A DNA stretch of 64,000 nt from Candidatus Obscuribacterales bacterium (lineage in GTDB: Bacteria; Cyanobacteriota; Vampirovibrionia; Obscuribacterales; Obscuribacteraceae): contig CBDDIJ010000005.1 in the NCBI GenBank assembly GCA_965228855.1, forward strand, positions 672,001 to 736,000, in the 5' to 3' direction. Both the position numbers and the translations under genes were made by a program. Below, in pieces: positions 1 to 64,000 of the stretch. Below the pieces are notes generated by a model. It did no database searches, had not been told where the DNA came from, and saw nothing but the letters and a program-made list of their open reading frames with translations. Every line of letters starts with the position of its first letter. Position 1 is the stretch's first letter.

Positions 1-3000
1 TCAGGTTTGGTACAGAACCGCCCAGTCCATCGCTCAAGCCGCCACTGATGCTATCGTTCAATATAGATCCGAACGAAGTGAGAGTAATGCTGTTGCTTCC
101 TTCGACGCTGCCATCCAGGTCCAGAATGCCCGAGGTGGAGGTCAAGCTCACATCCGCACCAGAAATTGTGCCGGAACTGCTGAGGTCGCCAGTGCTCTCA
201 ACGGATGCAGTGGCAGACGCACTGCCGGTGAGGACATTCAGCGCACCGTTGTTCTCAACATATGCACTACCAGCTGCGGCTGAGAAAGTTAATGCTGACG
301 TGGCTAACTGGATAGGAGCGAGGCTAGAGCCGATACTTGTTGCAGAGTCAAGCACTACGGAAGGCGCGAGGATTGTTCCCACCGGTAAATCCGTAGCACT
401 AATGCTGGATGCACTGATTTCAACAAAGTCCGAACTGCTTACCGAGCCGGTAATTGAAACAGTTCCCGCAGCGACAAGCATTACAGGCTCGCCCGATACC
501 GTACCTGGTACCGTGATGTTGCCGGCGCTCTGCAAGGAGAACATACCCATGGCAGCTGAACCGCCGACCAGAGCTATATTCGCATTGTTGGAGATAACGT
601 TTACAAAACCTGTCGGCGCGTTGAGAGTTAGTGACTGTACGTTAGTAGAAACCAGTACTGGCGCGACATCTCCCACATTGCCGTTGGTAGAGGTGACGGA
701 CAGTGTAGGAGTAAAAACGGAATTTAGTTGATTAGCTGCTGTGAAACTCTCGTAGGCTGTCAACATCGCTGAAGATGACGCTACAGCCAGCGAAACTGTA
801 ATAGCACCGTTGGTGGATGAAGCGACCAGTGAAGCGACGTCCACATCTAATAGATGCAAGTCCCCTTCAGCCCTGATATCCAAAAGACCACCTTCCGCAA
901 TCGAAACTGTGGTGTTGCCTACGGCATCCAGGTAATCGGAACCAGTTACAAGCGACACAACGCTCGGCGACGATAGCTTAAGTCTGCCACTAACCGATCC
1001 GACATTGCTGGCAGACAACTGCACCTGTCCAGTTGCCGTCACGAGAGAGCCGGAATCAACTATGACATCACCGGTTGCAGAAAAGCGCGTGACGCGCGAG
1101 GTTATGCTTCCCCCGAACTGAATGTTGGCAGAAGAAGAAAGCCTGACGATGTCTGCAGTTATTTCAGCAGTCAGCGTGAGCCCAGTGGTTCCAAGCACTG
1201 AGAACGTCTGGAGCAGATTGGTTCCAGCAGAATTGATTCCTGTCAGGTTTACGCTGTTCGGATCGACTACATAAACCATTCCTGTCGGTGCATTCAACGT
1301 CAAGTTCACGGCATCGATATCAAGCTCATTACCGCTTGACCCAATCGAGCCATTCGTAGAGGTCAAATTGATTTGCGGCGCCGATAGAGCCGTTGGGCTT
1401 CCTAAGTTGACATCGCTAATATTATCGAAAGAGGTGAGGGAGATAGTGTCTGTCGCGGTTACCTGATTGACGAAAACACTACCAAGAGAAGACTCGATGG
1501 CGACATTGCGACCGCTGATTGGCTGGTAGGTGAAAACTGAAAGACTACCGGAGAGAGAGACGTCCCGCCCGGCGGTTACATCTTCGTTGATGAACAAATT
1601 GGCCGTCGTAGATGTAATTCGTACGTCGCGTCCAGCACTAAGAACTTTGTTGATGTAAATCGAATCAACCGAGTCCAAGATGATGTCACCGTTAGTGGCG
1701 GTTAATAGCTCATTAGCAAAGATGCTGTCGTTTGAGCTGATATTGATATTTCCTGCGGCAGTGATGTTGCCGTTCAAGAAAACACTATCTCCGGGAGTTG
1801 AGTTCGACTCTATAACAATGTTGCCGCCTGCATCAATTCGTCCGGCAAAAACCGAACCACCTGAAGTTTGCGCGGTGACGTTACCGCTAGCGCTAACATC
1901 CTGATTCAGAAAAATACTGCTACCAGCTAGAAGGCTTATGTTGCCTCCAGTAGTCGACAATGGAACATCGTTAATGGAGAGAGAGTTGGCGGAGTCAAAA
2001 ATTATATTGCGACCAGCGCTCACACCACTGCCGTCCGCAGTGAGGGAACCACCAGTAGTTGAATAGCTAAAATCAAGACCCGCGACACCCTGAATAAAGC
2101 TCGTAGAAATGGCACTATTCGTCAGAGTGACGCTACCTGCGGCACTAGCGTCGACAAAGGTAGCATTGATCGCAAGCGGTTGTCCAAGCGAGCCGATGCT
2201 ACCGTTAACGGAAGCGAGAGTGAGGTCAAATACTGTTGCGCCACTGCCGGCCAGACCACCAACAATACTGCCCGCGGTGATGCTGTTCAAAGACGTCAAT
2301 GAAATCGAGTCGGTTCCAGTCACCAGGCCGTTCAAACCGAGACTGCCATTGGTTGCTTGAAGAACAACATCGGTGGCTGAAATTGAGCCATCGCTCAGGA
2401 TGTTGTTGTTGGCCGTTACGCTAAAATCGAACAGCGCAGTACTGGTTCCAACGGTGACAGTATTGGGGTCGCTGAAATAAACGTTATTAGCTTGAAGAGT
2501 AACATGGTTTGCGTCCAGTAACAGAGGCGTCGCGCTTGTGCCGATGTCTCCTGCGGTGGACGTGATTTGAAGGTTCGGACTAGTTAGAACTCCAGTTATA
2601 GAGGAATTCAAAATGTTTCCAGCGGCGGTTAGCGATATAAAGTTCGAAGCAGTCAGGTTACTGGCGATGTTCAATGAACCGCTTGCGATAAACGACAGCT
2701 GATTTCCGCTCACACTGCTGGTAGTCGAAAGGTTGGCAGCGTTTACCTGGAGAGTGCCTGAAACAAACGAAGAGCCACCACCCATGGTGAGGTCCGTCGC
2801 ATCAACGATTGTCGCATTTCCGCTGAGTGCGTTAACCGTCAAATTCGTAGCTTCGACATTACCGACAATATCTCCGGTCTCCGATCGCAAGTTCACCTGC
2901 GGAGCGGTCACTGATGCTGGAATTACAGAAGTGATGCCAGTTTGAGCCCGTATGGTTGCGCTAGTCGTTGCCGTTATGATCTCGGACAATGTGACATTGC

Positions 3001-5431
3001 TTGTCAGCGAACGCAAATTGACGACATCAGCGGTGATCGTATTATCAGTAATAACAGCTCCGTTCGCTTGAAGATCGAAGATACCAGCGGCACTCCCATC
3101 AATGTTGGCGGCGCCAGTCACATTGATAAAGACAGAGCCATTCGAGGCGAATGCTCCAATATCCGGTCCGGTCAGATTCAGCCTGCCAGAGGCGGAGGAT
3201 CCAATATTGCCATTCATACTCGTTAGTACGAGGAAAGCCCCGGCACCGATTGTCGAACTGGCTGTATTGGTAATGTTTCCTTCTGCAAAGATGAGCACTG
3301 CGGCTGCAGAAATACCACTGCCGCCGGATTGATTAATGTTGCCAGTCGACGCAAGAACCAAAGATCCAGCGATATCTATGACACCGCTGTTAATCTGGAT
3401 GTTGCCACCAGTCGTAGGAGTTAGACTGTCGCCGACAAGTGTATTTCCTGAGGTAATTTGACCGCTTGCATCAAAGACGACGTTCGCGCCATTCGAGGAG
3501 ATCGGCTGCAGCGTGGAAATAGAGACTGAATTTAATAAGTTTGGCGAGTCAGCGTTGATGCCGCCTAACGTGATTGCGGTAGTGTTCTGAGCCCCGGCGA
3601 TGATCGTGATGTCGCCAGCATCACCTGTAACGGAACTGGCATTAATTAGGGTTCCACCCAGATTCACGCGTCCAGAATTAAAGTTCAAACCAGCGAACGC
3701 GGCAACGAGGATGTCACCTGCATTATCGCTCGCATTCAATCCGGCCGATGATATGGTCACGCCACTTCCGAGTAGAACACTGCCACCACCAGTAGAGGCA
3801 TTACCGGTCAGTGTAGTTCCGGAAAACGTGCCGCCCGGGAGAGTCGAACTGTTGGTGCCACCGGGCAGTTGCTCCGCTCCAGCTATGAGCGTAATGTTAT
3901 AACCCTGTCCCGCAGACGTTGCAGTGATAGTAACATTATTGGCGCTTGTGATGTTGCCACTGGCAATGATCGCCAGATCCTCAGCGACTGTAATATCGCC
4001 AGCAATGTTGATATTTCCGGCACTATTCTTGAAGGTCGGGTCACCCGTCAGACAAACTTGACCGATGTTCAGCTCAGCAGTAGCAGCTTGCACATGAGCT
4101 TCGGCACCTGTCTGATTGATGGTTCCAGTCAGTTCGTTAACTTCGACCCGAAGGACACCACCGCCGGCGTTCAAATTCAGCTCGCGGCTGAATAAATCCC
4201 CACCTGAGACGTTGGTGTTGAAAGGCTCTGAAAATGCTGCGTTACGAACGTTAATTGCGCCGTTCAGAGCGGAGATTGTCCCGCCGTCGTTATTGAGGTT
4301 TAAATCAGCTGTCGCCGCTCCATCGACATTCACATCGCCTTTAAGCGATTCGACACGACCACTGTTGACGATGGATGATGAACTCAGATTCACATCTCTG
4401 ACTGCGCTGACGTCAGATGCGTTAGTTAGATTGCCACCGGCTGTAAGTGTCAAGCTGCCACTGGATGTGATACTACCGTAGTTGCTGAGGTCCCCTTTAG
4501 CGTTTAAACCGAGATCAACGGCCCCACCTTTTCCACCAAGGTCGTTTCTCTGACCGTTGTTCAAAACAGTCGAGATAACACCGCCAGCCTGATTTGTGAT
4601 GTCATCGGCATAAATCGTACCGCCGCGAACAGACTTACTGCTGGATACTGCGTACACGAAGCCGTAGTTCGTCAGGTCGCCTTGCAATCTAAAGTCCGAA
4701 CCTTTTCCGAAATCCCCGTAGGTTGTGACGCCGACGGGCACGATCAGGTCAGAGGCTTTCATGACGTCATTATTAGCTGTGATGGAGCCCAGATCAACCT
4801 GACCACCAATAGAAGCACCCGTTGCGTCCAGCGTGACTTTCTGTCCGCCACCTGCAAGGACTTGCTTGACGGCTACGTATTCGGAAGCGGTCACTTGTTG
4901 ACCAGCTGAGATCGTTTTGACTTCGCCACCGACACTGATTTCAACTGAGTTGACGTTGCCAAAGAGCTTCTGCCCTAGAGTGATGTTTCTAACTGTCGAA
5001 GAAAGGTCAAGATTTACGCCATTCTTCAGTGAAACGAGATTGCCGTCAGAATTATTTTGCAAAGACTGGTTCACGACGCCGTTGTGACGCTCGAGTCGCT
5101 GAGTCCACCTGTCAGCACGATTCGATCCAAGCGAAGCACCGGTTGATTGCGTCGTATTTACGTTTCCGCTCAAAGAAGGAACTGCGAGGAAAGTCGATGG
5201 AGATGTTGCATTTCGAGCACCACCTGCGACACCAAACTCCTGGCGATACATACCGCGCAAAGTTTGCCTGTCAATGCCGGGATTCTGGTCTCGAAACTCC
5301 CTGAAGGTCGTTCGATCATGCTCAGGAGCAGCCTGGGCTGCCTGCATGGCTGATGCGGACAGGGAACCAATAATGACTGCCATCCACTGCTTAACAAACG
5401 ACTTGCGAACTCTGACTGCCTTCTTACTCAT
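1..5431 (-). CDS. Giant secreted beta-helix/hemagglutinin-like repeat protein, paralog of 5531-17788; 3' end runs off the window (>1810 aa)
   Basis: Absent from the ORF track because no stop lies in the window. Manual translation from ATG 5431 (AGGA upstream) gives MSKKAVRVRKSFVKQWMAVIIGSLSASAMQAAQA-APEHDRTTFREFRDQNPGIDRQTLRGMYRQEFG..., collinear with the neighbouring giant protein. Spot checks at about 4530, 2010, 750 and 30 are in the same open frame; it ends ...NDSISGGLSDGLGGSVPNL at the edge. Confidence 0.9.
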   Translation of the reverse strand, partial: MSKKAVRVRKSFVKQWMAVIIGSLSASAMQAAQAAPEHDRTTFREFRDQNPGIDRQTLRGMYRQEFGVAGGARNATSPSTFLAVPSLSGNVNTTQSTGASLGSNRADRWTQRLERHNGVVNQSLQNNSDGNLVSLKNGVNLDLSSTVRNITLGQKLFGNVNSVEISVGGEVKTISAGQQVTASEYVAVKQVLAGGGQKVTLDATGASIGGQVDLGSITANNDVMKASDLIVPVGVTTYGDFGKGSDFRLQGDLTNYGFVYAVSSSKSVRGGTIYADDITNQAGGVISTVLNNGQRNDLGGKGGAVDLGLNAKGDLSNYGSITSSGSLTLTAGGNLTNASDVSAVRDVNLSSSSIVNSGRVESLKGDVNVDGAATADLNLNNDGGTISALNGAINVRNAAFSEPFNTNVSGGDLFSRELNLNAGGGVLRVEVNELTGTINQTGAEAHVQAATAELNIGQVCLTGDPTFKNSAGNINIAGDITVAEDLAIIASGNITSANNVTITATSAGQGYNITLIAGAEQLPGGTNSSTLPGGTFSGTTLTGNASTGGGSVLLGSGVTISSAGLNASDNAGDILVAAFAGLNFNSGRVNLGGTLINASSVTGDAGDITIIAGAQNTTAITLGGINADSPNLLNSVSISTLQPISSNGANVVFDASGQITSGNTLVGDSLTPTTGGNIQINSGVIDIAGSLVLASTGNINQSGGSGISAAAVLIFAEGNITNTASSTIGAGAFLVLTSMNGNIGSSASGRLNLTGPDIGAFASNGSVFINVTGAANIDGSAAGIFDLQANGAVITDNTITADVVNLRSLTSNVTLSEIITATTSATIRAQTGITSVIPASVTAPQVNLRSETGDIVGNVEATNLTVNALSGNATIVDATDLTMGGGSSFVSGTLQVNAANLSTTSSVSGNQLSFIASGSLNIASNLTASNFISLTAAGNILNSSITGVLTSPNLQITSTAGDIGTSATPLLLDANHVTLQANNVYFSDPNTVTVGTSTALFDFSVTANNNILSDGSISATDVVLQATNGSLGLNGLVTGTDSISLTSLNSITAGSIVGGLAGSGATVFDLTLASVNGSIGSLGQPLAINATFVDASAAGSVTLTNSAISTSFIQGVAGLDFSYSTTGGSLTADGSGVSAGRNIIFDSANSLSINDVPLSTTGGNISLLAGSSIFLNQDVSASGNVTAQTSGGSVFAGRIDAGGNIVIESNSTPGDSVFLNGNITAAGNINISSNDSIFANELLTATNGDIILDSVDSIYINKVLSAGRDVRITSTTANLFINEDVTAGRDVSLSGSLSVFTYQPISGRNVAIESSLGSVFVNQVTATDTISLTSFDNISDVNLGSPTALSAPQINLTSTNGSIGSSGNELDIDAVNLTLNAPTGMVYVVDPNSVNLTGINSAGTNLLQTFSVLGTTGLTLTAEITADIVRLSSSANIQFGGSITSRVTRFSATGDVIVDSGSLVTATGQVQLSASNVGSVSGRLKLSSPSVVSLVTGSDYLDAVGNTTVSIAEGGLLDIRAEGDLHLLDVDVASLVASSTNGAITVSLAVASSSAMLTAYESFTAANQLNSVFTPTLSVTSTNGNVGDVAPVLVSTNVQSLTLNAPTGFVNVISNNANIALVGGSAAMGMFSLQSAGNITVPGTVSGEPVMLVAAGTVSITGSVSSSDFVEISASSISATDLPVGTILAPSVVLDSATSIGSSLAPIQLATSALTFSAAAGSAYVENNGALNVLTGSASATASVESTGDLSSSGTISGADVSLTSTSGILDLDGSVEGSNSITLTSFGSILNDSISGGLSDGLGGSVPNL

Positions 5432-5469
5432 TATGTTAGGTCCTGCAAAATAAATTGAAGTGAGAAACG

Positions 5470-5527
5470 AAAGAAACGCGAGACGCCCCCGAGCACGGAA
5501 CCTCAGTTCTCATGATCGGGAGCGTTG
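5470..5527 (-). terminator. Long GC-rich stem-loop followed by a U-rich tract between the two giant genes (terminator/attenuator or mRNA stabiliser)
   Basis: Minus strand ACGCTCCCGATCATGAGAAC-TGAG-GTTCCGTGCTCGGGGGCGT pairs extensively, followed by CTCGCGTTTCTTTCGTTTCT, directly after the TAA of the upstream gene. Confidence 0.6.
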
Positions 5528-5530
5528 CAA

Positions 5531-8500
5531 TTACCAGTTGAGCGCAACTGTTTTCGGCTTGGTGTGGAATTCGTAAGCGGTTCCGTTCTGACCGAGTTGC
5601 AACACGATTGCAGAGGTTTTAACTACCTTCGCTGCGACTTTCTGAGCTTCTGGATGCTTGGAGCTTAGCAACGCCTTGAGCGGTTTCAGCACTTGAATTG
5701 CGCCTGGCAGCGAGAATTCAGTAGTGAAGGCTTTGCGCCCGTTGCCCATGTCGTGATGACCGACGTTTCTGTGCATCATCGCTTCGATTGCATTAACTTC
5801 AGCGAACTGAGCGCATTTATCGTTGGTCACGGTCACGTGTCTTCCCGGAGCCAATGGGATGCTTCTGCCGCCGACTTCAACTTCAACGCTTCTCTTATGA
5901 TGATCGTTTACATCGTAAACCGACAGGTGAGTTGCATCAGCGACAACCAGGGCGATCGCGCCGGCGGCCAACTTGACCGTTCCCTTTGGTGAAACGACAG
6001 TTGTATCCTTCGATGCAACGAAAAGAACACTGCCATGGTCCATCGTCACGCAATCCGAATGTGGCCTTGTTGAAACACCGTTTTCGCCAGCGGAGAAACC
6101 AAGTTCCATGTCGGTACAGAGTTGAACATCGAAGGTCATCGAACTTGGCGCGTTGGTCGTCATGTACGAATTATCCGCAGTCGTGCTTACCGCTCCAGCC
6201 AATCCGTTGGTTGAAGCCGTCGCCAGATTAGTGGCGGAGTCGCTTGAATTCAACAGATTGCTGCTTCCAAGCGAGTTGGTGGCGGTCATGTTGTTGAGGG
6301 AAACCAACTGCAATGCAGCGGTTGAAGCGACCGGTGCTGAGCTAATCAGCTCGGAAGCGAAAGCACTATCCGTGGTGGCGGCTGGAGAAGATGTGGTGGC
6401 ATCAGCTCCGTGCATTACGCCTTTGCCATAGCTGATGTAGACAGGAGTTCCCACCGGCACAGGCGGGTCGGCTGTCACGGTGACGCCGCCTCGAATCTCA
6501 ATGAGGTTGTTTCTCAAGTTATTGCTGACCAGAATATCAGCACCCTGCGCCGTGAATATGTTCTGAGGAGATAGACCCTTAGCCCGTCTTCCCGAGAAAC
6601 TGACAGTACCGCCGTTTTCGACAACAGTCGTGAACTTCGGTGTTTTGTTACCGCCCGGGGGAAGGATGCTCGGTCCGATCGCAATGGTGACGTCGCCCAG
6701 ACCGGCGATTTTGGCATTCGTGACAATGGTTGAACCGGTTCCAAGAATGAGCTTGGCTTTCTTATCACTGGTCGTATTGATCACGTTGATGCTGCTGAAG
6801 GCCGTCAGTGTGGTGTTGTCACCGATGGTGAGGAACCCGCCTGAACCCAGGACAGACAGGTCACCGTTGACCGAGGTCAGATCGCCCGTCACGGTGAGTG
6901 CGCCTGCTGATGCGAGGCTCAAATCGTTGCCGGCCGTTGATTCTGCGAAGTTCACGCCCACTGTTGATGCGCTGTTGATAAACACACTTCCGGTTGCAGC
7001 GAGTGCGTTACCGGAAATAGTGCCGATTCCGGCTGCAACATTGAATGGATTATTTTCATCGACGCCGATCGAACCGGTCACGGAGGTGAGCTTCAACGAA
7101 GGCGTCGTGAGCGTACCTGTGAGGTCGGCGTTTACGATGTTGTTGTTAGCAGTCAGAGTCAGGGTAGTGGTACCGGTCAGTGCACCGGTGAGAGCGAACT
7201 TGCCGCCGGTAGCGAGCACTGTATTTGCTGAGCTGGCAGTTCCAGCTCCGGTCAGATCACCGACAGTGAAGATATCCAGCGTGTTGGTGGCGATGCTGTT
7301 GCCGAGAACGACTGCACCGGCCAAGGTGTTGTTGACGAAGGCATTCTGCGCTGCTGCCACACGCATGTTGTTAGCGACGATCGTGAACCTGTTTGCAGAG
7401 TCGGTTCCAATCGCGCCAGCAGAGGAGAGAACGGCATTATTCGTTATGACCGACCCACCGAGCGTCGTTGTCATACCGCCTGAGGCAGTCAACGTCGCAG
7501 AGTTTGTCGCGGTAATATCGTTTGTAATACCGATCGTTCCAGCGGTGGCTGTAAGCGTGAGATCGTTGACGAGGAAGTCTGCGCTGGTTGTTATATTTCC
7601 AGCCGTCGAGTTCACCGTCAAGGCAGTTACGGCTTGCGAGCCGATCGTGATGTCGTTAGCTTCGTTGATGGTTAGCGTTCCAGCCGACAACGTCGTCAGT
7701 GACGCAACTGAAGTATTCAACGTTACCGGTCCGCTTCCGAATGAAACGCTCAATGCGTTACCTGAAACCGTTCCAGCCGTCTGCGTAATCGCTCCGTTCG
7801 AGTTGAAATCGACGGAGTTGTTACCGGTCAGAGCTGCACCGAGTTGGATGTTGCCCGTGGCCGAGATCAAGTCTACGTCGTTTGCTGTCGTGGCAGCGTT
7901 GATGACGATCGCATTGCCGGATGCGCTATTACCTGTCAATGTCAATTGATCGACATTGACGCCAGTGCCTTGAACGGTGATTGTTCCTCCTGCGTTGATG
8001 ACGACATCTTGTCCTACGCCGGCGACACCATTGAGGATGATGCCGTCAGCTTCGTTTAACAAAGTTATAGCGCCGCCGCCAGAGGTGTTCAACTCACCGA
8101 CGCTGGTGCTCGCGAATGTCGCGGTACCAACTCCCGTGTTGACAATCAATTTGTTCGAAGCAATCGAGGTGGCGACTCGCTGAGAAATATCGTCGCCGGC
8201 TCCGAGAGCTCCAAGAATGGTCACATCGCGACCTGGCGCGGTTATGTTACCTACAAGCACATCGCCATTGGTGGCAACACCGGTCGTGAATGAACCACCG
8301 GTTACAGCACCGTTCTGAACAAATATGGTGCCACTGATGACCGGTTTGGCGACCGCTATGTTTATGTTGCCGCTAGTGATACCACCCGTCGTATCGATGT
8401 CTCCAGTGAATACGCCTCCAGCTCCGATAATGCGAACCTGACCGCTGGTAGCGGTGCCGGATGTGTCAATGTTTCCGAGGTTCACGATACCAGCATTAGT

Positions 8501-11500
8501 GATTCCATTGTTCGCGATCGCAGTGACAGCACCTCCGTTGCCGTTGTTGCCAACGGTTAGAATGTTGACGGTACTCAGGTTGATGTTACCGCCCTGGGTG
8601 CTGAATCCGGTAATGGTGTAGGTATCAGCATTCTGGGTCTGACCAGGTGTTGTCGGAGTGAAGGTGACACCCGCCATCAAAGTCAAGTTGCCACCGTTTG
8701 TGGTGCCGGTCAAATCGATCAGAGTTGCTCCGGAAGTGTTGATGTTGCCGGACGCGATGATCGCGAATGGTCCACCGTTGAATATGATGTTACCGCTCAA
8801 ATTAACGTCGCCGGATCCATTGTTATTAGCGATGGTACCAGCGTCCGCGCAGTTGACGACGAGCGGATTACCAGAAAGTGAACCGGTAAGAATCAAGTCG
8901 CAGGCGTTGACAGTCAATTGATTTTGACCGACAACCGAAACACCGCCGTTAACCGTGAAGAAATTGTTGATACCGCCGAGGTCTTTGACAGTGAGGATGG
9001 CTTCGCCATTGCCGCCGAACGTGGTGTTGCCGGCGAAGGTCATGTCGCCTTCAAGCGTGTCAAAGGTGGTTCCGTTTTCAGAGTTGAAGAAACCGCCAGT
9101 ACCACTGATTGTGAGATTGCTTCCGGAGCCGGCTGTCGCGACCTCAATCGTATCGAAATCGAAAGTATTCGAATGAATGATGTTGCTCGTGGTCAGCTTC
9201 AAGTGCCCGGTACCATCGATGTCATCGAGGGTTTGAATTGTTCCGGTTAGCGCAGCTACTGAGAAGTTGTTGTTGCCGGTAGAGCCATCCAGGGAGATGG
9301 TGTTGGTTCCGGTGTATGTGATATTCACGTCGCCACCGACGGCTTCAGCGATTACCGTTATCGCGCCGGCACCCGTTCCAACGACACGAATAGGCAGTGC
9401 ACCAGTTCCGATACCACCGGCTGCGGAGAACATCGTCAACAGAGGAGTCGTTATTAAAGTTCCCGCTGTCTGCGTGATGCTTCCGTTTCCTGTCGAAGTG
9501 TCGAACGTGACAGCACCGGTCGCAGTGATGTTGTTGGAGATGTCGATATTTCCGGTGTCAGACGTGAGGACCAATGCCGTCAGGCTCAGGTCAGCGCCTG
9601 TCGTGATACTTCCGTTGGCGGAGTTTACATCTAAAACGTCAACGACTTGAGACAACAATTGAATGTTGTCGGCTTCAAGGACCGTGAGATCCGTTGCATC
9701 ACCGACAGTCGTTAGTTGGGCTACGTTGGTGGAAAGTGTCGCAGAAGCAGCGCCAAAGTCGACGGTCAGTAAACCACCGGACACAATGCCGGCGGTCTGT
9801 GTCAGCTCATCGCCTGCATTTAGCGAAACACCGGTAGCTCCCGCTACATCAGCGTTCAGAATTATATCGTCCCCTGCCGTGAGCGCTACGATCGGAGCGG
9901 TTACGTTCGAATTCACGGTGATATCTCCACCGGACAGAATTCCGAAAGCCACACCTGCAGCCGATGAACCACCGCCGAGCGTAATATTGTTGGCGTCCTC
10001 CACGAACACCGTTCCGGTAGCAGCATTTGCTCTGAGCACGTCAGCGTCGACATTGAGGAAGTCGAGGATGTCGCCTATGTTGCCGTTGGTCGAGGTCAGG
10101 TCAAGGAAGGCTGCCGGAATACCGATGCCGGAATTCAGACCGCCTGAAACGTTTGCGTCGAGAATACTGGCAGAGCTTGTCAGTTTTATCGAAGTTGTTC
10201 CAGTGACTGCGCCGTCAAGGTCGAAAGCTCCGCCTGTAGCAGTTAAATCTACATCCACGGCAGTGATGGTACCAGCTGCGGTGCTGTTTAGATTGATAGG
10301 AGCAACTGCGGTGAAACTGGTTCCAGCAGAGGATGCGCCGTTAAAAGTCATGGAATCGGTTGTGTCGCTCAGAGAGACGAAACCGAAAGCATTAGCGATT
10401 ACGTTGGTCAGATTCAACGAACTCAACGAAATATCGCCGGCAGTCGATTCGAAGTTGAAGTTGTCAGCGGTCAAACCGCCAACGACGTTTGCATCCAGAA
10501 TCGAATCGTTGGACGATAGCGCGATGGTCACCGCTTCCAGAGGAGCATTGACGTTTACTGAACCGCCAGTCGCTGTGAGTGACAGAGTGGTTCCAGCCGT
10601 GATTGCACCAGTGACGGTTACGCTGCCAGCGGCTGTGACAGTGAACGAAATTCCAGAAAGTGAACTGTCGGCACCGATCGAAATGTCGTTCGCATCCGCA
10701 AGGTTGACATAACCGTTGGCGGCGAGCGCACTAACCTGTGCAAAGTCGATGCTCGTGATGTCGATGTTGTTGGCGCTCGAAGCCAGGTTGATTTGAGGAG
10801 AGCTCAACCCGCCGACTACAGCAGCATTGTCTATAGTGCCGTTAGACGTAAGATTGATTTCGGCAAGACCCTGGACAGAACCAGCCAGAGTGAAGCTTCC
10901 ACCTAGAGCATTCAAGAACACAGTCGTACCGGAGATGCCGGCAGACGAAGTGAGGTCGGTGTTGGCAGTCAACTCAAAAGTGTCCTGCGCAGCCGAAGCA
11001 ACGTTGACATTAATGTTGTCGTCTCCAAGGTGACCGTCATCGGTGATGAAGACGCTGCCGGCCGGTGTATTGGCACCCAGATTGACGGCATCGATCTTCA
11101 GAGTATCGAGACCAGCTCCGATGTCACCGTTATCCGAAGTCAACACCAGATTGGCTACGGCGGCGGTACCGCCAGCTCCTGTCAAACCACCGGCGATGTT
11201 GGCGTTCAAAATGCTATCGAAGGAACGCAATGTGATTGTATCGACGGCTCTCACTTCGCCGTTCAACAGGAAGTCGCCATTTACCGCACGCAGGGTGACA
11301 TCATCTCCGGCACTGATCAGCCCGGAGCTGTGCAAGTTACCCGTAGCTACGATATCGATGCTGGCAGTCGCGGATGCGCTGTTAACGTCGAGGTCATCAG
11401 CATCTGCCACAAAGACACCACCGGCAGTGGCGGTCGCGATGAGGTTGTCGGTGTTGATGTCCAGACGATCTGCCGAGCCCGCTCCAATTTGTTGTGCAGT

Positions 11501-14500
11501 CAATATCAATGTCGGCGCATTCAATCCGCCGGCAATATTGGCGTCAATAATCAGGTTAGTGGTCGCTGTCAGAGCGATGCTGCTTGTGCCGGTTACCGCG
11601 CCATTGAGGGTGAAGAAGCCACCCGACGTCGTCAAATTGACCGCATTGGCGTCGATCGTACCAGCCACTGTGCTGGTGATGTTTCCAGTGGCGTTGAGGA
11701 GGAACACATCGAAGGCACCGGATGCACCATTGACGTTGATACCGCCCGCCGTATCACTGATAAACACGTTGGCGATTGGTGCGTTCGCGGTCAAGTTGAC
11801 AGCATCAATGCTCAGCGCCCCACCGACACCGAGAGCGCCGATTTCACCATTGTTTACCAGCAGGTTGAGCTGGTTGACGGCCCCACCTGAAGTGAACAAA
11901 CCACCTGCGATGCTTGAATTGAGAATTGAATCATTAGAAACGAGGTTGATCGTTTGCGCGTCGACAAAAGCATCAAGCACGAGCTTGCCACCAACTGCAG
12001 TCAGTGAAGCCGTTGTTCCGGCAGTCACCGTTCCACTGCTGGTCAGATCGACAGGAGCGCTTGCCGTGAAGAACGTTCCAGCGCTGCTTGCGCCGGGACC
12101 AAAGTTCATATTGCCCGTGGTATCAACCAGCGTGACGGAACCTGTCGCGTTCGCCACCACATTCGTGAAATCAACAGTCGTAATGTTGATGTCGTTCAAG
12201 CTGCTGAGATTGATATTCGGAGCGAACAATCCACCAGAAATTGACGCATCGCTTATTGTTGCGCCGGAGAACAAATTGATCGTGAGCGCAGTCACTGGTC
12301 CGTCAAGGACAAAGCTACCGGTCGACGTTGCATCTACGTCAAATGTGATTGTGCCACCCGCAAAGACAGCAGAATTGCTGGTCAAGTTACCGTTGGCAAT
12401 AGTTACGGTGATATCCCCGCCCGCTGATGTGTCGTCGACACCAAAATTGAAGCCATTCGCATCAGACAGGATGATGTCCCCGGAGGCGATTGCCGAAAGA
12501 TTAACGAAGTCAATCGTTGAGAGATTGATCGAATTCGAGAAACTGTTCAGATTAATCTGTGGGGCAGACACTCCACCAGTCACGCTGGCGTTCACAATCG
12601 AGTCGTCGGATCTCAGGGATACTGATGTTGTACCAGTGACCGAACCTGCAAGAGTCAAACCGCCACCAGTAGCCTCAAGGGCAACTACATCCGCGGCGAT
12701 CGCTCCGGAGCTGGAGAGATCATCGAAAGCAACAATGTCGATTGTCGATAAAGCAGTTGCACTGACAATGTTCGTCGAGAAGATATCGCGAACAAACGCA
12801 GAGCCGGCGGTAGCCGAAAGCGTGAGATTGTCGGAGTCGACGGTGAAGCGAGACGAATCGTCGGTTCCGATACTTCCCGTATTAGCATCGAGGGTAATGG
12901 TAGGTGCGATAACAGCACTTCCAACAACGTTTGTGATGTTGGTTTCCGCCAATAAATTGGCGGCGGTCGTCGCCGTCACATCAGAGCCGAGGTTGATTGC
13001 CCCAAGTTCAGAGGTGAGATTCACGGTGTCAGCCGAAATCGTGCCGGTGCTCGTGATATCTCCCGCAGTGGCAACGATGTTGAACGAGTTAAGCGCACTG
13101 CTTCCACCTGCATTATCGGCAAGATTGACGCCGTTTGCAGCCCGCACGAATACATCGCCGAAGCCGGCGTTAGCGGTGAGGTCAGTCACATCAACGTTCA
13201 GATAGTCGCCAGATGCACCGATGTCACCGCTGTACGACGTCAGATTGAGAGCCGGCGTCGACAAGCCACCAACTAGATTGGCGTTAAGAATATCGTCATC
13301 AGAAGCTATGCTGACGGCTGTGACTGCAGTGACCAGGTTATTCAACTGAACGAATGCAGAACCGGACGAAAGGTTGACTTCATCACCCGATAGAGGACCA
13401 TTGACAGTGACACCATTCTCGCCGTCCAGGCTGATGTCATCAGTCGTCGTGATGTTCTGAGTCGTCAACTGATTGTCCGCTTGCATAAACACCGGACCGC
13501 TGGCGTTCACGTTGCCGCCGGAATTGATGTCATTACCGGCGTAGATGTCTATAGATGTTCCAGAAGTGATGTCCGAAACGATAACATCGTTGTTGGCGAA
13601 GACAAACACGTCCGTGCCGGTGTTGAGTGCGCCGTTAACAGTTGCATCATTGCCTGCCACGATACTGATGGATGACGTCGCGGATGTGACGTCGCCGTTT
13701 GTGGTGATATCACTGCCATCGATACTGATCAAATCAACTGCGTTCAATACATCGAGCGTATCAACGTCTCCACCGGTGGAGCTGATGAACAGACCGAATC
13801 CGGAGTTAACAGAGCTGTTGACACTGATGTCACCGACTGCGGAGATGACCACATCCCCTGTATTCGTCGTTATGGCGCCGAGTGTGGTGAGTGTCGATTG
13901 AGAATCGATAGAGACGAGGTTACCGGCGGAAAGTGTATTTGAAGTCGTCACACCGTTGCCGCTGATATCGATGTCGACGCCGGCGGAAACCAATCCGGTT
14001 ATGTTGGCAGTTCCGACGTTCGCAGCCAGAATCACAGAGCCGGAGGTAGCGGAAACAGTTCCGAGAGTTTGAATCGAGTCTCCGGAAATCGTGGCGTCAC
14101 CACCGGCGGTGATGCCCTGGAACGTTGTAATGTTGCCGCCGGTCGCAAAGAGTGTGACATCACCAGCCGCGTTGACAGTGTCGAAAGTATTTATCGCGCC
14201 GTTCGCGGTCGCAAAAACATCACCATTAGCGGAAACCGGTCCACTCGTGGAGATCGAGCCGTTAGAGTCCAGATCGATATTATTGTCAGCCGTCAACGCT
14301 GCACTCGCCGTTAGAGTGGTGTTGGCTGATAGAGCAATATTGCCGCCAGCTGTGATGTCGTTCTGAACATCAATCGAATCGGCAGTGATATCGGTCGAGT
14401 TGCCGCTGTCGATTGTTCCGACATTGCTGAATGCTCCATCGGCAACAAGACCGATGTTGAACTGGGCAAACGAATTACCCAAAACGGTGACGTCGTTCAA

Positions 14501-17500
14501 ATCGTGGATGTAAGCAGAGCCGTTGGTGGCCGTGAAGGTCAAATTGTCAGCATCGATATCGAGGTCGTTCGAAACCGAACCAATATCTCCTGCTGTGGAG
14601 GTCAACTCAAGGTTGGCAACTGCGCCGCCGAAGCCGTTGCTCAAGCCACCCGAGATGCTGGTGTTGAGAATTGAGTTGGCGGATGTAAGCTTGATGCTGT
14701 TGGTACCAGCCACAGCTCCATCGAGATCAAAACCGCCTGCAGTGGCAGTGAGATTCACATCAGTAGCGAACACAGAGCCGGTGCTAGTCAGGTTGTTCGC
14801 AGCCGTGACTTCAAATGTCGAGAGGGCAGACGATGCGCCTGGTCCGAGGTTAACTGAGTTCGGATCGGAGAACCAGACGTTGCCATTTGCGGCGTTCAAC
14901 GTGACGCTCTGCGCATCAAGGTTCAACGGAAGCGCCGAATTCGTTCCTATATTTGCGAGCAACGAAGTCAGATTGATTCGAGGCGAAACCAGAGATGCTC
15001 CGAGGTCGACAGTTTGAATACTTTGACCGGCCGTGAGATTGATCGAAGTCAATCCTGTGATGACAGTACCGGCACCCAGAGTGAAGACACCGTTAGTGGC
15101 GGTCAAGTCAACAACGTTTGCAGTGATGTTGCTTGTGTTACTGATACCGAAATCAGCGGTTAATTTCAATGTTCCGAAAACGTTCGAGGCACCGCCGCCG
15201 AGATTGACAGAGTTCAAATCCGTCAGTGTTGCGCTGCCGTTTGGAGCAGTGATGCGGAGGTCGTCGACGTCAATGATGAGCGAGCTGACCGAGCCGATGT
15301 TGGCTAGGTCAGATTGAACGGAAAGAACGGGTGATGTTATCTGAGCCGTACCTTCGACATTGAAGCTGGCGCGCAGGTCGACTCCACTCACACCGGTGAT
15401 GGTGTTGAGAATATTGATGTTACCGCCTGACGAGCGCAGAGTGACGGTATCACCCGCGATGGCGCCCGAGTTACTCAGGGTGCCCTGAGCTAAAATGTTG
15501 AAGTCGCCTTGAACCGTGGCAGCAAGGAGGTTGACCTCGTCGATGTCCTGGACGTAAACCGAACCCAGCGGAGCGTCTACGTAGAGGTTATTTGCATCCA
15601 CGCGCACTCTTTGAGAGACCGAACCGATATCGGTGTTCTGTGATACCAGATTGACTGTGGGTGCCGAGACGAGAGAACCGACTCCGGCGCCGATGATGCC
15701 GTTGACAGAGGTAAAGTTGATTGTTCCGAAATTACTCGTCACGGAAGAGCCGGTCAGAGTCGTGATGGTGTCGGCATCAACGAACACATCTACGTTGGTC
15801 AGCGAGTTGCGCACGAAGGTGACGTTTGCGTCAACTCCGACTCCTGGTCCTGCGATCAAGCCGTTTCCTGACGCTATGGTTCCGTTGAGGTTGTAAACGA
15901 TGTTGCCACCGTTGGACGATATAGGCTGAGTTGTCGTGATGTTGATTTGGCCGGTGGAGGTGTTGCCACCGGTCGTGTTTATAAATCCGACGTTGACTGC
16001 ATTGCCATTTTGCAAACCAGCGATGATCGTGACATTACCATTGGCATCACCAGCCGTTCTGCCGCCGGTATTGATCGTCGTCGTTCCACCACCGATGTTG
16101 ACACGTCCGGAGCCGACGGTTCCGCCTTCAAATGCAGCGAGCAATACGTTGCCGCCCGCTCCGGCTGCGCCAGTTGAACGAGACGAGATCGTGACGTTAT
16201 TTCCGAGGAGGATGCTACCACCGGTAGCGGAAGCGAGCCCGGTAAGCGTTGTCCCTTGTGCGGTTCCTCCGCCGGGCAGAGTGGTGGAGTTCGTTCCAGC
16301 TACAAGTTGATCGGCGCCAGCTACGATTGTTATCGGGTAACCGGTCGCACCATCGCCAGCCGTGATAGTGATGTTGTTGACGCTGGATACGTTTCCACTG
16401 GCAATGATCGCCAGTTGTTCATTGACCGTAATGTTGCCGGCAATTGTGATATTCCCGCTATCATTTTTGAATGTTGGGTCGCCGGTCAGGCAAACTTCGC
16501 CAAGAACCAGCTCATCGGTTGAGGCGGTGACATGGGCTTCGGATCCCGTTTGATTCAAAACACCTGTCAGTTCGCCGACATGCGTTTGCATCACGCCGTT
16601 ACCAGCGTTCAAGTTCAATTCCTTCGAGAAGAAATCACCACCGGTAACGTTGGTGTTGAATGCGCCGGCATATTCTGAGTTTCTTACATTGATAGCGTTT
16701 GCAGCGGTGAAGGTACCGCCACCTGCATTGACATTCAACTCGGCTGTCGTGGGACCATCAATATTGATATCGCCCTTGAGCGATGTGACGGAGCCGGAAT
16801 TTAAAATGTTTGGTGCGTTGAGATTTACGTCACGCTTAGCGCTGACTTCAGACGCGTTTGTCAGGGTGTCGCCCGCGCTGAGTGTCAAATTGCCTTTGGA
16901 CGTTATGGTGCCATAGTTCGAGAGGTTGCCGCTAGCAAACAAGCCGAGGTCTGTTTCGGAGGATATAAGTGCTCCGGCTTGGTTGGTGATATCGTCGGCG
17001 CGAATTGCTCCACCATTTTTGTGGCTCGAATAGGTGTGAACAGTTCCGGCGTTAGTTAAGTCGCCCAAAAGTTTGAAATCTGAGCGTTTGCTGAAGTCAC
17101 CATATGTGGTGACGTTGACAGGAACAACGAGGTCGGATGCTCTCATCACGTCATTATTTGAGGTGATGCTGCCGAGATCGACTTCACCACCGATCGCCGA
17201 ACCGGAATTGTCGATTGTGATTTTCTGAGAGTTGCCAGAAAGGATTTGTTTAACGGCGATATACTCCGCCGCGCTCACTTGCGAACCAGCCTGAACTGTT
17301 TTGGTTTCGCCGCCGACGTTGATTTCAACTGCGGAAACCTTGCCGAACAGATTATTACCGAGCGTGATGTTGCGCGTCGTGGAAGTGAGGTCGAGACTCA
17401 CACCACCGCGTATATTGACAAGATTACTATCGACTTGCTGAATCGACTGATTGATAACACCTTGACGTTCGAGACGTTTTTCAATCCGCCTTGTAGTACC

Positions 17501-17788
17501 GGTGACTCGGACAGCATCGCTTATCGAGCTGACAGCCGGCATCGGGATAGAAGGAATCGAGATAACGGCTGGATCGGCGCTCCGGCCGCCGCCACCAAAT
17601 TCGGTGCGATACATTCTGCGCAATGCGCTGCGGTCGATACCGGCATTCGCATCGCGAAATTCGCGGAAGCTAGGTCTATCGTCTGCGGCTGCAGCTGAGT
17701 GAGCCGCCACGAGAAACAGGGAAGCGCTGATTACGCCAGCCCATCTTCTGCTGAACGAATTTCTTACACGTACGCTCTTCTTACTCAT
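5531..17788 (-). CDS. Giant (about 4085 aa) secreted beta-helix/filamentous-hemagglutinin-like repeat protein with a distinct C-terminal domain
   Basis: The track's 4150 aa ORF most likely starts at ATG 17788 (GGGGGA SD, MSKKSVRVRN matching the paralog start). Sec-type signal ending AHSAAA; G/T/S/A/N/D-rich degenerate repeats; S/T/A-rich linker; roughly 200 aa globular C-terminus. Confidence 0.9.
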   Translation of the reverse strand: MSKKSVRVRNSFSRRWAGVISASLFLVAAHSAAAADDRPSFREFRDANAGIDRSALRRMYRTEFGGGGRSADPAVISIPSIPMPAVSSISDAVRVTGTTRRIEKRLERQGVINQSIQQVDSNLVNIRGGVSLDLTSTTRNITLGNNLFGKVSAVEINVGGETKTVQAGSQVSAAEYIAVKQILSGNSQKITIDNSGSAIGGEVDLGSITSNNDVMRASDLVVPVNVTTYGDFSKRSDFKLLGDLTNAGTVHTYSSHKNGGAIRADDITNQAGALISSETDLGLFASGNLSNYGTITSKGNLTLSAGDTLTNASEVSAKRDVNLNAPNILNSGSVTSLKGDINIDGPTTAELNVNAGGGTFTAANAINVRNSEYAGAFNTNVTGGDFFSKELNLNAGNGVMQTHVGELTGVLNQTGSEAHVTASTDELVLGEVCLTGDPTFKNDSGNITIAGNITVNEQLAIIASGNVSSVNNITITAGDGATGYPITIVAGADQLVAGTNSTTLPGGGTAQGTTLTGLASATGGSILLGNNVTISSRSTGAAGAGGNVLLAAFEGGTVGSGRVNIGGGTTTINTGGRTAGDANGNVTIIAGLQNGNAVNVGFINTTGGNTSTGQINITTTQPISSNGGNIVYNLNGTIASGNGLIAGPGVGVDANVTFVRNSLTNVDVFVDADTITTLTGSSVTSNFGTINFTSVNGIIGAGVGSLVSAPTVNLVSQNTDIGSVSQRVRVDANNLYVDAPLGSVYVQDIDEVNLLAATVQGDFNILAQGTLSNSGAIAGDTVTLRSSGGNINILNTITGVSGVDLRASFNVEGTAQITSPVLSVQSDLANIGSVSSLIIDVDDLRITAPNGSATLTDLNSVNLGGGASNVFGTLKLTADFGISNTSNITANVVDLTATNGVFTLGAGTVITGLTSINLTAGQSIQTVDLGASLVSPRINLTSLLANIGTNSALPLNLDAQSVTLNAANGNVWFSDPNSVNLGPGASSALSTFEVTAANNLTSTGSVFATDVNLTATAGGFDLDGAVAGTNSIKLTSANSILNTSISGGLSNGFGGAVANLELTSTAGDIGSVSNDLDIDADNLTFTATNGSAYIHDLNDVTVLGNSFAQFNIGLVADGAFSNVGTIDSGNSTDITADSIDVQNDITAGGNIALSANTTLTASAALTADNNIDLDSNGSISTSGPVSANGDVFATANGAINTFDTVNAAGDVTLFATGGNITTFQGITAGGDATISGDSIQTLGTVSATSGSVILAANVGTANITGLVSAGVDIDISGNGVTTSNTLSAGNLVSIDSQSTLTTLGAITTNTGDVVISAVGDISVNSSVNSGFGLFISSTGGDVDTLDVLNAVDLISIDGSDITTNGDVTSATSSISIVAGNDATVNGALNTGTDVFVFANNDVIVSDITSGTSIDIYAGNDINSGGNVNASGPVFMQADNQLTTQNITTTDDISLDGENGVTVNGPLSGDEVNLSSGSAFVQLNNLVTAVTAVSIASDDDILNANLVGGLSTPALNLTSYSGDIGASGDYLNVDVTDLTANAGFGDVFVRAANGVNLADNAGGSSALNSFNIVATAGDITSTGTISADTVNLTSELGAINLGSDVTATTAANLLAETNITNVVGSAVIAPTITLDANTGSIGTDDSSRFTVDSDNLTLSATAGSAFVRDIFSTNIVSATALSTIDIVAFDDLSSSGAIAADVVALEATGGGLTLAGSVTGTTSVSLRSDDSIVNASVTGGVSAPQINLNSFSNSINLSTIDFVNLSAIASGDIILSDANGFNFGVDDTSAGGDITVTIANGNLTSNSAVFAGGTITFDVDATSTGSFVLDGPVTALTINLFSGATISDASISGGLFAPNINLSSLNDINITTVDFTNVVANATGSVTLVDTTGNMNFGPGASSAGTFFTASAPVDLTSSGTVTAGTTASLTAVGGKLVLDAFVDAQTINLVSNDSILNSSIAGGLFTSGGAVNQLNLLVNNGEIGALGVGGALSIDAVNLTANAPIANVFISDTAGGINVNGASGAFDVFLLNATGNITSTVAGTIDANAVNLTTSGGFFTLNGAVTGTSSIALTATTNLIIDANIAGGLNAPTLILTAQQIGAGSADRLDINTDNLIATATAGGVFVADADDLDVNSASATASIDIVATGNLHSSGLISAGDDVTLRAVNGDFLLNGEVRAVDTITLRSFDSILNANIAGGLTGAGGTAAVANLVLTSDNGDIGAGLDTLKIDAVNLGANTPAGSVFITDDGHLGDDNINVNVASAAQDTFELTANTDLTSSAGISGTTVFLNALGGSFTLAGSVQGLAEINLTSNGTIDNAAVVGGLSSPQINLASSANNIDITSIDFAQVSALAANGYVNLADANDISIGADSSLSGISFTVTAAGSVTVTGAITAGTTLSLTATGGSVNVNAPLEAVTIALSSNDSILDANVVGGLTADNFNFESTAGDISLSSLNLTNVIANAFGFVSLSDTTDSMTFNGASSAGTSFTAVAPINLNSTAAGTITAVDVDLTATGGAFDLDGAVTGTTSIKLTSSASILDANVSGGLNSGIGIPAAFLDLTSTNGNIGDILDFLNVDADVLRANAATGTVFVEDANNITLGGGSSAAGVAFGILSGGDITVNSNVTAPIVALTAGDDIILNADVAGATGVSLNAGDELTQTAGIVSGGLLTVDFGAASATLSTNVAQLTTVGDATDLTVLEADNIQLLSQVVDVLDVNSANGSITTGADLSLTALVLTSDTGNIDISNNITATGAVTFDTSTGNGSITQTAGTLITTPLLTMFSAAGGIGTGALPIRVVGTGAGAITVIAEAVGGDVNITYTGTNTISLDGSTGNNNFSVAALTGTIQTLDDIDGTGHLKLTTSNIIHSNTFDFDTIEVATAGSGSNLTISGTGGFFNSENGTTFDTLEGDMTFAGNTTFGGNGEAILTVKDLGGINNFFTVNGGVSVVGQNQLTVNACDLILTGSLSGNPLVVNCADAGTIANNNGSGDVNLSGNIIFNGGPFAIIASGNINTSGATLIDLTGTTNGGNLTLMAGVTFTPTTPGQTQNADTYTITGFSTQGGNINLSTVNILTVGNNGNGGAVTAIANNGITNAGIVNLGNIDTSGTATSGQVRIIGAGGVFTGDIDTTGGITSGNINIAVAKPVISGTIFVQNGAVTGGSFTTGVATNGDVLVGNITAPGRDVTILGALGAGDDISQRVATSIASNKLIVNTGVGTATFASTSVGELNTSGGGAITLLNEADGIILNGVAGVGQDVVINAGGTITVQGTGVNVDQLTLTGNSASGNAIVINAATTANDVDLISATGNIQLGAALTGNNSVDFNSNGAITQTAGTVSGNALSVSFGSGPVTLNTSVASLTTLSAGTLTINEANDITIGSQAVTALTVNSTAGNITTSADFLVNDLTLTATAGTIGITNDITATNSATLTASGGMTTTLGGSVITNNAVLSSAGAIGTDSANRFTIVANNMRVAAAQNAFVNNTLAGAVVLGNSIATNTLDIFTVGDLTGAGTASSANTVLATGGKFALTGALTGTTTLTLTANNNIVNADLTGTLTTPSLKLTSVTGSIGVDENNPFNVAAGIGTISGNALAATGSVFINSASTVGVNFAESTAGNDLSLASAGALTVTGDLTSVNGDLSVLGSGGFLTIGDNTTLTAFSSINVINTTSDKKAKLILGTGSTIVTNAKIAGLGDVTIAIGPSILPPGGNKTPKFTTVVENGGTVSFSGRRAKGLSPQNIFTAQGADILVSNNLRNNLIEIRGGVTVTADPPVPVGTPVYISYGKGVMHGADATTSSPAATTDSAFASELISSAPVASTAALQLVSLNNMTATNSLGSSNLLNSSDSATNLATASTNGLAGAVSTTADNSYMTTNAPSSMTFDVQLCTDMELGFSAGENGVSTRPHSDCVTMDHGSVLFVASKDTTVVSPKGTVKLAAGAIALVVADATHLSVYDVNDHHKRSVEVEVGGRSIPLAPGRHVTVTNDKCAQFAEVNAIEAMMHRNVGHHDMGNGRKAFTTEFSLPGAIQVLKPLKALLSSKHPEAQKVAAKVVKTSAIVLQLGQNGTAYEFHTKPKTVALNW

Positions 17789-18274
17789 ATTTCCCCCGAC
17801 TGGAATGTATGCTAAAGCGAGAAGACATGCGCCTTTTCCAGGCACAAACCTACTCGAATCTATTTTTAATTGGTCGTAGTTAACCGCGACACACGTCAAA
17901 CCGAACCACAAGTCCGTCAAGCGCCGGATTCGAGTCGAGCCACGACTGTCATCCCAGGTCGACGCCTGCGGAAACTGGGTCAAAAGTTACCATGCTGGAG
18001 ATCCGGTAATCTTAACTCCACGTGCGCAGGCTTTACGTGACAATGCTCACCTGCACTGGGGGTACGGTGAAAACTCGAGCAAAGGATTGGGAAAATTTAA
18101 GATTAAACTCGGTTTCGGGGCGTTAGAAGTGCGCAATTAAGTTCGTACTTGTTACATTCTGACAACAGCGGCGATACCGTTTCTGATACCAGCACATACA
18201 TGCATGCATCGAAAAATCAAATCGGTTCGTGGCCCGTACCTTTAATAGATAAACACCAAGAACTTGACCACCAC

Positions 18275-19381
18275 CTATTTCTTTTTAGCCGAGAGAAATT
18301 TTTCTTTTCGACTGACGAATTTACTGTACCGTCGAATTGATCCCTGGAAGATTCGAACGCGAATGATTGCATAAAGGATAGAACACAACGCATAGATCGC
18401 AAACTGACGCAAATCATCATCCTTGGGACATTCCCTCAGGGCATCGCTAATCTCTTTGCGGGTGACGTATAGAGCGCCGAAAGCCGTTTGAACATCTGCA
18501 TTACCACAGTCATTCAACGCGCTCAAGATATGCTTAGTTGCAACTGCCGAAACGCCATCGTTTGCAGCCGCATACATTGCGTCTACAAGCATCTGGTCGG
18601 CTTCTGCAGTAAAGCACATATCTACGCTACCACCGCGGGCGATGGCAGACATTCGGTCAAAACTCAGGGGATTCGCTCCATCGATTACTTTCCTTGCCGT
18701 CCCTGCTAAATCGCCTAACCCATAGGGTTTTCCAATCGCATTCAAATGCAAAGACAGCATCAACTGCCCAGCAGCAAAGCCATGATTGGTCAGAAGTGCA
18801 AGCAACACATGCTCGCAACCTATTTCCTGGCACCCCTGTCGCAGAGCCTCGGTCTTCGAAGCAGCCAGAATCAGCATTGCCGTCTGGCTCAAGCGAACGG
18901 TGCCACTATATTTAACACCAGACCCGAAATTGATCTGAGGGTAGTAAATCATGTTGTTGGCCGTCAGACGAAAGTTCTTCTGACGAACCACGTTATTATC
19001 GAAAAACTCTTTGTACGCTTGGGGTGAAACAGTAGCTCCGAGGTTTAACTTCTGAGTCTCGCTATCACCAGAGACAAAAGCCTGGAGTTCCTCCTCATCA
19101 GGCCAGAGCTGAGCCGGTAGCCTGGAGTTCGAGCTCTCAGCCTTCTTAGACTCAGCTTTTGGAACAGGCTTCGAACTGCGCTTTTCTCCGGACGCCTCGT
19201 TATTCCTGGAAGGAGGAGGCAAGATCGACTCCACGTTGGAATCTTCCGGAGCAAAAGACTCGAGCGGATGAAATTCGATCTCGTCTACATCAATTTCGCG
19301 CAAGTCAATGCCGTCGACCATAAAGCCAACGCTGTCGTTTCGCTCGGGCTCAGGATTTTTCAAATCCCCATCATCCGCCAT
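18275..19381 (-). CDS. Stand-alone Clp N-terminal (Clp_N/R-domain) repeat protein without an AAA+ domain
   Basis: Two Clp_N-like repeats: RLSQTAMLILAASKTEALRQGCQEIGCEHVLLALL and FTAEADQMLVDAMYAAANDGVSAVATKHILSAL; no Walker motifs. Confidence 0.7.
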   Translation of the reverse strand: MADDGDLKNPEPERNDSVGFMVDGIDLREIDVDEIEFHPLESFAPEDSNVESILPPPSRNNEASGEKRSSKPVPKAESKKAESSNSRLPAQLWPDEEELQAFVSGDSETQKLNLGATVSPQAYKEFFDNNVVRQKNFRLTANNMIYYPQINFGSGVKYSGTVRLSQTAMLILAASKTEALRQGCQEIGCEHVLLALLTNHGFAAGQLMLSLHLNAIGKPYGLGDLAGTARKVIDGANPLSFDRMSAIARGGSVDMCFTAEADQMLVDAMYAAANDGVSAVATKHILSALNDCGNADVQTAFGALYVTRKEISDALRECPKDDDLRQFAIYALCSILYAIIRVRIFQGSIRRYSKFVSRKEKFLSAKKK

Positions 19382-19452
19382 CGAATTTCCTCAACAAAAG
19401 CACAGATAGCACTCATCTCGAAGAGGCAAACTCGCGGTCATGGAGAGTTGCC

Positions 19453-20400
19453 TTACTTCGCACCAACAGTGGGAACTTGGGTCTCGAACCATGCAATAGT
19501 TTGCTTTAAACCATCCAGCAGCTCGGTTTGGGGATTCCAACCAAGTACTTCCCTGGCTCTAGTTATATCAGGAAGGCGACGGCGAGGATCATCGATCGGG
19601 AGTTCTTTGAAGACGATTTCACTGCGAGTTTTGGTTAGCTCTTTGATTATTTTCGCGATTTCGGAAACCGTTTTTTCCTGCGGATTTCCGAGGTTGATGG
19701 GCTGGTGACAGTCGGAGTTCATCGTGCGAACGATTCCATCTACCAGATCGGAAACGTACTGAAAGCTGCGCGTTTGTGAGCCGTCACCATATACGGTGAG
19801 TGGTTCTTTCTCCAAGGCCTGCCGTATGAAATTCGAAATCACTCTGCCATCGTCAAGGCGCAATCGAGGACCGTAGCAATTGAAGATACGAATGATACGC
19901 GTATCGAGACCGTGCATTTTGTGATATGCCATCGTGATTGCCTCGGCAAAGCGCTTAGCTTCATCATATACACCGCGCGGACCGATCGGGTTAACATTGC
20001 CCCAGTACGCTTCGGTTTGCGGATGAACCTCGGGATCCCCGTAGACTTCACTAGTACTGGCAAGCAGATACTTTGCGTTTTTCGTCGACGCCAGTCCGAG
20101 TGTGTTGTGAGTACCTAACGAATTGACCTTCAATGTTTGAATCGGCAATTCCAGATAATCGACTGGTGACGCTGGCGAGGCAAGGTGGACGACAAAGTCG
20201 ATATCACCTTTCACGTAAATATAATTCGACACATCGTGGTGGATGAATTCAAACTTGCTATTGCTCGTGTGTTGCTGAATGTTCTCGAATTTTCCGGTGA
20301 TCAGGTTATCCATGGCAATCACATAATTGCCTTCGGACATAAGTCGATCCACTAGATGGGAGCCGATGAAACCAGCCGCGCCAGTAACTAAAATTCTCAA
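19453..20400 (-). CDS. uxs: UDP-glucuronic acid decarboxylase (UDP-xylose synthase), extended SDR family
   Basis: GAAGFIG Rossmann motif, [46 protein letters not shown]; 4-bp overlap with ugd. Confidence 0.9.
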
Positions 20401-21791
20401 CGTCCAACCCCCCGATAAGTCATGCCGTGCGAGGAGATCTCCTCTTCTTGCAAAACGTTTCTGCCGTCGACGACCAACGGCCAGCGCATGACGCGTGATA
20501 CTTCACGCCAATTTGCGCGCTTGAACTCATCCCACTCTGTGACGAGCACCAGAGCATCACTATCGGTGGCAAGGTCGACCAGATCGGTAGCATAGGAGAT
20601 GTCGAGATCGGGATGCTGACGTTTGCATTCCTCCATCGCGACAGGATCATACGCCTTGACGTGCACGCCCATTTTTGTGAGCTGTCGTGCGATTGTTAAG
20701 CTTGGCGCATCCCGCAAATCATCGGTATTGGGCTTGAAAGACAAACCCATCAAACCAACGGTGCGACCTTTAATGATCTTGAGTTCGTCCTGAAGTTTTT
20801 GAATGACGATCATGCGCTGATGTTCATTCACTTTGATAGTAGCTTCCAGCAGATGGGTCGGATAGTGATACTCGCGCGCCACTTGCATCAACGCCAAAAT
20901 ATCCTTACCGAAACAACTGCCGCCCCATCCGACACCGGCGTTTAAAAACGGCGAGCCGATGCGCTGGTCAAGCCCAATCCCGCGAGTAACTTGCTTGATA
21001 TCAGCACCAACCTTTTCGCACAACCCGGAGATTTCATTGGCGAAACTGATCTTCATAGCGAGAAACGCGTTCGCCGAGTATTTGATCAGCTCAGCCGAGG
21101 CCAAGTCGGTGAGAACGAACGGCACATGATCGAAACCTTTCGGACGCGGTGAGCACCACTCGGGCGACTCAAAATCTTGAGTCAGAATAGGATTGTAGAG
21201 TTTGCGCATCGAGTCAATCGCGGACTCATCCGTGCTGCCCACAACGATGCGGTCCGGATAAAACGAGTCGTCGAGAGCACTTCCTTCACGCAAAAATTCA
21301 GGATTGCTGACCACCGAAAATGACGGTGCTTCAGGACGAGCGCTGCGAGCCGGAACCGGCTGCACCGATTGAACGCCCTGATTGACCAGCATCTCGACCC
21401 AGTTGCCTGAACCGACTGGAACTGTGGATTTATTGACGATTATGCGTTTGCGCTTGTTATCCAGAGCGCCCCCGATTCCTCGCGCGACGCTCATGACCTG
21501 CGACAGGTCAGAATCGCCGTTCGGCAAGGGTGGTGTACCCACGCATATGAAAATTACTTCGGAGCTTTTGACGCCTTCTTCGAGATTAGCAGTGAATCTG
21601 AGGGTTCCTTTAGCGAGGCAGTTTTTAACAAACTCTTCCATGCCAGGTTCGAAAAACGGCATGACACCCTTGTTCAAGCTCTCAAGCTTCGTAGCGTTCG
21701 CTTCGACAGCAACGACCTGATTGCCAAAGTGGGCTAAGCAAGCACTGGTAACAAGCCCTACATAACCAGCTCCAACTACACAAATATCCAC
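20397..21791 (-). CDS. ugd: UDP-glucose 6-dehydrogenase
   Basis: [33 protein letters not shown] (catalytic Cys), [12 protein letters not shown]. Confidence 0.93.
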
Positions 21792-22137
21792 GCGTCAAAA
21801 CTCCGGGTTTCTTGCTAGCCTGATATAGTCGAGATTACCAGACGAAGCCGGTTTCCCTCAAATATAAGTACAAGCCTGTCTCAATGTATAGAAACAAGTA
21901 TATGTTAGCCCTTATCCATAGCAGAGGACTATCCTTGACAGGGCTTTATTGCGGCTTTCGCGCGGTTGTGAAGCGACGTTTTTTGTTAATTATCCAGGAG
22001 CCGTCCTACCTGTCAGCCGCCTGAGTTCTGGCGTCAGGCGATTTCTGCGTATGAATGAGACGCATTGATGCCAAGCAGGCAGCAACTGGAGGTGCGGTAC
22101 ACTAGGCTTTCGCGTACTTCGTTTCGAGAAAATCATC

Positions 22138-22953
22138 GTGCCGGAATCTCAACTTGAGCAATTCGTTAAAACCATCGCGCGCCTGCGTGCCCCGGATGGA
22201 TGTCCCTGGGACAGAGAGCAGACCCACGACAGTTTAGCTCGCTACCTGCTGGAAGAAACTTACGAAGTCCTCGAAGCCATCCATTCAGGCGACAGCAAAG
22301 AGATGTGCGAAGAACTCGGCGATCTGTTGCTGCAAATCGTGCTCAATGCACAAGTTGCCAAGGACGCCGGCACCTTTGACATCGAGGATGTCGCGCGCGG
22401 TATCAACGAAAAAATGATTGAACGGCATCCGCACGTTTTTGGCGACAAAACAGTTGATTCTGCAGGTGCGGTGAAAACCCAGTGGGAAGAAATCAAGGAC
22501 GCAGAGCGTAAAAAGAAAAACCCGGACCAGTCATCAATGGACGGCATCTCAAAGGTCTTACCGGCACTTCTGCAGGCGCTAAAGGTTTCAGAGAAGGCTG
22601 TAAGTCAAGGTTTTGAATGGAAAACCGAAGGCGACGTCTGGAAACAACTCGAAAGCGAGCTAAAGGAATTGCAGGAAGCTATCTCCAACCCGGAGATGGA
22701 TCATCCGGAAAAACATGTACAGGCAAAACGAGAAGTAGAGCTAGAGTTCGGCGATGTGCTCTTCTGCATGGTAAACGTCGCACGTTGGCATGCGGTCGAC
22801 CCGGAAGGGTCTTTATTGCTGGCAATCGAAAAGTTCAAGGATCGCTTCCGCACAGTAGAAAAATTAAGCACTGTTCCGCTAAAAGATCTGACGACAGACG
22901 AGCTTGAAGAACTTTGGCTTGAAGCAAAAAAGGAAGTGTCCGGAAAGAAGTAG
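22138..22953 (+). CDS. mazG: Nucleoside triphosphate pyrophosphohydrolase MazG (tandem domain)
   Basis: LRAPDGCPWDREQT, LLEETYEV, EELGDLLLQ, RHPHVFGD, second domain ELEFGDVLF. Confidence 0.93.
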   Translation: MPESQLEQFVKTIARLRAPDGCPWDREQTHDSLARYLLEETYEVLEAIHSGDSKEMCEELGDLLLQIVLNAQVAKDAGTFDIEDVARGINEKMIERHPHVFGDKTVDSAGAVKTQWEEIKDAERKKKNPDQSSMDGISKVLPALLQALKVSEKAVSQGFEWKTEGDVWKQLESELKELQEAISNPEMDHPEKHVQAKREVELEFGDVLFCMVNVARWHAVDPEGSLLLAIEKFKDRFRTVEKLSTVPLKDLTTDELEELWLEAKKEVSGKK

Positions 22954-23000
22954 CTCTTCTACCTGGTATCACAAGTGGTGACCAAAGGAGTGAAAGATAA

Positions 23001-23381
23001 TTGGATCAATCAGTTTCGAAACCGAATAGAAAGGACGAGAATACGACAGTCGAGCAGTTGCGTGAGGCGATGCAAGACTTCGTCATCGAGCGGGATTGGC
23101 AGCGGTTTCACACACCGAAAAATCTGGCTGGAAGTGTTTCGATTGAAGCGGCCGAATTAGTCGAACTGTTCCAATGGATGACTACCGAAGAGGCGAGCGA
23201 ACGAGCGAAATCAGACGAAACGCTCCGTGGCGAGATCGCAGATGAGATGGCAGATGTCTTCCTCTACCTGCTCTCAATGGCCAACGCTCTGAATATCGAT
23301 CTGGCAAAATCTACCTTCGCCAAGATCGAGAAAAACAATATCAAGTACCCGGTTGAAACAGCGCATCAGTTTAAATCGTGA
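23001..23381 (+). CDS. MazG-like single-domain nucleotide pyrophosphohydrolase (dCTP pyrophosphatase-like)
   Basis: ERDWQRFHTPKNLA..EAAELVELFQW..DEMADVFLYL..KYP; TTG start with AAGGAG SD. Confidence 0.88.
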   Translation: MDQSVSKPNRKDENTTVEQLREAMQDFVIERDWQRFHTPKNLAGSVSIEAAELVELFQWMTTEEASERAKSDETLRGEIADEMADVFLYLLSMANALNIDLAKSTFAKIEKNNIKYPVETAHQFKS

Positions 23382-23456
23382 TGTTGAGCCTTATTTATGC
23401 TCAAACGCGAGAACAGAGGCGGATACGCGAAGAGGTTTTAACGCTTCAAGGACGAA

Positions 23457-24371
23457 TTACAATGTATTCGTGGTGCTAGTGGTGGCAGTTGAAGGGATAA
23501 CGGGCTGTTGATTGATCAGCACCTTGGTCTTTGCCAGGGCTGCGGCTTTCGCCTCAGCGGCCGCCTTACCTTCCAGCTTCTTAGAGACCTTCAACGGAAT
23601 GTTGTTGTCGAGCGAAAGGTCAACATACTCGAGCCTATCCTGGTACTGAGCAAGTGTCGGCAGAATCGAAGTAAGCCGTCCAAGACGCTGTGTCAAAGCG
23701 GCATCCGGAATACCAATCTTGAGGGTCAAGGTCGGAGTGTGAGCGATCACGTCGAACGGTTTTCGCATGTCGACAGATTCGACCGGTTGTTTGGTCTGGC
23801 TCTCGATGAATGTCACCCAGGTTGCCCACTGTTTCACATCAGCCGGCGTCATCTTCAAATTGTTGCCCGCGTATATCTTGAGCGCCGGAGACATCACATT
23901 TGGAAACTTTTTGAGAGGGATGACGCGCCCGGTTTCCGAAATCACGGCATGTGTAGGTTGCTCAGGATCGGTTCCGAGTGACGCCCAAGGTTGTTCCTCA
24001 AGCACTTCTACAACGACGTGCGGACGCGGAAATGCGTAGCGTCTGACGAAAGCATTGTTGATAGTTTCAAGCGCTTCGACTTTCTTCTCTTGCTTCTTCG
24101 GGTCAACTACATATACGGGAGCATAAAGCGCGTCGACCAGCGCCTCGCGAATTTGCTGCTTGGATGTGAAGTGATTTCCTTTAACGATGATTTCACTGGA
24201 ACCGTCGCTCACGGACCATGGCAGGTACGCGAAGCCCGTATAACCAAGCGCAAGCACTGTCATCACCAGAAGTAAGCGAAGGATTTGCCGACGCAGGCGG
24301 GCACCGCGGGCGGTTTTACGCTTATTGCGGCGACTCTTGATCCAATCTTTTCTCTGATCTACTGGAAGCAT
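23457..24371 (-). CDS. ftsQ: Cell division protein FtsQ/DivIB family
   Basis: Basic N-terminus, single TM helix, POTRA-like segment (IIVKGNHFTSKQQI...VRRYAFPRPHVVVEVLEEQPWA), C-terminal YVDLSLDNNIPLK. Confidence 0.75.
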   Translation of the reverse strand: MLPVDQRKDWIKSRRNKRKTARGARLRRQILRLLLVMTVLALGYTGFAYLPWSVSDGSSEIIVKGNHFTSKQQIREALVDALYAPVYVVDPKKQEKKVEALETINNAFVRRYAFPRPHVVVEVLEEQPWASLGTDPEQPTHAVISETGRVIPLKKFPNVMSPALKIYAGNNLKMTPADVKQWATWVTFIESQTKQPVESVDMRKPFDVIAHTPTLTLKIGIPDAALTQRLGRLTSILPTLAQYQDRLEYVDLSLDNNIPLKVSKKLEGKAAAEAKAAALAKTKVLINQQPVIPSTATTSTTNTL

Positions 24372-25582
24372 TATTTGCAGTTCGCCTCCGCCTTGCTATC
24401 AGAGCATAACTCAAGTCCGGCCAAATGCTCCAGCTTGAATACTCCCGAAAAAATCTCAGACGCTGGACCGGTAATACGCACTCGATCGTCCGGCTCTGTG
24501 AACGAAATCTCGAGCGTGCCACCAGGCAGCTGTACCTTGGTCGTGCGCTCGAGGAGATCGGCAAGGACGCCGGCGACTACGACTGCAGCAGCACCGCTCG
24601 CGCAAGCGAGGGTAAAACCGCAACCGCGCTCGTAAACGTAACATCGAACCAGGTCGCGTGATACCACTTGCACGAACTCGACATTAACACCTTGCGGGAA
24701 TGCTGGGTTGTTCTGAACGAACTGGGCGATCGCAACGAGTTCCTGCCGGGAAACACCATCTAATTGATCGGGCTCTCTCAGTCTCTCGTCCGACATGCCG
24801 GGTGACTGCACAGCTCCATCCCAGCCATTCCAGACGGAGTCGTCAAAAATTACTCCATGCGGATTTCCCATCCCGACCGCAATGATAGGAATATTCCCAC
24901 CGGCGATCGCCAGATCCAGTTTTATCAAGCCGGAAGCGGAGGCAGTCGGTTGCCTGACCGGTATCCTATCGGCGTCCAAAATCGGCTGACCCACGTCGAC
25001 GCAAATGCGCTTGTCACTTGAGATTTGGACGGAAACTGCGCCTTTGGCAGTAGCGATTTTGAATTCCTTGTCCTCGACGCCGCCTCTTAAGCGAGCCCAG
25101 AGAGCCAGACAGCGCAACCCATTTCCACACATAACGGCGTTGCTGCCGTCGGAGTTGGTATAGACCCAGCTCAGTTCGCAAGAGTCGACTTGCGGATAGT
25201 CGCCGGTCAATGCTGCGACGGCCTTGCGGTACTCCATTGCAAGGAAGGCAGCACCGCTAGCTTCCGTTGCAGCGCTCGAATTGTGTCGAGCCGGAAATTC
25301 ACCGATTGATTTTTTACCGCGGTTTTTAAACTGCGACTCGAAAGGTTCGGTTTCCGTCGCACCGTAAAGAGGCATGGCAAGTATGATTCCATCGGCACCA
25401 ACACCATGGTGCCTGTCGCAGAGTCGTGGAGCCAGCTCTTGTACGACGGTCTTCCAGTCAGCCAGAAGCGGAGCCAGAGCAGGGTCGAAGACCAGCTCTC
25501 TTGCGTCGATGAGGACGAAGTCATTCCCCAGACCGTGATATTTGGTGAAGGGGAGAAGAGCGCGCAAATGAAACTGCCTCAA
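24371..25582 (-). CDS. dapF: Diaminopimelate epimerase (with insertions)
   Basis: FTKYHGLGNDF, GVGADG, NSDGSNAVMCGNGLRC, GNPH, GVNVEF, YERGCGFTLACASGAAA; stop overlaps the ftsQ ATG (TAATG). Confidence 0.93.
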   Translation of the reverse strand: MRQFHLRALLPFTKYHGLGNDFVLIDARELVFDPALAPLLADWKTVVQELAPRLCDRHHGVGADGIILAMPLYGATETEPFESQFKNRGKKSIGEFPARHNSSAATEASGAAFLAMEYRKAVAALTGDYPQVDSCELSWVYTNSDGSNAVMCGNGLRCLALWARLRGGVEDKEFKIATAKGAVSVQISSDKRICVDVGQPILDADRIPVRQPTASASGLIKLDLAIAGGNIPIIAVGMGNPHGVIFDDSVWNGWDGAVQSPGMSDERLREPDQLDGVSRQELVAIAQFVQNNPAFPQGVNVEFVQVVSRDLVRCYVYERGCGFTLACASGAAAVVVAGVLADLLERTTKVQLPGGTLEISFTEPDDRVRITGPASEIFSGVFKLEHLAGLELCSDSKAEANCK

Positions 25583-25929
25583 AAGGAAACCAAAGAACCT
25601 TGAGATTATAACGTCTTGAGCTTGACATGGTCGGAGAATTGAAAGTCTCTAAGGCGACGGTGCTCCCTTGGACATGCTTTCAATACATCAAAACCCTACC
25701 GAGGAGTGGACTTTTCTCTTGTAAACCGAAGGTTACTGCAAGGGCAATTGCGGCTGTTTTGAAAAAGTCGCATTAAATTTGTTAAATATTCCTCTTGACT
25801 TGTAGGGACGCGCATAAAACCCGGGTATCTATCAATTGCCAGGATATATTCCGGCATTCATACATTCTCCTCCGCAGCGAATAGCTTTCGCTCGGATCAG
25901 GCATATCACGCATTCATCAGGCTGGATAT

Positions 25930-26412
25930 ATGTTCAACTCGAATTCTTCCTATAACACATCGCAACTCGTCAGACAGCAAGTCATTGCACTCAATCAGAG
26001 CTACCCGTGCCCCCGCTGCAACTGCGGAGTACTGGAGACGTATGGATTGACCGAAACACTGAAATGCAATGGCTGTTCGCGCTCCTTCGTTCCTCTGCGC
26101 AACGGTCGCTGCCTGTACCCGTCAAACCGAATGGGTTTCAAAATCGCCCCAACCTTCTGGTGGGATGGTCTTCACTGGCACTGGGCGGGCACAACCGCTA
26201 CGGCAAGCCAGCTAGCTGCGATTGTCTGCATGTTCATGATTCCTCTTATGGCATTGAACGGAGCTTTCCACTACGGGCACATCTGGGCCGAACGACCGGA
26301 ATGGCTCAGCCCAGCACTCCTGTCGGCTGTTGTAGGTCTCGTGACAATACAGGCCATCTACTTCATGTGCTGGGACTTCGACTTCGTATCAAGACGCAGA
26401 GCGGCAAGATAG
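25930..26412 (+). CDS. Hypothetical membrane protein with N-terminal Zn-ribbon (CPRC...CNGC) and two TM helices
   Basis: YPCPRCNCG, LKCNGCSRSF, FWWDGLHWHW, two hydrophobic helices; resembles a conserved cyanobacterial hypothetical (recalled, not searched). Confidence 0.7.
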   Translation: MFNSNSSYNTSQLVRQQVIALNQSYPCPRCNCGVLETYGLTETLKCNGCSRSFVPLRNGRCLYPSNRMGFKIAPTFWWDGLHWHWAGTTATASQLAAIVCMFMIPLMALNGAFHYGHIWAERPEWLSPALLSAVVGLVTIQAIYFMCWDFDFVSRRRAAR

Positions 26413-26441
26413 CAGAACAGAAAATACTGAGTACTAACGTT

Positions 26442-26473
26442 AAGGGGAGTTGCAGCACGCAGCTCCCCTTTCG
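26442..26473 (+). terminator. Stem-loop, probable terminator
   Basis: AAGGGGAGTTGC-AGCAC-GCAGCTCCCCTT-TC, about 30 nt after the upstream stop. Confidence 0.6.
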
Positions 26474-26594
26474 GCATGTACGGATGCAAACAAGATATGC
26501 TTTCAACATACCGCCATAGCTGCACTCGACGGGGCGGCGGCGAAACTCGCGACAACTACAGCCTGACTCGTTAGCGCGGACGCCATAGGACAGA

Positions 26595-27566
26595 ATGAAA
26601 GACAGTAACAAACAGGAACTACCGCCGCCGCATATACCTGTCATGCTCAAAGAAAGCATGGACTTGCTCAATCTGACGGAAGGCAAAACATATGTTGATG
26701 CCACGGCCGGTGCGGGTGGACATCTATTAAGCATCGCCCGCGGTGCAGGTCCGAGCAGCACTGTATATGGTATCGATCGCGACGTCGACGCCATCGGCAG
26801 ATTACAAGGGCTAATGCCGGATAACGTAAAACTCATTCATTCGAACTATAGCCGAATGAAAGAAGAACTTGCCGCTTTGAATATACACACCATAGACGGT
26901 GGCATACTGGCAGACCTCGGTGTGTCTTCTATGCAGCTCGACGAACCCCACAGGGGCTTTAGTTTCATGAACGACGGACCACTCGATATGAGAATGGATC
27001 AATCGCGCGGCATGACTGCTGAAGAATTGCTCAATTCTTTGAGCGAGAATGAACTTGCTGACATCATCTTTCGATACGGCGAGGAGCGCTTCGGAAGGCA
27101 AATCGCGCGTGCGATTGTGCGGCAGCGTCCAATAAAAACAACACGGCAATTATCTGATTTAGTCGCCAGTACATTGAGAAAATTTCAGAAACAGAAGGGG
27201 CGCGGAGAAAAAGGTGGTTTCTCCAAACACCCAGCTACGCGTACGTTTCAGGCAATTCGCATCGCTCTTAACGAAGAACTTCAAAGCCTGGAAAAATTTT
27301 TAGAAGACGCCGTATCACTGCTGGCACCCGGCGCTCGGCTGGTGGTGATAACTTTTCATTCGCTTGAAGATCGTCTGGTTAAGCAATTTCTCAGAAGTGA
27401 GTCCACAAGCTGCGTTTGCCCGCCCAGGCAGCCACTTTGCACGTGCAACAAAAAGTCGCAATTACTGATAATTACGCGTAAACCAGTTGTTGCTACCGGT
27501 GAAGAAGTACTTGCCAATGTGCGCTCCCGTAGTGCTAAACTACGGGCAGGAGAAAAGTTGGTTTAG
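26595..27566 (+). CDS. rsmH: 16S rRNA (cytosine1402-N4)-methyltransferase
   Basis: HIPVM, YVDATAGAGGH, DLGVSSMQLD, DGPLDMRMD, HPATRTFQAIRI, ITFHSLEDRLVK, RSRSAKLR. Confidence 0.96.
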   Translation: MKDSNKQELPPPHIPVMLKESMDLLNLTEGKTYVDATAGAGGHLLSIARGAGPSSTVYGIDRDVDAIGRLQGLMPDNVKLIHSNYSRMKEELAALNIHTIDGGILADLGVSSMQLDEPHRGFSFMNDGPLDMRMDQSRGMTAEELLNSLSENELADIIFRYGEERFGRQIARAIVRQRPIKTTRQLSDLVASTLRKFQKQKGRGEKGGFSKHPATRTFQAIRIALNEELQSLEKFLEDAVSLLAPGARLVVITFHSLEDRLVKQFLRSESTSCVCPPRQPLCTCNKKSQLLIITRKPVVATGEEVLANVRSRSAKLRAGEKLV

Positions 27567-27575
27567 GAAACATAT

Positions 27576-28151
27576 ATGACCGCTAGCCTTCAATCGCCGC
27601 CTCGGCGCAATTCACAGGTAGTCGCTTTTACTAACAATCGAGTTTCACGTGGTACCACCGGCGACTCCATGCCGACGGCACCGGCTTCGATGAATACTCG
27701 GGGTACATGGCCAGTCGCATTCACCGACAATACTGTCCCGGTCGAATCCATCCAACAACCGACACCGGTAGTAAAACCACATCTGGTGCCACTTGAAGCA
27801 CCAAGCACCAAGACCCGCAAACAGCCGTTGCTCGCGAAATTCAACCGCGGCATTCAAGCAGTTCTGGTGGCGATGTGCGGAATAGCTATCTGCACATATG
27901 GACTTGATGTAGTTGTCTCGCATGACGTCGGCAAGCTGCAAGAACAAGCACGCAGAACAAGCGAACAAAATTCCGAACTCTCAGCGCAATTGCTGAAGTC
28001 AATTTCATATGGCGAAATTCAGGAAAGCACAGTCGGTAGATTTGGACTGCGTGTGCCTGAGCAGGTAGTGATCGTAAAAGAACAACAAGCGCCTACAGCT
28101 ATCGCATATAAGATGCATAAGCATCATCTTCCTTTGATGTCAGGATACTAA
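27576..28151 (+). CDS. ftsL: Putative cell division protein FtsL
   Basis: Located between rsmH and ftsI; single TM helix followed by a coiled coil (LQEQARRTSEQNSELSAQL) and FGLRVPEQVVIV tail. Confidence 0.55.
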   Translation: MTASLQSPPRRNSQVVAFTNNRVSRGTTGDSMPTAPASMNTRGTWPVAFTDNTVPVESIQQPTPVVKPHLVPLEAPSTKTRKQPLLAKFNRGIQAVLVAMCGIAICTYGLDVVVSHDVGKLQEQARRTSEQNSELSAQLLKSISYGEIQESTVGRFGLRVPEQVVIVKEQQAPTAIAYKMHKHHLPLMSGY

Positions 28152-28207
28152 TGCCCAATCGGGCAAAAATTTAGTTTAATAACTACTGGTGATCTACTAC
28201 TAGAAAG

Positions 28208-30181
28208 ATGCCGACGCAAGAAGCGACGGGAACACTAGTGGACTATCGGGAGACTCTTTTGCCGGGCCCAGCGGTCGACATCAATTCCTACCGGAAGACT
28301 CCTCGGAAACAGAGAGGACGCCCACGCTCGCCGCAGTGGAGACTGCGTTTCTTCCAAGTGGCTCTATTGCTCGGCGTCTGCGCGATCGTCGCCAGGCTCT
28401 ATTATCTGCAAATTTATCAGGGCGACATGCTGACGAACAAAGCTTTTGTTCAACGGCAGAAAACAAACTTCCTGGTACATCGCGGCGCAATCACCGATAG
28501 GCATGGTTTGCCACTCGCGATTGATACCACCAGATACGATGTGTTCGTGCACACGAAGCTGCTTCCCGAAAAGGTCAGTAAGGAAGAAGCGATCCGTCAG
28601 CTTTCCGAGATAACCGGCAAGTCACAGGAGCGAATCAGCAAGCTGATTCTAGGCAAGCGTCCGATCGTGACCGTCGCCAAAGCGCTGGAGCGTGAAAACA
28701 TCGATAAGCTTCAGAAGCTCAACTGGACCGGTGTAGACATAGTGCCGCGCCCCTTCCGTCATTACCCGGAAGGTTCGATGGCCGCGCATATCCTGGGTTA
28801 CGTGAACAGCGACACAGCCGGACAGGGTGGTATCGAACAGTCACAACAAGAAAATTTGACGAGCACTGGAAAAATTCCAAAACCGCAACTCGACGGACGC
28901 GGCAAAACCATCCTGCTTCCTCATAAAGGACCGACCTGGGATATCACTCCGCCACTCGGTCGTCACTGCGAACTTACAATCGATAATTCCATACAGCACC
29001 TGGCAGAAAAGGAATTGTTCGCGATGGCCGCTCACTCGCAATGCGATCGAGCAACCGCAATCGTGATGGATCCCAATAATGGAGAGATCCTCGCCTGGGC
29101 AATGTATCCTTCGTACGATCCGAATGATTACTCGAAAGTTCCTTACGCCCAGTTGAAAAACTGGGCGATGGTAGACGTGTACCAGCCCGGTTCAACGTTC
29201 AAAATCCTCACTATCTCCGCCGGTCTTGATACAGGCGCAATCAACGAACACTGGAGCATGGGTGACTCAGGAGCGCTCACCATCGGTCGCCGCACGATTC
29301 ACAATAGCCACGGCGGCAACGGACACATCGATCTATTGCATCTGTTTATCCACTCATCGAATATCGGTGCGGCGAAAGTGGCACTACAGATGACACCAAA
29401 GCAATTCTACGATAAGTTGCATGATTTCGGTCTAGGACAGAAAACCGGTATGGACTTACCGGGTGAATCGCGCGGTCTGCTGGTCAAACATGAAAGATGG
29501 AAACAGATCGACCAGGCAACCACCGGCTTTGGACAGGGCATGATTGCCCTTACGCCTTTGCAGCTTGCAGCCGCAGTTGCAGCGGTCGCTAACAATGGAA
29601 CCTGGACGCAACCTCACCTTATAAGAAGAACATACGACCCTCGCACCGGTGTCACGGAGAAGTGGACGGAACCGGAGCGCAGGCAAGTTATCAAACCGGA
29701 AGTAGCTCGATTAGTTTCCAGGCTTCTTGCGGACAACATTACTCAAGGCTCGCAAATTGCAGGTAAATCGGTGCCCGGCTACAGGGTAGCGGGCAAAACA
29801 GGGACAGCGCAAAAAGTTAGAGAGGGCGGTCGAGGCTATATGTCCGGTCAGACAATCGCCTCCTTCATAGGCTACTTGCCTTATGAAGACCCGCAGTTGC
29901 TCTGCATCGTCGCGATCGACAACCCGAAAACGGACGGGCGTTGGGGTAACACGGTAGCCGGACCTGTCTTCAATGCGATTGCACGGGAAGCCGCTCGTTT
30001 GCTTGCAATTCCAGAATCATATAAAACGGAAGTAGTTAAAGGCCGATTCATTGGACCTGATGGAAAACCGGTTCAACTCAGCGAGGCACCATCCACCAAG
30101 TACGCCGCCGAGTTACAGAAAGTGAAAGCTCAGCTTCACGGCTCGAAAGAACCAGATTCTTCGCAAACGGTCCAACACTAA
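28208..30181 (+). CDS. ftsI: Class B penicillin-binding protein (FtsI/PBP3-like)
   Basis: RGAITDRHG, RHYPEG, YQPGSTFK (SxxK), HSSNIG (SxN), AGKTGTAQK (KTG). Confidence 0.9.
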   Translation: MPTQEATGTLVDYRETLLPGPAVDINSYRKTPRKQRGRPRSPQWRLRFFQVALLLGVCAIVARLYYLQIYQGDMLTNKAFVQRQKTNFLVHRGAITDRHGLPLAIDTTRYDVFVHTKLLPEKVSKEEAIRQLSEITGKSQERISKLILGKRPIVTVAKALERENIDKLQKLNWTGVDIVPRPFRHYPEGSMAAHILGYVNSDTAGQGGIEQSQQENLTSTGKIPKPQLDGRGKTILLPHKGPTWDITPPLGRHCELTIDNSIQHLAEKELFAMAAHSQCDRATAIVMDPNNGEILAWAMYPSYDPNDYSKVPYAQLKNWAMVDVYQPGSTFKILTISAGLDTGAINEHWSMGDSGALTIGRRTIHNSHGGNGHIDLLHLFIHSSNIGAAKVALQMTPKQFYDKLHDFGLGQKTGMDLPGESRGLLVKHERWKQIDQATTGFGQGMIALTPLQLAAAVAAVANNGTWTQPHLIRRTYDPRTGVTEKWTEPERRQVIKPEVARLVSRLLADNITQGSQIAGKSVPGYRVAGKTGTAQKVREGGRGYMSGQTIASFIGYLPYEDPQLLCIVAIDNPKTDGRWGNTVAGPVFNAIAREAARLLAIPESYKTEVVKGRFIGPDGKPVQLSEAPSTKYAAELQKVKAQLHGSKEPDSSQTVQH

Positions 30182-30200
30182 GTGAAAGCGACCCGGAAAA

Positions 30201-32051
30201 ATGGCTAAAGAGCCGCATGTCGACTCTGAATTTAAAGAACCAGATAAAGTGGTTTTGAAGACGTCCGAAGAGGCGTCATCTGCCGGAGCGCAACTATCGG
30301 ATGTGCCGGAGGGAATTTTCGCTGCAGAAACTGAAGCTTCAGAAAATGCCGCTGAAGCGATTTTAGAAGAAACGCAGTCTGACGGCACCCATTTACCTGC
30401 GGTATCGTCAGACGGTACGTCGCCACCTGAGCCTCCCTCGGATCCAGATTCGGAACCTTCCACAGTCGCCGGGGCGAAGCCGAAACGCGAGGGATTAGCG
30501 AAAACTTTCGGTCTAGTCGCGTTTCTCAACGTGATTTCAAAAGTTGTTGGACTCGTTCGCGACATCGTCGTTTTGCAGGTCTTCGGAACCTCACTGGTCA
30601 CAGACGCTTACTTTTATGGATATCAATTCACAGGCAACATTCTCGTTCTGTTCGGCGGTCTGGGCGGACCTTTTCACTCCGCCGGCGTTGCGGTTTTATC
30701 ATCGCAACCTGAGGGCGATGAGAAGCGGAAGCTCGTAGGACAGCTTTTGTTGCTCACATTTGCTGCGGGTTCTCTCATCTCAATCGCTCTGTATTTCGCA
30801 GCACCGTATCTGGTTCCAATCGTTTTCCCGGGCACGGGTCAACCATTAGCTGAACGGCAAAAACTCTGGGACGCCATCGTCGTTCAACTGCACTTCATGG
30901 TTCCCCTCATTCTCATCGCGGGTCTGGTCGGGCTTGGTGCGGGCATTTCTAATTCATATAAAGAGTTCACCTGGCCGTCTCTATCACCTGCGGTAGCCAG
31001 TATCGCGATTGTCGTTGCATGCTTGTTCTTCCCTGACCAAGCCGGTCTCTGCCTGGCGATAGGAACTTTAATCGGTGCGATTGGACAATTATTAGTTCAA
31101 ATTCCAGGCGCGCTACGCGCGAAACCGAAATTCGATTTCAGCTTCAAATGGCGTCCCGGTTTAAAAGAGTATCTCCTCATGATCGGACCCGCGGCAGTTG
31201 GAACGTCAATCGGCCAATTGAACGTCTTCACCGATAGCTTTTTCATCTCGTCTCTGGCGCCAGGAAGTTTAACAGCGTTGCAGAACGCGAACCGTTTATT
31301 ACAGTTGCCTCTGGGCGTGCTGCTAACCGCGATGCTGGTTCCCATCCTTCCGCGTTTCACTGAACAAGTCGTCGCAAACGAAATCGATGATTTAAAAGCA
31401 GAGTACAGAAAGGCGCTTCGCATCCTGTGGTTCACAGTCCTACCGCTGGTAACCATGCTGCTCGCGATTCCAAACCCAATCATCAAGTTGCTTTTTGAAC
31501 GCGGCCACTTCGATGCAAATTCGAGAGCGCTGGTCGTTCTAGGTCTAACTTACCTTGTGCCATCAGCATTCTTTTACGTTGCGCGTGATTTATTGACTCG
31601 CGTCTTCTACGCGCACAAAGACACACAGACTCCATTCAAAGTCGGACTCTGTTCGGTCGCCGTAAAAATGTGCGCCGACTACTTGCTCGTAGGTCCGCTG
31701 GGCATCGGCGGTATTGCGTTATCTACGACGCTCGTCACGATATTCAACATGACGCTCCTCTCTCATCTTTTGAGAAGAAAAATCGGACCACTTGGACTGA
31801 CCAGTTTAATTCGCCCTGCAATCATCATGCTCATAGGCTCCGTCGGCTGCGGATTTACAGCCTATTACGTTCAATCTTTCTTTGAAAACATGATCAAACT
31901 TCCAAGCGGCATCGGTGCATTCGCTAGCCTTGCGGTATCAATAGCGGTGGCAGGCGCAGCGGGTGTCACTGTCTTCGTCGGCGTCTGCCTGGCAGCGAAA
32001 CTGGAAGAGCCAAACCTAGTGCTCAAGCGGTTCATGCGAAAGCGGAAGTGA
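30201..32051 (+). CDS. murJ: Lipid II flippase MurJ (MviN) with acidic N-terminal extension
   Basis: SKVVGLVRDIV, GGLGGPFHSA, NRLLQLPLG, LFERGHFD, RVFYAHKDTQTP; many TM segments. Confidence 0.93.
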   Translation: MAKEPHVDSEFKEPDKVVLKTSEEASSAGAQLSDVPEGIFAAETEASENAAEAILEETQSDGTHLPAVSSDGTSPPEPPSDPDSEPSTVAGAKPKREGLAKTFGLVAFLNVISKVVGLVRDIVVLQVFGTSLVTDAYFYGYQFTGNILVLFGGLGGPFHSAGVAVLSSQPEGDEKRKLVGQLLLLTFAAGSLISIALYFAAPYLVPIVFPGTGQPLAERQKLWDAIVVQLHFMVPLILIAGLVGLGAGISNSYKEFTWPSLSPAVASIAIVVACLFFPDQAGLCLAIGTLIGAIGQLLVQIPGALRAKPKFDFSFKWRPGLKEYLLMIGPAAVGTSIGQLNVFTDSFFISSLAPGSLTALQNANRLLQLPLGVLLTAMLVPILPRFTEQVVANEIDDLKAEYRKALRILWFTVLPLVTMLLAIPNPIIKLLFERGHFDANSRALVVLGLTYLVPSAFFYVARDLLTRVFYAHKDTQTPFKVGLCSVAVKMCADYLLVGPLGIGGIALSTTLVTIFNMTLLSHLLRRKIGPLGLTSLIRPAIIMLIGSVGCGFTAYYVQSFFENMIKLPSGIGAFASLAVSIAVAGAAGVTVFVGVCLAAKLEEPNLVLKRFMRKRK

Positions 32052-32096
32052 GATTTGCGACTTTTGAACGACACTACTACTGGAGATCGATCAGGT

Positions 32097-33884
32097 TTAA
32101 AGACCCAGTCGATCTTTTGGTTTTGTACGAAAGAACGTTCTAATGGCCTTAGGCAGCCTAACATTCGCCCCCGCGAGAGGCCGATATTCAGGTCCACTTG
32201 CATTAAGCAGCTTGGTCACGAATTTGCGAAAGTGTCTCTCTGAATCATCGAGCTTTCCATCGCCTTGGAGAAGGCCGATTCGGAGGATGTCTGCTACAAG
32301 TGGCTTGTGAAGGACTTCCAAGTCGTGGACAATCGCCTCGACATCTTCCTTATTCTTCAGTTTCAAACTCACTCGCCCGCAACCATAGAGACCCTCGACC
32401 AGCGGAGCATCGTAATACTTGAGACTTGCGCGATAATCTTTTAGTGCAGTTGCGTACTCTAGATTTCGGCTGTCGCTATAGACCATCGCATCGGCTCGAC
32501 GTTCCATGAACAAGGCTCTCTTTTGGAGTCGCGTTCCAGTCGAGATTTTCTCCGGCATCGAGAATCTGTGGCTTCCTTTGACTAGCTTGTTATAGCCGTC
32601 TACGACCGCATCGCAGCCTTGTAGGCATACGGTTCCCCTGAGTAGACCAACCCGAGACCGCAAATTGTAGAAATCCTCGGCGGCTTGCTCTGCATTGTTT
32701 CTTTGAAGGTGACATATGATTCGTACCCCCAGGGTCTTCTCGTTGTCTGGATCCAGGGTCAACACCTTATTCAAATTGTCCAGCCAAAGCGGATCGATTC
32801 CCGCTTTCATTTGCCACAGACGGAGGTACGAGTCCTCATCAGTTGACACACCTAATTTTCGCAAAGATTCTTCGAAATCATCCAGCAGAAGTTTCGAATT
32901 CGCGCTGTCTTTCATAAGAAGGGCAAGTTGAGCAAGGACATAGTCGGTATAGATACTCATTCCCAACTGTTTCGCGTCACGCATACTCTTGGTGGCTTCC
33001 TCAAGTTGGTTTGTTTCGACGTTCCTGAGCGCCGCACCGTAGAGCTTGCGAAACCTGATTTCCTCTTCGCTTGGTTCAAAGATTGCTCTCGCAGCTTCAC
33101 TTACGGCAGCGTGCTGAGGACGAATTGTCCAGTCGCTCTTACAAAAAACTTCGGCCAGCGATTCCTGTAGATTGGTGGAACCATACAGGCCAATTTCCTC
33201 CCAACGAACGGGAAGCGTCATGCACCCAAGCAAGCCGCCACGTATCACTTCTCTCGTTGCGGCAATTCGTGGTTGAACATATTGAATCCAGGAGGATGTG
33301 TGACTGACGCGCCGCCCGACGTCAGCGATATGGACGAATTCATGCAAGATACTCGCTTCAGCTTGACCCGGATCTGTCTGGCCGGCTCGAAAGAATTGGT
33401 CAAAGAAAATTATTTCCTCAAAATTCGATTTAGCAATAGTCGACGCGATTTCATCGTCACGTTTCATCCTGACAAAACGAAGCGCACCATTACTCGACAG
33501 GCTTCTGAGAATGCCAGGATGCTTCCGCAAAATAAGTCCAATGCACCTTTGCACAAGCTGTTTTTCATCTTCTAACCAGCACTCTTCTTTTGACGTGCCG
33601 ACGCGCTTTTTGCTTTTTCGTGTCAGCGCCTCTTTTGGATCCCAAAAGATGAAATAGCGAGAGAAGGAAAATTCTTCTTGCTCCGGTTCATTAGTCGCAG
33701 ATCTCGTTGGTTCAGCGTTGAAGCACGAGGTTACAACACTGAATTTCTCATACGGAATCAAAGCATCAGATGCTTGGCTCACATCAGCGCAACAAAATAG
33801 ACCAGCGAATGCGAGGAATCCGAAGAATCCACTCGGGAGCTGTTCAAATCTACATTGGCTCTTCAATCTCGCAAGGTCCTTCAT
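32097..33884 (-). CDS. Secreted putative zinc metallopeptidase (HExxH) with TPR-like C-terminal region
   Basis: Hydrophobic N-terminal segment; ILHEFVHIAD followed by YGSTNLQESLAEVF; TPR-like helices (LNKVLTLDPDNEKTL). Confidence 0.6.
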   Translation of the reverse strand: MKDLARLKSQCRFEQLPSGFFGFLAFAGLFCCADVSQASDALIPYEKFSVVTSCFNAEPTRSATNEPEQEEFSFSRYFIFWDPKEALTRKSKKRVGTSKEECWLEDEKQLVQRCIGLILRKHPGILRSLSSNGALRFVRMKRDDEIASTIAKSNFEEIIFFDQFFRAGQTDPGQAEASILHEFVHIADVGRRVSHTSSWIQYVQPRIAATREVIRGGLLGCMTLPVRWEEIGLYGSTNLQESLAEVFCKSDWTIRPQHAAVSEAARAIFEPSEEEIRFRKLYGAALRNVETNQLEEATKSMRDAKQLGMSIYTDYVLAQLALLMKDSANSKLLLDDFEESLRKLGVSTDEDSYLRLWQMKAGIDPLWLDNLNKVLTLDPDNEKTLGVRIICHLQRNNAEQAAEDFYNLRSRVGLLRGTVCLQGCDAVVDGYNKLVKGSHRFSMPEKISTGTRLQKRALFMERRADAMVYSDSRNLEYATALKDYRASLKYYDAPLVEGLYGCGRVSLKLKNKEDVEAIVHDLEVLHKPLVADILRIGLLQGDGKLDDSERHFRKFVTKLLNASGPEYRPLAGANVRLPKAIRTFFRTKPKDRLGL

Positions 33885-34044
33885 CGCATCAGGTCAAGAG
33901 AGCTGATTTAGTCGAGACGGTTTTCCGCCACCTCCATCATATCGCCTATGCAGAATAAGTGCCCGACACCTAACCGGTGTTCCGCGTTTGGAATGTTTTG
34001 GCCCGGGTATTTTCTCAAAGGATGATTCCGGAGGAGCGGCTCTT

Positions 34045-34689
34045 ATGCCAGATTTCACGAGAAAAACACGACTATATCTGCTGGTTGCCACGGCGATGGG
34101 AACGCTGGCGATGCCTTCTTTTGCACAGAATCAAAATGCCGGCGGTGGGCTGGAAAATTCAGCCATCCAGGCTGGCGCGAATGACGTGCTTGGACAAAGA
34201 GTCCATCGTCAACATTTGCGTATAAATCATGCGCTAAAGAGCGGTTTAATTTCAGAAACTCAAGCAAAGGACTTGCGGGATACAGTCAACGGTATCGCCT
34301 CCGAGGTTCAAGCGCTAACACAGAAAAACGGTGGTTCCCTTAAGCCGGAAGAGCTGAAGCAGTTTGAAAATTCGCTCAATCAATCAAGCGAGCAGATTCG
34401 CACTGTCGCGGAAGCGGGAAATGCGACGGTTCAGTCAGGAAAAGTTTTGGGGCCGACATGGAAGAAAGGTCCCGACGGCGCCCAAAATCCGAAGAGTCTG
34501 CTTCAACAAATGAAGCGCGAGAATAAGCGCGAGTTACGGCAAGAGCGCCAGAATACCGAACAGAAAATCGAGCAACAACAGTTGCAGTACGAAAGAGAGA
34601 TGGTCGAACATTTGGGCGAGCAAAAACAGGACATCCTTAAGGGCAAGGAAGATCTTAAGGATGTCCGCAAAGAATCCGGCGCCGATTAA
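34045..34689 (+). CDS. Secreted helical/coiled-coil hypothetical protein
   Basis: ATG 34045 with GGAGGAG SD; signal peptide ending PSFA-Q; RINHALKSGLISETQA..GGSLKPEE..LNQSS motif; Q/E-rich coiled coil. Confidence 0.75.
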   Translation: MPDFTRKTRLYLLVATAMGTLAMPSFAQNQNAGGGLENSAIQAGANDVLGQRVHRQHLRINHALKSGLISETQAKDLRDTVNGIASEVQALTQKNGGSLKPEELKQFENSLNQSSEQIRTVAEAGNATVQSGKVLGPTWKKGPDGAQNPKSLLQQMKRENKRELRQERQNTEQKIEQQQLQYEREMVEHLGEQKQDILKGKEDLKDVRKESGAD

Positions 34690-34784
34690 ACGCCGTTTCT
34701 TTTACGTTACGATACTCGAACAGTGCGCATCAGGACTCGATCAACAAAAGTGTTCCACTAGTAAATTTTTGATCTGGTTTGTTA

Positions 34785-35303
34785 TTAAACCAAAACAGGT
34801 TGTTGAACTTTTTGTTGGCGAGTGTTCGCGAGTTCTTTCATCGAGAATCTATAGATTCGCGTCGAAGGATCCACAGTAGGCTCTTTCGGCGCTTGCCATG
34901 GTGCTTCGGGCACGACTGGAGTCGCGACTAAAACACTGCTATCGATGGAAGGTTTCTTTGCGGGTCCCGAAAAGGCCACGCATGCTTTGCTGGCTTCACG
35001 TCTGTCTCTCGACGACGCGGTAGCGGCAGCGTCCTGGACGCGCTTATTTTGAGCGCGTTGTTCGCGCTCCATATTGGCGAGCATCTCGTCAATTTCAAGG
35101 CTGCGTTTCCACAACGCCTTGATCTTGGCGCGACGTATTATTGCTTTCCTAACTCTCCAGGTGGCGTAGCCCACACCTGCAACTACGAATGAAAGCAAGA
35201 CAACTTGCCAGCTCGCAGTTACGAGATGATAAGACACTCCCGCCACGAGGATCAGCGAACCGAGCGTTTGAAGAAACATAATCGGTGATCCTTGTAGGGT
35301 CAC
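34785..35303 (-). CDS. Hypothetical membrane protein (2 TM plus coiled coil)
   Basis: Two N-terminal hydrophobic helices then a basic/coiled-coil tail; start may be ATG 35279. Confidence 0.6.
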   Translation of the reverse strand: MTLQGSPIMFLQTLGSLILVAGVSYHLVTASWQVVLLSFVVAGVGYATWRVRKAIIRRAKIKALWKRSLEIDEMLANMEREQRAQNKRVQDAAATASSRDRREASKACVAFSGPAKKPSIDSSVLVATPVVPEAPWQAPKEPTVDPSTRIYRFSMKELANTRQQKVQQPVLV

Positions 35304-35438
35304 AAGTGACGATATTCGATTTTAAGAGCGAAGTAGATATACGATACATCTATACAAGGCGTTTGAACAGCCCCTGAAGGACAGATAATCGAGTGAATTT
35401 TCAATTTTTTTCGAAAGCTGGAAGTGGGTTTCGAGGAA

Positions 35439-37499
35439 TTATGACTTCACGCCCGCGACGAGAGTGGCTCTGTGCCAGGCTTGCCAGCGAGTGGCTCGTT
35501 TTATCCGCTCCCGTAAAGCGAGCAAACCGGCCTCTTTCGAATTCTTAGTTACGCCCTCGTGGGGGAGCGTCAAAAGTTCTTTTGCCAGACCAACAGCAGC
35601 CTGCGCATCGCTCCCATCGTTCATGAGGGACTGCAGATAATTTCTAGCGGTATCACTGGCGATGCCAAAGCCGATCTTCTTACTTAGCATAAGAAGCGCG
35701 GCAAGGAAGAGAGGATCCGCTTTTTCGTTAGAAATTGATAGCGTCGACAAAATAATTTCTAGTGCATGCTGAACGACTTGCGCATGCAGGGGACTGGCGA
35801 GCGCCACCGTTTGGAGCCCTTCCAGCCAGAGAGTGGATAGCAGGTCGGATCTGTGGTCGGCGATAGTGGTACCAATCATGACACCATCAATTCGCCCGTC
35901 CTGAATGGCGCGGTTCAGAATTTTTACAGACACCGACCTCGCCTCGCCGCTCACAGCGTTGAGTGCGTAAACCAGCGCATGGATCGCCATGTCACCAACA
36001 GGCAAATCAGGATCATAAAGAGATTCCCAACCATCTTCCTGCCAGTAATTGTTGTTGCTATCACGCGATTCGGAGGCGGCCCGGAACTGCCGAGCCCAGA
36101 AGACTTCCGTGCAGAGAGGCGATTTGATGTTGCCGATATCCATGTCGCCGATAAGCGCGACTTGCTCGTGGGTCCCAGGTCGCAGTCGTAAATAATCCTC
36201 TATAAGGATTGCGCTGGGTGAATTATATGACGAAGGTGACAAACATCTGCTTATCTCGGGATGCTCTCGAGCGGAGAGTTTGACTTTCATGCAAAATGGC
36301 TCTGTAAGGGGCGCTCGAGCCCTAAATGCAGCGACCCATAATGGAATATTTTCTCCAAAACTCTCATCGTCGGAACCGAGAGCATACCGCAAAGCGCTTG
36401 CGAACTCGCCCTTGAGAGGTGCGGCATCTGATAATGCCTCATCACGATGCTCCGGGGCAATGCGCAGTAGGGATTGCACTTGCTCCAAGAGCGAAGTGTC
36501 ATTGTCAATATCGGCTATTCTGGCGGCTCTTTGAACAAGCACCCGCGGATCGATCCAGAAACCGGCGTGCGTCGGAGTGGCCAACAGATTTACGTTCCGT
36601 CCGCTCGCAACCCGGCTAGCAACAGCGATTACACGCTTGTGCACAAGGTTTTCGAAGAACTGCTCCTTCTCAGGCTCGACACCGAATGCCCAGGCTAGAG
36701 AGACTGCAGAAAGAAAACCGCCATCGTTTTTTGCGCGCGCGTGCAGGGCGGCCAGGCGAGCCTCCCAGTAATCTCCCTCTGCAGGCGGCTTTGGAGAATG
36801 GACAACACCATCAAGCACCCGTTCGATCTCAGCCTCTGATAATTGCATGTTGAAACCGCGCATCAAGATATCCAGCGTCTCATCGGGATCTCGCAGCGGT
36901 TTCGGTCTAGAACCTGGATCAAGCCGGATAACATCCATGGCTTCAAATGTGGTGGCAGGTATCAGGCGACGATTGCCCAAAGCAGCTTCTAAAGCTTCAT
37001 CGCATCCCGCCAGCTTTCGCCAGCGAGCATCTAAATGCTGATACTGTTGAACCAATTCATCCTGGTCGATGGAACCAGTACTGATAATAAACTCTTTTGG
37101 CGAAACAGGCTTATCACCATCAGCGGTGGCAAGCAATGCCTCAGCGGCGGCCCGCTGGGATGACGCAATCAGGTCGAGCCGCTGGCGGAGCTCTTCGGCA
37201 AAGGCCGGATCGAGAGGCTGAGAAAAACGTTTAAGTAAATCCATTGCTCTGGCATGCACGTCAGGCGAATCGTTTTCAAACGCGTACAACGCCGTACTCA
37301 CCATCAGCCTTGACTGAAGCTGATCTCGCGTTGCCTCGCAAACCAACTTCAAAATCTCGAGTGCTTTGCACACGACACTTTCATTCGAGGTGCTGAAAAT
37401 CATCGGCAATTCAGCGACAATCTCGGCAGCCGACATCGAGTTAACAAGTTCACGCTTGTCCAGCGCATCGCTCTGCAGAATTTCAGCCAGGTCGACCAT
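35439..37499 (-). CDS. Helical repeat hypothetical protein, DUF6493-like
   Basis: LLATPTHAGFWIDPRVLVQR..QSLLRIAP, ALRYALG, IQDGRIDG, SPLHA motifs recalled from DUF6493-type proteins; GAGGG SD. Confidence 0.55.
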   Translation of the reverse strand: MVDLAEILQSDALDKRELVNSMSAAEIVAELPMIFSTSNESVVCKALEILKLVCEATRDQLQSRLMVSTALYAFENDSPDVHARAMDLLKRFSQPLDPAFAEELRQRLDLIASSQRAAAEALLATADGDKPVSPKEFIISTGSIDQDELVQQYQHLDARWRKLAGCDEALEAALGNRRLIPATTFEAMDVIRLDPGSRPKPLRDPDETLDILMRGFNMQLSEAEIERVLDGVVHSPKPPAEGDYWEARLAALHARAKNDGGFLSAVSLAWAFGVEPEKEQFFENLVHKRVIAVASRVASGRNVNLLATPTHAGFWIDPRVLVQRAARIADIDNDTSLLEQVQSLLRIAPEHRDEALSDAAPLKGEFASALRYALGSDDESFGENIPLWVAAFRARAPLTEPFCMKVKLSAREHPEISRCLSPSSYNSPSAILIEDYLRLRPGTHEQVALIGDMDIGNIKSPLCTEVFWARQFRAASESRDSNNNYWQEDGWESLYDPDLPVGDMAIHALVYALNAVSGEARSVSVKILNRAIQDGRIDGVMIGTTIADHRSDLLSTLWLEGLQTVALASPLHAQVVQHALEIILSTLSISNEKADPLFLAALLMLSKKIGFGIASDTARNYLQSLMNDGSDAQAAVGLAKELLTLPHEGVTKNSKEAGLLALRERIKRATRWQAWHRATLVAGVKS

Positions 37500-37611
37500 G
37501 ATTCCCTCGAAGCTGCTGTAAGAATTGTGCCCGGCACAACTTCTCGCCTCTCCTCACATAACCGGCAATAATATCCGATAAACAACCAATGCGGCTATAC
37601 AGTCTGGTTGG

Positions 37612-38334
37612 CTACCACGGTAATTCCTTACTTTTGTCGTAAGCGTCAGACTGTTGCGGCGGCGGCGTTTGCTCATAAGACGGTTGCTGCTGAATCTGAG
37701 CAGGCGGTTGTTGTTGGCTCTGTTCGTACTGCTGGTATGCCGGTTGCCCCCCACTCATATCCGCTTGCCCGCTGGGAGCTTGCACCGCTTGCTCGGCGGA
37801 GCTTCCGAAACTGCCACCGTCGGGCTGCTCCCCGTTCGAAAGCTCTTGCATTTTGACACTTTCCCACATCGACCCGTCGCTATACTTAACCTGCAAGACG
37901 CGAATTTGAAAGCTGGCTATATTAGGACTAAGACCGCCCTCGCGTTTCCACTTGTGCGAACGGCTGGCTCCCGGCGAGAGTGGATAGGCGTCGGGCGCGT
38001 GGAATGTACCTCTATCTTTGTTGGCGGAGTCGCTGAACCGGCAGCGAAATTTGACCGCAGCTACGGGTCTGGAAGAATTATTCTGATAAGTGAGGTATAT
38101 TTTTGAAGCTGTCGGCGCACCGAATGGGTCAATCTCCAGAACGCTGCGCACACTGGTCAAACCGACCGGACAGCCCTGCTCCGGATAAAAGTCTGCTTGC
38201 AGAACTCTTTCCGGATTTGACTGCGCGAGACATGGCTTCAAATCACCGACAGGAATCAAGATCATCGTGAACGCAAACAATAATCCAGGAAATTTGGGAA
38301 GAACCCTGCCTCTTGGCTTGGTCGGTTTATTCAT
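37612..38334 (-). CDS. Secreted hypothetical protein, Ig-like domain plus Q/P-rich tail
   Basis: ATG 38334 with GAGGAG SD; signal MNKPTKPRGRVLPKFPGLLFAFTMILIPVGDLKPCLA-Q; YQNNSSRPVAAVKF...VLQVKYSDGSMWE. Confidence 0.75.
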   Translation of the reverse strand: MNKPTKPRGRVLPKFPGLLFAFTMILIPVGDLKPCLAQSNPERVLQADFYPEQGCPVGLTSVRSVLEIDPFGAPTASKIYLTYQNNSSRPVAAVKFRCRFSDSANKDRGTFHAPDAYPLSPGASRSHKWKREGGLSPNIASFQIRVLQVKYSDGSMWESVKMQELSNGEQPDGGSFGSSAEQAVQAPSGQADMSGGQPAYQQYEQSQQQPPAQIQQQPSYEQTPPPQQSDAYDKSKELPW

Positions 38335-40201
38335 CGGGACGTTACTCCTCATCCTATTCAGCTTTGCAAGCGTCTCTGCCGCAGAGAAGAACAAGAACTT
38401 TACTCTTACCATAATACATACGAATGATCTACATGCTCATGAAGAGCCGTTTCTCGACAAAGGCAAAGTAGTCGGCGGCTGGGCAGGCGTCGGCCAAATC
38501 ATTCGCAATTGGAAAAAGCAGTATCCGGACGCGGTAGTTTGCGACGGCGGAGATATGTTTCAAGGCTCGATGCTCTATAGCAAATTCAAGGGCGACGTCG
38601 AAGTCAATCTTTTGAACAAGATGGGATATGACGTTTTCACTATCGGCAATCATGAGTTCGACGATGGTTCCGCAAATTTGGCACAGCAACTGGCCAAAGC
38701 AAAATTCGACATCATCAGCGCAAACCTCGACCCTACAGCTGTGCCTGAGTTGGATAAACTCGTAAAACCTTCAGTGGTTAAAACGGTTAATGGAAAGAAG
38801 ATCGCGTTTGTCGGAGGGGTTACACCGGATCTGGAATCGGTTTCAAAAAACACGCTGCAAGGTGTCAAACTGAAAGCGCTGGGAGCCGATTGGTACCAAC
38901 CGATCAAACAAGAAGTCGAACGGCTTCAAGCCCAGGGTCTCGATAAAATAATCCTGGTTACGCACTGCGGCGTCAAATGTGAAAAGGAGCTAGCGGAACG
39001 AATTCCCGGTGTTGATGCCATAATCGGCGGACACAGTCACACGCGATTGGAACGTCCACTGTTGATCAAACACGAAGATGGCACAACAACGACGGTAGTA
39101 CAGACCGGCTGCTACGGTAGAGCGGTCGGGTTGTTGCAACTGAGTTTTGACGACAACGGTGTTGTGCGTCAGTCTAAATACGGACTGACTGACGTGACGT
39201 CGAAAACGGCTCAGGCTCCGGACTTGAAGGAGTACATCGACAAAGTTTCGGAACCGTTTGCCAAATCGAACAAAGAAATTCTATCGACGGCTACACAGTA
39301 TTTCGAGAAGAAAAACTCGCTTTGCGACACGTCCATGGGCGATATCGTTTGTGATTCGATCGTCGACTCCGGCAAAGAGTACGGCACCACCATGGCGTTT
39401 CAAAATCGAGGTGGCATACGGGGAGTTTTGCAAAAAGGTCCTATAAGCGTTGCTCAGGTGGAACAGGTCCTGCCGTTCGAGAACTATGTGGTTTATGCCA
39501 CCGTTACCGGCGACATCGTCAAACGAGTTATTGAACACAGTCTGATTGGAGATGGTCCTGATGGTCATTTTGCCGACGTCAGCGGAGTGAAGATCATTTG
39601 GGACAAATCAAAGCCCGACGGTCAGCGCGTGCTGATGATTCTGGCAAATGACGGGAAGGGCAATTTCAAGCCTCTCGACGACAAGGCAACTTACAAAATA
39701 GCCATGAACCACTACAATTTTGAAGGTGGCGAGAGTTACGATTTTAAGGGTGCGACGAACATCGAGAAGTCGAAACTGCGCATGGCTGACGTCATGACAG
39801 CGTACCTGCGCAAACACCCATCAATAACTCCGATGAAACCAAATCGCATCGTTTGTGTAAAGGATGGAGCACTTTCAATTCGAAACAATGGCAATTTGAA
39901 GACCATATCAATGAAAGACGCGCCAGCTTCGGCTCGTATCACAATTGCCGGTGGCACCGGTCCTGGTGTCAGTACTATATATAGTGCTTTTCCAGTTCCG
40001 CTTGCAAATGCGCAAGTGCTCAAGACCGGGCTAAAAGCCAACGAGAATGGGATATTCGAGTGGAAAGACATTCAGAAGTTGGCACAGCTTTATAAGGGAA
40101 CGAAAGGAAAGGATGAAGCAACCTGGATAACCGTCGTAGCACATCCAGCTCGCGGAGGGAATGGTCACACGGTCATCGCCGCGCCGATTTCGATAAAGTA
40201 A
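38267..40201 (+). CDS. 5'-nucleotidase / bifunctional metallophosphoesterase (UshA-like), secreted
   Basis: IIHTNDLHAH, DGGDMFQGS, IGNHEFDDG, VTHCG, IIGGHSHT, NRGGIR, VLPFEN; signal peptide ending SVSA-AE; start at 38267, 38294 or 38318. Confidence 0.9.
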   Translation: MNANNNPGNLGRTLPLGLVGLFIGTLLLILFSFASVSAAEKNKNFTLTIIHTNDLHAHEEPFLDKGKVVGGWAGVGQIIRNWKKQYPDAVVCDGGDMFQGSMLYSKFKGDVEVNLLNKMGYDVFTIGNHEFDDGSANLAQQLAKAKFDIISANLDPTAVPELDKLVKPSVVKTVNGKKIAFVGGVTPDLESVSKNTLQGVKLKALGADWYQPIKQEVERLQAQGLDKIILVTHCGVKCEKELAERIPGVDAIIGGHSHTRLERPLLIKHEDGTTTTVVQTGCYGRAVGLLQLSFDDNGVVRQSKYGLTDVTSKTAQAPDLKEYIDKVSEPFAKSNKEILSTATQYFEKKNSLCDTSMGDIVCDSIVDSGKEYGTTMAFQNRGGIRGVLQKGPISVAQVEQVLPFENYVVYATVTGDIVKRVIEHSLIGDGPDGHFADVSGVKIIWDKSKPDGQRVLMILANDGKGNFKPLDDKATYKIAMNHYNFEGGESYDFKGATNIEKSKLRMADVMTAYLRKHPSITPMKPNRIVCVKDGALSIRNNGNLKTISMKDAPASARITIAGGTGPGVSTIYSAFPVPLANAQVLKTGLKANENGIFEWKDIQKLAQLYKGTKGKDEATWITVVAHPARGGNGHTVIAAPISIK

Positions 40202-40803
40202 TCATCGGTCGGATCATCAGGGATGCAATACTGCAGAGTGTCACGCCAGCCCACGCGCTTCGATAGTTTTTCCTTAACGGCTTTGCGGATTTCATCGAGG
40301 GAAAGCTCCTTGGCTAGAGCTTTCCACATATACCGGCGCCCCTTAGTTCGAAACCCATAATCCATACCGTGCTCTTTAAGTACAGCAAGAGCTTCCTCGC
40401 GCCAGAGAAGCTGACATATGTGAAACGGTTGGATATTGTAGTTTTGCCTGGATGGCCAAATTTCGTTGAGGAACACCTCGCCTTCGCGGCGACTGATACT
40501 GACCAGCCCCCACCACTTCGGGATCATGTCAACAGCCTGCGCGACGTACTTCTCCGCGCAGACGAGTGTCATTTTGTCGAAGATCTTGCTGTAAGTTTCC
40601 TGCTGAGCGGGCAGCCGCAACAGATTATCCGAAGGACTCTTAATCTCGAAGCCATGCAGCTTATCGTTGAGAACGGCAAGATCGACACGAAAACTTCCTT
40701 CGATCAATCCAAGCTCATCCACAATCAAGCTGTCCGGACTGGTCCGGAACATCTCATTCTTCAGGTAGTTATGCAGAGCTAAGCGGACGTCGAGTTCTTT
40801 CAT
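40165..40803 (-). CDS. sce7726-family protein (PD-(D/E)xK nuclease-like)
   Basis: IVDELGL..RVDLAVLNDKLHGFEIKSPSDNLLRLPAQQETYSKIFD..IPKWWGL..QLLWREEAL..KRVGWR; 37-bp tail overlap with the nucleotidase. Confidence 0.75.
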   Translation of the reverse strand: MKELDVRLALHNYLKNEMFRTSPDSLIVDELGLIEGSFRVDLAVLNDKLHGFEIKSPSDNLLRLPAQQETYSKIFDKMTLVCAEKYVAQAVDMIPKWWGLVSISRREGEVFLNEIWPSRQNYNIQPFHICQLLWREEALAVLKEHGMDYGFRTKGRRYMWKALAKELSLDEIRKAVKEKLSKRVGWRDTLQYCIPDDPTDDYFIEIGAAMTV

Positions 40804-41023
40804 GCCATAGTGCTACGGATGGTGCCTGATCATTATAGACGCTATCAGCCATAGTGGTCGCCGGAGATTCTGAACGGAATCGCCGCCGCTTTTGGATATA
40901 AGCATTCGGAAAGACTTTTTTATCGGAATGGGTGGGTGATAGAAAATTTTCCATTTTTCCCCCCTGCTGCTCAAACCCGCTGATAGTTCTCAGAGGACTT
41001 TAACGATTTTGGTATTAGAGAAT

Positions 41024-41168
41024 GAGCAGTCTAGGGAAATTTCTCTGATTTTCCCCCGACTGCCTTTCACTGGGCTGAGTACACCGGGAAATTTTTCTAA
41101 ATTCCCCCCGACTGCTCGGACTTGCCCGAGTACACCGGGAAACTTTTCTAAATTTCCCCCGACTGCTC
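41024..41168. repeat. Three tandem 51-52 bp imperfect palindromic repeats (plus a degenerate copy at about 40930-40972)
   Basis: Units GAGCAGTCTAGGGAAATTTCTCTGATTTTCCCCCGACTGC, GAGTACACCGGGAAATTTTTCTAAATTCCCCCCGACTGCTC and GAGTACACCGGGAAACTTTTCTAAATTTCCCCCGACTGCTC; GACTGC starts at 41058, 41110, 41161. Confidence 0.9.
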
Positions 41169-41300
41169 CGGCAGACCAAAACGGAACCCTCAAAGCAGTC
41201 CTCAGCTCCGCCTCAAATTTCATCTTCTAAATTGAACTTTTTCCATCCAAATTACGTTTATTAAAGTAGGACCACTTCGGAAAGGGAGGTGAACACGTGT

Positions 41301-42284
41301 GTGGATATGAACGCACTCAGCACTGCGGAGCTCATCCGCAGACACATTGAAAAGCACCCTGTAGACCAGATTCTTACTACGAGGGAGATCGTCCACTATG
41401 GAACCAGAAGGGCTGTCGATAACGTAATCGCATGGTGTATTAAAAGGAACGTTCTCAAGCGAGTCGCCAGAGGATGCTTTGTTCGAAGTGAGCGCAAGCA
41501 ACCAGTTACCGAGTTAGAGATTGCGCAAAAAAAAGCCACGTCGTTTGGAAGGCAAATCATCAAATTCGGCGGAGATTGCGCTCGAGAGCTAGGTATCTTG
41601 GACAAGCCCTCGACGGGTTTCGTGTTCGCCACCAATGGGCGTAGCAGTTCTTTTATGTTCAACGGCAACCGTATTTTCTTCGTCGGTGTAAGTCAACGTA
41701 AATTTGCTCTCGGCGATTCAAAAACGGGACAAGTCATTCGAGCACTCTGTCACCTTGGAGAACTAGCCGTAAACGCAAGAATCGTCGGCTGTGCCACCCA
41801 GAACTTAACCGACAAACAAAGGCACGAAATCGCATCGCGCTGCAGCTCTATGCCAGCGTGGCTGGCCGATTACTTCTTCCCCTGGAATCTCTTGCAGTTC
41901 GTTGACAAACGAATGCAGGTGAATGAGGCTCCGGCACCGTACCTGGTGACAAAACAAGTCACTTCCCGGAGTTCAACTCCTCCAGGTTTTTCTTGGCTTC
42001 CTCGAAATCAGGATTCAACTCAAGCGCTCTGCGATATTCCGCTTCCGCTTTCGGGAAATCACCGGTTTTCAGATAAGCAACGCCCAGATTGTTATGAGGT
42101 AATGGATTGTCCGGCATCAGTTCAATCGCCTTTTGGTAATGGGCAATTGCTTTCTCAAATTGATTCTCGTGTTGATAGTAAAGCGCGATATTATAATGAG
42201 CATCAGCATTTTGTGGATCAATTGTTAATGCCTTATTGTATTCCTCAAGCGCCTTCGGATAATTTCCCATACCGAAATACGTGA
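41301..42284 (+). CDS. DUF6088-like / AbiEi-type (type IV antitoxin-like) wHTH protein; ORF runs on antisense into the TPR gene
   Basis: LTTREIVHYGTRRAVDNV..LKRVARGCFVR, ARELG, FATNGRSSSF, VIRALCHLG, MPAWLAD; GGAGG SD at 41285; start GTG 41301 or ATG 41307; family-like sequence ends near 41950. Confidence 0.72.
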   Translation: MDMNALSTAELIRRHIEKHPVDQILTTREIVHYGTRRAVDNVIAWCIKRNVLKRVARGCFVRSERKQPVTELEIAQKKATSFGRQIIKFGGDCARELGILDKPSTGFVFATNGRSSSFMFNGNRIFFVGVSQRKFALGDSKTGQVIRALCHLGELAVNARIVGCATQNLTDKQRHEIASRCSSMPAWLADYFFPWNLLQFVDKRMQVNEAPAPYLVTKQVTSRSSTPPGFSWLPRNQDSTQALCDIPLPLSGNHRFSDKQRPDCYEVMDCPASVQSPFGNGQLLSQIDSRVDSKARYYNEHQHFVDQLLMPYCIPQAPSDNFPYRNT

Positions 42285-43080
42285 TACCAAGGCTGGTGTG
42301 AGCTTGCGGATAGCCTAAATTGCGCTGAGCCTCCGCATAGGTCGGATCGAGTTTAAGCGCTGCCTGAAACTCCTTCACGGAGTCGGTGAAGTTATTGTCC
42401 GCCGCATATGCTACTCCGAGATTGTTATGTGCTGCAGCCAGGCTCGGATCGCATTGAATGGCTAGTTTGTATTCCTCGATCGCTTTTGAAAGGTTATGCT
42501 TTTCATGGTAGACACGCCCTAAACTGAAGTGGGCGTGAGCGTTTTTTCCGTTCAATTTGACAGCTTTAGAATAGCCTTGAACAGCCAGCTCTTTCTTACC
42601 AAGACGTTCATACGTTACGGCACGATTGTATTCGTATTCTGAATCATTTGGACTCTGTTTGATCGCCTCCTCAAAGAAGGGAAGAGCGTCCAGATACTTT
42701 TTCTGATCGAACAGGGACACGCCGTAATTGAACTTATACTCGGCATTCTTAGGATCGATTGCGCACGCGGCTTTGAAGAAAGTAGCTGCCATTTGAACAT
42801 TCTTCCACTTTAGATAAATCTTGCCGAGCAAGTTCTGAATGCGCGCATCTGACTGATCTACTGCCACCACTTGCTTCAAGATAGATTCAGCTGCGTTCAA
42901 ATCACCAGCCGAATAAGCAGCCAGAGCCTGGTCGTAGGCCGCATTGGTCTGCGCCGAAGCAACAAGCCTTCCAGAAGAAAACTCAAGGGCTTCAGCCGGA
43001 TAGGACAGCGCCCCAACAGTCATCCAACCAATCAGAACAAGAGAGAGTCTTATCCGAAAAACTTTTCTAGGATGCGTCAC
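41959..43080 (-). CDS. Secreted tetratricopeptide repeat protein
   Basis: Signal peptide; about 9 TPR units (AHNNLGVAY, AHYNIALYY, ALELNPDF). Confidence 0.88.
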   Translation of the reverse strand: MTHPRKVFRIRLSLVLIGWMTVGALSYPAEALEFSSGRLVASAQTNAAYDQALAAYSAGDLNAAESILKQVVAVDQSDARIQNLLGKIYLKWKNVQMAATFFKAACAIDPKNAEYKFNYGVSLFDQKKYLDALPFFEEAIKQSPNDSEYEYNRAVTYERLGKKELAVQGYSKAVKLNGKNAHAHFSLGRVYHEKHNLSKAIEEYKLAIQCDPSLAAAHNNLGVAYAADNNFTDSVKEFQAALKLDPTYAEAQRNLGYPQAHTSLGITYFGMGNYPKALEEYNKALTIDPQNADAHYNIALYYQHENQFEKAIAHYQKAIELMPDNPLPHNNLGVAYLKTGDFPKAEAEYRRALELNPDFEEAKKNLEELNSGK

Positions 43081-43247
43081 AAAATAAACTCCAGGATGCC
43101 CGCGATAATTCGTGAGTTCTATTGAATTATTGAAACACGAAATTCAGGGCTGAAACTATTTTAGTTCGAAAATCTCACACGCTGGACTCTGTTGAGCAGC
43201 GGAAACCCGATTTTTCAAATTCGGCTAAAATAGACACCTGACTATGA

Positions 43248-45008
43248 GTGATAAAAATGAATACCTCGTCAAAGCACCAAACGAATTTCTGCCTGTTCAT
43301 CCTCGCCTGCTCTATCGCAATATCTATAAATCCGGTCCATGCAAAGAAAGACAAGCTCACCCTGGACCCGGTCCCGGTTGCAAAAAAGGCAAAACCAGAA
43401 TCGCCGGAATGCGCAGCATGCTACAAGGATGCCACAAGACTGTTTGCGACCGGAAAGTCAACCGACGCCTATAAATTACTGAAAGCAAACCAGGTCAATT
43501 GCAAGGACTCAGCAAAATTCAATTTGCTATTATCCACAGTTCTTTTGCGCATGCCGACGCACGAGAAAGAGGCAGCACAAGCCGCGGCAACGGCGGTCGA
43601 ATTAGATCCAACCTCGATTGCGGCGCATTTCCAACTGGGAGTATCGCTTGCTGCAAGCGGTGACTCAGCCAATGCGGCCACAGCCTACGAGAAGTTGGTG
43701 AAACTTGATCCGGCGAACTACGAAGCCTGGTCTGCACTCAGCACACTGTACGCGGAACTGCACGACTCAGCCAAAGCAAAAACAGCTTCAGCAAAGGCAG
43801 CTGCATTGGAGCCCGAATCGCGAATTGCAAAAATTCGTACCGCACAAAATCTGTTTAAACAGGGTAAGTCAGCAGCCGCTTCAGCCGAGCTAGACAGGCT
43901 AATCAACGACGATCAAATGGAGCCGGAATTTTTAATAGGACTGGCAAAAGATGCACTCGATATGCAAGCCTATAGCGAATCTATAAAAGCAGCGGATCGC
44001 GCTCTCGCCACCTATCCGAAACTAACTGAGTTGCTGAAGACAAAATCGACCGCTCAGCTCTGGCGACGCGAGTACAGCGCCGGTTTAGAAACGATTTCGA
44101 AACTTGATCCATCCGCCAGAGGCGATCAGGACGCCATTGCAATTCGCGCACTGCATCTCATCAATCTCGGAAAAACTAAAGATGCACAGCCTCTGGTTTC
44201 AAAACTCCCAACAAAGACCACAGACGCTCCGTTAGCCGGTCTTGCTCGGGCGTACATGGCAGAACGAGAAGGAGACGTTTCTCAAGCAACAAAACAACTT
44301 GAGAGCGCCCTTCGACATAACCAGGTTTTTGCGCCACCACATATAGAGCTAGCCCGCCTGGCTCTCCGACAGGGGAGGGCCGAAGATGTCCTTGCCGAAG
44401 CACGAGAAGTACAGCGTTCCAAAGCATATGTCGCAAGCGGTAAGGCCTTTGAATCAAGATTGGCATTAGAGGGTGCAACCGCGCGCGAGAAAGTTGCCGA
44501 GGCTCTCAACCTTGCAAAAGAAGCCGTCAAATTGAACGGGGAAGATCCGGAGGCACTAACGGCTCTGTGCCTGGCAAATTTGAAAGGGGGCAAGGTGGAA
44601 GAAGCTCAAAAGTCTATACAGAAAGCGATTGAAGTCGAACCGGGCAATATCGACGTACAATTGGCTGCAATTAAGATCATGTCCGGTGAGGGAAAAACAG
44701 ACAAAAGTCTCGAAGCACTCCAAGCCCTCCAAGAAATCGCACCTGGCGACAGCGAAGTGCTTTCCGCTCTGGCTGAAACCTATTCTTCCAAAGGCGACTC
44801 CTCATCAGCAATCAAGCTGCTACGTCCGTATCTGGAAAACGGAAAACCAGAGCCCACCCTGGTCTTCGCCCTCGCTCGAGTTTACGAAAATGCTGGACGC
44901 GGCAAAGAGGCGAGTAAGTATTTCCAGCAGAGCCTCTCAGAAGGATTACAGGGTCAGCGAGCGCTACTGGCTCGTGAAGCCCTTAAGAGCCTCGGCAACG
45001 CCGAATAG
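43248..45008 (+). CDS. Secreted tetratricopeptide repeat protein
   Basis: Signal peptide ending PVHA; multiple TPRs (ELDPTSIAAHFQLG, KLDPANYEAWSAL, EVEPGNIDV). Confidence 0.85.
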   Translation: MIKMNTSSKHQTNFCLFILACSIAISINPVHAKKDKLTLDPVPVAKKAKPESPECAACYKDATRLFATGKSTDAYKLLKANQVNCKDSAKFNLLLSTVLLRMPTHEKEAAQAAATAVELDPTSIAAHFQLGVSLAASGDSANAATAYEKLVKLDPANYEAWSALSTLYAELHDSAKAKTASAKAAALEPESRIAKIRTAQNLFKQGKSAAASAELDRLINDDQMEPEFLIGLAKDALDMQAYSESIKAADRALATYPKLTELLKTKSTAQLWRREYSAGLETISKLDPSARGDQDAIAIRALHLINLGKTKDAQPLVSKLPTKTTDAPLAGLARAYMAEREGDVSQATKQLESALRHNQVFAPPHIELARLALRQGRAEDVLAEAREVQRSKAYVASGKAFESRLALEGATAREKVAEALNLAKEAVKLNGEDPEALTALCLANLKGGKVEEAQKSIQKAIEVEPGNIDVQLAAIKIMSGEGKTDKSLEALQALQEIAPGDSEVLSALAETYSSKGDSSSAIKLLRPYLENGKPEPTLVFALARVYENAGRGKEASKYFQQSLSEGLQGQRALLAREALKSLGNAE

Positions 45009-45105
45009 ACGCAAATGGTAACGAGCCAGCCCGATATACACACCGGGCGCCCGGTCGGGTGGGATACAATACAAAAGTCCGGCGTTTAAAAGGCGACATA
45101 CCTCA

Positions 45106-46704
45106 ATGGTGTCAACAAAAGCGGCAACAGTTCAATCGATCAATCCGGCGACCAAAGAATTGCTCGGCGAAATTCCAATCATGGGTCAGCCCCAGGTGGA
45201 AGAAGCCGTAAAACGCGCCTGGATTGCCTTTGAAGACTGGCAACTGCTTGATTATAATCAACGCGCCAAACACATTTTAAAACTGCGTCGAGTGATTTCG
45301 AAAAATGCCGATTCCCTCGCGGAGATGATAAGCAAAGAAGTAGGGAAGCCGCTTTCTGAGAGCTATGCGACCGAGTTGAACGGTCCCCTTGATACATGCG
45401 TTTGGCTCTCGGACAACGCGGACCGTTTGTTGAAAGATCAAATGGTGATGCTCACCAACCCTCTACTATCCACGAAGCAGAACGTAATCGCGTTTGAGCC
45501 TTTAGGAGTGGTAGGCATTATCGCTCCCTGGAACTTTCCATTCTCAATTCCGATGATGACCATCGCGATGGCGCTCATGGTGGGCAATACCGTCGTTTTA
45601 AAACCATCCGAGAAGTCCAGCCTGATTGGCATTCGCATCGGCGAACTTTTCGATGAAGCAGGTTTTCCCAAAGGCGTGGTTCAAATTGTCACAGGCGACA
45701 GAAGCACTGGTAAGTATCTGAGCGAAAGCCGACTTTCCAAGCTCATTTTCACAGGCAGCTACGAAGGCGGACGCAAAGTGATGGAACAGGCTTCCGCGAA
45801 CGTGACGCCTGTCAGTCTAGAACTCGGCGGAAAGGACGCGGCCATAATTCTGCCGGATGCTCCTGTGGAGTGGACCGCGAAAGCGATTGCCTGGGGCGCG
45901 TTTACAAACGCAGGACAAGCTTGCGCATCAATTGAACGCGTCTACATTCTCAAAGGGAAACACACGGAGAAAATGATCGACGCGATTGTCGCCGAGACAC
46001 AAAAGCTGAAAGTCGGTCCATATACCGATTCGGCAACTGACATCGGTCCTGTGATCGATGCATCACAACTCGACAAGATCGTCACTCAGGTAGAACAGGC
46101 AAGGGAAGCCGGTGCCAAAATTTTGACAGGCGGTCGAAAACCTGATGGATTGTCAGGTTTCTTCTTCGAGCCCACAGTGCTTACGAACGTGAATCACTCC
46201 ATGGCGGTGATGAGGGAAGAAACTTTTGGTCCGGTTCTTCCGATTATGGTGATTGAAAACGAAGATGAGGCGGTCGATCTCGCAAATGACAGCGAGTTCG
46301 GATTATGCGCGTCTGTTTGGGGAAAGAATTTGCGTCGTGCGGAAAATATCGCGCGAGACCTGCAAGTGGGAACAGTCACGATCAACGACTGCTTATTTAC
46401 TCATGCTGCGCCGCAATTGCCCTGGGGCGGACTGAAGAAGAGTGGCTTCGGAAGGTCTCACTCACAATTCGGCTTGCTCGATCTCGTCAATATCAAACAC
46501 ATAAATATCGACGCACCCGGAACTTCAAAGCTCTGGTGGTACCCATACGGAAACAACAGAATGAGAACTCTGCGCGGAGGTATTCAACTTTTCCACGGGT
46601 CGCTGTCCAGCAAGGTCGCAGGCTTCTTCGAATTTCTTGCAAATATGTTCAAAAATCCGAAGACCGGCAGCCCCCTTCAGCCCAAATCGCGTGGCGATGA
46701 ATAG
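45106..46704 (+). CDS. Aldehyde dehydrogenase family protein (SSADH-like)
   Basis: IAPWNFP, LKPSE, FTGS, LELGGKDA, NAGQACASIER (catalytic Cys), EETFGPV, PWGGLKKSGFGR. Confidence 0.93.
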   Translation: MVSTKAATVQSINPATKELLGEIPIMGQPQVEEAVKRAWIAFEDWQLLDYNQRAKHILKLRRVISKNADSLAEMISKEVGKPLSESYATELNGPLDTCVWLSDNADRLLKDQMVMLTNPLLSTKQNVIAFEPLGVVGIIAPWNFPFSIPMMTIAMALMVGNTVVLKPSEKSSLIGIRIGELFDEAGFPKGVVQIVTGDRSTGKYLSESRLSKLIFTGSYEGGRKVMEQASANVTPVSLELGGKDAAIILPDAPVEWTAKAIAWGAFTNAGQACASIERVYILKGKHTEKMIDAIVAETQKLKVGPYTDSATDIGPVIDASQLDKIVTQVEQAREAGAKILTGGRKPDGLSGFFFEPTVLTNVNHSMAVMREETFGPVLPIMVIENEDEAVDLANDSEFGLCASVWGKNLRRAENIARDLQVGTVTINDCLFTHAAPQLPWGGLKKSGFGRSHSQFGLLDLVNIKHINIDAPGTSKLWWYPYGNNRMRTLRGGIQLFHGSLSSKVAGFFEFLANMFKNPKTGSPLQPKSRGDE

Positions 46705-46734
46705 CGTCCGCACAAGGCTTTTGCGATAAAAGAC

Positions 46735-47934
46735 TTACTTCGAAGCGCCGGCAGTCAGACTTTTCTGTGGCGGGTTGGATGGTGAGAAAACGCTCTTCAT
46801 CACCTCAACTGCTTTATCGCATTCCGCTTGAGTGTTATAACGACCAAGCGAGATTCGCACAGAGCCTTTGGTTTGCGAACACGGAAGACAGAGCGCGCTT
46901 AAAACATGAGAGGGTTCAATCACCCCGCTATGACACGCCGATGCACTCGATGTACAAATTCCTTTCATATCGAGTTGCATAACGAGAGCCTCTCCTTCAG
47001 CATTCTCGACAGCAATACTCACGTGACCCGGCAATCTGCGATCGAGATCGACGGGACCCGTAAGATGGACACCGTCTAAGGCGCCCAATTGATCCATGAT
47101 GAAGCGCTGCATCTTTTTCAAATGCGATGTGCACTCATCGAAGTCGGCTTTCGCCAACTCCGCAGCTTTGCCGAGAGCCACAACATTAGCCAATCCTTCT
47201 GTACCTGGCAACAAAGCTTTTTCTTGTCCGCCGCCAAAAGTAATCGGCATGATGTTGACGCCTTTACGCAGAAACAAAGCGCCGATGCCCTTGGGTGCGT
47301 GAAATTTGTGACCGGAAATTGAAATCGACGATAGTCCCGGAATTTTGCCTACTTCAATGAGAATTTTCGCAGAAGCCTGAACAGCATCAGAATGAAAGAA
47401 AATTTCGGTTCCATGTTTTGTCGATTCTTCGGTAATTACTTCTGCAAGTTGCGAAATCGGCTGTACGGTGCCGATTTCGTTATTGGCCCACATGATGCTC
47501 ACGATGCTGGTCTCTTTCGTGATAGCTTTACGCAAGACTTCGGGATCGACAAAGCCCTCACTATCCACCGGAAGAAAAGTCACTTTCCATCCTTCGCCCT
47601 CGAGCAACTTGCATGGTCCCATCACTGATGGATGCTCGATTTGAGTTGTGATTATGTGTTTGCCGAGATCGTTGGCTTTGACGAAACGCGCGCGTCCAAG
47701 AATTGCGGCGTTGTTGCTCATCGTCCCGCAGGCGCTAAAATAAACTTCAACAGGTGAGCACCCAAGCAGCGCTGCGACTTGCTTTCGAGCGGTAGCCACA
47801 GCTTTGTGAGACGCTCTGCCAACAGAGTGAATCGACGACGGATTACCGAACTGCTCCATCAAATAAGGCATCATCGCGTCGACGACTTCCTGACGCACCT
47901 TAGTGGTGGCACTGTTGTCAAAGTAAATGGTCAT
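46735..47934 (-). CDS. iscS: Cysteine desulfurase (IscS/NifS group I)
   Basis: MTIYFDNSATT, FGNPSSIH, EHPSV, NNEIGTVQP, HSDAVQ, SGHKFHAPKGIG, SASACHS; real start ATG 47934. Confidence 0.92.
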   Translation of the reverse strand: MTIYFDNSATTKVRQEVVDAMMPYLMEQFGNPSSIHSVGRASHKAVATARKQVAALLGCSPVEVYFSACGTMSNNAAILGRARFVKANDLGKHIITTQIEHPSVMGPCKLLEGEGWKVTFLPVDSEGFVDPEVLRKAITKETSIVSIMWANNEIGTVQPISQLAEVITEESTKHGTEIFFHSDAVQASAKILIEVGKIPGLSSISISGHKFHAPKGIGALFLRKGVNIMPITFGGGQEKALLPGTEGLANVVALGKAAELAKADFDECTSHLKKMQRFIMDQLGALDGVHLTGPVDLDRRLPGHVSIAVENAEGEALVMQLDMKGICTSSASACHSGVIEPSHVLSALCLPCSQTKGSVRISLGRYNTQAECDKAVEVMKSVFSPSNPPQKSLTAGASK

Positions 47935-48158
47935 GACCTTTTCCACGTACTCCTGCGAGCAAATAGTTTGGGTGCCGAGCACCTCTATTGAATGCAATAA
48001 ACACCGAAATGGTAGCATGCTCTTCTTATTGAAAGGCTTTCAGAAGATGCAACTAATCGAGCACTATATTGACATCACGATCATATCACGCAAAACCAGC
48101 CAACCATGCCGTTTCCGGGCTGGCAGCCCTGCTCTCAAAAATCAGATGGTGAGGTAAG

Positions 48159-49154
48159 GTGCTTCTCAGAATTGTTCTGCTTCTGGCAGTTGCCTTCGTA
48201 TCTCTGATGTTGAATTTGTGCATCGGCGACATTAGCGTCGAGCCGGCGGCCGCTCTGACGGCTATCTTCAAGCCGGAGGATATGCCCGATACCAGCGCTT
48301 TCCAGCTCGAAATCATCCGGCAGATTCGTCTGCCGCGCGTTCTCATCGCAATGGTCGTCGGCACGGCTTTGAGCGTCGCTGGTTATCTCTTGCAAAGCCT
48401 GTCCCGAAATCATCTTGCCGATCCGTATCTGACCGGCGTGTCGAGCGGCGCTGGAGTGGTCGTTGCAATAGCCGTGGCATCGAATTGCAGTTATGAACTG
48501 GTTCCCCTGATCGCTTTTTCTGGTGGACTGGTGGCAGCAGTTATTGTGGGCGGCTTAGCAAGAAGTTCTCGAGGACTGTCAGTTACTCGGCTCTTGCTGG
48601 GCGGCGTCGGACTATCTACGATTTGCAGCGGCATCATCACTCTGGTTGTCACTCTCGGCGGCGATCCGGTTCGCGCGCAGAGCATTTACTTCTGGTTAGC
48701 AGGTGGCATCAGCGGTCGCACCTGGACAGAATTCTGGCCGGCATTAGGCTATTCAACAGCGGGTCTTCTAGCCGCTTTTGTTCTGTCGAAACAAATACGC
48801 CTCCTGTCTGTGGGTTCGGAACAGGCCAAAGGTCTTGGTGTCAATGTAGATTATGTTCAATGGGGAATCTTGTTTATTGCCGTTCTACTTACCGGAACAG
48901 CTGTTTCAGTAAGCGGCATAGTCGGCTTTGTCGGACTGGTAGCGCCTCACATTGCCCGGAACGTTTTTGGGCGAGATGAGCGCGTTCACATCTTCGCCTC
49001 CGCCGTCACAGGAATGATACTGGTAATGCTCAGCGACCTTCTGGCAAGAACCCTGGTCGAAGGGCAAGAACTGCCACTCTCAACCCTCTTATCACTTGTC
49101 GGTGGACCATTTTTCCTCTTCCTTATCTCCAGACAAAAATCGGAGAGTCTCTAG
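48159..49154 (+). CDS. Iron-chelate/cobalamin ABC transporter permease (FecCD/BtuC family)
   Basis: IRLPRVL, RNHLADPYLTGVSSGA, AKGLGV, GIVGFVGLVAPH, ELPL..GGPFFL. Confidence 0.92.
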   Translation: MLLRIVLLLAVAFVSLMLNLCIGDISVEPAAALTAIFKPEDMPDTSAFQLEIIRQIRLPRVLIAMVVGTALSVAGYLLQSLSRNHLADPYLTGVSSGAGVVVAIAVASNCSYELVPLIAFSGGLVAAVIVGGLARSSRGLSVTRLLLGGVGLSTICSGIITLVVTLGGDPVRAQSIYFWLAGGISGRTWTEFWPALGYSTAGLLAAFVLSKQIRLLSVGSEQAKGLGVNVDYVQWGILFIAVLLTGTAVSVSGIVGFVGLVAPHIARNVFGRDERVHIFASAVTGMILVMLSDLLARTLVEGQELPLSTLLSLVGGPFFLFLISRQKSESL

Positions 49155-49964
49155 ATGACTGACGGCGGAATGACACTTGAAATCAATGCACTGAGTGCGG
49201 GCTACGACAAAAACAGCCCGGTCGTGGTCGATATGAATCTGGTCGTGCCTCGCAATAAGGTCGTGGTTCTCGCCGGACCGAACGGCTGCGGAAAGTCCAC
49301 TATCATCAAGGTTATTGCTCGACAGTTGAAACCGCTGTCCGGCAACGCGACCCTTGCCGGAAAAGACATCTATTCGATGAACGCAGATGAATTTGCCAAA
49401 ACAGTCGCCTACGTGCCGCAATCCATCGACTTCTCCAATCAACTGACTGTGGAGGAACTCGTTCGCCTGGGTCGCAACCCGCACCAGCGGTGGTGGTCAT
49501 GGAGCGAAAGCGCGACAGACAGAGAGGCCACTCAAAACGCTCTCAGCAAGGCGGGTTTAGAGCCGCTAGCCCAGAGACCTTTCGCTAACCTCTCGGGTGG
49601 CGAGCAAAAGCGCGCGCTGATCGCGACTGCTCTTGCGCAAGAACCGACCTTCATTCTTATGGACGAACCCATAGCCCACCTTGATTTCAAACATCAGCTC
49701 GGATTGCTCTCGCTTATCTCCGAATTGAAAGAGCGCTCTATAGGCGTCCTGCTCGTCCTGCATGACTTGAATATGATCGATCGCGTCGCCGATGAAATTG
49801 CGTTTTTAAAACCGGAACCCGGCACCCCTAGCCTGCTGTTCGCTAAGGGCGCGCGAGAAGACGTCCTCACGCCAGAAAACATAACCCAGATTTTTGACGT
49901 AAAAGTAGAAGTCTTCCCCGATCGTTCGAAACAGGGAAGACATTTTACGATTGAGTCTATCTAA
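49155..49964 (+). CDS. Iron-chelate/cobalamin ABC transporter ATP-binding protein (FepC/BtuD family)
   Basis: GPNGCGKST, LSGGEQKR, MDEPIAHLD, LHDLN. Confidence 0.92.
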   Translation: MTDGGMTLEINALSAGYDKNSPVVVDMNLVVPRNKVVVLAGPNGCGKSTIIKVIARQLKPLSGNATLAGKDIYSMNADEFAKTVAYVPQSIDFSNQLTVEELVRLGRNPHQRWWSWSESATDREATQNALSKAGLEPLAQRPFANLSGGEQKRALIATALAQEPTFILMDEPIAHLDFKHQLGLLSLISELKERSIGVLLVLHDLNMIDRVADEIAFLKPEPGTPSLLFAKGAREDVLTPENITQIFDVKVEVFPDRSKQGRHFTIESI

Positions 49965-49985
49965 CCGGGTGCGATTCCAGAGAGC

Positions 49986-51062
49986 TTATGCACTCAAGCG
50001 CAGGCTGATGCGCAGTTGATTATTTCGATAATTGTTGGCAAAACGTTCGCGCGCGAGGTTTTGATTATAGTAGTTGTTGCGACCGCCGGAATAGCAATCG
50101 TCACCACCGCGATAATTTCCCCTGTAGCGATTTCCGCCGTGGTCGAGTAAACCGACGAGAGGTGAGTTCGCCAGTGCTACACCGAATGCGGCCAGGTCAC
50201 GGAAGTCGTTGTTGCCTCGTTGATAATCGTAGCCGGAATCGCGGAAGACGACTCCATTTCTACCACCATATACGGTGCTGCTATCGTAGCCCGGATCTAC
50301 AAAAGGAGGAGTTCCGGGATACCCGGAATCATAACGATAGTCGACTACTGGGGCTGGACGTCTATAATTGTGATATCCTCGATCGTTTCCGCCATGGCGG
50401 TTGATAAGAATTCTGGCAAGGTCTGAATTTGCGAGGGCTACGGTGGTCGCCATAATGTCCCGACCGGACACGCCTCGATCCTGAATCACCACACCATCCG
50501 GACCATAGCCGCTGGTCGTATCACGGAACACAACGCCCTGAGGACCGCCAGCAATTACCGAATCCCGGTAAACGGGAGGCGCCGAATAATCCGAGTAAGA
50601 CCAAGCCCTGGTGCGTCCGCCGCCTCGCATATGTTCAGGCCCTCGATGTGCGTAAAACGCGTCGGCGGCATCCTGACCGTACAGCGGTCGGTGACCACGA
50701 AAAGTCGAACTCGGAGGTCCCTGGTAGTCGGAATAGCGTCCGTCAAATACGTTTCCCGATATCTGCTCGTAGCGAGTTTCTTGCGGCGACCGGTCTCCAC
50801 GGTAAATGTTAACGACATTCGCATGGTTGATGACTATTTGTCCATCACCTTGACCGCTGACCACTCGTCCATCGATCACGACCGTATCGCCACTGTTGCG
50901 AGGCAAGGTCACGGAGTCATTTGCCCGGGTGGGCGCCCCCTGCGATTGAGAATATTCAGTAAATAGCGGGTTTGGCGCCGGCAGTTCATTGTACGACGCA
51001 TCAAATTCTTCACGACTTTCCGGAGCCGGCGTAGCGGCCTTCCGCTGCGGAGCATCACTCAT
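49986..51062 (-). CDS. G/Y/R/D-rich low-complexity hypothetical protein with an internal duplication
   Basis: 360-codon ORF with GGGAG SD (TTG 51068 or ATG 51062); repeated GVVFRD and VALANS..HGGN segments. Confidence 0.65.
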   Translation of the reverse strand: MSDAPQRKAATPAPESREEFDASYNELPAPNPLFTEYSQSQGAPTRANDSVTLPRNSGDTVVIDGRVVSGQGDGQIVINHANVVNIYRGDRSPQETRYEQISGNVFDGRYSDYQGPPSSTFRGHRPLYGQDAADAFYAHRGPEHMRGGGRTRAWSYSDYSAPPVYRDSVIAGGPQGVVFRDTTSGYGPDGVVIQDRGVSGRDIMATTVALANSDLARILINRHGGNDRGYHNYRRPAPVVDYRYDSGYPGTPPFVDPGYDSSTVYGGRNGVVFRDSGYDYQRGNNDFRDLAAFGVALANSPLVGLLDHGGNRYRGNYRGGDDCYSGGRNNYYNQNLARERFANNYRNNQLRISLRLSA

Positions 51063-51458
51063 TGCCAACGTTCTCCCTAACTAAATCCAGCCTGGACCCA
51101 TCCATTTCAATAGTGACCGTTGTGATATTGGCCTGTCAATGGGAATTGTCCCATCGGGCTGTGACATTGGTGTGAAATGGGTCCGCCGGAACGTCCTTTC
51201 CCAATAGAATCTGCGAAGTGGATTCAGCCACCATCGGCTCTCACTCGTTATATACCCGTCGGTCTGCCCGATAAATCATTCGAGAGAAACAGCCGCGTTC
51301 CTCGTCCCAGTGATACCCCACCCCTCTTGACAGTTATTTATTGAAAATCTCTTACTTTGAACACAAAAGCGCGTCGCTCAGAGCAAACGAAGCTCCGCGC
51401 GTGCCGACCGTCACCGTATTTGGTACCAGAGACTTACTTGAACAACTGGATTCAGATT

Positions 51459-51977
51459 TTAGAACAGACTCAACAGTTTCGGCACAAAGATGATGCCGCC
51501 GACTATCATTGCCGCAAATGAAACGACGAGAACCGCAGATGCTGCCGTATCCTTCGCGCAGCGAGCGGCGTAGTGATATTGATTATTTGCAGATATATCC
51601 ACCAGATGTTCGAGACTGGTGTTGACAAACTCGAGTGAAATAACAAGTGCCATGACGATGATTAAGGCAAACCAGCTCGTAGTGTCAATCTTCAGGGTCA
51701 GTCCGACAATGGTGACAAGCACCGACATCGAAAAGTGAATGCGCAGATTGCGCTGGTCCCGCAAGCCAATCGCGATTCCGTGAAAGGCATGGTAGAACGA
51801 TTCGAAAAGGTTCCCGGCCCGGCCTGATTTTCGGCGCCAACTCGCGGGCACTAGCGGAATAACGTCCGTTCCCGCACGCCTTAGAGGTTTTGGACTTGTA
51901 GGATTCGCTGGTGCAGCAGTTGTTCTTGACTTTCGGCTAAAACGGTCCTGCACGTCTTCCGGTTTCGGATCTCCCAT
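51459..51977 (-). CDS. dgkA: Diacylglycerol kinase / undecaprenol kinase (prokaryotic DgkA family)
   Basis: SFYHAFHGI..QRNLRIH, LEFVNTSLEHLVD, AKDTAASAVL; downstream of ybeY; GGAG SD. Confidence 0.88.
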   Translation of the reverse strand: MGDPKPEDVQDRFSRKSRTTAAPANPTSPKPLRRAGTDVIPLVPASWRRKSGRAGNLFESFYHAFHGIAIGLRDQRNLRIHFSMSVLVTIVGLTLKIDTTSWFALIIVMALVISLEFVNTSLEHLVDISANNQYHYAARCAKDTAASAVLVVSFAAMIVGGIIFVPKLLSLF

Positions 51978-52120
51978 CGCCAGTACTTTTCTCCGAGGCT
52001 ACTTACTCTACATAACCATAATTCGGCGGATCGGTCCCTTGAAATGTCTAATCAACCTTTACAAGCCTTATAAATAGAACGGTTTCTCTCAAGACAAACC
52101 TCATCCCCCATAATTCCAGT

Positions 52121-52627
52121 CTACATCCTGGGATAACCTGCTGCCTGCAATATTTTTCGCTGCCTGGCAAACATTTCCTTTTCGTCCGTTTTAGTCTCAT
52201 GATCGAAACCGAGGACATGCAGCATGCCGTGAACTGTTAGAAACGCCAGTTCTCGCTCGAAACTGTGACCAAGATCCACAGCCTGAGCCTTTGCTGTATC
52301 CATAGAGATAATGATTTCGCCTAGCTCATAGGGAATCTCGGGAGCCGGAGCCTCCGTATCCATGGGAAACGAGAGCACATCGGTCGCCTTATCGAATCCG
52401 CGCCAGAGAGCGTTCAACTCTCTAATTTTTAGATCGGAAACCAGCACGAGACTGAAGATTCCGCGAGCTTCAATCTCTTTTACATTTGCGTCGCTTAACC
52501 AATCACAAGGCGATTCAACAAGATTGCAACAAACCTGTGATGCCAGTTTTTCAGCCATCTCAGCAACATTTGCGAGTTCGACCGAGTGGCGACGTTGGCG
52601 ATTAGAGACCGAGACTTTTGGTGGCAT
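52121..52627 (-). CDS. ybeY: rRNA maturation endoribonuclease YbeY
   Basis: LNALWRGFDKATDVLSFP, LGEIIIS, HGMLHVLGFDH; start ATG 52627. Confidence 0.94.
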   Translation of the reverse strand: MPPKVSVSNRQRRHSVELANVAEMAEKLASQVCCNLVESPCDWLSDANVKEIEARGIFSLVLVSDLKIRELNALWRGFDKATDVLSFPMDTEAPAPEIPYELGEIIISMDTAKAQAVDLGHSFERELAFLTVHGMLHVLGFDHETKTDEKEMFARQRKILQAAGYPRM

Positions 52628-52840
52628 GCGACCTACTTCGTTACCTGATTGTTGCTTGAAAAAGCAGCGCCATGTTAACATACGAAACATTGGAAGCTAC
52701 AAGTGATGACGTAGGCAACATTCAAAAGCCTACGGCGATTTCGCTTTTAGTGTCCGCACCGACTGATTTCGGTGCCCGCGTTCTACTTTTTGCACATGAA
52801 GTAAAGCGCGTCGTAGAAGAGACGGAGCGATCAACTTTCA

Positions 52841-53512
52841 GTGCCCGCAGACAGCAAGCAAGACAAAACCATTGAAGAACTAACGAAACTGGCGGATGAC
52901 GTCATTTCCAGCCTTGGTCTCTTGCTCGTTGCCGTCAACATCTTGCAGCAGGGCAAGCGAAAAGTTCTAAACATCACCATCCACAAAAAAGGCAGTCGCG
53001 TAAGCCTTGATGATTGTGAAAATGTAAGTCGCCGACTGGAAGCCGCTCTCGACGACCGTGCGAATAGCGAAGAAGGACCGATTATCCCTGAAGCCTTTGT
53101 TCTCGACGTCGAAAGCCCGGGCATAGATCGGACTCTCAAAAAAGAATGCGAATACCGAATCTTTCAGGGAGAGACTATCGAACTGAGAATGAAAGAACAG
53201 ATTGCTAAAGTGGAAGGCCTACCTCATACGATGAAGGCAACTCTAGTCGGTCTAAAAGATGACGTGGTAAGCGTCAGGAATCCCAGCTCAATCGTTGAAC
53301 AGTCAAAATCATCGAAGAGCAAAGGAAAAACAGCGAAAGCTGTTGAAACAACACTCAAAGAAGAATTATCAATACCTCTTTCTTCGTTGTACTCGGTGAG
53401 ACTCTATCCGGATCTCTCACTGATCGCTTCGAAAGATGAGGAAGACGCTGAGACAGTGGACGAGGCTGATGAGGCTTACGACGCTGATGAAGCTGATGAA
53501 GCTGATGAATAA
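52841..53512 (+). CDS. rimP: Ribosome maturation factor RimP
   Basis: VSLDDCENVSR, LDVESPGIDRTL; first gene of the nusA operon; acidic repeat tail. Confidence 0.88.
   Translation: MPADSKQDKTIEELTKLADDVISSLGLLLVAVNILQQGKRKVLNITIHKKGSRVSLDDCENVSRRLEAALDDRANSEEGPIIPEAFVLDVESPGIDRTLKKECEYRIFQGETIELRMKEQIAKVEGLPHTMKATLVGLKDDVVSVRNPSSIVEQSKSSKSKGKTAKAVETTLKEELSIPLSSLYSVRLYPDLSLIASKDEEDAETVDEADEAYDADEADEADE
53459..53509 (+). repeat. 9-bp coding tandem repeat (GCTGATGAR) encoding the acidic tail of RimP
   Basis: GACGAGGCTGATGAGGCTTACGACGCTGATGAAGCTGATGAAGCTGATGAA encodes DEADEAYDADEADEADE. Confidence 0.8.
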
Positions 53513-53589
53513 AACGTTTCGAGAGAAGCGTTTGGAAACCCGTTAACTACAACCTATTACAACTGAATAGAATATGGGAGGAACACCCC

Positions 53590-54720
53590 GTGATTAAAAT
53601 TGGAGACAAACTACTAGAAGCCGCTGAGGAACTTGAAAGAGAAAGAAATATTCCTCAAGAGGAGTTCATCTCATATGTGTGCGACGCTATTGTCGCTGCC
53701 TACAAGAAGAAAGTTCCGGACCACGATGTCGACGGCGTACGGGCAATCTTCGATACCGAAACCGGTGAGATCGGTATTTTTGCACCGAAAGAAGTTGTCG
53801 AAGAAGTCAGCAACGAATATCATGAGATCGCTCTGGAAGAAGCTCAGGACCTCATTCCTGACGTCACCGTCGGCGAAGTTCTCGAAATCGAAGTGACACC
53901 GCAAGACTTTTCTGAATTCGGACGTATCGCTGCTCAAACCGCTAAACAGTTAATCACTCAGCGTTTGAGAGAAGCGGAAAAAGAACTGATCAAGAAAGAA
54001 TTCGAAGCGCGCAAAGGAACCTGCACCACGGGTCAGATCGAGCGTATCGAAGTTATTTCGCACAACCGCAACAACGTAATCGTCAACCTCGGTCGCGTAG
54101 AAGGCTGCATGCCGACTCGCGAACAATTGCCAGGTGAGACCTACCGCGTTGGCAACCGGGTTCGCGTATATGTTTTGGAACTCAGAGAATCCGGTCGCGT
54201 GCCGCAAATCATCGTGTCGCAAGCACACCCGGAACTCGTGCGTGAATTGTTTGAACTCTACGTTCCGGAAATTGAAGACGGAACAGTCGAAATCAAGTCA
54301 ATCGCCAGAGAAGCCGGTTACCGAACGAAAATCGCTGTGCACTCCGAAGACGCAGACGTCGACCCGGTCGGCGCGTGTATCGGTACTCGCGGCGTTAGAA
54401 TTCAAAACGTCGTCGCCGAATTGCGTAACGAAAAAATCGACGTTATTCGCTTCTCTGCGGATCCGGTCGACTATATTTCCAACGCACTCAGCCCTGCTCG
54501 AATCACAACGGTAGCGCTTTACGAAGACGTTCCGGAAAACGGTGGCAAGCGCGCAGAAGTAATCGTCCCCGACGATCAGCTCAGCCTGGCAATCGGTCGT
54601 GGCGGTCAAAACGTGCGCCTGGCGGCGAAACTTACCGGCTGGAAGATCGACATCAAGTCCGAATCTCAAGCTGGCGGAAGTTTCAGAAACCTCAATCAAA
54701 CTCTGGAAGAGCTCGCATAA
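53590..54720 (+). CDS. nusA: Transcription termination/antitermination factor NusA
   Basis: FGRIAAQTAKQ, AREAGYRTKIAV, GACIGTRGVRI, NALSPA, LSLAIGRGGQNVRLAAKLTGWKIDI; GGAGG SD. Confidence 0.97.
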   Translation: MIKIGDKLLEAAEELERERNIPQEEFISYVCDAIVAAYKKKVPDHDVDGVRAIFDTETGEIGIFAPKEVVEEVSNEYHEIALEEAQDLIPDVTVGEVLEIEVTPQDFSEFGRIAAQTAKQLITQRLREAEKELIKKEFEARKGTCTTGQIERIEVISHNRNNVIVNLGRVEGCMPTREQLPGETYRVGNRVRVYVLELRESGRVPQIIVSQAHPELVRELFELYVPEIEDGTVEIKSIAREAGYRTKIAVHSEDADVDPVGACIGTRGVRIQNVVAELRNEKIDVIRFSADPVDYISNALSPARITTVALYEDVPENGGKRAEVIVPDDQLSLAIGRGGQNVRLAAKLTGWKIDIKSESQAGGSFRNLNQTLEELA

Positions 54721-54729
54721 CGATACATA

Positions 54730-55092
54730 GTGACAGACAGCCCAACCCGATTATGTGTAGGCTGCCGCAAGATGATTCCAAGAGGAAATCTGATCAGATT
54801 GACCGTGGATCATCGCACCGGCAATGTAACGCTTAACACTCCGGGAGATAAAAATCTCGGAGTGTTCGGTCGTTCAGCCTATCTTTGCGCCAAAGCGTCG
54901 TGCCTGTCCAAAGCCCAGAAAGGCGGAAGACTGCACAAGGCACTTGAAGGACGAAGAAGAGTGAAGCTCGCCAAGAATTCGAAAAATGCGCCAGCTGCCA
55001 AATTAAGCTGGCCTCTTGAGCCACAACTTATTAAGGTGATTGGTGATCTTTGTACAGAAGATGGCAAAACATGCCAAAATACTGTGTACTAA
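54730..55092 (+). CDS. ylxR: YlxR/RnpM (DUF448) family RNA-binding protein
   Basis: PTRLCVGCRK, GRSAYLC, RLHKAL; lies between nusA and infB. Confidence 0.85.
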   Translation: MTDSPTRLCVGCRKMIPRGNLIRLTVDHRTGNVTLNTPGDKNLGVFGRSAYLCAKASCLSKAQKGGRLHKALEGRRRVKLAKNSKNAPAAKLSWPLEPQLIKVIGDLCTEDGKTCQNTVY

Positions 55093-55185
55093 GATACGTG
55101 GGGGCATCTGAGAGCCGACGGATCGGTTCTAGTGTTTCAAGCGCGGAGGAAGCCAGAGTACGACTTTTTCAGGTAAAAGGAAAAA

Positions 55186-58113
55186 ATGGACGATCGAGTT
55201 CGAATTTATGAATTAGCGCGCAAGATGAATGTCCCTAACCAGGACGTCATCACGATCTTGCGTGAGCTCGGTTATGACGTCAAGAGTCATTCTTCTACCA
55301 TCGACAAAAACGCAGTTGGCGCAGTCATCGCTGCGATGAATAAAAAGAGCCAAGCTGCAGAGCCCGCCGCGAAGGACAAAAAAGCATTGCCCAAAGTTTC
55401 AAGCAAGGTACCACCACTCCCAGAGAAAAAAGCACCGGTTGTAAAACCGCGCGTTCTCTCACGTTACAAAAAACCGGATCCGGTTGCCGAAGGTCAAGAA
55501 CCTGCCGACACCGCCGGTCAACCAGCAGCACCAGTGCAAGGCGCGCCCGGGCAACCGGTCGAGCAACAGCGCAGTTCGATGCTGCCCGCCGGCGGCTTAA
55601 CACCGCTACCGGCATCACAAATTTCATCCACGCCGAGACATCCGCGTCCACACACAGCAGATGGAAGACCAGTCGACGCGCAAGGGAAAGACCAAGTAAC
55701 TCAGCAACAGCAACAACAGCAGACTGAGAAACCGGTTCATCAGCCTATGAACCAGCACTTGCCACCACCTGGAGCGAAAGTAAATCTGCTTCCGCCGAAG
55801 CCACCGGAACCTCCGAAGGTTGAAGAACCAGCACCGGAAGTTAAGCCGGAAGAGCCGACATCTACAGAACCAGTTGTAGAAGCCGAACCAGTCAGTCCAA
55901 CAGGCGACTCCTGGTCGGATGAATCGAAGTTCGCGCCCAGAGCAATTCGCAACCTGGACAAACACTTCGAGAAGAAAAAACAAGAGCAACCTAAGAGCAC
56001 GAAGAAAAATCGTCAAGGACGCGTCAGCGGTACAGAACTCGTTGAAGCGGATGATGACGATTCAGTTGATGAAGTTGAAGAAGAAGTTTCAGCAGAAAAA
56101 ACTGCTGAGAACACCAGCGGTGATACCAATGGTGGAGACGCTGAATCTACGGAGCAACTTAAAAAAGGTGCTATGAGACCCATGTCTCCGTCCGTCCCGA
56201 TAAGAGTAGCCGCACCATCAATGAGAGCAACGCCCCCGCGTCCACCTAAGACACACGGTCGCCACACAGCGACCCGCCATCAGAAGAAAGACGAAACTGA
56301 AAAGGTTAAACAAACAGCAGCAGCCGCCCCGGAAGTACCGAAAGTTGTCACCATCGGCGGTAGCGTAACTGTTCAAGAACTGGCCGAAAAAATGTTCGTG
56401 CCGGTACCGGAAATTATCAAACGCCTCTTCATGAAAGGCGTGATGAGAACCGTAAACCAGCTTGTCGAACCGGATCTCGCAAGAGAGCTCGCAGTCGAGA
56501 TGGAATACGAAGTTCTCACTGAAGAAGTGAAGAAAGCCGAAGACCAGGTGGCCAAAGCCGAGCGTCTCGGATTATTCGAAGAAGACGAGAGCAATCTCAT
56601 CACCAGACCGCCGGTCGTCACCATCATGGGTCACGTCGACCACGGTAAGACAAGTTTGCTCGACGCCATTCGTCAAACCAAGTTGAAGTTGACCGAAGGC
56701 GAAGCCGGCGGCATCACTCAACACATCGGCGCATACCACGTTGAGATCGAACACGAAGAAGGCGTACGTCAAATCGTATTCCTCGATACTCCTGGTCACG
56801 AAGCGTTTACCGCGATGCGTGCCCGAGGAGCGCGAGTCACCGACGTGGCGATTCTCGTAGTCGCAGCAGACGATGGTGTCATGCCTCAAACAATCGAAGC
56901 AATAGACCACGCTAAAGCAGCCGGCGTCCCGATCATCGTAGCCGTCAACAAAATCGACAAAGCCGATGCGGATCCGGATCGCGTTCTTTCTCAATTGATG
57001 GAACACGAATTGCTTCCCGACGTATTTGGTGGAGACACAGTAACGGTCAACGTTTCAGCGAAGAAGCGTACGGGTCTCGACGATCTATTAGAAATGATCA
57101 TCCTCGTTGCCGACATGCAGGATCTCAAAGCGAATCCTGATAGACCGGCTCAGGGTGTCATTGTCGAAGCAGAACTCTCACGCGGAAAAGGCGCTGTGGC
57201 TACAGCGCTGGTTCAAAGCGGAACTCTGCGCGAAGGTGACTACATTGTCGCCGGTAGAATCGGCGGACGTGTTCGCGCCTTATTCGACGATCGTGGACAT
57301 CGCGTCAAAGCGGCTGGTCCATCGATGCCGGTAGAAGTTCTTGGTCTCGATGAGGTGCCCCAGGCTGGAGATATCTTCGAGGTTGTAACCGACGCTCAAG
57401 CGCAAAAATCGCTCGTCGAAGAACGTCGAGACAACGAAGTCCGTCGCGCCCATCACGTTTCGCTCGAGTCGCTGCACGACATGGTCGAAAGCGGCGAAAT
57501 GAAAGAGTTGAACGTGATCATCAAGGCGGACGTGCAGGGTACGGCTGAGGCAATCGCTGATTCCGTCCGCAAGCTCAGCGATGAGTTCGTAAAAATTCGC
57601 GTGCTGAGAACTGCATCCGGCGAAATCTCAGAGAACGACGTCAACCTGGCAGCGTCCTCCGAAGCGATCATTATCGGTTTCAACTCAGCGCCTGACCCGA
57701 ATGCAAGAACAGTTGCAGAGCAACAGGGCGTAGATATCAGAACCTACAGCATCATCTATCAAATTACCGATGATTTGCAGAAAGCTATGCACGGTCTTCT
57801 CGAGCCAATCAAGCAAGAAATCAAGATCGGAACAGCCGAAATCCGCGTCATCTTCAAAGTCGGCAAAGGACTGGCAATCGGTGGTTGCATGGTCACGGAC
57901 GGAAAGATTCAACGCAACAGCATTGCCCGTGTCGAACGAGACGGTCAAACAGTTTACGAAGGCAAAATCGATACGCTCAAACGCTTCAAAGATGACGTCA
58001 AAGAAGTCGCACAAGGCTTCGAATGCGGCTTGAGCTTCGATAAGTTCAGCGACATTCAAGAAGGCGACAAAGTACACGCATTCATCATTCAAGAAGTGAA
58101 GCGCGAGCGCTAG
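55186..58113 (+). CDS. infB: Translation initiation factor IF-2
   Basis: VRIYELA..KSHSSTI, RPPVVTIMGHVDHGKTSLLD, FLDTPGHEAF, NKID, LKRFKDDVKEV..GFECG. Confidence 0.98.
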   Translation: MDDRVRIYELARKMNVPNQDVITILRELGYDVKSHSSTIDKNAVGAVIAAMNKKSQAAEPAAKDKKALPKVSSKVPPLPEKKAPVVKPRVLSRYKKPDPVAEGQEPADTAGQPAAPVQGAPGQPVEQQRSSMLPAGGLTPLPASQISSTPRHPRPHTADGRPVDAQGKDQVTQQQQQQQTEKPVHQPMNQHLPPPGAKVNLLPPKPPEPPKVEEPAPEVKPEEPTSTEPVVEAEPVSPTGDSWSDESKFAPRAIRNLDKHFEKKKQEQPKSTKKNRQGRVSGTELVEADDDDSVDEVEEEVSAEKTAENTSGDTNGGDAESTEQLKKGAMRPMSPSVPIRVAAPSMRATPPRPPKTHGRHTATRHQKKDETEKVKQTAAAAPEVPKVVTIGGSVTVQELAEKMFVPVPEIIKRLFMKGVMRTVNQLVEPDLARELAVEMEYEVLTEEVKKAEDQVAKAERLGLFEEDESNLITRPPVVTIMGHVDHGKTSLLDAIRQTKLKLTEGEAGGITQHIGAYHVEIEHEEGVRQIVFLDTPGHEAFTAMRARGARVTDVAILVVAADDGVMPQTIEAIDHAKAAGVPIIVAVNKIDKADADPDRVLSQLMEHELLPDVFGGDTVTVNVSAKKRTGLDDLLEMIILVADMQDLKANPDRPAQGVIVEAELSRGKGAVATALVQSGTLREGDYIVAGRIGGRVRALFDDRGHRVKAAGPSMPVEVLGLDEVPQAGDIFEVVTDAQAQKSLVEERRDNEVRRAHHVSLESLHDMVESGEMKELNVIIKADVQGTAEAIADSVRKLSDEFVKIRVLRTASGEISENDVNLAASSEAIIIGFNSAPDPNARTVAEQQGVDIRTYSIIYQITDDLQKAMHGLLEPIKQEIKIGTAEIRVIFKVGKGLAIGGCMVTDGKIQRNSIARVERDGQTVYEGKIDTLKRFKDDVKEVAQGFECGLSFDKFSDIQEGDKVHAFIIQEVKRER

Positions 58114-58141
58114 TCGCCGGATTCAATACGAGGTTGAGACT

Positions 58142-58495
58142 ATGCAAGGTCAGCGCGCGCTTAGAGTTTCGCAGTCCATCAAGCGAGAGCTTGCTCAAAT
58201 GCTGATGAAGGATCTCAACGATGAGCGCATTAAAGGAATGATTTCGATCGTCGATGTTGAGTGCTCGGCGGACTGCCGTTCAGCGAAAGTGTTTATTTCA
58301 GTTCTCGGAAGCGAGGAAGACGAAAAGAGCACGATGGAAGCGTTGAAGGACAAAACCGGCATGATTCGCGGTGAAATTTGCCGACGCCTTCGTCTGCGTT
58401 TTGCACCTGAGATGATGTTCAAACTCGACAAATCGCTCGAGCGCGGCTCCAAGGTTTCCGAACTGCTCGGCAAAATCGAACGCGGTGAAGTATAA
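58142..58495 (+). CDS. rbfA: 30S ribosome-binding factor RbfA
   Basis: RVSQSIKRELA, AKVFIS, LRLRFAPEMMFKLDKSLERG. Confidence 0.95.
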   Translation: MQGQRALRVSQSIKRELAQMLMKDLNDERIKGMISIVDVECSADCRSAKVFISVLGSEEDEKSTMEALKDKTGMIRGEICRRLRLRFAPEMMFKLDKSLERGSKVSELLGKIERGEV

Positions 58496-58514
58496 GCGCG
58501 GAATGATTGCGTAA

Positions 58515-59450
58515 ATGGCGATCGGTTTTCTCAACGTTTATAAAGAGCGGGGAATGACCTCGCATGACGTAATCAATCGGTTGCGCAAAATTTCAGGCAT
58601 CAAACAAATCGGCCATGGCGGAACCCTGGATCCTATGGCTGAAGGAGTGATGGCAGTTGCGATTGGCAAAGCGACCCGCTTGTTGCAGTTTTTAAACGAC
58701 GATAAAACCTATCTGGCGCAAATACGCCTCGGACAAACAACCGACACCGATGACGTCGAAGGGAAAACGCTGACGAGCACCGATGTTGTGTCGCATATCA
58801 CGCGTGAAGAAGTCGAGCGCGTGCTCTCTACGTTTGTTGGAAAACAACAACAGATTCCGCCGGTTTATTCCGCGATCAAAAAGGGCGGAATGAAGATGTA
58901 CGAACTGGCGCGTAAAGGCGAGGCACCTGACGAGCTGGAAGCGCGAGCAGTCGAGATGTATAAAGTGGAGTTGCTCTCGTTTGACCTTCCGCACTTGAGC
59001 GTCCGCGTTGCCTGCTCGAAAGGCACTTACATACGCTCTCTGGCACGGGATGTCGGCCGCATACTGGGAGTCGGCGGCTGTTTGTCTGCATTGCTGCGCG
59101 AGCAGTCCGGACCGTTTGAAGTAGCTCAATCGAAGAAACTTGATGAGCTAAAAGAAGCTGGCAGGGAAAATTTTCAAAATTTCCTCCTGCCACTTCAGCG
59201 CGCCTTGGAAATCAAAACAGTTGAGTTGCAGCGAGACTTCGCAAAACGTCTGGCGCACGGACAAGTTTTAGATCGGGAGCAAGCGTCGCTCCCACCGGCA
59301 AACGAAAGCGACATAGACCGCCGTCAAGCATCCGAATCGAAAGAGCTGCTCCTTGCCTCCCTCGAGGGCACACCGGTCGCCCTGGTCCGATTAATAGAAG
59401 GCAAACTCCTGCAACCAGAGGTAGTATTAGTAAATGCCTCCGAAATTTAA
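58515..59450 (+). CDS. truB: tRNA pseudouridine(55) synthase
   Basis: KERGMTSHDV, GHGGTLDPMAEG, QIPPVYSAIK, CSKGTYIRSLARD. Confidence 0.96.
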   Translation: MAIGFLNVYKERGMTSHDVINRLRKISGIKQIGHGGTLDPMAEGVMAVAIGKATRLLQFLNDDKTYLAQIRLGQTTDTDDVEGKTLTSTDVVSHITREEVERVLSTFVGKQQQIPPVYSAIKKGGMKMYELARKGEAPDELEARAVEMYKVELLSFDLPHLSVRVACSKGTYIRSLARDVGRILGVGGCLSALLREQSGPFEVAQSKKLDELKEAGRENFQNFLLPLQRALEIKTVELQRDFAKRLAHGQVLDREQASLPPANESDIDRRQASESKELLLASLEGTPVALVRLIEGKLLQPEVVLVNASEI

Positions 59451-60024
59451 TCGCGGACAATTGCTTGCTCTCATTATCGTTATGGAAGCCTTGCTTTTGC
59501 TTGTCGCGACAATCTGGTGCTGGGTAGCCAAAATAGATCTCTTGCCAGTCTTGAGCCTCAACAATCCCGCTATTTTGCTTGTTGGAGTCGGGGTCGGTTT
59601 AGTGATGGCGACGTTTAGCTTCGCCTTAAGCGCCTTTGGGAAACGGTTTCGCCACAAGTTTCCCTTCTTCGCTTCCTTCGAAGAATTCATTCAAGAAACG
59701 CTTGCACCAATTTTCTCAGAAGTAAATCCACTGGATATACTCCTGATTGCTTTGGCATCAGGATTTTGCGAAGAGGTATTTTTCAGAGGAGTCTTACAGA
59801 GCCAGTTTGGACTGGTGATTGCGAGCATCGTGTTCGGCTTGTTCCATGTCACCGGACAAAAGAAACACCTGTTCTACGTTGTATGGGCCGCCCTGGCTGG
59901 AGCGATGCTGGGCAGTCTCCTGATGATCTTTAATTCGCTATGGGTACCGATTATTGCCCACATCATCAACAACTGGTTGAGCATCACGATGATCCGCTAT
60001 GAGATCGGATACCGTCGCTACTAG
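59434..60024 (+). CDS. CPBP-family (Abi/CAAX) intramembrane metalloprotease
   Basis: EEVFFRG, FGLFH, PIIAHIINN; multiple TM helices. Confidence 0.9.
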   Translation: MPPKFNRGQLLALIIVMEALLLLVATIWCWVAKIDLLPVLSLNNPAILLVGVGVGLVMATFSFALSAFGKRFRHKFPFFASFEEFIQETLAPIFSEVNPLDILLIALASGFCEEVFFRGVLQSQFGLVIASIVFGLFHVTGQKKHLFYVVWAALAGAMLGSLLMIFNSLWVPIIAHIINNWLSITMIRYEIGYRRY

Positions 60025-60115
60025 TTCCTTTCTGCTCATGCCCAGGTTCAAATCTCACACCAACGAATCAAAGAGCCTGCGCTGATTCTCCAAAGGCCTG
60101 AACCTTGAATGCAAG

Positions 60116-60148
60116 TAAAAAGGGAAGTCGGCTAACCAACTTCCCTTT
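60116..60148 (-). terminator. Intrinsic terminator of the HU gene (possibly bidirectional)
   Basis: Minus strand AAAGGGAAGTTGG-TTAG-CCGACTTCCC-TTTTT, about 20 nt after the HU stop. Confidence 0.8.
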
Positions 60149-60170
60149 AGACATTATCTTTTAGCCGATA

Positions 60171-60614
60171 TTAGCGACGTTTTTTCGCTTTAGCTTTCTT
60201 AGCTGCTGGCTTCGCTTTCGGTTTAGCCTTAGCTGCTTTTTTAGCTGGTTTGGCTTTAGCTTTCGCTTTCGGAGCTGCTGCTTTTTTCGGTTTTGCGGTT
60301 GCTTCTACCGATTTCGGCAATGCAGGGATCTTCGCCTTACCATCGACAATTTGCTTGAGCTCTTGTCCAGCGCGGAAGACTGGAACGCGGGCAGCTGCAA
60401 TCTTCAGTTTCTCATTCGGATTCTGAGGATTGACACCCATCCGTGCTTGTCTTTGACGACGCTCGAATGTTCCGAAGCCTACGAGCGTAACACGCTCGCC
60501 TTTAGCCATTGCTGACGTAAGATGATGCAACAGGGCTGCCACTGTGTTGTGGACATCGAGTTTGGTTTGGCCGGTGACCTTCGCAATCTCGTTTACTAGT
60601 TCTGCTTTGTTCAT
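60171..60614 (-). CDS. hup: HU family DNA-binding protein with Lys/Ala/Pro-rich histone-H1-like C-terminal tail
   Basis: MNKAELVNEIA, VTLVGFGTFE, GVNPQ, VPVFRAGQELK; tail AKPKKAAAPKAKAKAKPAKKAAKAKPKAKPAAKKAKAKKRR. Confidence 0.93.
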   Translation of the reverse strand: MNKAELVNEIAKVTGQTKLDVHNTVAALLHHLTSAMAKGERVTLVGFGTFERRQRQARMGVNPQNPNEKLKIAAARVPVFRAGQELKQIVDGKAKIPALPKSVEATAKPKKAAAPKAKAKAKPAKKAAKAKPKAKPAAKKAKAKKRR

Positions 60615-60770
60615 GCGTTCATTCCTAAAAACTGCAAGGACAATTAAAAGTCTTTTTCAACAAAAGACTAAATTCAAGGTGAGAGAATAGCATCGTGATA
60701 CTCAGAGTTCAAGGGGTTCTCCAAAGAATTTTTTTTGGACCGAATTCAAAATCGGTAAATTCAATACAGC

Positions 60771-62174
60771 ATGCACGATCAAGACACAATAGCGGCAATC
60801 TCGACTCCACCTGGTACAGGCGCAATTGCGATAGTTCGATTATCAGGTCCAAAATCAATCTCGATACTCGCAAAAATATTTTCCAGCTCGCCTGAGACCT
60901 TCAAGCCACTCCAATGGGAATCTAGAAGCCATGAGGCTATCCATGGGTATATATGGAATCCCGATAACGTCGAATTAGTAGACGAAGTAGTCGCGATTCC
61001 ATACAAAGGACCAGTAACGTATACAGGAGAAGACATCGTAGAAATAAACTGCCACGGCAGTCCTCTGTTAGCCCGGGAAATTTTGGACCTGGCTATGAGA
61101 TCGGGAGCGAGACTTTCCCAACCCGGCGAATTCACGAAGAGAGCCTTTCTCGCGGGACGCATGGATCTCACGCAGGCAGAAGCGGTTCTCGATTTGATTC
61201 AGGCGCGCACGACTCGCCAGAGCCGAATGGCGGTCAATGTCTTGAAGGGTGGGCTGGGACATTCAATAAAAGAAATTCGTGGGCGGCTGATGGAACTTCT
61301 CAGCCGTTTAATCGCCGGTATCGACTTCCCTGAAGAAGTAGGCGAATTGCCGCTCGACGATATCGGTCCCATTGTGCGACAAGCGACAACAGACTTAGAG
61401 CGTTTGCGAAAAACCGCTCGCAGCGGCCGCTTCCTCCGCGATGGACTAAGGCTTTCCATAGTGGGCCGACCGAACGCCGGAAAGTCGAGTCTACTCAACC
61501 AGTTTCTCGCATTCGAACGTGCCATCGTTACGGAGATTCCCGGCACAACTCGAGATTCAATAGAGGAGCCATTCGACATTAATGGAATTCCGGTAATTCT
61601 CATAGACACGGCCGGCGTTCGAATTACGGATGACACCGTCGAAAAGATCGGCATCGAACGCACCGGTCGCGCAGTCGATGAAAGCGATCTCGTGCTCATG
61701 GTTTGCGACGTCACCCAGGGATGGGGCAAAGAAGAGCAAGAAGTTTTGAAATTACTGAACGGTCAGCCGTTTCTGTTCATTCTCAATAAGATCGATCAAG
61801 CCGATGGTGAGTCGAATTCCAGCGAAATGAAATTGGAAGTTGAGCGAAACGAAAGTTGCATCGACCAGGCGCGCATTTCAGCAAAGACTGGAGAAGGTGT
61901 TGAGGAGCTGAAAAACAAGATCGAACGCTTCGCAATTAAAGACAATACGTTTAACGAGGCGGGCGGCAGTCTAAATCAAAGACAGGACGAATTGTGCCTC
62001 CGCGCGCTGCAGTCGCTTGACGACCTCAAAGTCTCGATAGACAACCGCATGCCTGAAGATTGTCTAGCGACTGACCTGAAAACAGCCATTCACTGCCTCT
62101 CAGAGGCTTGCGGAGACGAGGTAACCGAGGAGCTCATCACGGAAGTCTTCAGCAGATTCTGCATAGGTAAATAG
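60771..62174 (+). CDS. mnmE: tRNA modification GTPase MnmE (TrmE)
   Basis: DTIAAIST, TGEDIVEINCHG, GEFTKRAFL, GRPNAGKSSL, PGTTRD, DTAG, NKID, FSRFCIGK. Confidence 0.97.
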   Translation: MHDQDTIAAISTPPGTGAIAIVRLSGPKSISILAKIFSSSPETFKPLQWESRSHEAIHGYIWNPDNVELVDEVVAIPYKGPVTYTGEDIVEINCHGSPLLAREILDLAMRSGARLSQPGEFTKRAFLAGRMDLTQAEAVLDLIQARTTRQSRMAVNVLKGGLGHSIKEIRGRLMELLSRLIAGIDFPEEVGELPLDDIGPIVRQATTDLERLRKTARSGRFLRDGLRLSIVGRPNAGKSSLLNQFLAFERAIVTEIPGTTRDSIEEPFDINGIPVILIDTAGVRITDDTVEKIGIERTGRAVDESDLVLMVCDVTQGWGKEEQEVLKLLNGQPFLFILNKIDQADGESNSSEMKLEVERNESCIDQARISAKTGEGVEELKNKIERFAIKDNTFNEAGGSLNQRQDELCLRALQSLDDLKVSIDNRMPEDCLATDLKTAIHCLSEACGDEVTEELITEVFSRFCIGK

Positions 62175-63119
62175 ATGACTGACAAAAAGCCGCAGGCAAA
62201 GCCATTCAACTGGCGATGGTTTTTACGCGCCGTCGCACTGTCCACACTGTTAATTATGTTGGGATTTTACATTTGCATGTGCCCGATGGTAAACGGCGGC
62301 GTCTACGACAAAATCATGTTTCATCCCACGAAGAAACTCGATGGTCCGTGGACAGTGCGTGAAATCGCCGGCCATAAATATGATGACGTTTACTTCAAAT
62401 CAAAAAACGGAGCGAAACTTCACGCCTGGTACTTTGTGCAGCCGAACGCCAAATACACCGTACTCTTCAACCACGGCAACGGGGTGAATCTGTCGTTTCG
62501 CGTGGAAGAGCTCACCTTACTGCTCAACGCCGGACTGAATGTGTTTACTTACGATTATCAGGGTTACGGTATGAGCGAGGGCTCACCATCCATGCCCCGA
62601 GTGTTGGAGGATTCGTTTGCCGCCTACAACTATTTGGTTGATACAAAACAAATCGCGCCTGACCGAATCATAATTTTCGGCGAGTCTCTGGGAACAGCCG
62701 TCGCCGGAAATCTCGCATCCAAAGTCAAATGTGCCGGCGTTATTCTGCAATGTCCGCTGGCCTCGGTGAGGCGAAGAGGAATTGAGCTGTTTTTCCCTGT
62801 CGCGATGTATCCGGATTTTATGTGGGTCGAATCGGGTTTGAACAACGTCAAGAATTTTTCAGGCAAGCACGCGCCTCTATTTATGATCGCGGGCACTGCT
62901 GACCCGATGATTCCTATTGGACACGCTGATGATCTGTACAAAGCAGCAAGCGAGCCCAAACAATTTGTTCGGATAGAAGGCGCCGCTCACACAGGCGATC
63001 CCAAGCTAGTTTGCTCCACTGAGTATGCAGAAGGCTTAAAACAGTTTGTAGCGTCGCTTGACAGTCCAGAGCAGGAGAAAGCACAACCGGCTCGTGCTAC
63101 AGAGCAACAGCAGGAATAA
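62175..63119 (+). CDS. Membrane-anchored alpha/beta hydrolase (ABHD-type)
   Basis: N-terminal TM, HGNG, YDYQGYGMSEG, GESLG nucleophile, GTADPMIP, GAAH. Confidence 0.88.
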   Translation: MTDKKPQAKPFNWRWFLRAVALSTLLIMLGFYICMCPMVNGGVYDKIMFHPTKKLDGPWTVREIAGHKYDDVYFKSKNGAKLHAWYFVQPNAKYTVLFNHGNGVNLSFRVEELTLLLNAGLNVFTYDYQGYGMSEGSPSMPRVLEDSFAAYNYLVDTKQIAPDRIIIFGESLGTAVAGNLASKVKCAGVILQCPLASVRRRGIELFFPVAMYPDFMWVESGLNNVKNFSGKHAPLFMIAGTADPMIPIGHADDLYKAASEPKQFVRIEGAAHTGDPKLVCSTEYAEGLKQFVASLDSPEQEKAQPARATEQQQE

Positions 63120-63199
63120 CCCGTATAATTTACTGACGCCACCTGGACCGTGATACGCGCCAAGAAGAATCACAGTCTGAAACCTTCCAAATCGATTTA

Positions 63200-64000
63200 G
63201 TGAACGAGTTTCAAAAATCAGTAGACAAATTCATAGCTCCCGACCTGAAAGAGCGCTACCGCGATTTCAAATACGTCGGGCAGGGCGGGATGGGGCGCAT
63301 CGTCAGCGCGCACGACACGATGCTGGACAAACGTGTTGCAATAAAACTCTTGCCGGCCGTCAGTCACAGCGACACGGCTCTGGTTCGCTTTCACCAGGAA
63401 GCAAAGGCGATCAGCAAACTCAAACATTTGAACATAGTCACAGTTTTAGATTTCGGTTTTACATCGACAGAAGAACCGTATCTGGTGATGGATTACATCG
63501 ACGGAACACCGCTTGACACCGTCATCGAGGCTAATGAAACCATTCCGCTCAGAACAGCGATTCAGATAGCCCTTCAAATATGCGACGCACTGGAGCACGC
63601 TCATTTTAATGGCGTCATCCATCGCGATTTGAAGCCCAGCAACGTCATGCTCCTCAAAGATGAGCAGATTCGAATTCTGGATTTCGGTCTGGCCAAGTTG
63701 ATGGACGCAACGGACATCGACCACCGGCTAACCCGCAAAGGGCAAGCGATGGGAAGCCCGCTATTCATGAGTCCCGAACAGGTGCGCGGAGAAGACGCTG
63801 ATGAACGGGCTGACGTTTATGGACTTGGTATGCTGCTCCATAAAATGATCACTGGAAAAGTACCGCTGGAAAACGAAAACATAATCGTGATTCTCAGGTC
63901 ACGACTGGAAGAGCCGCCCCCGAACCTGCCACCAAATTCGGTGACTCCGGTTCTCACGGATGCGACGAACGAGATTTTGCAGAGAGCAATGGCTCCCGAT
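63200..64000 (+). CDS. Hanks-type Ser/Thr protein kinase (truncated by the window end)
   Basis: Absent from the ORF track (no stop). Manual translation from GTG 63200: GQGGMG, VAIKLL, RFHQEAK, HRDLKPSN, DFGLAK, GSPLFMSPEQ, DVYGLG. Confidence 0.93.
   Translation, partial: MNEFQKSVDKFIAPDLKERYRDFKYVGQGGMGRIVSAHDTMLDKRVAIKLLPAVSHSDTALVRFHQEAKAISKLKHLNIVTVLDFGFTSTEEPYLVMDYIDGTPLDTVIEANETIPLRTAIQIALQICDALEHAHFNGVIHRDLKPSNVMLLKDEQIRILDFGLAKLMDATDIDHRLTRKGQAMGSPLFMSPEQVRGEDADERADVYGLGMLLHKMITGKVPLENENIIVILRSRLEEPPPNLPPNSVTPVLTDATNEILQRAMAPD

Follow-up and report, generated by a model that had tools for sequence, protein, structure and literature searches.

Barrel X and Skp as a candidate export route for an order-wide family of giant predicted beta-helix proteins in Obscuribacterales

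In two-partner secretion (FhaB/FhaC, HMW1/HMW1B, EtpA/EtpB, HxuA/HxuB), a cargo protein with a Sec-type signal, a TpsA N-region and a very long beta-helix is served by a separate barrel that is often encoded next to it. According to the available text of PMC6555100, TpsB consists of 16 strands and two POTRAs, and type Va barrels are 12-stranded and act in cis. NPNGI and NPNL motifs are given for TpsA in the accessible part of PMC2270342, which also describes how ZirT of Salmonella, itself a free-standing barrel, exports ZirS and can do so in trans. Cargo of the type XI (Slam) system is Sec-dependent and has a common C-terminal 8-stranded barrel (10.1101/2024.09.26.615229, whose available text mentions neither FecR, haemagglutinin nor cyanobacteria), and Skp is needed for Slam-dependent export (available text of PMC9090332).

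Here we describe a locus from a non-photosynthetic relative of cyanobacteria. The window is a 64,000-nucleotide stretch of a Candidatus Obscuribacterales genome (GCA_965228855.1, contig CBDDIJ010000005.1, positions 672,001 to 736,000). A first-pass annotation had described a tandem pair of giant paralogs at its left end. Both genes, A and B, are real and co-oriented, with collinear N-terminal regions, but they form a trio with a third gene, C. The features within the window are:

5531..17788, minus strand: gene A, 4085 aa from the ATG at 17788; opens the tandem trio and encodes a giant predicted beta-helix fibre
17684..17788, minus strand: predicted Sec signal peptide of A (about aa 1-35), by heuristic only
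17597..17677, minus strand: short charged helical motif at the mature N-terminus of A (aa 38-64, FREFR..NPGIDR-type)
16943..17413, minus strand: conserved N-terminal module (N-module) of A (aa 126-282), common to 45 paralogs; caps the predicted right-handed beta-helix
6719..16942, minus strand: beta-helix-like body of A, period about 20 aa; aa 110-520 modelled, the remainder inferred from sequence
6455..6718, minus strand: conserved end-of-helix segment of A (aa 3691-3778)
6176..6454, minus strand: Ser/Thr/Ala-rich linker of A
5534..6175, minus strand: C-terminal domain (tail) of A (aa 3872-4085), predicted FecR-type beta-sandwich plus helices
1..5431, minus strand: gene B, first 1810 of 3883 aa, the remainder left of the window; same N-module and tail
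4559..5029, minus strand: N-module of B (aa 135-291)

A and B are separated by 99 nt; B is complete in the assembly at 3883 aa. Outside the window, on its left side, a further 95 nt separate B from C (3878 aa), which likewise carries N-module and tail. Identity to A is 60% (B) and 64% (C) over the first 520 aa, and 47% and 49% across the final 330 aa. Another genome of the genus has the trio as well, with three tail domains about 11.7 kb apart, so the trio is not an assembly artefact. A Clp_N-domain gene and two nucleotide-sugar enzymes are encoded on the upstream side of A. No transporter flanks the trio in the window or its left flank. Just left of the window, where a cognate tpsB or type I system was looked for, none was present; past C, a molybdopterin dehydrogenase set is encoded there instead, on the opposite strand. 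Window 19453-21791 (minus strand) holds an NAD-dependent epimerase/dehydratase gene and a UDP-glucose dehydrogenase-family gene, co-oriented with A and 1.7 kb upstream of it; NxS/T sequons in the fibres are not enriched over shuffles (A: 92 versus 87), which gives no indication of a link to glycosylation.

Profile searches returned no matches with Rfam on the window, with Pfam on whole A and the window part of B, or with NCBIfam on A, B, C and five homologs. The NCBI label 'S-layer family protein' carried by some homologs was dropped, as NCBIfam reproduced it in none of eight proteins; in some sources 'filamentous hemagglutinin' is the label on some homologs. Homologs with organism names belong to Candidatus Obscuribacterales or Melainabacteria. 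An upstream-motif search gave weak k-mers only, in 7-8 of 45 family genes and uncorrected.

The residues G/T/S/A/N/V/L/I/D make up about 87% of protein A. Repeats in A are degenerate, with a lag near 20 residues that exceeds the shuffled maximum and with internal blocks, each about 110-120 aa long, that share 30-53% identity. The body has a rough length of 88 nm. Signal-like N-termini, as claimed by the first-pass annotation, are found in A, B and C (n-region charge +6, one hydrophobic stretch, Ala-rich end), though the assignment to the Sec type was made by heuristic alone. No membrane helix follows the signal in A or B. The FREFR..NPGIDR-type motif occurs in 21 family members including A, B and C, and several tail-less paralogs stop exactly at the equivalent of the end-of-helix segment of A.

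The AF2 model of A aa 110-520 is a right-handed beta-helix (pLDDT 88), whose structural matches are headed by TpsA secretion domains at ranks 1-4; Foldseek gave nothing at E<=0.001, with TpsA structures as top rows. Fil_haemagg weakly matches 18 of the 45 N-regions (best E 1.2e-6). At sequence level, hhalign between N-module and TPS domain returned a probability of 0.3-0.7%, that is, no sequence kinship. PDB sequence searches with tail and N-region profiles yielded nothing credible.

The tail model matches FecR-type domains only, covering about half of the domain at an rmsd of about 4 A. Pfam FecR matches 1 of 30 tails (E 0.03), and the T9SS CTD families in Pfam match none. The absence of a barrel-like C-terminal end held up: the predicted tail is a soluble FecR-type fold with no Pfam barrel match. 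By analogy to FecR/PupR (PF04773; PDB 4m0h, 6ovm), the tail might relay a contact signal through a barrel partner. Such a role appears very improbable, considering the partial and distant FecR match and the differences from those proteins: the family tail ends a giant predicted-secreted protein, carries three extra C-terminal helices and comes with neither a transmembrane helix nor a cytoplasmic anti-sigma part, and no TonB-dependent receptor (PF00593) was found in the genome, while controls match in 3 of 14.

The host genome (8.2 Mb, 95% complete) encodes the N-module in 45 ORFs (43 found via the profile, plus giants of 7537 and 9530 aa) and the tail in 30 copies. N-module and tail occur together in 26 genes, 19 have the N-module only and four the tail only. 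These 49 family genes amount to 112455 aa, or 4.1% of the genome, and are mostly solitary; neighbour clustering revealed no recurring transporter next to them. At 50% identity the N-module profile collects 1347 representatives. The module is present in 23 of 35 genomes of the order versus none of 115 other genomes of the class, and the tail in 70 of 80 versus none of 150 other genomes of the phylum, with up to 40 copies per genome. The proteins range from 900 to over 14000 aa; in two relatives, family members lie in open frames of 14400 (G106:C12) and 14113 aa (G061:C1). Paralog counting, which the first-pass annotation had named as a check, thus turned its presumed lineage-specific pair into something larger: the family is order-restricted, as supposed, but it is order-wide and highly expanded rather than local. 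That is, we identified a real, so far unannotated family of giant predicted beta-helix proteins spanning the order.

Pfam scans covered 23 whole paralogs besides A and part of B, and the N-region or tail only of the others. None of the 23 contains a catalytic or toxin family. Together with a tail that is conserved rather than polymorphic (30 copies), this argues for adhesion as their job and leaves CdiA-type features absent; nor does an ORF of at least 100 aa, as an immunity gene, fit the 99- and 95-nt gaps of the trio. Some members depart from the general plan. A 344-aa ORF in the same genome (G000:C3:2865355-2866389) comprises an end-of-helix segment, linker and tail, has neither signal peptide nor N-module, and has the appearance of a leftover from a longer fibre gene. 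In a sub-group of 1650-1770-aa paralogs (G000 C3:695188, C3:1724387, C3:1729659, C3:3341293, C5:1436397 and C2:2433988), glycine-rich low-complexity C-terminal repeats replace the FecR-fold tail. Seven paralogs contain 5-12 GGxGxD matches each; these are probably mostly members of this sub-group.

Is this a two-partner system in disguise? Its TpsB might have been missed through incomplete assembly or divergence, and the FHA-like body, the TPS-like fold of the N-region and the 'filamentous hemagglutinin' labels would fit. The searches speak against it. The TPS domain (PF05860) was detected in none of 80 genomes of the order (positive control: 16 of 41 phylum genomes). NPNG is absent from all 45 N-regions, in contrast to NPxG in 25 of 25 cyanobacterial TPS domains; A, B and C contain neither NPNG nor NPxG. 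Weak ShlB/TpsB matches (E 1e-5 to 1e-3) occurred in 11 of 80 order genomes, and the six fetched were BamA orthologs, 58-65% identical to BamA; in the positive control 40 of 61 phylum genomes matched, many at E<1e-25. The own genome, searched for both with controls run in phylum genomes, has no TPS domain and no TpsB. It encodes a single Omp85 with three POTRAs, and no second Omp85 or POTRA protein was found at 95% completeness. Several of the 80 genomes without a TpsB-level match are near-closed. The two-partner explanation is thus largely refuted, and we regard it as hardly tenable. The HMM check for TPS, TpsB and autotransporter domains that had been suggested earlier was negative throughout for the trio, with phylum positive controls for TPS and TpsB. 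Type I secretion fares no better: A, B and C contain 0, 0 and 1 GGxGxD matches and hence no array, consistent with the RTX absence noted before, their N-termini are signal-like, and no transporter gene lies beside the trio. TpsB-type matches were found in 20 of 20 genomes of one family of the class (f6) and in many cyanobacteria, and were absent in the Obscuribacterales genomes searched. TpsB and the barrel X/fibre family described below show a near-complementary pattern across groups.

In low-copy relatives, one protein of about 390 aa, here named X, repeatedly neighbours the fibre genes, often together with Skp and TPR genes. The N-terminus of X is signal-like, and inspection by eye together with a rough scan gives about 12 amphipathic strands; X matches nothing in Pfam or PDB. 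PF04575 (SlipAM) gave no match at E<=1 to 30 X sequences and none in 151 genomes, a search run without a positive control. The closest ESM Atlas clusters are BBP2_2 and SlipAM barrels (0.94-0.95; 0.94 for one containing SlipAM). X is therefore predicted to be an outer-membrane beta-barrel, unclassified and without POTRA. It was missed by a barrel screen based on a C-terminal aromatic residue because of the long tail after its last strand.

X is present in 75 of 80 genomes of the order versus none of 200 other phylum genomes. A quick IQ-TREE search with 72 copies separated the clades X1, Xb and X2 (SH-aLRT 99, 98 and 100). Phylogenetic profiling of the terminal domain showed that the tail tracks X1/Xb: with cut-offs chosen after viewing the scores and among kin that are not independent, 60 of the 80 genomes have both a strong tail and an X1/Xb-level barrel, 14 have neither, and three and three are discordant (74 of 80 agree). 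Inside six genera, too, tail and X1/Xb barrel are jointly present or absent. Three Xb barrels (L157:7415-10708, L158:6549-10661 and L160:7675-9831) carry Pro/Ala/Ser-rich low-complexity tails of 350-1000 aa after the last strand, which end in a common short Pro-rich motif.

We then counted neighbours at 60 loci picked by barrel score or type plus the own genome's two, with five discovery loci removed; 20 further loci were left out of the counts, as G192, G015, G094 and G124 were picked in the knowledge of a nearby fibre gene. At X1, 23 of 36 loci (18 of 31 genomes) have a family gene within 3 kb, versus 1.4 expected from a generous gene density, and 19 of these 23 genes are 500 aa or longer. 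For Xb the count is 5 of 19 (1.0 expected) and for X2 none of 12 (0.5 expected). Skp lies within 3 kb at 9 of 36 X1, 3 of 19 Xb and none of 12 X2 loci. Gaps between X1 and the fibre gene are repeatedly 0-600 bp, many of them under 250 bp, in differing gene contexts. At 13 of the 36 X1 loci no family gene was seen within 3 kb, some of these at contig ends. Six short tail-dominated proteins adjoin a barrel gene, and Xb-clade copies stand beside full-length fibre genes at two loci (L135 and L155). Operons of just two genes, their cargo about 1100-1600 aa long, occur at L111, L127 and L134, which makes the pairing of fibre and X directly testable. Taken together, the gene neighbourhoods argue strongly that the fibre family is genomically linked to an unannotated, predicted barrel and Skp. 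At one further locus (L081:488-6275, genome G082), a fibre gene beside X1 and Skp is apparently split into several frames, in a genome without a strong tail match.

We propose that the giant fibres reach the surface via barrel X with Skp and stay there as long adhesive fibres, a reading to which we assign a probability of about 0.62 and whose support is genomic throughout. Sec would carry the proteins across the inner membrane, as the heuristic signal check suggests, and Skp would hold the chain unfolded in the periplasm, judging from gene adjacency and the Slam analogy. X would then thread the chain, with beta-helix folding outside driving export, as for TpsB and autotransporters. The FecR-fold tail would fold in the periplasm and dock on or jam in X. 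The 26 tailed paralogs, among them A, B and C, would remain attached to the cell as fibres, some 85 nm long in the case of these three, and the 19 tail-less ones would be released. The fibres may bind surfaces or other cells, given that no catalytic or toxin domain was seen. The tail is a likely dock or stopper for X. Complex prediction for the X of one relative (G039) with its neighbour's tail scored 0.20, against a mark of 0.32, and was counted neither for nor against this role. Since 19 of 45 paralogs lack it, the tail cannot be the sole export signal.

The chief alternative gives X the part of anchor or dock, with the tail holding the fibre on X, while BamA exports the protein, or a BamA-X hybrid does so as in autotransporters. 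The best structural matches of the N-region are TPS domains, which POTRAs recognise; BamA possesses POTRAs, and these could read the TPS-like N-region. Against this, X adjoins genes with only the N-module in view, as well as Skp, and at sequence level the N-module shows no relationship to TPS domains (hhalign probability below 1%). To our knowledge there is no precedent for BamA exporting a free soluble passenger, and we think this arrangement unlikely.

The window's own genome is the weak link for the export role proposed for X. It contains Xb (on contig C2) and X2 as its only barrels of this kind, and X1 is absent here as in the genus, by best-match scores and fetched loci. Xb is not at the window locus, and on its contig the nearest family gene is 132 kb away. 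Xb is the first gene of a TolC-HlyD-ABC operon. Of seven other genomes of the genus, six have a TolC gene after Xb as well, and in the seventh the contig ends. Xb may therefore serve that pump instead. Two findings nevertheless connect Xb with the family: a Skp-like gene, one of two found, lies 1.2 kb from the 7537-aa paralog, and the gene divergent from Xb carries the N-terminal motif of the family. If X is the exporter, one Xb copy would serve all dispersed paralogs in trans. Divergent from Xb lies a gene for a 236-aa protein (G000:C2:1342785-1343495, equivalent to L096:6785-7495, plus strand) with a signal-like N-terminus, which consists largely of three copies of the FREFR..NPGIDR-type motif; it is the only non-family gene with the family N-terminal motif among 14191 ORFs, and the divergent arrangement recurs in three of the seven other genomes.

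The position of Xb also bears on a general route, in which a secretin, or a TolC-MacAB-type pump that accepts periplasmic cargo, exports the fibres, while X, as a co-regulated porin or envelope factor, has a related function distinct from theirs. Three secretins and about ten TolC-like genes are available in this genome. No secretin, however, lies within 79 kb of any family gene, and a single TolC gene of the ten comes within 3 kb (the paralog beside it is 1.6 kb away), which is about the chance level. Nor do the 49 family genes share a transporter neighbour, whereas X1 repeatedly sits 0-600 bp from a fibre gene and X1/Xb are missing where fibres are missing. We consider the general route rather improbable. 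Two of the secretin genes are in tandem (G000:C3:2780998-2785777) with no type II or type IV pilus genes obvious in their vicinity, and the third (C3:70937-72961) adjoins an HlyD/ABC-type pair; a simple pattern search for pilin-like ORFs of at least 100 aa gave one clear case.

Export via X with Skp can be set against the systems described above. With two-partner secretion the family shares the Sec-type signal, the very long beta-helix, the TpsA-like N-region and a separate, often adjacent barrel; it differs in lacking TPS domain, NPNG and TpsB, in an X that is not Omp85-like and has no POTRA, and in the added FecR-fold tail. Type XI/Slam (DUF560, SlipAM) offers a single outer-membrane barrel beside Sec-dependent cargo with a common C-terminal domain, and a dependence on Skp. 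Skp and TPR genes lie next to X, and X1 adjoins fibre cargo at 23 of 36 loci, though not at the window's own locus. X, however, has no PF04575 match among the 30 sequences compared, no fused TPR, and about 12 strands where the Slam barrel has 14; its presumed cargo are beta-helices of 900 to over 14000 aa that end in a FecR fold and not in an 8-stranded barrel. Salmonella ZirTS resembles the arrangement in its free-standing compact barrel and separate Sec-dependent cargo without TPS domain, also in trans according to the available text; but ZirT is intimin/invasin-like, X has no such Pfam match, and the fibre cargo are giant beta-helices. Type Va autotransporters combine a beta-helix passenger with a 12-stranded barrel, and fibre and X could be a split version of these. 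Here, by contrast, X is a separate gene without Autotransporter Pfam match and the passenger ends in a FecR fold.

The first-pass annotation had spoken of an uncharacterised route, for which barrel X with Skp may now be named as candidate. Of the two elements thought to define it, the shared N-terminal module and the C-terminal domain, both are conserved and the tail tracks X, but the N-region folds most like a TpsA secretion domain. From genome comparisons, X with Skp likely forms a previously undescribed path by which very large surface proteins are exported and tethered. Among literature listings and the beginnings of abstracts, with subscription papers and supplements outside this scope, we found no description of a fibre/X system; the available text of a preprint on giant genes (10.1101/2023.11.21.568195) mentions neither Melainabacteria, Obscuribacter nor FecR. 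The arrangement would be a single-barrel, Sec-dependent secretion variant, and the odds that it merits the status of a secretion system of its own are about even. Equally balanced is the broader view that Obscuribacterales replaced two-partner secretion with a system of their own, in which a barrel of about 12 strands that stands alone and lacks POTRAs, together with Skp, serves dozens of dispersed cargo genes, with the FecR-fold tail as dock or stopper. If true, FHA-like giant fibres would leave the cell with no need of an Omp85-family TpsB, using a barrel family that Pfam does not contain. TpsB, Slam and ZirT would be joined by a further single-component outer-membrane translocon, and the FecR fold would gain a role in export or anchoring. 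The fibre family may be a dominant feature of the cell surface in a sister group of cyanobacteria that is widespread and poorly known.

The X2 clade stands apart. It was never found beside fibre genes (0 of 12 loci) and also occurs in genomes without fibres (own copy G000:C3:1063607-1065070, equivalent to L097:8607-10070, minus strand; further loci L143-L153). X2 often lies opposite a gene for a protein of 1000-1170 aa, which in the own genome is TPR-rich with a CHAT-like end (by eye); its function is possibly separate and housekeeping. ESM Atlas look-alikes of tail and X include Verrucomicrobiota clusters, and for the tail also Bdellovibrionota, which provides a lead to a similar tail/barrel pairing outside the order.
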